Shown here: one piece after another, positions 1 through 32,000 of the stretch
How the letters are laid out: every line of letters begins with the position of its first letter
How positions within the stretch are numbered: the first letter of the stretch is position 1
Assembly (NCBI GenBank): GCA_026387835.1
Contig: JAPLKZ010000007.1
Coordinates: forward strand, 199,291 to 231,290
DNA length: 32,000 nucleotides
Source of the DNA: Candidatus Saganbacteria bacterium
Lineage (GTDB): Bacteria > Margulisbacteria > WOR-1 > JAKLHX01
Direction of reading: 5' to 3'
The notes under the pieces: generated by a model
What the model was told of the DNA's origin: nothing
Seen by the model: the letters and a program-made list of their open reading frames with translations, nothing else
The model's database searches: none
Translations under genes and position numbers: made by a program

Positions 1-3016
<3,016 letters not shown>

Positions 3017-3032
<16 letters not shown>

Positions 3033-3970
3033 AATGACTTTACGGTTTCAAGAATAGAGTCTTTTGCTTTATTTATCTCCATTTTTAGCACCGCTCCCGA
3101 GGCGCGGACGTGGCCTCCCCCTCCGAATTCTTTGGCTATCCTCTGGACATTCTTTGTCTTTGATCTGAAATTGACCTTTACCGTCCCGCTTTCCGTTTCT
3201 TTCAGAAAAACAGCTATATCGGTGTCCTTCAGGGACCGCAGGTGGTCGGCGATGCCGCTCACTTCCTCGCTGTTAGCCCCGCACTTTTTGATGTCTTCGT
3301 TGGTCAGGATGATCCAGCTTATCTTTCCGTCAGCGGTGCTTTCCATCTTTTCCAGCGCAAAACCGAGGATCTTGATCTCTGACCTGGTCTTGGACTCATA
3401 GATCTTGAACGCGATGCCGTGCGGATCGGCCCCGTTATCAGCCAGGTCTTTTGCGATGGAGAATATTTTTGCGTTTGTATTATCATATTTGAAACAACCG
3501 GTATCAGTTATAATAGCGGCGTAAATAGCGGCCGCGATGTCGGGGTCAAGGCCTACCCCCATTTTTTTTGCGATCTTGTAGATTATCTCTCCCGTAGAAG
3601 AGCATTTTTTTACAAGGTTCAGATCGCCGAACTTTTTATTGTCCTCGTGATGGTCGATATTGATCAGCAGGTCCGAATGCTGTCTTATTTTATCGCCGAC
3701 CGCTATTCTTTTGATGTCCCCGCAGTCCACGGCTATGACGGCGTCAAACCTGTCTTCGGGGACCAAAGAAGATTTTATCTGATCGATGTTTTTGAGAAAA
3801 CCATATATCTCCGGTATTTTATCCCTTGAATAGATCGAGACTTTTTTGCCGAGTTTTTTAAGTATAGAAGAAAGAGCGCTGGCGGAACCTATAGTGTCGC
3901 CGTCAGGATCGACATGCAGGCACACAAGAAAATTAGAGTGATTATTGATCGCCTCGATGATCTTTTTCAT
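3017..3970 (-). CDS. DHH/DHHA1-family phosphoesterase (NrnA-like oligoribonuclease / pAp phosphatase)
   Basis: Motifs present are HVDPDGDTIGS, DCGD, NIDHHEDN and a C-terminal GGGH (DHHA1). I prefer the start MKKIIEAINNH at 3970, which forms an ATGA overlap with the rbfA stop at 3967-3969, over the track start at 3997. Confidence 0.8.
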
Positions 3971-4302
3971 TTTTGCTGCTCTCTCATCAGGTTCCACAGC
4001 TTGCTCGCTTTTTCAAGCGATTCGTCATGATGGAACGATATTTCAGGTACTGCCCTGAGGGAAAGCTTGTTTCCAAGGCAGCCCCTGATGAATTTTCTTG
4101 CGCTTTCAAGCCCTTTTAACGCTTCCTTTTTGTCATTTTCTTTTCCCAGTACGCTCACATATATCTTCGCGTTCTTAAGGTCGGGGGAGACGGACACATC
4201 GGTCACTGTCAAAAAACCTATCCGGGGATCGTTTATCTCGCAGTGGAGTATTTCGCTGATAAGGACCTTTATTCTCTGGGCCACTCTGTCAGACCTTGAC
4301 AT
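3967..4302 (-). CDS. rbfA: ribosome-binding factor A
   Basis: It is 111 aa and reads RVAQRIKVLISEILHCEINDPRIGFLTVTDVSVSPDLKNAKIYVSVLG, the typical RbfA KH-like core. It sits immediately after infB with a 14-nt overlap. Confidence 0.85.
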   Translation of the reverse strand: MSRSDRVAQRIKVLISEILHCEINDPRIGFLTVTDVSVSPDLKNAKIYVSVLGKENDKKEALKGLESARKFIRGCLGNKLSLRAVPEISFHHDESLEKASKLWNLMREQQK

Positions 4303-6325
4303 TTTTCCTCTTTACCCGCGTCTCGAACTGCTCGATGATGTCATCAGGGGCAAAATCATCAAAGTCCGCGACCGTTATGCCGCATTCCATACCCGTATTG
4401 ACCTCTTTCACATCGTCCTTGAAGCGTTTAAGGGAAGATATTTTTCCTTCAAAGATCATATCCCCGTTCCTTTTAACCCTTACGGAAGCGCCGCGGACCA
4501 TCTTTCCGTCGGTCACCGTGCAGCCTGCGATAGCGCCTACCTTTGAAAATTTGAACAGTTGCCTGATAAGCGAGTGGCCGGAGATAACTTCCTCGTATTC
4601 AGGCTCCAGCATGCCTTCAAGGGCCAGCTTGATGTCGTCAATGACATTGTAGATGATAGAATACAGCCTGGCGTCAACGCCCTCTGTCTCGGCAAGCGGT
4701 TTGGTCTCGCCCTCAAAATCCACTCCGAACCCTATTATTATCGCTTCGGATGCTTTCGCGAGCATCACGTCGCTCCTGTTGATGTTGCCGGTGCTGTTAA
4801 GTATTATGTGTGTCTTTATGTTGCCGGTGGAAAGGTCGCTCAGGCTCTTTACAAGAGCTTCCAGTGAACCGTGGACGTCAGCCTTTATTATCAGGTTCAA
4901 GGTCTTCATTTCCCCTGATTTGACCTGCATCGAGAAGTCTTCAAGTGAAAGGACCTTGCCTTTTGACTTTCCTTCTCCGGACAGTTCTTTGCTCTTCTCG
5001 GCTATGGACCGGGCTTCTTTTTCACTATTTACGACCTTAAGGATGTCGCCGGCTTTAGGGACGTCCGAGATGCCTATTATCTCGACGGGAAAGGCCGGTC
5101 CCGCTTTTGAGATCCTTTTTCCCTTGTCATTTATCAGGGCCCTTATCTTGCCGCTGGTAATACCTGAATAAAAAGCGTCCCCTACTCTCAACGTCCCTTC
5201 CTTTATAAGGACGGTCGCAACGGGCCCCATTGATTTGTCCATAAAAGATTCTATGACGATAGCTTTCACCGGGCAGGAAGGATCGGCTTTAAGGTCCATC
5301 ATTTCCGCCACAAGAAGGATCATCTCAAGCAGATGGTCGATGCCCGTGCCCTGTTTTGCGGATACGGGAACCGTCACCGTCTTGCCTCCCCAGTCTTCGG
5401 GCGTAAGGTCCAGCTCAGACAGCTGCTGCTTGACCCTGTCGGGATTGGCGTCAGGCTTGTCGATCTTATTGATAGCGACTATTATCGGAGCGCTCGAGGC
5501 TTTGGCATGGTCGATGGCTTCCCTTGTCTGGGGCATGACCCCGTCATCGGCAGCTACTACGAGCACAACGATGTCGGTAGCATTAGCCCCTCTTGCTCTC
5601 AGGGCCGTGAAGGCTTCGTGCCCGGGCGTGTCTAAAAAAGTTATCTGCTTGCCTTTTATCTCTACCTGGTACGCTCCTATGTGCTGGGTTATCCCGCCGG
5701 CCTCTGTATCGATGACATTCGTCTTCCTTATCGCGTCAAGGAGCTTGGTCTTACCGTGGTCCACATGCCCCATTATCGTTACCACCGGCGGCCTGGGCCT
5801 GAGCTTGGACTGATCGACATCGGCCGAAGATTCTTCTTTTACCGTCTTTTTTTCTTCCTGTATCAATTCAAAACCGAGCTTGGAAGCTATGCCGCTTGCT
5901 ATGTCAAAAGCGATCCTCTGGTTGATGTTGGCAAGCACGCCTTTAAGCATCAATTCCTTGATGAGATCGCTGACTTTCATGTTGAATTTTGAGGAAAGGT
6001 CTTTGACGGTTATTTCCGGTTCGTATATGGTTACGGTCTTTTTTTGCGGGGTGTCGGGTTGTTGTTCCGGCTTTTTGACCTCTGCCTTTACTTCCACAGC
6101 AGGTGCTTCCGGTTTTAAGTCCTGTTTCTTTTCTTCATTGCCGCCCTTGATCAGTTCCCTTACTATCTTTGCTGATTCTTCATCAATAGAAGAAGCTTTT
6201 GTTTTAGCATTGATGCCGAGGTCTTTTAGAATGCCGAGCAGCTGCTTTACATCAGTGTTCAGTTCAACGGCAAGCGCATCAACCTTTATCTTTTTCGGAA
6301 GGACTTGTTTTTTCTTCTGTTGCAT
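4289..6325 (-). CDS. infB: translation initiation factor IF-2
   Basis: The G-domain motifs GHVDHGKTKLLD, DTPGHEAF and NKID are present with conserved C-terminal domains. A Shine-Dalgarno AAGGA lies 5-6 nt upstream of the ATG at 6325. The start overlaps the nusA 3' end by 47 nt. Confidence 0.95.
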   Translation of the reverse strand: MQQKKKQVLPKKIKVDALAVELNTDVKQLLGILKDLGINAKTKASSIDEESAKIVRELIKGGNEEKKQDLKPEAPAVEVKAEVKKPEQQPDTPQKKTVTIYEPEITVKDLSSKFNMKVSDLIKELMLKGVLANINQRIAFDIASGIASKLGFELIQEEKKTVKEESSADVDQSKLRPRPPVVTIMGHVDHGKTKLLDAIRKTNVIDTEAGGITQHIGAYQVEIKGKQITFLDTPGHEAFTALRARGANATDIVVLVVAADDGVMPQTREAIDHAKASSAPIIVAINKIDKPDANPDRVKQQLSELDLTPEDWGGKTVTVPVSAKQGTGIDHLLEMILLVAEMMDLKADPSCPVKAIVIESFMDKSMGPVATVLIKEGTLRVGDAFYSGITSGKIRALINDKGKRISKAGPAFPVEIIGISDVPKAGDILKVVNSEKEARSIAEKSKELSGEGKSKGKVLSLEDFSMQVKSGEMKTLNLIIKADVHGSLEALVKSLSDLSTGNIKTHIILNSTGNINRSDVMLAKASEAIIIGFGVDFEGETKPLAETEGVDARLYSIIYNVIDDIKLALEGMLEPEYEEVISGHSLIRQLFKFSKVGAIAGCTVTDGKMVRGASVRVKRNGDMIFEGKISSLKRFKDDVKEVNTGMECGITVADFDDFAPDDIIEQFETRVKRKNVKV

Positions 6326-7430
6326 TTTTATCCTTCTTCTTTTTCTGGGGTTTTGCCTCGGCTTCCTTATCAGCCTTTTGCTTTTGACCGGATATCTTTT
6401 CCCCTGTTTCGCTGCGGATATCGATCTTCCACCCTGTCAATTTTGATGCAAGTCGTACGTTCTGGCCTTCCTTGCCTATTGCGAGCGAAAGCTGGCTTTC
6501 CGCTACAGTGACCGTCGCGTTCATTGCTTCTTTATCAAGCTCTATCTTGTCTATCTTTGCCGGGCTGAGAGCGTTGGTGATATATGCCTTAGGGTCTTCT
6601 TTCCATTCTATGATGTCGATGCGCTCATTCCCGAGCTCTTTTACGATATTTTGTATGCGGCCGCCCATGTGCCCGACGCAGGTGCCGACCACACTTACGT
6701 TACTGTCGTTAGAGGTGAGAGATATCTTTGTCCTTCTGCCCGCTTCCCGCACGACGTTTTTTATCTCGAGCGTGCCTTCCACTATTTCAGGCACTTCAAG
6801 TTCGAAGAGTTTTTTTACCAGGCCGGGATGCGACCTCGAAATAAGGATCGCGGGACCTCTCGCCAGTTTATTGACTTCTATCACATACAGCTTTACGCGG
6901 TCTTTTATCCTCAGTGTTTCCGTAGGCGGGACCTCGGAAAAAGGCAGCAATGTCTCGATCCTCCCGAGGTTCACCAGATATCCGTTGAATTCCTTCTGCT
7001 GGATGGTCCCGGTGATGATATCACCCTGTTTTTTTGAGAATTCGTCGAAGGAGATCTCTTTTTCGGCTTCCCTCATCCTCTGGATTATCACCTGTTTGGC
7101 CGTTTGGGCTGCCAGCCTGCCAAAATCCTCAGGGGTGACATTGATCTCGATCTCATCCCCAACTTTCGCCTTTTTATCGATCTTTTTTGCCTGATCGGGC
7201 GAGATTTGAAGTTCAAGGTCCTCGGGAGACTCCGTCACGGTCCTTTTTGCAAATACAGTGACATTGCCGTCATTATCTATTTTTACGCTCAGATTGTCGC
7301 CGTTCTTGAACTTTTTTCTGCAGGCGGACAATAGAGCAGCTTCGACAGCCCCCACAAGCATCTCTTTGGGGATGCCGCGCTCTTTCTGGATCACATCCAG
7401 CATATTTGAGAAGCCTTCTATTTTTTTCAT
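6279..7430 (-). CDS. nusA: transcription termination/antitermination factor NusA
   Basis: An N-terminal domain, S1 domain (GDIITGTIQQKEFNGYLVNLG) and KH domains (VGTCVGHMGGRIQNIVKELG; AIGKEGQNVRLASKLTGWKIDI) are present, followed by a K/E-rich tail. The SD AAGAGGG is 7 nt from the ATG at 7430 but only 1 nt from the track ATG at 7436, so 7430 is preferred. Confidence 0.95.
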   Translation of the reverse strand: MKKIEGFSNMLDVIQKERGIPKEMLVGAVEAALLSACRKKFKNGDNLSVKIDNDGNVTVFAKRTVTESPEDLELQISPDQAKKIDKKAKVGDEIEINVTPEDFGRLAAQTAKQVIIQRMREAEKEISFDEFSKKQGDIITGTIQQKEFNGYLVNLGRIETLLPFSEVPPTETLRIKDRVKLYVIEVNKLARGPAILISRSHPGLVKKLFELEVPEIVEGTLEIKNVVREAGRRTKISLTSNDSNVSVVGTCVGHMGGRIQNIVKELGNERIDIIEWKEDPKAYITNALSPAKIDKIELDKEAMNATVTVAESQLSLAIGKEGQNVRLASKLTGWKIDIRSETGEKISGQKQKADKEAEAKPQKKKKDKNATEEKTSPSEKDKG

Positions 7431-7447
7431 TTTCATACCCTCTTAAA

Positions 7448-7474
7448 TAAAACAAAAAGTGGGGTTTGCCCACT
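7448..7474 (-). terminator. intrinsic-terminator-like hairpin plus U-tract inside the nusA 5' leader (candidate attenuator)
   Basis: The minus strand reads AGTGGG-caaac-CCCACT followed by TTTTGTTTTATTT. That is a 6-bp stem (4 GC pairs), a 5-nt loop and a T-run. It lies between the predicted promoter (-10 at 7500-7505) and the nusA SD at about 7438-7444. Confidence 0.5.
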
Positions 7475-7499
7475 GTTTTTCTTCCGCGATTTCCACTAA

Positions 7500-7528
7500 A
7501 TAATATCATGCCTAAACGATGTTTGCAA
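7500..7528 (-). promoter_or_regulatory. candidate sigma70-type promoter for the nusA operon (TTGCAA-N17-TGaTATTAT)
   Basis: On the minus strand the -35 TTGCAA is at 7528-7523, followed by a 17-nt spacer, an extended -10 TG at 7508-7507 and the -10 TATTAT at 7505-7500. Confidence 0.4.
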
Positions 7529-7542
7529 GCGCGGCTTTTTAA

Positions 7543-7571
7543 TTGACTTGCACCATTAACTATGCAACAAT
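7543..7571 (+). promoter_or_regulatory. candidate promoter for the small membrane-protein gene (TTGACT-N17-TGcAACAAT)
   Basis: TTGACT is at 7543-7548, a 17-nt spacer follows, TG is at 7563-7564 and a weak -10 AACAAT is at 7566-7571. Confidence 0.3.
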
Positions 7572-7598
7572 CTGAAAGATTACAAGGGGGGTGAAAAA

Positions 7599-7916
7599 AT
7601 GGGATTATTCAATTTGATGGGTGTATATTGTATTATTCCGGTGACGATCTATCTGACGATCAGTTTTTTTGTACTTTTTGTGGTCGGAAAAACTGATTCT
7701 AAGAATCTCAAAATATTCGGAAATGTTATAGCAGTTCTGCTTTGGGTGAGCGCGTTGCTGATACTGATAGCAGGCATATGGATGATGACGACGGGTGACA
7801 GGCCTTGGAATCACTGCTGCAAAATGGATGGCAGGTCCATGATGCACATGAAGATGATGGGCGGCATGAAGGACAAGGGGGGTTCTCCGGCGATGCATCC
7901 GATGATGAGGAGATAA
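7599..7916 (+). CDS. small membrane protein (two hydrophobic helices) with a Met/His/Cys-rich C-terminal tail; hypothetical, possibly metal-binding
   Basis: A strong SD AAGGGGGG lies about 6 nt upstream of the ATG. Two TM-like segments are present (YCIIPVTIYLTISFFVLFVV and VIAVLLWVSALLILIAGIWMM). The tail reads WNHCCKMDGRSMMHMKMMGGMKDKGGSPAMHPMM. A terminator follows at 7942-7967. Confidence 0.55.
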   Translation: MGLFNLMGVYCIIPVTIYLTISFFVLFVVGKTDSKNLKIFGNVIAVLLWVSALLILIAGIWMMTTGDRPWNHCCKMDGRSMMHMKMMGGMKDKGGSPAMHPMMRR

Positions 7917-7941
7917 CCTGATCAGTCAGAATAATAAAAAC

Positions 7942-7967
7942 AAAAGGGGCCCCTAAAGGCCCCTTTT
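7942..7967. terminator. bidirectional Rho-independent terminator between the small membrane-protein gene (+) and groEL (-)
   Basis: The sequence is AAAA-GGGGCC-cctaaa-GGCCCC-TTTT: a perfect 6-bp GC stem flanked by A4 and T4 runs. It sits between the convergent stops at 7916 and 7989. Confidence 0.7.
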
Positions 7968-7988
7968 CTGTTCTTAAGATCTAAACTA

Positions 7989-9955
<1,967 letters not shown>

Positions 9956-10001
9956 AATCATCACCCCTTTCTTTTTAAGTTTTTGATCTCTACTGAAACT
10001 C

Positions 10002-10030
10002 AGTATAACAACGCATTAGCACTCTGTCAA
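10002..10030 (-). promoter_or_regulatory. groESL promoter TTGACA-N17-TATACT, interleaved with CIRCE
   Basis: On the minus strand the consensus -35 TTGACA is at 10030-10025, which is inside the 9-nt CIRCE spacer. A 17-nt spacer follows, then the -10 TATACT at 10007-10002. Confidence 0.55.
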
Positions 10031-10042
10031 GGGGAGTGCTAA
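10016..10042 (-). promoter_or_regulatory. CIRCE operator (HrcA binding site), perfect consensus
   Basis: TTAGCACTC (10016-10024), N9 (tgtcaaggg) and GAGTGCTAA (10034-10042) exactly match the CIRCE consensus TTAGCACTC-N9-GAGTGCTAA. It lies directly upstream of groES. Confidence 0.9.
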
Positions 10043-10044
10043 TG

Positions 10045-10147
10045 ACCGCCTACCGCTTACGGCTTGTGGTGGGCCCTTCGGCAAGCTCAGGGCACCGAGC
10101 AAAGTCGGGGTGCGCAGCCGAACCACTTACAGCTTACAGCTTTTTTT
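10045..10147 (+). other. unassigned GC-rich, hairpin-forming ~100-nt intergenic element ending in a T7 run (possible small RNA or structured element)
   Basis: This stretch is much more GC-rich than its surroundings. Predicted pairings are GCACC(GA)-gcaaag-(TC)GGGGTGC at 10093-10113, GTGGT (10066-10070) with ACCAC (10122-10126), and GGC (10072-10074) with GCC (10117-10119). Direct CTTAC(R)GCTT repeats occur at both ends and T7 is at 10141-10147. It lies outside both flanking predicted promoters. Confidence 0.3.
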
Positions 10148-10148
10148 A

Positions 10149-10157
10149 TGTTATACT
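10149..10157 (+). promoter_or_regulatory. extended -10 element (TGtTATACT) 7 nt upstream of the glucokinase ATG; implies a leaderless or near-leaderless mRNA
   Basis: TG is at 10149-10150 and TATACT at 10152-10157, and the ATG is at 10165. There is no SD in the 7 intervening nt (ttttcta). Confidence 0.35.
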
Positions 10158-10164
10158 TTTTCTA

Positions 10165-11043
10165 ATGAAAAATTACATAATAGGCATAGACCTGGGCGGC
10201 ACAAAAATATCAGCGGCGATAGCCGATGCTAAGGGGAAGATCATCGAGCAGATAACTGTCCCGACGGAAGCTGTCAGAGGAAAAAAACACGTCATAGACC
10301 GCATAGTTTTTCTGGTCAGGGCACTTTACAGAGGAACGGGTATAGACCCAAAAGATGTTCTTTGTATAGGCATAGGCGCGCCCGGACCGGTGATCACTGA
10401 AAAGGGTATCATTATGGATCCCCCGAACCTCCCCGGCTGGATAAGAGTTCCTTTAAGGTCGATACTTGAAAAAAAATTAAAAAAGAAAGTCATCCTTGAA
10501 AATGATGCCAACTGCGCAGCGCTGGCCGAACTAAAGTTCGGTGCGGGAAAAGACTTTGACAGTTTTATGTACGTTACGGTCAGCACGGGTATAGGCGGCG
10601 GGATAGTGATCGGCAAAAAACTATTTCGCGGTTCATCTGACAGTGCGGGAGAGATCGGCCATACAGTGATCGATATCAACGGTCCGAAATGCCCCTGCGG
10701 AAAATATGGCCACCTGGAAGGACTTGCCGCGGGCCCGGCAATATCAAAGCGCGCCGGAATGAAACCCGAGGTCCTGAGAGAAAAAGCTATGAACGGTGAT
10801 AAGAAAGCCATCGAAGAGATAAAATATACAGGGTATCTTATCGGAATAGGTTTCTCTAATGCCGTTAACCTGTTGAATCCGGAAGCGATCATTGTCGGAG
10901 GCGGCATTTCTAATTTTGGGAAGCTTTTGTTTGATCCTATCAGGAAGACCGTAAAAGAGAACGCTCTTGCCCGCGTAAAGATCATTCCCGCCAGGTTAAA
11001 GAACAATGTCGGGGTCATGGGAGCGGTCGCGTTATGTCTATAG
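10165..11043 (+). CDS. ROK-family glucokinase / sugar kinase
   Basis: The sequence starts MKNYIIGIDLGGTKISAAIAD (ATP-binding DxGGT), then has ENDANCAALAE, VTVSTGIGGGIV and the ROK zinc motif GHTVIDINGPKCPCGKYGHLE. The track start at 10036 (GTG) lies inside CIRCE and is rejected. Confidence 0.85.
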   Translation: MKNYIIGIDLGGTKISAAIADAKGKIIEQITVPTEAVRGKKHVIDRIVFLVRALYRGTGIDPKDVLCIGIGAPGPVITEKGIIMDPPNLPGWIRVPLRSILEKKLKKKVILENDANCAALAELKFGAGKDFDSFMYVTVSTGIGGGIVIGKKLFRGSSDSAGEIGHTVIDINGPKCPCGKYGHLEGLAAGPAISKRAGMKPEVLREKAMNGDKKAIEEIKYTGYLIGIGFSNAVNLLNPEAIIVGGGISNFGKLLFDPIRKTVKENALARVKIIPARLKNNVGVMGAVALCL

Positions 11044-11648
11044 CAATAATAGATTACGGTGCGGGGAATTTGAGAAGTGTTCAGAAAGCCCTTGAAAAAC
11101 TCGGCTGTGATTCATCGATAACAGATGACATCAAGACCATAGATTCTGCAAAAGGCATAATCCTTCCCGGTGTCGGCGCATTTGATCCGGCAATGAACGA
11201 GCTGAAAAAAAAGTCGCTTCTTGGCGCTATCATTTCAAATATCGCTAAAAAGAAGCCGTTTCTCGGCTTATGCCTCGGAATGCAGCTGCTGTTCGATGAA
11301 AGTGAAGAAGGCAAAGAAAGCGGGCTTGGAGTGATAAAGGGTAAAGTCAGAAGATTTAATTTTACGAGCCGCGGACTAAAGATCCCCCACATGGGCTGGA
11401 ACGAAATAGACATCTCAAAGCCCTCCCCTATTTTTAAGGGATTAGACAGCAAATTAAAAATGTATTTTGTTCACTCGTATTATTGTGTTCCGTCGGACGA
11501 AAAAGACATCCTTGCCAGGACCGATTATGGGACTCCTTTTGTTTCGGCAGTCTCAAAGGATAATACCTTTGCCCTGCAGTTCCATCCTGAAAAAAGCGGT
11601 GACGCCGGCTTAAAGATCCTTAAGAACTTCGGGGAGATGTGCAAATGA
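11034..11648 (+). CDS. hisH: imidazole glycerol phosphate synthase, glutamine amidotransferase subunit HisH
   Basis: The sequence starts MSIAIIDYGAGNLRSVQKALEKLG, has the nucleophile elbow PFLGLCLGMQLLF, and contains HSYY and FHPEKSG. It overlaps the glucokinase 3' end by 10 nt. Confidence 0.9.
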   Translation: MSIAIIDYGAGNLRSVQKALEKLGCDSSITDDIKTIDSAKGIILPGVGAFDPAMNELKKKSLLGAIISNIAKKKPFLGLCLGMQLLFDESEEGKESGLGVIKGKVRRFNFTSRGLKIPHMGWNEIDISKPSPIFKGLDSKLKMYFVHSYYCVPSDEKDILARTDYGTPFVSAVSKDNTFALQFHPEKSGDAGLKILKNFGEMCK

Positions 11649-12343
11649 GTTTTATAGTCATTCCGGCTGTCGATATCCTTGACTCTAAATGCGTCCGCCT
11701 TGAAAAAGGCGATTATACAAAAGTCACGGTTTATTATGAAAACCCTGTAGACGCGGCTCTCCGCTGGGAGAATGAAGGATATAAATGGCTGCATATAGTT
11801 GACCTGGACGGGGCCAAGTTCGGGCAGATGAAGAATCTCGGCATCATAAAGGACATAGCAAAAGAGTTAAAAATACCCGTGGAAGTCGGCGGAGGAATAA
11901 GGGACCTGGACACCATAAAGGGGCTTTTTGATTCGGGCATTTCAAGAGTAATAATCGGGACAATAGCATTCGAGAATATTTCCTTGGTAAAGACCGTGTC
12001 TGAGCTTTATGGCGATAAAATCGCGGTGAGCATAGACGCCAAAAGAAACATCGTGCTTAAGAAAGGATGGCTTGAAAAAACATCGTTTAAAGCTATCGAT
12101 GCCGCGAAAAGGCTGGTCGATCTCGGAATAAAAAGGTTTGTTTATACAGATGTGTCAAAGGACGGAATGATGCAGGGCCCTAATTTCGGGTCGATCAGGA
12201 AGTTCGCCGCTGCGGTCCAGGCAAAAGTGATCGCTTCAGGCGGTGTAACGACAAACGCCGATATTGAGAAACTTTCGAAGATAAAAAATGTCGAAGGATG
12301 CATAATCGGAAGAGCGGCTTATGAGGGGAAAATATTAATTTGA
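11645..12343 (+). CDS. hisA: ProFAR isomerase HisA
   Basis: Diagnostic stretches are IPAVDILDSKCVRLEKGDY, HIVDLDGA, VGGGIR, YTDVSKDGMMQGPN, ASGGV and IIGRAAYEGKI. The ATG at 11645 forms an ATGA overlap with the hisH stop; the track start at 11639 is a GTG. Confidence 0.9.
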   Translation: MSFIVIPAVDILDSKCVRLEKGDYTKVTVYYENPVDAALRWENEGYKWLHIVDLDGAKFGQMKNLGIIKDIAKELKIPVEVGGGIRDLDTIKGLFDSGISRVIIGTIAFENISLVKTVSELYGDKIAVSIDAKRNIVLKKGWLEKTSFKAIDAAKRLVDLGIKRFVYTDVSKDGMMQGPNFGSIRKFAAAVQAKVIASGGVTTNADIEKLSKIKNVEGCIIGRAAYEGKILI

Positions 12344-12362
12344 TCCTTAGGCCGGACAATTT

Positions 12363-13400
12363 ATGAACTTTACTTGTTTGAATTGCGGGGGCAGCGTCCA
12401 GAAGATCACTGACCTCTTTTTCTGCCCAAAGTGCCGGACAGAATATCCGGTAAAAAATGGTGTGATCTGTTTGAGCAGCGGGATTTCCTACTGGCACATC
12501 ATCCCCAAAGAAAAAATGTCGGCTTTCCTGGAAGAGGCGAAGAAGATCGGCTGGAAGCAAGCGATACTTTCAAATAAAGACGAAAAAATAAGGGCACAAT
12601 ACCTTTGGACTGATTGTCCTTCGAGGGCCGATTCAACGTTTTATCTGCCGCTAACAAAGGACAGTATTGTACTTGATCTTGGTTCCGGCTGGGGCTCCTA
12701 CACCTTTGCTCTTTCACCGCGTGTGGATCAGGTCGTTGCGGCCGACAGCTGCCTTGAATCGCTTGAATTTATCAGTTTGAGAGCACAACAAGACAATATT
12801 TCTAATATCACGCCCGTCCACATCGAACCTTTGGATCTCGGCAAGATACCTTTTGCTGACGGCCAGTTTGACAGCGTCATCATGAACGGCGTTCTGGAAT
12901 GGGTCGGGTCGTATCTGAAAAATGGAGACCCGCTCAAAATGCAGACAAAATGCTTAAAGGAAATTAACAGGGTCCTGAAAAAGGACGGTCACATTTTGAT
13001 AGGGATAGAGAACAGATTCGGTTTAAGATATTTTACAGGTACTGCTGACGACCATTTGAAGCATTACAGTGAAAAGCCTGTAAAATACACGACATTGCTT
13101 CCCAGGCTGGTCGCAAATATCATTTCAAAAAGAAAGCTCGGCGTAGCGTACAGGACATACACCCACTCGTTTTGGGGATACGGGAGGATGTTCAGGAAAG
13201 CCGGTTTTAAAGATATTGTTTTTTTCTATCCCAGGGACGATTACAGGTCCGCTTCAACGGCCATTTTACCTGCAGAAAGCGGTGAGACCGCAAATAATAT
13301 AGGGAAAAGGATCGTCAATAAATACGTGCTGGCGCTTGTTAAGTTCTTTAAACTGGAAAAAGCATTATGCGATTCATATTTTATAGCTGCTAAAAAATGA
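12363..13400 (+). CDS. class I SAM-dependent methyltransferase with an N-terminal Trm112-like CxxC...CxxC zinc ribbon
   Basis: The N-terminus is MNFTCLNCGG...FFCPKCRTEYPVKNGVICL. SAM motif I is VLDLGSGWGSYTF and the post-I acidic residue is in VVAADS. The later stretch DSVIMNGVLEWV...LKKDGHILIGIEN is also consistent with this family. Confidence 0.75.
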   Translation: MNFTCLNCGGSVQKITDLFFCPKCRTEYPVKNGVICLSSGISYWHIIPKEKMSAFLEEAKKIGWKQAILSNKDEKIRAQYLWTDCPSRADSTFYLPLTKDSIVLDLGSGWGSYTFALSPRVDQVVAADSCLESLEFISLRAQQDNISNITPVHIEPLDLGKIPFADGQFDSVIMNGVLEWVGSYLKNGDPLKMQTKCLKEINRVLKKDGHILIGIENRFGLRYFTGTADDHLKHYSEKPVKYTTLLPRLVANIISKRKLGVAYRTYTHSFWGYGRMFRKAGFKDIVFFYPRDDYRSASTAILPAESGETANNIGKRIVNKYVLALVKFFKLEKALCDSYFIAAKK

Positions 13401-14569
13401 TACCTTATATAAAACAATATCTGACAGAAGCCTGGGATGATTTTGACCTCGGTCAAAAGCCTGACGATCTGCTCTTTATTAAGTTTTCCGACAGGATGCT
13501 GCGTCCGGCGCAATACGGGGTGATCTCATTCAAGGTCAATGCTCTGTATAAAGGTCATGAAGAACCGAAAGCGATAATCAGGGTCCCGAGATATCCGGCA
13601 AGTAATGAGGCGAACGATTCTATCAGGATCGAGCATTCTAATCTCCGTTTTATCCATTCAAAGATAAATGATATCAGGATCAAACGGTCTATCCCAAGAA
13701 GTTTATTCGATCGGTCCATTAGAGGGTCCCTGGTCGGCGCAGTAGAATACCTTAGTGGAAATGACATGTCAAACTACATGGTTTGCAGCAAGATCGATGA
13801 TCTTTTCGTGTCAAATTATAAGTCCGCGAGCAAATGGCTTATAGATTTTCAAAAGAAGCTTTGTCCGGAAAACGAGATTATCAAAGGCGCGAAATTCTCG
13901 GAAGACCATTTAAAATCTCTTTTTGACAGGTACTCATTATTATTTCCGGATAAAAAACATCTTCATGAAGGATATTTCACGGGTCTTGTATCGCTCGCAA
14001 ATACTTTTGACGGGATGCAGATAATGCTGCCCGCTTCCCACGGGGATTATCACGCTTCAAATATTTTTATGTCGGACGGCAGTATTTCTGGGGTCATTGA
14101 TTGGGAGGATTTTTCAGCGAAGCAGCTCCCGGCTTTTGACATATATCATTTCATTACGACATATTTTGAGGCTCTATATGATTTTTCCGCCAACAATTAC
14201 CCGAAAGGCATTGAGACTTTTTCGGAAAGCAAGTACCTGCTCGATTTAATAGATTCTTTTGCAGATGAATATTTTACGGCGCTCGGTATGGACACACAGT
14301 TCCAGGAGATAATCTTTCCGTTGTTCATGATAGATTCTTTGTGCAAAGCCGCGGACCCGAGAAAACCCGTGAGCAGTATAGTCATCAAAAAGGAATTCCT
14401 TTTAAATTTAAGGCCCGCAAAGATCAGCGATCTGATCAGATATATGGCTATATTCCCGTATTTAGACCTGTTAAAAAAAGCATCGAGATCCGGCGACAAA
14501 CAAAAGCAGGATTATTTTACGGACAAGATCGAAAAATTAAAAGAAGAGGCTTCCTCTAAAGAAAAGTAA
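13397..14569 (+). CDS. aminoglycoside-phosphotransferase (APH)/choline-kinase-family small-molecule kinase
   Basis: The Brenner/catalytic motif is SHGDYHASNIF (HGDxxxxN), followed by SGVIDWEDF (the DWE metal-binding motif). The start forms an ATGA overlap with the methyltransferase stop. Confidence 0.7.
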   Translation: MIPYIKQYLTEAWDDFDLGQKPDDLLFIKFSDRMLRPAQYGVISFKVNALYKGHEEPKAIIRVPRYPASNEANDSIRIEHSNLRFIHSKINDIRIKRSIPRSLFDRSIRGSLVGAVEYLSGNDMSNYMVCSKIDDLFVSNYKSASKWLIDFQKKLCPENEIIKGAKFSEDHLKSLFDRYSLLFPDKKHLHEGYFTGLVSLANTFDGMQIMLPASHGDYHASNIFMSDGSISGVIDWEDFSAKQLPAFDIYHFITTYFEALYDFSANNYPKGIETFSESKYLLDLIDSFADEYFTALGMDTQFQEIIFPLFMIDSLCKAADPRKPVSSIVIKKEFLLNLRPAKISDLIRYMAIFPYLDLLKKASRSGDKQKQDYFTDKIEKLKEEASSKEK

Positions 14570-14572
14570 TGG

Positions 14573-15685
14573 CTATCCTTTTCTTTCCATGATTGACAGT
14601 ATTTTATTAGTGTGCTCGTTTTCCGGATCCTGCTTTGCATAAACTTTGAGAAATTCTAAGGCTTCATCAAGTTTTCCCTGTTTTGCGCAGCAGACAGCAT
14701 ATTGCGAAAACCTCATCGCATCCCAAAAGAAATCCTGGTTTGATATTTTATCGTGCATTTTTTTAGGTAATGCTACGGCTTTCTTTATTAGATTGTACGC
14801 GTCTTCGAACCTGTTGAGTTCCATGTATGCCCGCGTTGCGATGCAATACTGGTCTATATTTTCAGGATTGCATTCGATAGATCGTATGCCTTCGTTCAAA
14901 GCTTTCTCAAAATCTTTCAACTCATTTATATATATCCAGCCCTTGCTATTATGACTGTCTTCCTCCAGATGAGAGAGCTCATTTTTTCCTCTGCAGGCAA
15001 AAATGACCTTGTCAAAAGCGGCAAGCGAATCATCGGTCCTGTTCATCTGCCAATATTTCTTCGCAAGGAGATAGCTGTATCCGGGATCATCGGCATTTTC
15101 AGACGCAGCCTTTTCCAGGATCTCCAGCCTGGATCGGTTCTTTTTCTTTGACAGGTCCGCGGGCATATTGCCGCCCCAGTGATAGATCGCGATATCAGCC
15201 AGCTTCTCCTCTATTCTTTTTATTCCTTGGGGAAAAACGACCTGTTCATTCACCGGCCTTTGAAAATGAATGCCCAGCTTGTTCCTGAAGATCTTATCCC
15301 TCATATAGAAAGATTTCACTTCGGTCGTATCGTATTCACATTCATTAATGGGGATATAGATGATATTGGCTCCGGTATTGTCAAGATGAGCCCTTAATTT
15401 GCGGACATCTTCCTTTTTAAGGTATTCATCGGCATCTGTCCACATGATCCAGTTCGAATCCGCATATTTTAAAGATTCATTCCTCGCAGCCGAAAAATCA
15501 TTTATCCATGTAAAATCATGCACTTCCGCCCCGAGTGAAGCCGCGAGATCTTTTGTCCTGTCAGTGGACCCCGTATCCATGACGATGACTTTGTCGCACG
15601 AGGAGACCAGGTTTGGAAGTGTCTTTGAAATATTCACTTCTTCGTTCTTGACGATCATACAGATATTTAAGGTTGTCTTTTGCAT
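14573..15685 (-). CDS. family-2 glycosyltransferase fused to C-terminal TPR repeats
   Basis: The GT2 core is ICMIVKNEEVNISKTLPNLVSSCDKVIVMDTGSTDRT...INDFSAARNESL...WTDADEYL (DxD-like DAD). The C-terminal half has TPR-like helices (YWQMNRTDDSLAAFDKVI; ELKDFEKALNEGIRSIECNPEN; MELNRFEDAYNLIKKAVAL; KQGKLDEALEFLKVYAKQDPEN). The start is 7 nt after the stop of the upstream KS-like gene. Confidence 0.75.
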   Translation of the reverse strand: MQKTTLNICMIVKNEEVNISKTLPNLVSSCDKVIVMDTGSTDRTKDLAASLGAEVHDFTWINDFSAARNESLKYADSNWIMWTDADEYLKKEDVRKLRAHLDNTGANIIYIPINECEYDTTEVKSFYMRDKIFRNKLGIHFQRPVNEQVVFPQGIKRIEEKLADIAIYHWGGNMPADLSKKKNRSRLEILEKAASENADDPGYSYLLAKKYWQMNRTDDSLAAFDKVIFACRGKNELSHLEEDSHNSKGWIYINELKDFEKALNEGIRSIECNPENIDQYCIATRAYMELNRFEDAYNLIKKAVALPKKMHDKISNQDFFWDAMRFSQYAVCCAKQGKLDEALEFLKVYAKQDPENEHTNKILSIMERKG

Positions 15686-15692
15686 ATATAGT

Positions 15693-16928
15693 TCAGACTT
15701 TGCCGATTAAGATCGAAACGCAATTCCCCCATCTGGTATGTGAATCCAATGAAAATGAACATATTAATGAATTATTAATTATAGCATCCTCTGCATATTT
15801 GGTTGTTAAGTTCAGCCTGCACAAGGGGTCCGGAGAAGTATAATTGATGGTCGGAAATATGAACCTGTCCCTGATGCATAACATGGCCGCGCATATGTTC
15901 AGGGGATAGCTCGCGCCGAAAGTTTCCCCCGTCATGGACTTGAGTGCGCTTACAGGGATATCCTTTGCGTCCGTGCCCATGGCCGATCTTAACGAATCGA
16001 TCTCAAGTTTGTCGCATATGCGCGAAGAGTTCGCAGAAGAACAGATGAAATCAATATCCGAGGAGGATAGCCCGGATTCCTGTAACGCTTGTCCGGCAGA
16101 TCGCCTGATCACCTCTTCTGCCGAAGTTCCGTTCCCGAAAGAACCGGTTGAAATGCCGGATATCTTAGCGTATATATTTGCGCCTCTTTTTTTGGCGTCT
16201 TCAAGCCTTTCCAGCAATAACAAACATGCTCCTTCAGCGCAAATATACCCGTTCCTGTATTGATCGAACGGCCTGCTGTCTTCACTGACCGTTTGGTCTT
16301 CATAAGCCAGCTCGCCTTTAGCATGGACGCCCCCAAAAACCAGAAGCGAGAGTTCGTCGGCTCCGCCGCAGATAATATAATCTGCCTTTTTGTTCTTGAG
16401 GAGCTGTACTGCATAAAATATCGCCATGCCTCCTGATGTCACTTCGGATGATAACGTGTAATTTACCCCGTTAAGGGATAATTCTTTGGCGATAGTTCCG
16501 GCGCTGATATTCATTGACAGACTGGGAAAAATAAAGGGATTTGCAAGTTGAGGCCCATTGGCATTGATTTCGGAAATAAATTTCTCGAGTGATGCGCTGT
16601 TGCCAAAGGCGGTCCCGAATATCACCCCGATCCTGCCGCTGTCTGTCTTTGCCATATCTATTCCCGAATCTTTCACGGCCATTACCGCCGCAGCGGTCGA
16701 ATACCGGGTCAACCTGTCCATTTTTCTGGCGTTTGACGCCGGTATATGATCTGCTATCGAAAAGTCGTTTATTTCACCGGCCTTTTTTGATCCGAATATT
16801 GAGGGGTCAAACCTTTTGATCCTATCGACGCCGCTTTTCCCTGTCTTTAAGGACTCAAGAAAAGCTTCGGTACCCGTCCCGATAGGACTTACTATCCCTA
16901 TACCCGTTATTACTATTTGGTCTTCCAT
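15693..16928 (-). CDS. ketosynthase-like protein lacking the catalytic triad (KS-beta / chain-length-factor-like partner)
   Basis: It has a thiolase-fold KS N-terminus (IVITGIGIVSPIGTG) and aligns by eye along its length with the adjacent KS. The Cys-His-His positions read V (LSSEVTSGG versus STACSSS), S (ICSSANSS versus INAHGTGT) and E (SMTGETFG versus SMTGHALG). It overlaps the KS gene by 16 nt. Confidence 0.7.
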   Translation of the reverse strand: MEDQIVITGIGIVSPIGTGTEAFLESLKTGKSGVDRIKRFDPSIFGSKKAGEINDFSIADHIPASNARKMDRLTRYSTAAAVMAVKDSGIDMAKTDSGRIGVIFGTAFGNSASLEKFISEINANGPQLANPFIFPSLSMNISAGTIAKELSLNGVNYTLSSEVTSGGMAIFYAVQLLKNKKADYIICGGADELSLLVFGGVHAKGELAYEDQTVSEDSRPFDQYRNGYICAEGACLLLLERLEDAKKRGANIYAKISGISTGSFGNGTSAEEVIRRSAGQALQESGLSSSDIDFICSSANSSRICDKLEIDSLRSAMGTDAKDIPVSALKSMTGETFGASYPLNICAAMLCIRDRFIFPTINYTSPDPLCRLNLTTKYAEDAIINNSLICSFSLDSHTRWGNCVSILIGKV

Positions 16929-18130
16929 TTTTTTATTATGATGCTCGAGTTGTTGCCAGCAAAAGCAAAATTATTTGACATTGATATATCGAACGTCTTG
17001 GGCCTTGATCTGTTCGGGACATAATCCAGATCGCAGGCAGGGTCGGGCGTTTCGTAGTTTATTGTCGGAGGAATAAAGGATCCCCGCATGGCCAGTATGC
17101 ATGCGATTATTTCAATTATCCCTGCCGCTCCCAAAGCATGACCGGTCATGGATTTAGTAGAGCTTACCGGTATTTCGTAGGCATTTTCCCCGAAAGCTCC
17201 TTTTATGGCTTTTGTCTCCATTTCATCATTTTGCTGTGTCCCGGTGCCGTGAGCATTAATATATTCAACGGCATCCGTTCGCAAATGTGCGTCCTCAAGA
17301 GCGGCTTTCATCGCAAGGGCCGCTCCCCTGCCGCTCGGGTCGGGCGATGTCTCATGATAAGCATCGCTGCTGTTACCGTAGCCGAGTATCTCCGCATAGA
17401 TCATGGCCTTTCTCTTTAGAGCATGTTCAAGTTCTTCCAGGATCAGGATCCCCGCCCCTTCTCCCAGCAATAAACCCGACCTGTTCTTATCGAACGGCTG
17501 GCATTTTTTTTCGGCAAGACCTCTTAAAGAATGGAAACCATAATAAGCGATATCGAACAGGTCCTCGGCTCCTCCCGTGAAACATATTTCTGACAAGCCG
17601 TTTCCGATCAGATCGGATGCGATCATTACGGAATTCAGAGATGAGGAGCAGGCTGTCGAAACCGTCAAAGAGGGCCCTTTGAGGTCATAATATGACGCGA
17701 TAGCCTTTGCGGGTCCGTAAGCGGTATTAGCGACAAGCTGTTCGGGTTTTAAACCGCTGATATCCTTTTCTGTAATGATCTTTCTAAAGATGACTTTTAA
17801 GGATTCGATAGAACCCTGGGACAGGCCGAAGACCGATCCTATCCTGTAAGGATCCTCGTCTTTAAAACATATTTTGGAGTCCTTCACGGCCTGTACGGCA
17901 GAAATATGTATCATGTCCAGGGCCCTGTAAGAATACGGGAAATTTACCGCAGGGAGATCCTTTATTTCACAGGCTATATGGACGCGCAGGCCGTTTGTAT
18001 CAAACAGCGTGACCGGGGCCACACCTGAAACTCCGTTCTTGAGATTTAAAGCATATTCATCGATGGAGTTGCCGATCGAAGACAAAACTCCCATGCCCGT
18101 TACAACCACCCTTTTAGACCGGTTTGGCAA
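16913..18130 (-). CDS. beta-ketoacyl-ACP synthase (FabF/KAS II-like, intact C-H-H triad)
   Basis: Motifs are RVVVTGMGVLSSIGN, TVSTACSSSLNSV (active-site Cys), NAHGTGTQQND and KSMTGHALGAAG. The start is uncertain. The TTG at 18130 has AGGAAAGAG about 7 nt upstream and gives MPNRSKRVVVTG; the alternative is the TTG at 18178 used by the track. Confidence 0.85.
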   Translation of the reverse strand: MPNRSKRVVVTGMGVLSSIGNSIDEYALNLKNGVSGVAPVTLFDTNGLRVHIACEIKDLPAVNFPYSYRALDMIHISAVQAVKDSKICFKDEDPYRIGSVFGLSQGSIESLKVIFRKIITEKDISGLKPEQLVANTAYGPAKAIASYYDLKGPSLTVSTACSSSLNSVMIASDLIGNGLSEICFTGGAEDLFDIAYYGFHSLRGLAEKKCQPFDKNRSGLLLGEGAGILILEELEHALKRKAMIYAEILGYGNSSDAYHETSPDPSGRGAALAMKAALEDAHLRTDAVEYINAHGTGTQQNDEMETKAIKGAFGENAYEIPVSSTKSMTGHALGAAGIIEIIACILAMRGSFIPPTINYETPDPACDLDYVPNRSRPKTFDISMSNNFAFAGNNSSIIIKKWKTK

Positions 18131-18584
18131 TTTCGATCTCTTTCCTGATAAATAATGATATCTCGCTTTCAAAGACAAGCTCGCCGTTTGAATGTATCGT
18201 GCCTTTAGCTATCAGAAAGTCCCCGATTTTATCGGTGAATTCAGTTTTTATTATAAGCTCATCCGAAAACCCGACACTTTTTAACATATGACAGTTTTTG
18301 AACGAGACAATAAAATGTGAAAAATTAGACCCAGGTTCATTGTCGCTGTTGTCCATCTTTATCATATCCGGGACAAAAAATTCGGCCAGGTTCATCGATT
18401 GGGCCAGGCATTCAAGAAGTATCGTGCCCGGGACGGAAAATTCATTGCGGAGAACGGGGTCGTTCTTTGAAAACCGTTTTTTGCATAAAATATAATTGCT
18501 TTTGGCCTCGATGAATTCGTCGATAAATACGAAAGGCGGTTTGTGCTTGTAAAAAGGTTCAAAGACCAGGTCGTTGATTAACAC
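18114..18584 (-). CDS. FabZ/FabA-like hot-dog fold dehydratase, atypical active-site region
   Basis: The sequence reads HKPPFVFIDEF...KNDPVLRNEFSVPGTILLECLAQS, compared with FabZ PHRFPFLLVD...[26 protein letters not shown]. The Glu of the E..AQ motif is kept, but the GHFP His aligns with NEFS. A GTG start at 18584 lies 3 nt after the ACP stop. Confidence 0.6.
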   Translation of the reverse strand: MLINDLVFEPFYKHKPPFVFIDEFIEAKSNYILCKKRFSKNDPVLRNEFSVPGTILLECLAQSMNLAEFFVPDMIKMDNSDNEPGSNFSHFIVSFKNCHMLKSVGFSDELIIKTEFTDKIGDFLIAKGTIHSNGELVFESEISLFIRKEIEIAKPV

Positions 18585-18587
18585 TTC

Positions 18588-18893
18588 TTATTTCATTTTG
18601 CTTTTTATGAAGTTAGCCATTGTGCCGATATCTTTAAATATTGCTTCAGGGCTTTTGAGGTCTTCGTTAGTGATCTTTACCCCGAAATTCTTATCGATCC
18701 CGACTATTATTTCCAGAGAATCTATCGAATCAAGACCGAGGGAATCGGAGTCAGGCGGCCTATTTTGAGGGCGGCTTTCCTGTGCCATGTTAAAAAGCTG
18801 CGTCCGTTCGTTGATGTCCTCGGGCCGGATATTCAGGTTTAATTGAGTGATCAGCATCTCCTTTAATTTTTGCAGGATCTCATGATATTCCAT
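18588..18893 (-). CDS. acyl carrier protein (discrete, type II)
   Basis: It is 101 aa. The phosphopantetheine attachment motif is LGLDSIDSLEIIVGIDKNFGV (DSxxSLE). An SD AAGGAG lies 7 nt upstream of the ATG at 18893. Confidence 0.8.
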   Translation of the reverse strand: MEYHEILQKLKEMLITQLNLNIRPEDINERTQLFNMAQESRPQNRPPDSDSLGLDSIDSLEIIVGIDKNFGVKITNEDLKSPEAIFKDIGTMANFIKSKMK

Positions 18894-18903
18894 ATAAATC
18901 TCC

Positions 18904-19638
18904 TTAGTTTATTAGACCACCGTCAACGATGATCTGTTGTCCCTGAATATATGATGCCTCACCCGAGGCAAGAAAAGCAACTACAGATGCGACTTCAGAC
19001 GGCCTGCCGTACCTCTTTAAAGGAATAGCTTCCCGATATCTGTCAAGTATATGTTCCGGGATCGACAAAACCATATCAGTGTCTATCAGTCCGGGAAGGA
19101 CGCAATTGACGGTTATTCCGTAACCGGACAGTTCCTTTGAAAGCGCATTTGAAAAACCGATCACCCCAGCTTTTGAAGCGGCGTAACTTGTCTGTCCTGC
19201 CGCACCGTTCTTTGCCGCGATCGAACTTATGTTGATTATCTTCCCGCTCTTGCGTGAGATCATGTGCTTGGAGACGGCTTTGCAGCAATAAAAAGTGCCG
19301 TAAAGATTTGTCTTCAGGGTGAGATCGAAGTCATCATTGGGAGTAGTCAGAAGGAAGCTGTTTTTTACTAAACCCGCATTATTTACGAGTACATCGATCT
19401 TTCCGCATTTGCCGATTATCTCCTCGGCCATGCTCTCAACCTCGCAAAAATTACTTACATCAGCTTTGGCTAACATCCCCTGCCCTTCTATTTCACGCAG
19501 CAGTTCCTGTGCCGCGGCCGTGCTCTTGTTGAAGTTTATGGCGACAAAATAGCCGAGCCCATGAAAGGCCTTTACGATGGCTTTGCCTATTCCGCCTGTG
19601 CCGCCGGTTACCAGGACGACTTTATTTTCGAGCGCCAT
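18904..19638 (-). CDS. SDR-family 3-oxoacyl-ACP reductase (FabG-like ketoreductase)
   Basis: Motifs are VVLVTGGTGGIGKAI (TGxxxGxG), NNAG and SS...YAASKAG (S-YxxxK). The preferred start is MALENK at 19638. The track start at 19656 is a TTG lying inside the predicted -10 box. Confidence 0.85.
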   Translation of the reverse strand: MALENKVVLVTGGTGGIGKAIVKAFHGLGYFVAINFNKSTAAAQELLREIEGQGMLAKADVSNFCEVESMAEEIIGKCGKIDVLVNNAGLVKNSFLLTTPNDDFDLTLKTNLYGTFYCCKAVSKHMISRKSGKIINISSIAAKNGAAGQTSYAASKAGVIGFSNALSKELSGYGITVNCVLPGLIDTDMVLSIPEHILDRYREAIPLKRYGRPSEVASVVAFLASGEASYIQGQQIIVDGGLIN

Positions 19639-19647
19639 AATAAATGT

Positions 19648-19699
19648 ATTATACAAAACATAAAATATATTTGCAAATAAAAAACAAATATGATAGTAT
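19648..19699. promoter_or_regulatory. back-to-back divergent promoters sharing one palindromic -35 hexamer TTGCAA
   Basis: TTGCAA at 19671-19676 is self-complementary. Leftward, a 17-nt spacer leads to a consensus TATAAT at 19653-19648 (minus strand), 9 nt before the KR ATG at 19638. Rightward, a 17-nt spacer containing TG at 19691-19692 leads to TAGTAT at 19694-19699, upstream of the acyltransferase ATG at 19722. Confidence 0.45.
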
Positions 19700-19721
19700 T
19701 TAAAAAATAATCGGTCAGGTT

Positions 19722-20441
19722 ATGAAAAACTTTTTTATATATAGCGGTATTATTGTTATAATAGTTGTGTTTGTAATTGCTAGATTGGTAGATCTGTTGC
19801 TCAATATTTTTTCAAATGACAAAGAACTTGACGCCCAGAAATTTCTATATAAGTGGTCGCACAGATTATTTTGGGTGATAAATTCCAAGGTTGAATTCTC
19901 CGGCCTCGAAAATATCCCCGCGACCGGCCCGGTGATCATTGTGGCAAGGTACAGGTTCCCCATAGATCTTATAATATCCACAGCAATTTTTAAGAGAAAA
20001 GTATATCTTGCCGTGGATTCGACATTTTTTGTTTTTCCGCTTTCATTTATGAGCAAAAGCGCAGGATATCTGAACATTGACAACAAGAATCTTTTGATCG
20101 CGGCGCAGCAGATGGATAAGACAATAGAAAAGCTCAGGGCGGGTTCGGCTATTTTTATGTTCATAAGCAGAAGGACAGACATTGACAGTCCCGTTCACGG
20201 CCCCGCTTTTGCGTCCCTTGAAACTAATATCCCGGTCATCCCTATTGCGATAAATTCGACCCCGGAATTATCTGTATTCACTAATTTTATATATGGCATG
20301 TTCGTCCGTAAAAAGGTGTTAGATGTCATTAAGGTCAGGATCGGAGAGCCAATAATGTCAAATGAGCAAAATGACAGGATCGGAAGGGTTAAGTTCACAG
20401 AAGAAATAGTCAGAAAGATCGATTCGATGCTGAAAAAATAG
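19722..20441 (+). CDS. PlsC/LPLAT-like acyltransferase with an N-terminal TM helix and degenerate catalytic motifs
   Basis: The N-terminal TM segment is FIYSGIIVIIVVFVIARLV. The block order resembles 1-acyl-sn-glycerol-3-phosphate acyltransferases: GLENIPATGPVIIVARYRFPIDLI (versus NHxSxxD), AGYLNIDN, AIFMFISRRT (versus FPEGTR) and NIPVIPIAI (versus VPIVPV). The HX4D His is replaced by Tyr. Confidence 0.5.
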   Translation: MKNFFIYSGIIVIIVVFVIARLVDLLLNIFSNDKELDAQKFLYKWSHRLFWVINSKVEFSGLENIPATGPVIIVARYRFPIDLIISTAIFKRKVYLAVDSTFFVFPLSFMSKSAGYLNIDNKNLLIAAQQMDKTIEKLRAGSAIFMFISRRTDIDSPVHGPAFASLETNIPVIPIAINSTPELSVFTNFIYGMFVRKKVLDVIKVRIGEPIMSNEQNDRIGRVKFTEEIVRKIDSMLKK

Positions 20442-20518
20442 TTCTTACAATACGACCTCAGTTATAAATGAACTCCTGATTTCCATTGTTTGTATTATTT
20501 AGGAGAACGGCATTCCGC

Positions 20519-23500
20519 TCAGCACATAAAGTTGTTATTACCGTTTTTGTCGGGTTCGCCGGTTATCGGATCTATTTTTTTTATTGAACCGGCACATATA
20601 GTATTACTGTCCTTGCTGTTGAGCATATCTTCTATTTTGGCCTTCAGGTCTTTTCCGATGCTGTCATTGTCCACTCTTAAGATCGCTTTCTTTACATATT
20701 CGGAATTAGATACCAACGCCAGTTGAGACAAGACGGCTATGGCATCTTTGGTCTCGAGTACTGAAAGTATATAGGCGGCCACTTCAGGCTTGAAATTCCT
20801 TAAGAATTTAGCCGTCTCCTCCGGTCCCATCCCATTAGCGATAATCTGAGAAAGGGCTACCTTGGCAGATTCTTTGGTTGCAAATGTCAATATGCTGCTC
20901 ACCGCGACCTGTTCGATCTTCGGCTTGACGATGTCTTGGTCGGCAGGATCCTTTACAGTGGCTGTCATGAACAGCTGGGAATTGATCTGATCGAACATCT
21001 TCCGCATGATCTTATCGGTCTCATCCTTTAACGCGGGAGATCCCGGAAGATTTGATATAGTGCTTACGAGATTAAGCAGCTTTGGCATCGACACATTTAT
21101 ATCCGGCTTATCAGTAAGGGTCGAGATCATGCCGATGATCTTGCTTGCGGCGATTGCCGGGTTTTCAAGTATCATTTTGGCGATATAGTCATTTGATGCG
21201 TTGCCCTCAAGAAGTTTTAGTGCTGTCTGTGCTGCCTGCTTGCACGTAATATTCGTTGAAGTGTTTTGCAGTGATTCTACGGCATTTTCAAGCTTGCTGA
21301 TCACCAATTGTTTTGTGCTTTCTTTGATATTCGATCCGGTCACCAAAGCTTTTACCTGCGTAAGCGTATCCTGCGCTTCTTCAGGCTTTGAGAAGTTCTT
21401 CTGTTTAAGTCCGTAGATGATGTTCTTTGCGTTTGCCGCGCTTGTGGGATCAAGTTTAGCCGATATGCTGTTAAGGAACTGTTCGATCGGTTTCTTCAAC
21501 GATTTTATTTGAGCCTCGGTTTCGTTGCCCGAAGCGGATATCCTTTTGGCGTTGTCTGCCCTGTTCTTTATTCCTATTGCTATCCTTAATATAGATGCGT
21601 CTTCATTATTTAATTTATTGTTTTTATCGGCATTTATCTCCGCCTCAATTTTCTTCATTTCGTTTTCATCAAATACCCCTTTGGTTTCGTTAGTAACTGA
21701 TGAAGCAGTTGAACTCCTTGATACTTGCTTGTCATCTCTGAACGTATCAGGCCTTATGGCAGCCTGCGCCTGGTTGATGACTACAGGGCTCTGTGTCGTC
21801 CTCATTATGTTCTCGGCTATCTCAACGGCTTTTACGGCCTGTTTTGTCTCCTTGGCAATAGCCATCACCTGATGCTGTTTCTGCGGCTCAAGGTTCAATA
21901 TGATCTGCGCCGCCTGCGTGGGTTCCTTATCCTTAACCGCCTGGACTATCATCTGTGTCGGCACCACATCAAGCACTTTTGCAGCTTCAGTGGCCGTCAT
22001 CTCGCCTTTGATGACCTTAGAGACCACCTGCGAGACCGCTTTCTGTACAGCCTGTTCTGCCTTGCTTACCACTACGTTGGTATTCATGTCCTTGGGCACG
22101 TCGGTCGATACCTTGGAAAGTACCGCCACCAGGTCTTTTACCGCTGCCGTGTTGTTGGCGCTTATCTCGTCATCTATTACTATTATTATCTGGTTTATTA
22201 CATCTTCTGCCTTTTTGGGATTATCCATCACCATCTGTACAACTTTATCTTCCGTTGTAGGCTTCATGTTCATTGCCTGAGGTGCATGCTGTGCTTCCTT
22301 CACAGGTGTATATGAGGTCGGCATGCTTTCAGCCTGCTTCACCTGCGGTTTATTGACTACAGGAGCGGCCTGCACGGCTGTTTTGACTTGAGGCTCTATA
22401 ACAGCCTGCGGAGCAGCTTCCATTTTCTGCGTGATCTTCTCTATCGCCTTGTCTAAGGCCACCGTGATTCTGATATTGTTCGGTACCGCTGCTTTTACTT
22501 CTTCAAGCGCTATCACTATCTGCTGCATATTCTCCGGATTCACTTTCTTTTCCGAATGTTCTATGACAGCAGGGATCATTCTTGCCACTTTGTCGATCAT
22601 GTTGGGCTTGCTTGTTATAGCCCGCACAACATCTTCCACCGGCTTGTTGTTGACTATATCGTTCACCGCTTTCTGTGCCGCATCTTTTGCCCTTACGTTG
22701 ACAGAGGTATTGTCCACTGCTTCCATGGCCTGCGTCAGCTTTTGTGCTATGACCTCTTTCACTTTTTCGTTGATCTTTGCACCGTTTGCCATGTCCTTCA
22801 CCTGAGATATGAACCTCGCCACTTTTTCCGTGTTCGTGAAGTCGGCTTTCTTTATCTCTGAGCTCATGTCCTTTGCTTTTTTGGCCTCTGTTTGCGGCAG
22901 CTTCTCCGCTATCTGTGTCAGGAGCTGTTCCATTGGCTTCTTTAAGGCATTGAGCTGCGTCGCGGGGTCAACGGCTTTTTGGGATGCCTCTTTAGCGGCT
23001 AGAGCCCCGTTCTTTATGACGATGACTGTGGATACTATCCTTGTATCCGCCTTGCTGGCCTTGGACAAACTCTTCATATTGCTCATCTCCGCCCTTATCA
23101 TATCTGTTTCTAACCTTGTGAACTCCTCATCAGTAGAGACCTCTTTGGACGCTTCAGTTGTCGGGGCTTGTTCTACCTGCCTGGGATTCCTGAATGAATC
23201 CTGCATTATGATTGGCTGAGCCTGGATGCCGGCTGGAGATACCTGGTTCCTCCTGGTGTTCTCGGCTATAACTACAGCTTTGATAGCTTGTTGTTTCTCA
23301 TTGGCCATAGCGATCACCTGATGCCGTTTTCCAGGTTCAAGATTGACTATCACCATAGCCGCTGCCTCAGGACTCGCCTTTGCCATGGCTCTCACTGTCA
23401 CTTCAGCAGGAACGTTGTTAAGCGCTGTGGCCGCTTCTTCAGGAGTTATCTTGCCTTCGGCGACCTTTGAGATAACCAGCGAAACGGCTTTCTGTACCTC

Positions 23501-26500
23501 CTCCTGTACTTGCGGTCTGGTAACTGCAGGTGCGGGGTGTTTAGTTGTTTCGACCTGCGGCTGTTGTATGATCGCCTGCGGTGCGGTTTTCATATTTTGA
23601 ATGATCTTTTCTATCGCTTTGTCTATGGCTACGGATACGGGGATGTTCCTCGGATCGGATGTTTTTACTTGTTCAAGGGCGATCACTATCTGCTGGACGT
23701 TCTCAGGCTTTACCGGCTTTTCAGACTGCTCTATGACGATCGGGATCATCCTTGCCATTTTGTCTATCATATTTGGCTTGCTTCTTATTGCCTGTACCAC
23801 CTGGTCCACCGGCATGTTTCTGACTATATTGGCAACTACCTTGATGGCTACCTCTTTTGCCTTTACATTGTCGGAGGTGTTCTCTACAGCTTCCTTGGCC
23901 CGCGTCAGCTTTTGTGCAATTACTTCTTTTACCTTGTCATTGACCTGGGCCTTGCTTGCCAGGTCCTTTATACGATCCATGAAATTAACAACATCTTCGG
24001 TATTAGTGAAACTGGCTCCCTTTATCTCCGAGATCATTTCCTTTGCTTTTTTGGCCTCAGTCGGCTGTAGCTTTGCCGCTATCTGTGTCAGAAGCTGTTC
24101 CATAGGCTTCTTTAATGCATTGAGCTGCGTCGTGGTATCAAGTGCGTTCAGTGATGCCCGCTCAGCGACTTCAGCGCTCCTCTTTATCCTGACGGCTGCG
24201 GATAACATCATCATCTCAGCCTTGTTGGCTTTGGGTGCGGTCGCGTTGTTCACTTCCGTTTGTACTTGGGTTATCTCTGCTGCTAAGGTTATATCTTCTA
24301 GCATAGTGGCACTGGACATTGCAACTGTTGAAGCTCTTGGTGTTTGCACGGTGTCATTGGATCTATCCGATCTTGCGGCAGCCGGTGTCTGGTTGACGGC
24401 CGGCGTCATCAGTTTGCTCATGATCCTCTCGGCTATCTCCGCCGCTCTGACGGCTTGGTTTGTATCCTTGGCCACGGTGATCACCTGCTGTTGTTTCTGC
24501 GGTTCAAGCCTTATTATGATCATTGCCGCCTGCGATGGCTCCATATCTTTAACTGCGGGCACTATCATCTGCGCGGGCAGCACTTCAAGCATCTTTGCCG
24601 CTTCTGAGGCCGATATCTCGCTCGTCGAGACTTTAGCCACTATCTTGGAGGCCATATTTTGCGCGTTTTTTGCAGCCATCTCGAGCACGGACACGGATTC
24701 TTTCTCCGATCGGGTCATTGATACTGGCGTTCTATCTATGATCGTGCTGAGGACCGACAATAGTTCGCTGGCACTTGTGACATTGTTGGCCTTGACCGCC
24801 TTGTCGGTGGCTGTGGTGATCTGGTTGACCTTGTCTTTTGCTTCCTCGGGCTTTACGATCGCTAACGTCATTACTTCGTTCTGCAGGCTTTGTTTTACAT
24901 TGATCGCTTCACTTCTGACTGCAGGTTTGCTCACAGGTCTTGATGCTGGCTGCGGTTTTTCCACCCTTGTGGCAATATCTGTTAAAATGTCATCGATTAT
25001 TTTATCGACCGCACTTTTGATATTTTCAACATTGGAACGTGTTATTTTTGCGTATTCTGCTGCTGTTTTGTTATACTGCTCTTCCGGGACGATAAGCTTG
25101 ATCAAGGCCAGATTGTTTAATGCATTCGGCATCGTGGAAAGCGCGGATGCTGATAAAGCCTCGCGTATGATATCATTGACGCTGCGAGTTGTCTTTGTTC
25201 TGTCTGCTGGCTTTATCTGCACTTCAGGAGAGACGGTTTGATCTTTGCTCGACGTTAATAATGATATGACATTTGGCGGATGCTGCACCAAGTCCCTCGC
25301 CTTGAGTATTTGAGACTCTTTGGCATTCATTATTCTCTTGGTGAATGCATCGGCGACCTTTTGAAAGTTTGCGGAATCGGTCTTGTAAAGCTTTGCCAAG
25401 GCCTGCCCCTCTGATTTCAGAAAATTGTTTTGCATCTCAAGCTTTTCGCTGGCGCTGGCCTTGCTGAATTTATCCAGGAATTCTTGAGGCATTGTGAGGG
25501 TATTTGTTTTTGTGTCAAATTGCGGTAGTTTCCCTGTGTCCGTGCCCACGACTACGTTGATCTGTTCTTTAGATCCCGAGTTGACATAGAGACTGGCCAT
25601 TTCGTCCCTTCCCGGCTTTTGTATGGAGCCGGCAATTTTGTAAAATTTATCGATATTGGCCTGGGTCAAGTTGTCCGTATTGTACCCTAATTGTTTCAGG
25701 TTATTTTTCGCATCTGCCAATAAGTTCTGGTCCACGGTCTTTCCGTCAGCCTTGTATATGCCCTTAGCGGCGCTCTCCATCGGGTCGTACTTGCCGATGT
25801 TGTTGACGATGCTCATTATCATTTCCTTTATCAGGCCGCTCAGGGTCATTTTCTCATCGAGTTCCCTTAAGAACTGCTGGTAAAAGGCTTCAGCGTCGAA
25901 CATCGCTGTTGACGCGTCCACCTGGGCCTGAAGCTGCAGCTGTTCCGTCATGGCGAAGACGTTTGGTTTTGCGGCCGCGCCGCCGCCGGCTTTGCCTGCG
26001 CCTCCCGCGGCATTGGCTGAACCTCCGGCACTGTCTATATTTAAATTCTTTCCTTCTTTTTTCTTTGCATTGCCCTTGTTTATTGCGTTTGCTATCATCT
26101 TTGCCAGGTTATCGCTGAATAATACAGCGACAAGTGCCTTTGCAACATAGGAAGCGGCTCTACCGCCCATTGCCGGGGTAAGCAGCTTCTGGGCCCAGGT
26201 CGATACAGCGGTGTTCGAGTTTGTCATATTCATGAACCTGTCTTTTCCTTTAAAAAATGAGGATAAATTTGAAAGAGGGCCGCCGCCGTTAGAATTAAAA
26301 AGATGTGAGGCTTTCTTCGCTGCTTCTTGTTTTTCTCTTGCTTCCTTTTGCGCATCAGTTTCTTGTTTGTTAGCATTTTGAGGTTTTTCTGATTGATTTG
26401 GTTGTGTGGATTGACTTTCTGATGTGCCTGATGTGCCTGATGTGCCTGTTGTACCTTCGCCGCCGAATTCTAAACCACCGTCTACCGGGTAAGTCCCGTC

Positions 26501-29500
26501 TGCGCTTCCCTCTTTCTCTTGAACTTGTGTTTTACCGGAAGTATCCGCATTTTTTGCCGGGTCATTTTTCACTTCTTTCGCAGCATCTTTAGAAGGCAAA
26601 CCTTCTGCATTTTCCATTGTATTTGATCCGGGAGTAGTTGTACCTTCGGTACCTCCGGTGGTGACATTACCGCCGGCATCGGCACCTCCCGCGTCGGCAG
26701 CTCCAACGCATGCCGCGACGATCGAGATGACCGCCTTGACTATCGATATGATGAACATGATGTTCGCCATAACGAGTGCTTTCTCGGCATCCCTGATCTG
26801 GTTCATCCTGTCCACGTAGGTATGGAGTGTGTCGAACAGCTGCTGCAGCGCTGTGGTCGAGACTTCCTTGCTCGCTTGAATGCCCATCAGCGTATAATCC
26901 TGGGCATCCAGCGCTATGCCGCCCACGGACCTGAGCACCATGTTCCTTATTCTCCTCTGAGAGTCCATTACTTCCTGTGAAGCTGTCGCGGCGTTATAGG
27001 CCATGTCTATCTCTCTTCTCATGATATAGAAATTGCTTTGGTTCAACCCCACGTAGCCGTCGCTCGTGCTGACGATCAGGTCTTCCGTTGCCTGGGAAAG
27101 GATCTCTTTTAATGATTGATAGAGTTTGTCGAAACGGCCCTGGTCTTTTTGTTTGTCGATGATCTTCAGGACCTCGTCAAGGATATTTGTTTTATACCTG
27201 TCGAGGTCGCCGTACCCGGAATTTTTGTCTTCCTCGGCGCACTTTTTGTTATAGTAAGCCTGCATTATGACGATGGCCGCGATGATGACGGCGGCAACGA
27301 TCGCCCCGACGCCGGTGCAGGCCAGCACTGCGGCGACGATCTCCATTATAATCTTCACTGCCGAGAACCAGAGATTGGTCATTGCCCGGTCAAGCTGCTT
27401 TTCCCACTGTGTCCGTGCGTTATGCGCGCTTATGTTCTCCCGGACCAGTTCCGTCTTCAGTTGAAGTGCCTGCATATATCTTGCGTTCATGGACTTCAGG
27501 CCGTTCGATATGGTCTGGAAATGTCTTGCCGTCCATCCGATTCTTCCCATCAGCTGGAGCATAAGGTCGATGATCTCTTGTCCGGTGGTCTCTATCTGCA
27601 TCATCCCCAGTCCGAGCATAAAAAGCTGCGACATCTCATCGGATAATGCGGTGATCTGTGCCGCGTCGTTCCCCCACATGTCGTCGCCCACGTTTATATG
27701 GGACCCGGTAGTCAGCTGGTCGACAAGGCCTCTGTACTGCGTGGCGATATCGCTGATCGCATCCGCGACCATATTGCCGGTGATGCGTCTTTCTGTTTTA
27801 TTGTCGTAAAATTTATCATCTTCATGATAAAGTTCCGGCTTTTCGTGTTCCAGCAGGTACATAATGTTATAAATTCCATCAAAAAGACCTTGTCCCATCA
27901 TACCGCCTATGATGAAGCCGAGCATATTTGCGAAAAAGCTCCCGATTATTTTTTCTTTTTCAAGTTCCCATTCTCTTTCCTTGTTGTTTTCCTCGACCTC
28001 GTCCCTGAGGCTCTGCATGACGAGGGAAAAAGCCACCTTCATGTCGTCCTCTAAGGTTACTAACGAATCCTCGACTGCCGGAAGCTCTTCGCCCAGCGGG
28101 TTTTGTCCTGTGGCCGCGTAAAGGGCGATCATCACGAGGCGCGCTTTTGATTCCATCACCAGCATATACGCTTTTCTTAAGTTGTCGATGCTCTCGAGCT
28201 TGTCGCCTATACTGTTCAGATATTCTTCGTTCAAAGCTTTGAACCCGTCGCCGACCCCTATTATGCCCCCGTTATAAGCGGTCATGATAAGATCGTTTTC
28301 TTCTTTGTCCAGCTGGTCGAGGATGTTATTGCATATCGACTTCATCGAGATGCCCCACAGGTTCAATGCTTCCTCGACATTGTCGAAATTGATCCTTGTC
28401 GGTGTATACTGGAAATCCTCGATGGTCAACAGATATATGACATCGGTAATTTTTTCCACAAAACTGGCGACAAAAAAAAGTGCGGGGCAGAACAAGCAGA
28501 TGCCGAATGCCGTCCACATCGAGTCCAGCATTTCTTTTGCTTTTTCATGTTCCCACACTGAATAGGCGTATTTGTTGCGCGCCTCTATCTCCAGTTGCAG
28601 CTGGTTTATGTTGGCCAGCAATAATGTTCTTTCGCCGTCCGTGGTGTATTTGAGATAATCAAAGACCATGTTCCATCTTGATGAGTCGGAGGTTATCCCC
28701 GACATTATCTCGATCATCATGGATTTGAGCTTTTCTTTCACGGAGAGCGACATGTAATAGGCTTTTCTCAGGTCGTTGATTATCGTTTGTCCGTGGAGTA
28801 TGGCGTATGCCAGGTCTTTGTTCAGGTCGTAATAACTATTCCCGTAGCCGTTATCGCCGGCTGCTGCCATCAGATACTGGCGGTTGGCCTCGTCCAGATA
28901 ATTCAGTTCGAGTTTGACGAACGGGTCGGCGGTCCTCCTCTTTCTTTCTTCGATCACCACGTCGAGGAAGCCTTTAAGAGTGTCCGTCAGACTGGCCTGC
29001 ACGTCCTTAAATGCTCTATCGATCGCTTCTTTTGCCGCGGTGTATTTTTCCTCGTACTCTCTGTGCGTCGCGTCGAGTCCGATGAAATCAAGAAGTGAAT
29101 TGATACAGCTGGAGGACCCGCCTTGTGCGGAAGCTTGCGCGCCCAGCATTTTTCTGTCATATTCCGCGTTGTTTTTATCATGTATGTAGTTCATCGTGTT
29201 GGTAAATATGAACTTTGGCCCCTGCATATCATGCCTGAAGCCTTTATTTATGATCTCAGTGTATTTGACGTCCCTGGAAGAGGCCTCCTTAGGCCCTTTA
29301 AAAAGCTGGAGAATGTAGCCCTTGATGTTTTCCTTAGTTTCGCCGATCATCGCGATACCGAGAAGCAGCGACCATAATTCCTGCAGCTTGTAATAATAGT
29401 CTTTGAATTTCGGATCAAGCGTGATATAACCGTCGCCGTAATCTGTTGTCCATGTCGATGAGGAATTCCCCGCCAGAAGTATGTCCAGGGTTTGCTTGAT

Positions 29501-29842
29501 CTCCGCTCCGAGCCCTTCTACCGCCTGTGCTACCGCGTCCGGTTCTGCAACCTGATAATTATAATTGACGGGTGTTATCGCGGTGCTTTCGTTATCATAG
29601 GTTAAAGGCTGGTTCACGACATAGTTGCCCTGAGTATCAACAGTGTCAAGTTGTTCGGCATCGAAAACAGTTGCGTTGCTGTCTGTGTTGTCTGATGGAG
29701 TTGATACACCGTCAGCTGATGTGTTTGCCATTAAAGCATCAAAGGTTGATACAGTTGTGGAATAATTGACCTGACCCGTGATATTGGCATTCACGTCAGT
29801 GCGGGTTGTCTGATCAGGAATATCTATAGTTGTAGTGCTCAT
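20519..29842 (-). CDS. giant (3107 aa) multi-pass membrane / long-tandem-repeat protein of unknown function
   Basis: It is a single 9324-nt ORF with no internal stop. Hydrophobic TM-like segments are at about aa 441-461, 632-655, 823-862 (double length) and 1022-1048. G/T/S/A/K/E-rich low-complexity linkers span about aa 1048-1300. Long tandem repeats span aa 1724-3107. There is no N-terminal signal-peptide-like segment and no SD upstream of the ATG. I recognised no catalytic motif. Confidence 0.85.
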   Translation of the reverse strand: MSTTTIDIPDQTTRTDVNANITGQVNYSTTVSTFDALMANTSADGVSTPSDNTDSNATVFDAEQLDTVDTQGNYVVNQPLTYDNESTAITPVNYNYQVAEPDAVAQAVEGLGAEIKQTLDILLAGNSSSTWTTDYGDGYITLDPKFKDYYYKLQELWSLLLGIAMIGETKENIKGYILQLFKGPKEASSRDVKYTEIINKGFRHDMQGPKFIFTNTMNYIHDKNNAEYDRKMLGAQASAQGGSSSCINSLLDFIGLDATHREYEEKYTAAKEAIDRAFKDVQASLTDTLKGFLDVVIEERKRRTADPFVKLELNYLDEANRQYLMAAAGDNGYGNSYYDLNKDLAYAILHGQTIINDLRKAYYMSLSVKEKLKSMMIEIMSGITSDSSRWNMVFDYLKYTTDGERTLLLANINQLQLEIEARNKYAYSVWEHEKAKEMLDSMWTAFGICLFCPALFFVASFVEKITDVIYLLTIEDFQYTPTRINFDNVEEALNLWGISMKSICNNILDQLDKEENDLIMTAYNGGIIGVGDGFKALNEEYLNSIGDKLESIDNLRKAYMLVMESKARLVMIALYAATGQNPLGEELPAVEDSLVTLEDDMKVAFSLVMQSLRDEVEENNKEREWELEKEKIIGSFFANMLGFIIGGMMGQGLFDGIYNIMYLLEHEKPELYHEDDKFYDNKTERRITGNMVADAISDIATQYRGLVDQLTTGSHINVGDDMWGNDAAQITALSDEMSQLFMLGLGMMQIETTGQEIIDLMLQLMGRIGWTARHFQTISNGLKSMNARYMQALQLKTELVRENISAHNARTQWEKQLDRAMTNLWFSAVKIIMEIVAAVLACTGVGAIVAAVIIAAIVIMQAYYNKKCAEEDKNSGYGDLDRYKTNILDEVLKIIDKQKDQGRFDKLYQSLKEILSQATEDLIVSTSDGYVGLNQSNFYIMRREIDMAYNAATASQEVMDSQRRIRNMVLRSVGGIALDAQDYTLMGIQASKEVSTTALQQLFDTLHTYVDRMNQIRDAEKALVMANIMFIISIVKAVISIVAACVGAADAGGADAGGNVTTGGTEGTTTPGSNTMENAEGLPSKDAAKEVKNDPAKNADTSGKTQVQEKEGSADGTYPVDGGLEFGGEGTTGTSGTSGTSESQSTQPNQSEKPQNANKQETDAQKEAREKQEAAKKASHLFNSNGGGPLSNLSSFFKGKDRFMNMTNSNTAVSTWAQKLLTPAMGGRAASYVAKALVAVLFSDNLAKMIANAINKGNAKKKEGKNLNIDSAGGSANAAGGAGKAGGGAAAKPNVFAMTEQLQLQAQVDASTAMFDAEAFYQQFLRELDEKMTLSGLIKEMIMSIVNNIGKYDPMESAAKGIYKADGKTVDQNLLADAKNNLKQLGYNTDNLTQANIDKFYKIAGSIQKPGRDEMASLYVNSGSKEQINVVVGTDTGKLPQFDTKTNTLTMPQEFLDKFSKASASEKLEMQNNFLKSEGQALAKLYKTDSANFQKVADAFTKRIMNAKESQILKARDLVQHPPNVISLLTSSKDQTVSPEVQIKPADRTKTTRSVNDIIREALSASALSTMPNALNNLALIKLIVPEEQYNKTAAEYAKITRSNVENIKSAVDKIIDDILTDIATRVEKPQPASRPVSKPAVRSEAINVKQSLQNEVMTLAIVKPEEAKDKVNQITTATDKAVKANNVTSASELLSVLSTIIDRTPVSMTRSEKESVSVLEMAAKNAQNMASKIVAKVSTSEISASEAAKMLEVLPAQMIVPAVKDMEPSQAAMIIIRLEPQKQQQVITVAKDTNQAVRAAEIAERIMSKLMTPAVNQTPAAARSDRSNDTVQTPRASTVAMSSATMLEDITLAAEITQVQTEVNNATAPKANKAEMMMLSAAVRIKRSAEVAERASLNALDTTTQLNALKKPMEQLLTQIAAKLQPTEAKKAKEMISEIKGASFTNTEDVVNFMDRIKDLASKAQVNDKVKEVIAQKLTRAKEAVENTSDNVKAKEVAIKVVANIVRNMPVDQVVQAIRSKPNMIDKMARMIPIVIEQSEKPVKPENVQQIVIALEQVKTSDPRNIPVSVAIDKAIEKIIQNMKTAPQAIIQQPQVETTKHPAPAVTRPQVQEEVQKAVSLVISKVAEGKITPEEAATALNNVPAEVTVRAMAKASPEAAAMVIVNLEPGKRHQVIAMANEKQQAIKAVVIAENTRRNQVSPAGIQAQPIIMQDSFRNPRQVEQAPTTEASKEVSTDEEFTRLETDMIRAEMSNMKSLSKASKADTRIVSTVIVIKNGALAAKEASQKAVDPATQLNALKKPMEQLLTQIAEKLPQTEAKKAKDMSSEIKKADFTNTEKVARFISQVKDMANGAKINEKVKEVIAQKLTQAMEAVDNTSVNVRAKDAAQKAVNDIVNNKPVEDVVRAITSKPNMIDKVARMIPAVIEHSEKKVNPENMQQIVIALEEVKAAVPNNIRITVALDKAIEKITQKMEAAPQAVIEPQVKTAVQAAPVVNKPQVKQAESMPTSYTPVKEAQHAPQAMNMKPTTEDKVVQMVMDNPKKAEDVINQIIIVIDDEISANNTAAVKDLVAVLSKVSTDVPKDMNTNVVVSKAEQAVQKAVSQVVSKVIKGEMTATEAAKVLDVVPTQMIVQAVKDKEPTQAAQIILNLEPQKQHQVMAIAKETKQAVKAVEIAENIMRTTQSPVVINQAQAAIRPDTFRDDKQVSRSSTASSVTNETKGVFDENEMKKIEAEINADKNNKLNNEDASILRIAIGIKNRADNAKRISASGNETEAQIKSLKKPIEQFLNSISAKLDPTSAANAKNIIYGLKQKNFSKPEEAQDTLTQVKALVTGSNIKESTKQLVISKLENAVESLQNTSTNITCKQAAQTALKLLEGNASNDYIAKMILENPAIAASKIIGMISTLTDKPDINVSMPKLLNLVSTISNLPGSPALKDETDKIMRKMFDQINSQLFMTATVKDPADQDIVKPKIEQVAVSSILTFATKESAKVALSQIIANGMGPEETAKFLRNFKPEVAAYILSVLETKDAIAVLSQLALVSNSEYVKKAILRVDNDSIGKDLKAKIEDMLNSKDSNTICAGSIKKIDPITGEPDKNGNNNFMC
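20522..24673 (-). repeat. about 3.3 in-frame long tandem repeats (units ~389, ~482, ~396 and a truncated ~117 aa) forming the C-terminal 45% of the giant protein
   Basis: Unit boundaries from repeated landmarks are 23507-24673, 22061-23506, 20873-22060 and 20522-20872. Landmarks include EAAKMLEVLPAQMIVPAVKDMEPSQAAMIIIRLEPQKQQQV (aa 1747), EAATALNNVPAEVTVRAMAKASPEAAAMVIVNLEPGKRHQV (2135), EAAKVLDVVPTQMIVQAVKDKEPTQAAQIILNLEPQKQHQV (2619) and ETAKFLRNFKPEVAAYILSVLETKDAIAVLSQL (3009). TQLNALKKPMEQLLTQIA is identical at aa 1905 and 2295, a period of 390 aa or 1170 nt. The antisense shadow ORFs at 22431 and 23601 also start with the same peptide, MIFSIALS. Confidence 0.85.
26421..26447 (-). repeat. 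perfect 9-nt x3 tandem repeat (gatgtgcct) encoding GTSGTSGTS in a low-complexity linker of the giant protein
   Basis: Read directly: gatgtgcct occurs at 26421-26429, 26430-26438 and 26439-26447. It is in frame, so copy-number change would only alter linker length. Confidence 0.8.
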
Positions 29843-29845
29843 ATA

Positions 29846-29875
29846 ATATATATATTTACGGGTCTATATATATAT
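29846..29875. repeat. two (TA)5-type dinucleotide tracts separated by 9 nt, immediately upstream of the giant-gene start codon
   Basis: atatatatat is at 29846-29855 and tatatatatat at 29865-29875, with spacer ttacgggtc. The tracts are self- and mutually complementary and could form a ~10-bp AT hairpin or cruciform. The start codon is at 29842-29840. Confidence 0.8.
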
Positions 29876-29965
29876 CGTTGTATTGAAGCTAAAACTTGCG
29901 GGGAATAATGGGTCATTTTTGGCTGTTTAATGGCAAAATAATAGCGATTTATTAGCTGATTATTT

Positions 29966-31135
29966 TCAGGTATTTGCTTTTCTTGCTTTGTTATCTGACC
30001 CGATAGCCATTGCTATCGAACGGGCGATCTCTTCCGGTGTGTTGAGGGTTGGATAAGTTAAAACTTCATTCATTCTTTTTCGTGCGTTTGACGACGCGAA
30101 AGTTGTTTCAAGTGACTTCATAAATTCCTGTGCCCTTAAACGGACCTTTTCCGTTATTTTTGAATCCGCTAATTTTTGTTCGTGCCTCTTCTCATATGCT
30201 GTTTCATTCTCTTTCTCATCTGCCTTTCTTGCCTCGATAATGCCGGCCAATATTCTTTTAGCCATCCTCAGAGCTGACTCGTACACTTCAGTTGCCGCAG
30301 TCCATATTTTTGTAATTATTGTTATAACTTTAGGCATGTCTGCGTCAACAGCGGTTTCGTTCTTTGCTATTTGCGGCATTTCCTTGATCGGTGTCGCTGA
30401 AATGGCGCGCATCTGCTCCAATAAAGCGGGATCAATTTTAATGTCATTTTCTGTTGCGATAGATATAAGTTTGGTTGCCTGCTCCCCGCATGCTGTGATC
30501 TCTTTTTCGATCATCGATCTGGCCGGTTGCTTGTCTTTAAACTTTTCTCGCATTGCATTAAGCATATCATTCATCTTTTTGATGGCCTCAGCATCACCAG
30601 TGATGACTATGATCACATATTGTTTATTATGGTTTTTCAGGATTATTTCGGTCTGGACTGCGATTTGAGAATTGTAGCCGGATTCTTGAGCGTGATAAGA
30701 TGATAGTAATTCTTTTAAACTTATAGAATCGTCATTATGCCCGCAATATCCCAAAAAATCCTGTTTTGATCTTCTCAATGATTGTTCTGTTCTTATTCGG
30801 TTTTCTGTTGCACCGTTATTTCCTTCACCTTCTTGTTTCCTGAAATTAAGAATGGCTTCCTGGTGTTTTTTCATTTCCGACAGATAGCTGCGACCTACGG
30901 CAAAAGGTCTCATATAGGAAATAGTGTCGATCATAAAAGAAAAACGCTCCGTAGTCGCGAAAGGGAACTTTTCCTGTTCTTGCGTAAAAGAACCGAGTAC
31001 CCTGTAAGCAGGTCTTGATAGGTCGGGAACAGGTGTAATGACAGTTCTTGGCGTTGCCGTTGTACGCGATGTTAAGCCGTTCCCGGTTTCCTGTATCTTA
31101 GGATCGGTTTTAACAAGCGCAGGATCGGGCAACAT
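29966..31135 (-). CDS. hypothetical protein (389 aa), no recognisable motifs; predicted helical, K/E-rich C-terminal half
   Basis: A good SD GGGAGA lies 7 nt upstream of the ATG at 31135. It is co-directional with the giant ORF and 123 nt upstream of it. There are no TM segments. The sequence reads MLPDPALVKTDPKIQETGNG... Confidence 0.6.
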   Translation of the reverse strand: MLPDPALVKTDPKIQETGNGLTSRTTATPRTVITPVPDLSRPAYRVLGSFTQEQEKFPFATTERFSFMIDTISYMRPFAVGRSYLSEMKKHQEAILNFRKQEGEGNNGATENRIRTEQSLRRSKQDFLGYCGHNDDSISLKELLSSYHAQESGYNSQIAVQTEIILKNHNKQYVIIVITGDAEAIKKMNDMLNAMREKFKDKQPARSMIEKEITACGEQATKLISIATENDIKIDPALLEQMRAISATPIKEMPQIAKNETAVDADMPKVITIITKIWTAATEVYESALRMAKRILAGIIEARKADEKENETAYEKRHEQKLADSKITEKVRLRAQEFMKSLETTFASSNARKRMNEVLTYPTLNTPEEIARSIAMAIGSDNKARKANT

Positions 31136-31202
31136 ATATTATCTCCCTATTTATATATCGATGGTAAGATCGCGAAATTTCATTATATTCTAATTTTCTT
31201 TA

Positions 31203-31499
31203 CTAAACCGGCTTATCTGGACTGAATATATTGCTTTTGTCCGGTTTCTTTGCCTGTTCAGGCGTCATTTCTTTGTCTTTAATGACAGGAAGGCTATTAT
31301 TCAGTTTACCTTGGTAATAGTTTTCCACGACTGCCTGTAAACCATTCATCACTAATTCTGGCATGTTCGCTATTGCTGCTGCCGCGCTATTTACTATATC
31401 TAATCTTGCCTGTGCCACTCTTGCCTGTCCCGGTTCGCCATATAATTTCTGTATTGGCGGTGATCCTTGTTGTTTAGCTTGTATATATATATATGTCAT
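31203..31499 (-). CDS. hypothetical small protein (98 aa)
   Basis: An SD AGGAGA lies 5-6 nt upstream of the ATG at 31499, 10 nt after the upstream stop. The sequence reads MTYIYIQAKQQGSPPIQKLYGEPGQARVAQARLDIVNSAAAAIANMPELV... The C-terminus is Pro/Lys-rich. Confidence 0.45.
   Translation of the reverse strand: MTYIYIQAKQQGSPPIQKLYGEPGQARVAQARLDIVNSAAAAIANMPELVMNGLQAVVENYYQGKLNNSLPVIKDKEMTPEQAKKPDKSNIFSPDKPV
31482..31494 (-). repeat. (TA)6-type tract inside codons 2-6 of the 98-aa ORF
   Basis: tatatatatatat at 31482-31494 encodes TYIYI directly after the ATG at 31499-31497. Confidence 0.8.
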
Positions 31500-31509
31500 T
31501 GTTTTTCTC

Positions 31510-31773
31510 CTACACTACCCTTCCCGTTCCTTCATCCGAAGATGCGATCCCTACTCTGTTCACAGGGAGTGGCGTCTTATCGAAGCCCGCCAATCTCTGG
31601 ATATTCTTCACTGTCTCAAAGGCTCCTTTTACTTGTCCAAACTGTTTTATTGCTTCTGTCAGGCTCGCAAGAGCAAGCCATTTGCTATCCTCCGTTTTTG
31701 CCGGCACGCCACCATTGCCTTTGATTCCCGCCATAAATATTGTCCCATTGATCGGATCCATATCCATGCCCAT
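31510..31773 (-). CDS. hypothetical small protein (87 aa)
   Basis: A consensus SD AAGGAGGA lies about 7 nt upstream of the ATG at 31773 (MGMDMDPINGTIFMAGIKGNGG...). The track start at 31806 lacks an SD and overlaps the upstream ORF. Confidence 0.45.
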   Translation of the reverse strand: MGMDMDPINGTIFMAGIKGNGGVPAKTEDSKWLALASLTEAIKQFGQVKGAFETVKNIQRLAGFDKTPLPVNRVGIASSDEGTGRVV

Positions 31774-31786
31774 AATATTATCCTCC

Positions 31787-32000
31787 TTACGATCCCCGTT
31801 GAGCATCTAGGACTGAAACGCCTCTCTTATCACTTTGCCTAGAACCGGCCACTGTTTTACTGAAAATGTTATAATTTACCAGGTTAAAGGTATTTTCATA
31901 ATAATTATCTACTGTATCCTTGAACTTTTTATTCCAGAATTTTTCGACTCCCGAGCCGCCCAGATCGATTGCAGTTTTCAGTTGTTTCAGTTTTTCCAGC
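31787..32000 (-). CDS. hypothetical protein, C-terminal 70 aa only (gene enters from beyond the window)
   Basis: My own translation of the reverse strand from 31999 (one of the three reverse frames) gives LEKLKQLKTAIDLGGSGVEKFWNKKFKDTVDNYYENTFNLVNYNIFSKTVAGSRQSDKRGVSVLDAQRGS and then TAA at 31789-31787. The stop is embedded in the next gene's SD region. Confidence 0.4.
   Translation of the reverse strand, partial: LEKLKQLKTAIDLGGSGVEKFWNKKFKDTVDNYYENTFNLVNYNIFSKTVAGSRQSDKRGVSVLDAQRGS

Follow-up and report, generated by a model that had tools for sequence, protein, structure and literature searches.

What does a protein of 3107 amino acids do in an uncultivated bacterium when it matches no described family? 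This question is raised by a gene at positions 20519..29842, minus strand, of a stretch of Candidatus Saganbacteria DNA, 32,000 nucleotides long, which was analysed as a whole and is called the window here. Both Saganbacteria and Margulisiibacteriota are uncultivated lineages and sisters to the Cyanobacteria, and hardly anything has been learned about their cell biology. GroEL of the source genome is 80% identical to GroEL of a WOR-1 MAG; the organism belongs to Saganbacteria (WOR-1), and the host-associated lineage guessed at in the original prediction is not supported. In GenBank, the giant protein is deposited as MCX5749335.1, a hypothetical protein from a 249-kb contig of a Candidatus Saganbacteria MAG, and a literature search returned no description of it or of its operon.

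The giant open reading frame was confirmed to be a real gene. Read from the ATG at M1, it encodes 3107 aa (3070 aa in GenBank, where the start is placed at Met38), and its frame contains the terminal stop codon only, while the other two frames hold 263 and 146 stops. At the base composition of the window, 3107 stop-free codons would arise by chance with a probability of ~1e-72, in line with the earlier claim that this frame is not accidental. The gene was also recovered in the Logan assemblies of ERR15302179, ERR15302175, and ERR15302198 with differences of only 2 nt; one of these copies is full length (3107 aa called), and the others end at contig edges. In all, four independent short-read assemblies agree on the gene to within 2 nt, and no chimera was found. 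Since the internal repeats are only 63–74% identical at the DNA level, repeat collapse is of no concern. That the frame arose through misassembly or misannotation, whether as a chimera or by the merging of several genes, is therefore scarcely conceivable. All the assemblies are short-read metagenomic ones, and the start codon (M1 or M38) is uncertain, which leaves some room for such an artefact; against it stand the matching runs, the divergent repeats, the chance probability, and the existence of colinear relatives of 1466–4184 aa on independent JGI, ENA, and NCBI contigs. No Shine-Dalgarno sequence is present upstream of either candidate start. Two other frames were set aside as shadows: a 546-aa plus-strand ORF (23601–25241), because it lies antisense within the giant gene, and a 155-aa minus-strand ORF (19715–20182), which shadows a plus-strand acyltransferase gene. 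Promoter and terminator scans of the window remained at background level, and no tRNA or Rfam family was found within it.

All parts of the protein described below are encoded on the minus strand. The N-terminal region (aa 1–129; 29456..29842) is T/N/S/D-rich and is not conserved in the family. Its first 110 residues are, as originally read, dominated by such amino acids (T/D/V/N/A/S) and lack a signal-peptide-like core; no signal peptide was found in the giant or in any protein of its operon. It was shown that residues ~130–1055 consist of five tandem homologous modules of ~195 aa each. Module HMMs built from relatives cross-match in register at aa ~130, 325–333, 526–531, 713–732, and 921–926, and the module C HMM matches the other four module positions with independent E-values of 1.6e-4, 5e-7, 1.7e-14, and 1.3e-10. 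Within the giant itself, aa 313–436 match aa 508–631. In the AlphaFold2 (AF2) model, the module region forms a single folded body (pLDDT 74.4, pTM 0.71), in which the same order of secondary-structure elements is repeated five times. In the modelled module, a beta-hairpin with the conserved motif GDGYxxLN is followed by a ~40-aa helix and then by a 60–70-aa return helix, whose C-terminal part pairs with a short return helix in a hydrophobic hairpin rich in glycine.

The modules were delimited by the AF2 model and HMM cross-matches and, in modules B to E, also by hydrophobicity. Module A (aa 130–322; 28877..29455) carries the beta-hairpin motif GDGYITLD and long helices, without a strong hydrophobic segment. 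In module B (aa 323–524; 28271..28876), the motif reads GNSYYDLN and is accompanied by a helical stalk and a hydrophobic hairpin that is short (aa 441–472; 28427–28522). Module C (aa 525–712; 27707..28270) reads GDGFKALN at the motif, and its hydrophobic hairpin, rich in glycine, spans aa 632–664 (27851–27949). The strongest bilobed hydrophobic hairpin of the protein, at aa 822–866 (27245–27379), is found in module D (aa 713–920; 27083..27706), whose motif is GDDMWGND. Module E (aa 921–1055; 26678..27082) bears the motif SDGYVGLN and ends in a hydrophobic helix at aa 1020–1052 (26687–26785). The original prediction had counted five or six membrane segments ~190 aa apart; the spacing holds, and it is explained by the homology of the five modules, but the number of hydrophobic regions is four.

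The topology of this base was judged from simple hydrophobicity scales and parity arguments. An even number of membrane passes is suggested, because the hydrophobic elements shared across the family are 40–55-aa hairpins; the module C hairpin of this length is present in most relatives with a colinear module region. In addition, 34 of the 41 scored relatives lack TM character in the terminal helix of module E, which likewise argues for an even number. These 34 include P0007, P0008, and P0014, the relatives that share the C-terminal repeat arm of the giant.

Behind the modules lies a linker of A/G/K/N/T/S low complexity (aa 1056–1300; 25943..26677), recognised from its composition and placed at almost the same position, aa ~1048–1300, by the first reading. 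An amphipathic helix within it (~aa 1232–1258) looks, by eye, similar to segments of several relatives. The middle region (aa 1301–1626; 24965..25942) has no detectable similarity to other family members. The C-terminal ~1480 aa consist of ~3.5 tandem units of 390–480 aa, each composed of a FliG-middle/MgtE_N-like domain and a ~250-aa helical rod. The repeats, which had been noticed earlier from aa 1724 onwards, are real: three core units are accompanied by a partial unit at each end, and their identity is 35–51% across whole units and up to 68% locally. The series opens with the last part of an incomplete repeat, unit 0 (aa 1627–1727; 24662..24964), which matches aa 2496–2599. Unit 1 (aa 1728–2116; 23495..24661) is headed by a domain at aa ~1722–1815, unit 2 (aa 2117–2505; 22328..23494; 51% identical to unit 1) by one at aa ~2111–2204, and unit 3 (aa 2600–2990; 20873..22045; 35% identical to unit 1) by one at aa ~2594–2690, with an extra segment (aa 2506–2599) between units 2 and 3. 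A fourth domain (aa 2990–3085) falls into the last segment of the protein (aa 2991–3107; 20522..20872; Pfam FliG_M at aa 3008–3077) and is conserved at the C-terminus of P0014.

These four helical domains of ~90 aa are the one recognisable element in an architecture that was described as unrecognised and otherwise mostly remains so. FliG_M (PF14841) and MgtE_N (PF03448) belong to one Pfam clan. Searched as a whole, the giant stays below the gathering scores of both (MgtE_N 24.3 bits, cutoff 25.9; FliG_M 18.3 bits, cutoff 25), while single domain copies match MgtE_N in 6/6 cases (best E 1.2e-5) and FliG_M in 4/6. A profile of six copies retrieved almost exclusively FliG chains from the PDB, the best being 8umx_B (E 3.1e-5, FliG residues 112–162); the structural match to FliG 3hjl is insignificant in Foldseek. 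Whereas FliG is a soluble rotor protein of ~330 aa, the domain here heads a tandem repeat of 390–480 aa in a membrane protein of 3107 aa. The giant was rejected as a FliG rotor protein, as it has membrane hairpins and such length, matches neither FliG_N nor FliG_C, and lies in a window that is free of flagellar genes. It was also rejected as an MgtE magnesium transporter, since the CBS and MgtE channel profiles gave no match at E <= 1.

The module region defines a family of 42 representatives of 425–4184 aa, found by an exhaustive HMMER scan of 1.84 billion proteins; its variable part is formed by the C-terminal regions. The members named in GenBank are two, one from a Saganbacteria and one from a Margulisiibacteriota MAG. 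Six exact peptide seeds of the giant, run against 185,579 GTDB species genomes, revealed no close relative. Related loci stem from metagenomes which, going by their JGI sample identifiers, we take to be of sediment and landfill type. Pfam searches with eight further family members gave no functional lead. An HExxH metallopeptidase motif was seen in P0007; as a lead for the giant it was dropped, being unconserved in the giant and in P0014.

The giant gene is always the final gene of a conserved operon of ~10 proteins and ~14–30 kb, whose gene order is kept in ~12 loci. In 8/8 metagenome loci that reach far enough past the gene for a ~530-aa partner, a giant-family gene occupies the same position (E 5e-86 to 0). 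Directly upstream of the giant, on the same strand, lies a gene for 389 aa (29966..31135), which has no Pfam match and no homologue in the other loci. It is preceded by the members of a conserved pair of small genes found before the giant, encoding 98 aa (31203..31499) and 87 aa (31510..31773), and by the 3' end of a 445-aa gene (31787..32000), from which the operon runs ~9 kb past the window (L001, 355–9349). The operon proteins have no TM segment. In two syntenic genomes, they are 22–43% identical, compared with 57–89% for housekeeping neighbours. At one locus (L101), the operon is bounded by ordinary housekeeping genes, and Pfam searches with the flanking genes gave no functional lead. Envelope genes adjoining the loci encode a sugar-nucleotide transferase, a GT2-TPR protein, a PlsC-like acyltransferase, PBP1a, a SurA-like protein, and an SLH protein; that the loci often lie among cell-envelope genes is a weak hint at what the proposed apparatus might do.

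Neither the giant nor its operon partners gave a significant match in Pfam, NCBIfam, PHROGs, or PADLOC, the FliG_M/MgtE_N matches of the giant being sub-threshold. PDB sequence searches with the partners were likewise without a significant match, and the PDB returned nothing for the giant or for alignments A1, A2, A3, and A4, whether searched by sequence or by profile. In Foldseek at E <= 0.001, no match was obtained for either of the two models against the PDB or for the N model against BFVD. The earlier observation that no motif of a known giant-protein class is present stands in these searches, and a confident match to a characterised family such as VirB6/TrbL, an adhesin, or a toxin was likewise not found. 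Assignment to VirB6/TrbL was rejected, as there is no profile match and T4SS genes are absent from the window and related loci; RTX proteins, cadherin/Ig-repeat adhesins, and NRPS/PKS enzymes were rejected for lack of any Pfam match at E <= 1 or NCBIfam match, and an LPXTG protein because the motif is absent from the C-terminus. Known anti-phage defence was also discarded: PADLOC gave chance-level matches only, AbiTi (E 0.0024; no stretch passed) and JetC (E 0.009; the matched part is a coiled coil).

We tentatively favour a reading which, in our estimate, has somewhat less than an even chance of being correct: the giant would be a docking scaffold of a lineage-specific apparatus, anchored by its hairpins at the cytoplasmic face. 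It would serve this apparatus, the product of its own operon, as an inner-membrane anchor and as a multivalent docking platform. On the membrane, a compact base would be built from the five stalks, and the four FliG-type domains displayed along the long C-terminal arm would be repeated sites at which operon partners bind or the giant associates with itself. As a signal peptide is missing and the conserved hydrophobic elements take the form of hairpins, the two ends and every soluble part are expected on the cytoplasmic face. Similar in outline are HubP/FimV, TipN, and EzrA, in which a membrane anchor precedes cytoplasmic regions of great length that are repetitive, largely helical or of low complexity, and recruit other proteins; these proteins, however, share no sequence or domain relationship with the giant in Pfam, have one or two ordinary TM helices, and lack a dedicated operon of unknown proteins. 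Several observations count against a scaffold. The arms of the hairpins at aa 441–472 and 632–664 are too short for a standard membrane-spanning pair. The T/S/G-rich linkers, and the poly-threonine tract and W/Y/N/G richness of the 1021-aa operon protein, look more like features of extracellular proteins, and divergence as strong as that of the operon is more usual in exposed or antagonistic proteins. The sub-threshold level of the FliG_M/MgtE_N matches in Pfam is a further point against it. With its ~9 dedicated partners, the giant might constitute an unrecognised membrane-associated apparatus that is specific to Saganbacteria/Margulisiibacteriota and homologous to no known secretion, motility, cytoskeletal, or defence parts, a proposal which we regard as possible and make with reserve. 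The base of such an apparatus would be one chain of five stalk-and-hairpin pseudo-repeats, and its arm would carry the repeated FliG-type domains.

The original prediction had left the choice between a membrane-anchored scaffold and a secreted, membrane-inserting translocator. The scaffold fits better, given the missing signal peptide, the apparently even hairpin passes, and the FliG/MgtE_N-type repeats, and the translocator found no support. That the giant is an exported translocator or pore-former, leaving the cell by a non-Sec route (a flagellar-type T3SS or an unknown one) and co-secreted with its operon partners, is in our view somewhat unlikely. The small proteins encoded next to the giant would then be chaperones, and its glycine-zipper hairpins would insert into the membrane of a target. 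Such export would agree with the absence of signal peptides, the low cysteine content (0–0.5% in most operon proteins), the N/Q/S/T-rich N-termini across the operon, the disordered and unconserved N-terminal 130 aa, and the fast divergence of the operon, as well as with the two small genes always found directly upstream of the giant. Hairpins of relatives have sub-threshold matches to the glycine-zipper families C19orf12-like, DUF456, and DUF6861. The T3SS translocators (SctE/SctB: the IpaB, YopB, and SseC family) and chlamydial Inc proteins share with the giant bilobed hairpins of 40–55 aa, long flanking helices, the absence of a signal peptide, and small adjoining genes. The giant, however, has five tandem modules and is 5–10 times larger, it matches none of their profiles, and its loci are without T3SS genes. 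An SseC/YopB/IpaB translocator found no Pfam match at E <= 1 and nothing in a PDB profile search with alignment A2, and the small operon proteins lack the TPR or chaperone profile of translocator chaperones. A bilobed hydrophobic domain of the Inc type (40–60 aa) is indeed present at aa 822–866, with hairpins of 40–55 aa family-wide; this is a resemblance only, the source organism being one of the Saganbacteria and not a chlamydia. The only toxin-like rows in Foldseek were members of the ClyA family (Hbl-B 2nrj, NheA, SmhA, SmhB), which combine elongated helical bundles with a beta-hairpin and a hydrophobic membrane-inserting element. In the giant, by contrast, it is a helical element that is hydrophobic, the conserved beta-hairpin being polar; a ClyA-type toxin (HlyE, HBL, Nhe) was rejected, with Foldseek probabilities <= 0.2 and target-normalised TM-scores <= 0.26, and neither these nor other toxin or translocator profiles matched at E <= 1. 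The gene of the relative P0017 lies ~4 kb from fliP/fliO/fliN/fliL, but these are encoded on the other strand and separated from it by unrelated genes. No secretion ATPase or channel gene is found in or beside any locus, and a downstream immunity-like gene is absent. We also know of no FliG/MgtE_N-type domain outside the cytoplasm; in all characterised proteins these domains are cytoplasmic, which speaks against export of the whole protein as well as of its C-terminal arm.

Export of the arm alone is the essence of another, unlikely explanation, according to which the giant is a surface-exposed stalk with a cytoplasmic-face base, module E as an N-in/C-out anchor, and the linker and ~1500-aa repeat arm in the envelope or outside, where the arm would belong to an envelope or motility structure or function as an adhesin or spacer. 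In the giant, insertion of the module E helix (aa 1028–1046) is predicted (summed apparent free energy of -0.7); 3 K/R precede it, and the 37 residues behind it are free of K/R. This pattern would suit an anchor exporting the whole C-terminal half and counts against the scaffold. The composition of the linker would suit an exported segment, and both the variability of the C-terminal regions and the adjoining envelope genes are consistent with a surface role. The homologous helix, however, is not TM-like in most relatives scored, including the three with the same arm. The operon partners have no signal peptides and therefore could not reach an external arm, and Pfam revealed no cell-wall or outer-membrane anchoring motif. 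A phage origin, with the giant as a tape-measure-like protein and the operon as a degraded prophage or tailocin module, is very improbable. Tape-measure proteins do resemble the giant in their great length, helical repeats, and hydrophobic segments, and, together with minor tail proteins, they are among the top BFVD rows in Foldseek, yet these matches have E 6e-3 to 1 and TM-scores of ~0.1. The module region and operon partners match no PHROG, the giant matches no tape-measure profile in Pfam, and IMG/VR contains no relative of the conserved 530-aa partner. Capsid, portal, terminase, sheath, and baseplate genes are absent, and the operon keeps a syntenic chromosomal position in related genomes.

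The protein at the centre of the operon carries repeated modules for membrane anchoring that are of a new type. With its stalk and hairpin, this module marks out a new protein family (42 representative clusters), and the ~10 proteins of the operon match no curated family or solved structure, a novelty which is the outcome of negative searches. Should the operon encode a dedicated apparatus, it would represent a bacterial membrane machine of a new kind, and a tractable one, since the operon is compact and AlphaFold already models the module region confidently as a single body. Through its repeated FliG-type domain, the giant would also widen the known uses of this fold beyond flagellar rotors and MgtE.

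The giant protein of 3107 aa is encoded on the minus strand by an ORF (20519..29842) that starts with ATG in the ORF listing. Its coding frame contains the terminal stop only, with 263 and 146 stops in the other two frames of the gene's own orientation, and the probability of 3107 stop-free codons at the window's composition is about 1e-72, in agreement with the original prediction that such a frame is non-random. The locus was recovered by means of the upstream 389-aa protein in Logan assemblies of four sequencing runs: a 49.8-kb contig (L001) contains the complete gene, two further contigs end within it, and the fourth reaches just its first 456 nt. These contigs differ from the window by at most two nucleotides, leading to R767G and W770G. 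The two bases (window 27535-27544, gene nt 2299 and 2308; A>G and T>G relative to three Logan assemblies) are the sole differences over the 12 kb overlap and lie in a low-confidence loop of the fourth module described below. The DNA repeats inside the gene share just 63-74% identity, too little for short reads to have collapsed them, and the expected contiguity of the ORF is borne out by the Logan assemblies. An artefactual ORF is thus close to excluded. The same protein is deposited as MCX5749335.1 on a 249-kb contig, where it starts at Met38 (3070 aa); neither M1 nor Met38 is preceded by a Shine-Dalgarno sequence. A 546-aa ORF (23601-25241, plus strand) and several of 100-200 aa lie antisense within the gene; they are taken to be shadow ORFs, which the strong compositional skew (AT skew as low as -0.4) would favor.

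The N-terminal residues 1-129 are rich in T/D/N/S, unconserved among relatives and devoid of a signal-peptide-like core, as had been proposed for the first ~110 residues. They are followed by five tandem homologous modules of ~195 aa each, spanning aa ~130-1055 (A, 130-322; B, 323-524; C, 525-712; D, 713-920; E, 921-1055). For each module, an HMM was derived from 15 family members, and these HMMs match the other module positions in register; that of module C matches 133-238 (1.6e-4), 333-449 (5e-7), 717-861 (1.7e-14) and 922-1049 (1.3e-10). The AlphaFold model of this region, computed with the family alignment as input (mean pLDDT 74.4, pTM 0.71), shows one succession of elements that recurs in each of the five modules. 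In the model, a module starts with a beta-hairpin formed by a GDGYxxLN motif (GDGYITLD, GNSYYDLN, GDGFKALN, GDDMWGND and SDGYVGLN in module order), which is followed by a helix of ~40 aa, a helix of 60-70 aa with a hydrophobic C-terminal part and a return helix, which is short, before connecting helices. The hydrophobic regions anticipated within aa 350-1050 are present, but they number four, ~190 aa apart, rather than the five or six membrane segments that had been expected: aa 822-866 is the only full-length bilobed hairpin, aa 441-472 and 632-664 have short arms, and aa 1020-1052 is a single helix. This repeated stalk-plus-hairpin module is new.

Residues 1056-1300 form a low-complexity A/G/K/N/T/S linker, close to the boundaries first suggested (~1048-1300), and aa 1301-1626 resemble no other part of the family. 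The long tandem repeats predicted for the C-terminal half were found as ~3.5 units from aa 1627 to the end, with three cores at aa 1728-2116, 2117-2505 and 2600-2990 and partial units besides; the second and third cores share 51% and 35% identity with the first, and local identity reaches 68%. One unit is modeled as all-helical (pLDDT 77.6), with a head of ~85 aa and a rod of ~250 aa. The heads and the final domain (aa 2990-3085) are FliG_M/MgtE_N-like. Pfam scores of both families on the whole protein fall slightly under threshold; when six single copies were searched (four from the giant protein and two from its relative P0014), MgtE_N was matched by all six and FliG_M by four. A profile of these copies retrieved almost exclusively FliG chains from PDB (best 8umx_B, E 3.1e-5, FliG residues 112-162). 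In all, the arm has four such FliG-like domains.

When aa 111-1055 served as the query of an exhaustive HMMER scan, 42 of 1.84 billion representative proteins matched at E <= 1e-3, 23 of them at <= 1e-10. These relatives range from 425 to 4184 aa, with 20-28% identity to the query, and many match the module region colinearly from end to end. They have the motif and hydrophobic hairpins ~200 aa apart, and most colinear members have a module C hairpin of 40-55 aa. The C-terminal repeat arm is common only to P0007, P0008 and P0014; other members differ in this region, which is, for instance, a coiled coil or of low complexity. Those members that bear a taxonomic name come from MAGs of Saganbacteria and Margulisiibacteriota, and an exact-seed scan found no close relative among GTDB species representatives. 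The family is thus small and lineage-restricted. In the middle region of P0007 (locus L088), at aa ~1290-1300, there is an HExxH motif (YHEVAHF); as a family motif it was rejected, since P0014 does not preserve it (EEFGHAIAD) and it is absent from the giant protein in a by-eye alignment. In L102 (4012-6208), the oppositely oriented genes fliP, fliO, fliN and fliL lie ~4 kb from the 4184-aa P0017 (GCA_964443005.1), which lacks the operon partners; some carriers of the family, at least, are therefore flagellated.

In Pfam, the giant protein matched no T3SS translocator, ClyA/Hbl, tape-measure, TrbL/VirB6, RTX, Ig-like adhesin or NRPS/PKS profile, which upholds the earlier reading that motifs of known giant-protein classes are missing. 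A Foldseek search of the module model against PDB gave nothing below E 0.05; the top rows were membrane domains of ABC exporters (query-normalized TM-score 0.08-0.14), and the ClyA-family toxins Hbl-B, NheA, SmhA and SmhB appeared with a probability of at most 0.2. Neither search yielded a full-length match to a characterized family. No description of the protein or its operon was found in the literature, and the GenBank entry is already public as a 'hypothetical protein [Candidatus Saganbacteria bacterium]' only. On the basis of these negative searches, we rate the protein as categorically new, outside any known kind of system except for its FliG-type domain.

The gene is the last of an operon. 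Eleven same-strand genes precede it (107, 1021, 252, 68, 548, 346, 67, 445, 87, 98 and 389 aa; window 29966-32000 and L001 1-11170), and the gene order is kept in about a dozen loci of other samples (JGI, ENA, NCBI): a small protein (~105-140 aa), a large variable W/Y/N/G-rich protein (500-1539 aa), in some loci a ~64-aa protein, a ~250-aa protein (40-47% identity between loci), a ~65-aa protein, a ~530-aa protein (31-44%), a 530-700-aa protein and two small proteins (~60-110 aa) before the giant one. Eight of the metagenome loci reach far enough to show the terminal position, and each of them has a giant-family gene there (E 5e-86 to 0). The partners have no transmembrane segment or signal peptide, contain almost no cysteine and are abundant in N/Q/S/T. 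None has a significant match in Pfam, NCBIfam, PHROGs, PADLOC or PDB sequences, so this conserved operon contains no protein with a recognizable relative. In the 1021-aa partner (L001 723-3788, beyond the window), W/Y/F make up 14% of the residues and N/G/S/T are abundant; it has a poly-threonine tract (TTTTTTDVTTYTTTTTTDP...), a K/E-rich tail and no signal peptide, and its composition looks extracellular. Its orthologs vary in length between 500 and 1539 aa.

The window is ordinary chromosome, with ligA, truB, a DHH phosphoesterase, rbfA, infB, nusA, groES/EL, a ROK kinase, hisH, hisF and a methyltransferase. For GroEL, the best match is the protein of 'candidate division WOR-1 bacterium RIFOXYB2_FULL_48_7' at 80% identity, and the next ones, from other phyla, reach 69%. 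A 105-aa ORF without a Pfam match lies between groEL and nusA (7599-7916) and is also called in Logan. Adjoining the giant gene is a lipid-type cluster (14573-20441) of a GT2-TPR glycosyltransferase, two ketosynthases, a 156-aa ORF without a Pfam match, an ACP, FabG and a divergently transcribed PlsC-type acyltransferase. A search of IMG/VR with the conserved ~530-aa partner found no relative, and a phage origin of the giant protein is close to excluded. In L101, the operon has PBP1a, a phosphohexomutase and a SurA-like protein at one end and glycogen phosphorylase at the opposite end; in L091, L094 and L103 it comes after a sugar-nucleotide transferase. An acyltransferase or GT2-TPR follows it in the window, L090, L091 and L103. 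In L103 (16652-26004, the P0031 locus), a second run of ~ten genes without Pfam matches (71-560 aa) comes after the acyltransferase and may be a paralogous system in the same genome. Synteny between the window and L091 extends well past the operon; housekeeping neighbors are 57-89% identical (GroEL 89%, NusA 74%, HisF 68%), in contrast to 22-43% for the operon proteins, with the module region most divergent (22%). The operon thus evolves faster than its surroundings.

As a signal peptide is lacking, residues 1-440 should remain cytoplasmic. The hydrophobic elements shared across the family are hairpins. Of the 41 relatives scored, 34 have a module E helix that is not TM-like, among them those that share the repeat arm, so the chain should return to the cytoplasm each time. 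To our knowledge, FliG/MgtE_N-type domains are cytoplasmic wherever characterized. For these reasons, we favor, tentatively, a scaffold on the cytoplasmic face of the membrane. The five-module base would be held in the membrane by hairpins, and the FliG-type domains repeated along the extended arm would be binding sites for putative partners from the same operon. Other observations speak against such a scaffold and keep two rivals alive: the module E helix of the giant protein itself is predicted to insert and is followed by 37 residues free of K and R, the linkers as well as the 1021-aa partner look extracellular in composition, and the operon diverges fast. The rivals are an exported membrane-inserting protein, which we consider rather improbable, and a surface-exposed arm, which we consider unlikely. 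Whether as a cytoplasmic-face scaffold or otherwise, the giant locus, which is without characterized relatives, constitutes a well-defined target in a poorly known phylum.

Follow-up and report, generated by a model that had tools for sequence, protein, structure and literature searches.

Small partner genes accompany the translocator genes of injectisomes, as in the operons lcrG-lcrV-lcrH-yopB-yopD of Yersinia and ipgC-ipaB-ipaC-ipaD of Shigella. In the passages cited here, the basal body and export machinery of Buchnera are described as retained (PMC8109811), and Lysobacter enzymogenes, a non-flagellated bacterium, is described as carrying a functionally diverged FT3SS-like system (PMC7688988). 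We found no literature specific to the flagella or type III secretion systems of Saganbacteria or Margulisbacteria.

In this study, we investigated a 32,000-nt stretch of a Candidatus Saganbacteria genome (G000), hereafter the window, in which four minus-strand genes lie upstream of a giant gene. The results showed that these four genes occupy a hypervariable slot beside the 5' end of the giant gene. We describe the genes, their orphan status and a possible role for their products, and compare the locus with known systems.

Genes, coding status and transcription units

The features of the block are listed below in window coordinates.

20519..29842, minus strand: giant gene, 3107 aa, given as context
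29869..29899, minus strand: sigma-28-like promoter before the giant gene, GCAAGTTT-N14-CGATATATA class, in the 123-nt gap
29966..31135, minus strand: g389, an orphan of 389 aa
31152..31182, minus strand: sigma-28-like promoter before g389, TGAAAT-N16-CGATA class, in the 67-nt gap, PWM score 19.8
31203..31499, minus strand: g98, 98 aa, predicted soluble
31510..31773, minus strand: g87, 87 aa, predicted soluble, ATG behind AAGGAGGA
31787..32000, minus strand: 3' end of g445, an open-ended ORF in the window; the complete gene on the contig encodes 445 aa

An earlier note on this DNA had described minus-strand ORFs running head-to-tail into the giant gene, and all of them were present, separated by the gaps of 13, 10, 67 and 123 nt that it gave and preceded by the Shine-Dalgarno sites that it named (AAGGAGGA, AGGAGA and GGGAGA). 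Its outline of the block was also correct at both ends: the giant gene converges on a PF01553 acyltransferase gene (19722-20441), and the block runs past the window through nine further co-directional genes without known family, to L001:13336. The complete g445 gene spans window positions 31787-33124 (L001:2078-3415), and its product has a hydrophobic-ish N-terminal stretch, then a Pro/Ala/Thr-rich linker and a C-terminal domain. An alternative ATG at 31806 would extend g87 to 98 aa. We also noticed an ORF of 67 aa that heads g445-g87-g98; this ORF and g98 share the same ribosome-binding context, GGAGAAAAACAATG.

We then assessed the coding signal of the four genes. In the annotated frame, codon log-odds ranged from +0.11 to +0.26 bits per codon (g445, +0.141; g87, +0.26; g98, +0.109; g389, +0.149), compared with -0.7 to -1.4 in the two alternative frames, and plus-strand ORFs overlapping the genes scored about zero or lower in their own frames. 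All four values were below the genome mean of 0.38 +/- 0.11, three of them by about 2 sd. Together with the Shine-Dalgarno sites, this frame-specific signal supports the claim that the three complete genes are translated. The four genes are intact protein-coding genes.

The promoter analysis did not support one operon feeding the giant gene. Both g389 and the giant gene have sigma-28-like promoters of their own, and g445-g87-g98 have another, a third motif lying before the 67-aa ORF. The predicted units are promoter-67-aa ORF-g445-g87-g98, promoter-g389 and promoter-giant gene; no minus-strand terminator was found between them, so read-through is possible. The giant-gene promoter scored 30.0, the top site genome-wide, and its motif also immediately precedes the giant-gene homologue in G094, G111, G136, G104, G118, G086, G122 and G121. 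The class GCAAGTTT-N14-CGATA also occurs upstream of a FliK-like gene, whose product matched Flg_hook with 34.6 bits against a cut-off of 29.8. The g389 promoter, unlike those of its neighbours, belongs to a general TGAAAT class. With the PWM, 38 sites scoring at least 17 were found in the genome, compared with 0-3 in shuffled genomes. From our reading of the genome-wide sites, this promoter family is broad: it also precedes unrelated genes or genes that look like ordinary enzymes, and many other orphans across the genome share it. Therefore, it is no marker of secretion substrates.

Orphan status and the variable slot

The earlier note had recognised no motif in these genes, and we likewise found none in Pfam, NCBIfam, PHROGs, PADLOC or PDB sequences. 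For g87, g98, g389 and g445, Pfam searches at E <= 1 gave sub-threshold chance matches only, none of them near threshold, NCBIfam gave zero matches at E <= 0.1, and PDB sequences gave no credible match. A 37-residue match of g98 to EsaA (7jqe; domain E 0.041), with LYGEPGQ in common, was treated as chance. Membership among WXG100 or type VII substrates was rejected, g87 and g98 having no WXG motif and no match to PF06013 or any other Pfam family. No paralogy was found within the cluster. The single-sequence AF2 model of g389 (pLDDT 51.2, pTM 0.31) was too poor for a fold search; in this low-confidence model, the first 60-80 aa or so appear disordered and the rest mostly helical.

We next compared the genes with a phylum sample of 146 Saganbacteria and Margulisbacteria genomes, made up of G000 and 145 others, and with larger protein sets. 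The sequence conservation on which the earlier note had made its reading depend was not observed. There were no matches to g389 in 5.8 billion proteins or in the 145 genomes, and no real matches to g445 in 1.84 billion representatives, where it returned itself and two short weak matches (E about 1e-4). In the 145 genomes, g87 had no match and g98 only two marginal ones. Co-occurrence with giant-gene homologues failed as well: 44 other genomes have such a homologue without homologues of the four genes, and none was found in 20 giant-gene neighbourhoods.

The proposed layout of small genes beside the giant gene did prove to be conserved. The block forms the variable end of a roughly 22-kb cluster. 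As shown by phmmer families and synteny, the core of this cluster (g548, g255, g107, g1021 and the giant gene) is conserved in both Saganbacteria and Margulisbacteria. The gene g548 is present in 128 of the 146 genomes, and the giant-gene family in 45. At all 14 Saganbacteria loci that include the giant-gene start, a pair of ORFs (61-119 aa) sits no more than three genes upstream of that start; three further partial loci were consistent with this, and the pair was absent at the giant-gene 5' end in three Margulisbacteria loci. The pair is kept under two gene orders, with g548 either upstream or downstream of the giant gene. By position, g87 is the counterpart of its first gene and g98 of its second. 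Comparison of the positional small genes of G126 and G123 gave dN/dS values of 0.45 and 0.29; these genes of the relatives are under purifying selection.

Other members of the cluster were also characterised. The giant protein had sub-threshold Pfam matches only (MgtE_N, FliG_M and a SHOCT-like domain). The AF2 model of g548, built from 13 sequences (pLDDT 66.8), was all-alpha, its N-terminal 117 aa being disordered, and Foldseek against the PDB returned nothing meaningful for it, the top match being a designed protein (E 1e-3, TM 0.2). The product of g585 contains EF-hand and dockerin-type calcium loops, and that of g1021 has a high content of Trp, Tyr and Asn and includes a poly-Thr linker.

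Loss of similarity is not peculiar to G000. G094 is as distant from G092 and G096 as G000 is (g548 35-38% identical), and its small pair has likewise lost detectable similarity to theirs. Because slot similarity decays so fast, orphan status is expected at the distance of G000 from its nearest relatives, and rapid divergence is sufficient to account for the lost similarity. When profiles of the relatives' slot families were searched against G000 proteins, the one signal obtained was a 9-bit match of family 19 to g346. A C-terminal tail motif, (V/I)(V/I/A)xP or IPV, which occurs in 17/80 slot proteins compared with 7/90 controls (p = 0.015), was dropped as evidence because the pattern had been picked post hoc and is missing from the G000 proteins.

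The complete lack of homologues, together with the low codon scores of three of the genes, would also be expected of non-functional ORFs, that is, decaying remnants of the relatives' slot genes or chance ORFs. However, uninterrupted ORFs as long as 389 and 445 codons go far beyond what chance would produce in DNA of 41-43% G+C, and the annotated frame clearly outscores the other two. Good Shine-Dalgarno sites, the promoters and the selection on the relatives' small genes also argue against this explanation, which we regard as highly improbable.

The larger genes, g445 and g389, had no positional counterpart in the nearest relatives, where the slot holds families 19, 24 and 25 only. It may be that these two genes, perhaps all four, are unrelated lineage-specific insertions with no functional tie to the giant gene, being accessory members of a broad sigma-28-like regulon which settled in a variable slot that tolerates new genes. 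The missing counterparts of g445 and g389 in same-family relatives are consistent with insertion, as are the general TGAAAT-class promoter of g389, the occurrence of these promoters before many other orphans, the low GC3 (0.35-0.42, with 0.40 for g389, compared with 0.66-0.71 in core genes) and the atypical codon scores. However, no mobile-element signs or flanking repeats were found, and no phage or defence family was matched in PHROGs or PADLOC. In addition, a gene of about 320-600 aa repeatedly separates the small pair from the giant gene in other lineages (G086, G090, G121, G122, G126, G134 and G142), and g87 and g98 are translationally tight with g445. We consider insertion unlikely.

The flagellar-type machine and a proposed role

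We then surveyed the genome for export machinery. FlhA, FlhB, FliP, FliR, FliF, the ATPase, FliM/N and a FliK-like protein were present, as were FlgH and FlgI (the L/P rings), rods and two sigma factors. Flagellin_N, Flagellin_C, FliS, FliG_C, CheW and MotA were absent or under the cut-off in the genome, and a search covering axial proteins of the FlgE/FlgK type found none in it. Flagellin_N and FliG_C were likewise not found in five near-closed relatives. In the FlhA tree, two clades received 100/100 support each: clade A occurs only in flagellin-bearing genomes, and clade B in all others, including G000. Some Margulisbacteria carry clade B FlhA alongside a second, flagellin-linked paralogue. 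A flagellar-type export gate was found in all but two of 72 good genomes, the two exceptions probably being assembly gaps; the genomes without FlhA are fragmented, and some of them retain FliP. The distance between the cluster and flhA was 10 kb in G029 and 79-500 kb in others, indicating that the two are mostly unlinked. Co-occurrence of the cluster with FlhA was rejected as evidence of linkage: it is uninformative and proves nothing, because the cluster and the export machine are both near-universal in the phylum.

To describe the likely location of the products, we used a hydropathy scan. Maxima were below 1.5 for every non-giant cluster protein, and g389, with a maximum of 0.79, had neither a TM segment nor a signal peptide. 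From these sequence features, the products are inferred to be soluble and without a Sec signal, and several N-termini are polar. Two properties of type III substrates are thus present: the products lack a Sec or Tat signal, and the genome that encodes them also encodes a type III export apparatus; a missing signal peptide is equally expected of cytoplasmic proteins.

On the basis of soluble, signal-less products and an export apparatus without motor or filament genes, we tentatively propose, with a probability of roughly 0.4, that the four genes encode soluble partners or cargo of a motor-less flagellar-type machine and of the giant protein. The products of g87 and g98 would attach to the giant protein or travel with it, serving as holding or escort factors; alternatively, they may be small subunits that are co-exported. 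Those of g445 and g389 would be fast-evolving exported cargo, or distal parts of the secretion machine, that diversify under outside pressure. Against the proposal, none of the products showed similarity to any T3SS chaperone, tip, needle or translocator protein or any flagellar late protein, and no chaperone family gave a match. The usual distance of the cluster from flhA, the general class of the g389 promoter and the missing positional counterparts of g445 and g389 also weigh against it.

The same lack of signal peptides and TM segments would fit cytoplasmic accessory factors, in which case the small pair and the proteins of about 400 aa would fold, insert or regulate a giant inner-membrane protein, and the cluster would build an intracellular or envelope structure unrelated to type III export. 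The position of the small pair at the giant-gene 5' end at every one of the 14 loci points in this direction, as do the weak MgtE_N and FliG_M-like repeats of cytoplasmic type in the giant gene and the distance of the cluster from flhA. However, with their calcium loops and their Trp/Tyr/Asn-rich, poly-Thr-linked composition, respectively, g585 and g1021 look extracellular, and such fast divergence is unusual in housekeeping assembly factors. We judge cytoplasmic factors to be a serious explanation, though a rather unlikely one.

The proposal of partners or cargo can be widened to the whole cluster. The orphans, the putative membrane giant protein and the remaining cluster proteins could be distal parts, partners and cargo of a hitherto undescribed, phylum-wide, motor-less secretion machine derived from the flagellum and marked by FlhA clade B, a reading that we hold to be doubtful but worth stating. 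Such a machine would be an exaptation of the flagellum distinct from the injectisome, and the hypervariable slot would hold components that contact a target or are exposed to immunity.

These bacteria have small genomes and belong to a phylum of uncultivated relatives of cyanobacteria. The cluster core gene g548 is present in 72 of 72 high-quality genomes, no cluster protein matches anything known, and the machine lacked flagellin and the torque domain wherever checked, that is, in G000 and the five near-closed relatives. If cluster and machine are linked, the flagellar export machine would have been put to a new use here, one that comes with a giant membrane-inserting protein and fast-evolving partners of its own, and this would hint at how these bacteria cope with other cells. 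The four genes also illustrate cleanly how rapid divergence creates orphans while the surrounding gene order is conserved, which bears on how 'ORFan' genes in metagenomes are read.

Comparison with known systems

The locus resembles the injectisome translocator operons in its arrangement: small genes (about 90-170 aa) and one for a soluble protein (about 300-400 aa) immediately precede the gene of a hydrophobic, signal-less protein that would insert into a membrane. Further shared features are the lack of Sec signals and the presence of a type III export apparatus in the genome. However, g87, g98, g389 and g445 match no TPR class II chaperone, LcrV/IpaD tip protein or LcrG, and the giant protein has no match to a known translocator family. 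Injectisome translocators are several times smaller than this protein of 3107 aa. The apparatus here is also flagellar-type with L/P rings, and the promoters resemble those of sigma-28.

Flagellar late (class 3) genes share with the locus their sigma-28-type promoters (TAAAGTTT-N11-GCCGATAA-like), and a FliK-like gene lies behind the same promoter class here. The small products, which are predicted to be soluble, measure about 90-100 aa and lack signal peptides, recall FlgM, FlgN, FliS and FliT. None of these families (PF04316, PF05130, PF02561 and the FliT family) was among the Pfam matches at E <= 1, and a genome-wide search for FliS was negative. The locus differs from flagellar late genes in that no flagellin, FliS or FlgK-type protein was found here for it to serve, and in that the promoter family also drives many non-flagellar genes.

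With the non-flagellar T3SS (Abby and Rocha 2012, PMC3459982), the system shares a flagellum-derived export machine minus motility functions; it differs in retaining the L/P rings and in showing no injectisome-specific families among those searched. The passages cited above on Buchnera and Lysobacter, whose flagellin-less flagellar systems probably serve in export, offer a further parallel, in that a flagellar export gate and basal body are retained without flagellar motility, as predicted here from gene content. Within this phylum, every flagellin-less genome included in the tree carries FlhA clade B. Unlike those two cases, the system described here is phylum-wide and ancient, and it occurs with a dedicated, conserved cluster of uncharacterised proteins that includes a giant putative membrane protein.

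Four orphan genes ahead of the giant gene

The earlier note had described four head-to-tail ORFs with gaps of 13, 10, 67 and 123 nt before the 3107-aa giant gene, and minus-strand ORFs in window 29966-32000 bore this out. We name genes by protein length in amino acids, and the four are as follows:

g389: window 29966-31135, minus strand, ORF
g98: window 31203-31499, minus strand, ORF
g87: window 31510-31773, minus strand, ORF
g445: 3' end stops at window 31787, minus strand, ORF continuing past the window, 445 aa on the extended contig (L001)

The claimed Shine-Dalgarno sites (AAGGAGGA, AGGAGA, GGGAGA) were all present, and the block did run beyond the window, the extended contig giving g445 and further same-strand genes. 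The window is G000:C10:199291-231290. We scored the frames with a frame-specific codon model, for which 522 long ORFs from this Candidatus Saganbacteria genome (G000; 1.5 Mb, 13 contigs) served as the training set. The annotated frames scored +0.11 to +0.26 bits per codon and the other two frames -0.7 to -1.4, indicating that the four genes are coding. Three of the four scored about 2 sd under the genome mean (0.38 +/- 0.11), and GC3 was 0.35-0.42 in g98, g389 and g445 versus 0.66-0.71 in g548 and g255, which lie further upstream. It is highly improbable that the ORFs are non-functional.

The co-directional genes upstream of g445 are, in order, g67, g346, g548, a ~68-aa gene overlapping the end of g255, g255, g1021, g107, g99 and g585, followed by a gene for an NTP-transferase and an ORF of 141 aa taken as rpiB. 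The names that databases give to g548 homologues put the organism in Saganbacteria/Margulisbacteria. Among these upstream cluster genes, known domains occur in g585 alone (EF-hand and dockerin-type loops). The others, like the four orphans, had no family in Pfam, NCBIfam, PHROGs or PADLOC, in agreement with the reported absence of a recognised motif, and a PDB sequence search found no relative of them. In g98, residues 11-47 (window 31359-31469; 37 residues including LYGEPGQ) resemble the type VIIb component EsaA (PDB 7jqe; domain E 0.041), a likeness that is probably due to chance. The overlapping g255 and ~68-aa genes (L001:6490-7481, minus strand) correspond to one fused ORF of 305-312 aa in G092, G094 and G096, and to separate ~250-aa and ~65-aa genes in G104, G111, G126 and G136. 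A distant phylum member, G029, carries an equivalent cluster (L063, G029:C5:133000-142000) of 102, 129, 862, 280, 89, 595 and 812 aa proteins, beginning ~6 kb from flhA; Pfam matched 0/7 of them.

Gene order and divergence in relatives

No homologue of g389 was found in 145 other phylum genomes or in 5.8 billion proteins, and none of g445 in 1.84 billion representatives except two short weak stretches. In the 145 genomes, g87 had no homologue and g98 just two marginal matches. The giant N-terminal region matched in 45/146 genomes, with 19-26% identity even inside the same family, and g548 matched in 128/146, including all 72 high-quality genomes.

We took 20 neighbourhoods of giant-gene homologues and clustered their proteins, and families formed for g548, g255, the ~65-aa gene, g1021 and g107. 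A variable slot sits between g548 and the giant gene. In same-family relatives the order is g548-like, family 19 (409-611 aa), small, small, giant; in other lineages it is small, small, a ~320-600 aa gene, giant, and g548 comes after the giant gene. G000 mixes both layouts (g346, g67, g445, g87, g98, g389, giant), and g346 matches family 19 weakly, at 9 bits. All 14 Saganbacteria loci with a captured giant-gene start had two ORFs of 61-119 aa among the three genes upstream, and three partial loci were consistent with such a pair; it was missing in three Margulisbacteria loci. Small ORFs beside the giant gene are thus conserved in layout, in which g87 and g98 are the positional counterparts; the sequences of g87 and g98 are not conserved.

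In loci arranged as small, small, ~400 aa, giant (L055, L053, L059-L061, L057-L058), the second small protein (families 18, 56) consists of a single-pass TM helix and then a charged coiled coil, a build not shared by g98 or the same-family relatives' proteins. A Pro-rich tail with a VVAP, IVAP, VAVP or IPV-like motif closed 17/80 slot proteins (small and ~400 aa) of L043-L061 versus 7/90 controls; this pattern was picked post hoc and fits the G000 proteins poorly.

Among same-family relatives, small-pair proteins were 39-56% identical and g548 54-61%. The g548 of G094 is 35-40% identical to those of same-family relatives, the same distance as G000, and the G094 small-pair proteins no longer cluster with those relatives' pairs. 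Rapid divergence is thus sufficient to account for the orphan status of g87 and g98. In the closest pair available (G126 versus G123), the positional small genes had dN/dS of 0.45 and 0.29, and one slot gene was just 37% identical beside neighbours at 68-77%. The nearest relatives held no counterpart of g445 or g389, which may be lineage-specific additions, and no flanking repeats or mobile-element genes surround the block. We consider it quite unlikely that the genes are unrelated lineage-specific insertions. The four genes are real orphans within a conserved gene-order frame; this part of the earlier reading stood, and the single operon did not.

Predicted promoters and transcription units

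A bipartite motif, GCAAGTTT-N14-CGATA(T/G)ATA, precedes the giant gene, g255, g585, g99 and g67, and g389 is preceded by a variant, TGAAAT-N16-CGATA. A PWM scan found 38 sites in the G000 genome versus 0-3 in shuffled genomes. Eight relatives keep the GCAAGTTT class just ahead of their giant-gene homologue. The sigma-28 consensus is TAAAGTTT-N11-GCCGATAA, which the putative promoter motif resembles. G000 has two FliA-like sigma genes, adjoining flagellar genes, and a motif of the GCAAGTTT class also lies upstream of a FliK-like gene (Flg_hook, 34.6 bits).

g67: L001:3522-3725 (33231-33434 in window numbering, past the window's end), minus strand, previously unlisted 67-aa ORF

Its start is 19 nt past the predicted promoter GCAAxTTT-N14-CGATAGATA, and it shares its ribosome-binding context, GGAGAAAAACAATG, exactly with g98; g67 probably heads the g445-g87-g98 unit. 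Because separate motifs precede g67, g389 and the giant gene, three units are predicted (promoter-g67-g445-g87-g98, promoter-g389 and promoter-giant gene), rather than one operon feeding the giant gene. No terminator was predicted on the minus strand between them, so read-through is possible.

The same promoter family also precedes a Pfam-confirmed ankyrin-repeat protein, two HExxH-motif proteins (one with a sub-threshold match to a metallopeptidase family), many small ORFs and apparently ordinary enzymes. Given this breadth, it is evidence of co-regulation, not of secretion. The sites before ankyrin-repeat, HExxH and large repeat proteins are at G000:C3:83050 (-), C9:70225 (+), C5:122808 (+), C9:83144 (+) and C6:49250 (-); these proteins look like an effector-like set and have no obvious signal peptide by eye.

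A flagellar-type apparatus and a possible export role

G000 encodes FlhA, FlhB, FliP, FliR, FliF, a FliI-type ATPase, FliM/N, a FliK-like protein, FlgH and FlgI, together with rod proteins (four Flg_bb_rod matches above cut-off, three also above the Flg_bbr_C cut-off). Flagellin_N, Flagellin_C, FliS, FliG_C, CheW and MotA were absent or only under the family cut-off, and searches turned up no axial protein of FlgE or FlgK type; Flagellin_N and FliG_C were missing too in five near-closed relatives. FlhA occurred in 135/146 genomes, and among 12 genomes tested, the nine Margulisbacteria with two FlhA copies were exactly those with flagellins. The FlhA tree (FlhA loci L068-L087; G000 flagellar regions on C13 and C9, L065-L067) gave two clades with 100/100 support: clade A was limited to these nine, and clade B took in the second copies of the nine along with every single-copy genome, G000 among them. 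The clade split and the missing flagellin and FliG_C indicate that the phylum carries an old flagellar-type apparatus without flagellin and torque domain.

We propose that the cluster would provide this apparatus with substrates and distal parts, because the cluster proteins lack Sec signals, some look extracellular and searches gave no distal part of a flagellum that could be recognised. No TM segment or signal peptide occurred in any non-giant cluster protein; g585, with calcium loops, and g1021, with a poly-Thr linker, are the extracellular-looking members, judging from sequence. In this scheme g87 and g98 would be partners of the giant protein, as escort factors or co-exported subunits, and g445 and g389 fast-evolving cargo. 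We put the probability of this type III-type link at about 0.4. Against it stand the lack of family matches, the mostly missing linkage of the cluster to flhA and the breadth of the promoter family; co-occurrence of cluster and apparatus is uninformative because both are near-universal in the phylum. That the proteins instead act in the cytoplasm as accessory factors for the giant protein is rather unlikely, with the absent signals and the extracellular-looking members both to be weighed.

The block is laid out like lcrGVH-yopBD-type translocator operons and like flagellar class 3 genes, and it failed every sequence-based membership test for either. The predicted G000 machine resembles the flagellin-less export systems described for Buchnera (PMC8109811) and Lysobacter (PMC7688988) and differs in being phylum-wide, with its own conserved cluster. 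It is also in keeping with the concept of secretion by machinery derived from the flagellum (PMC3459982).
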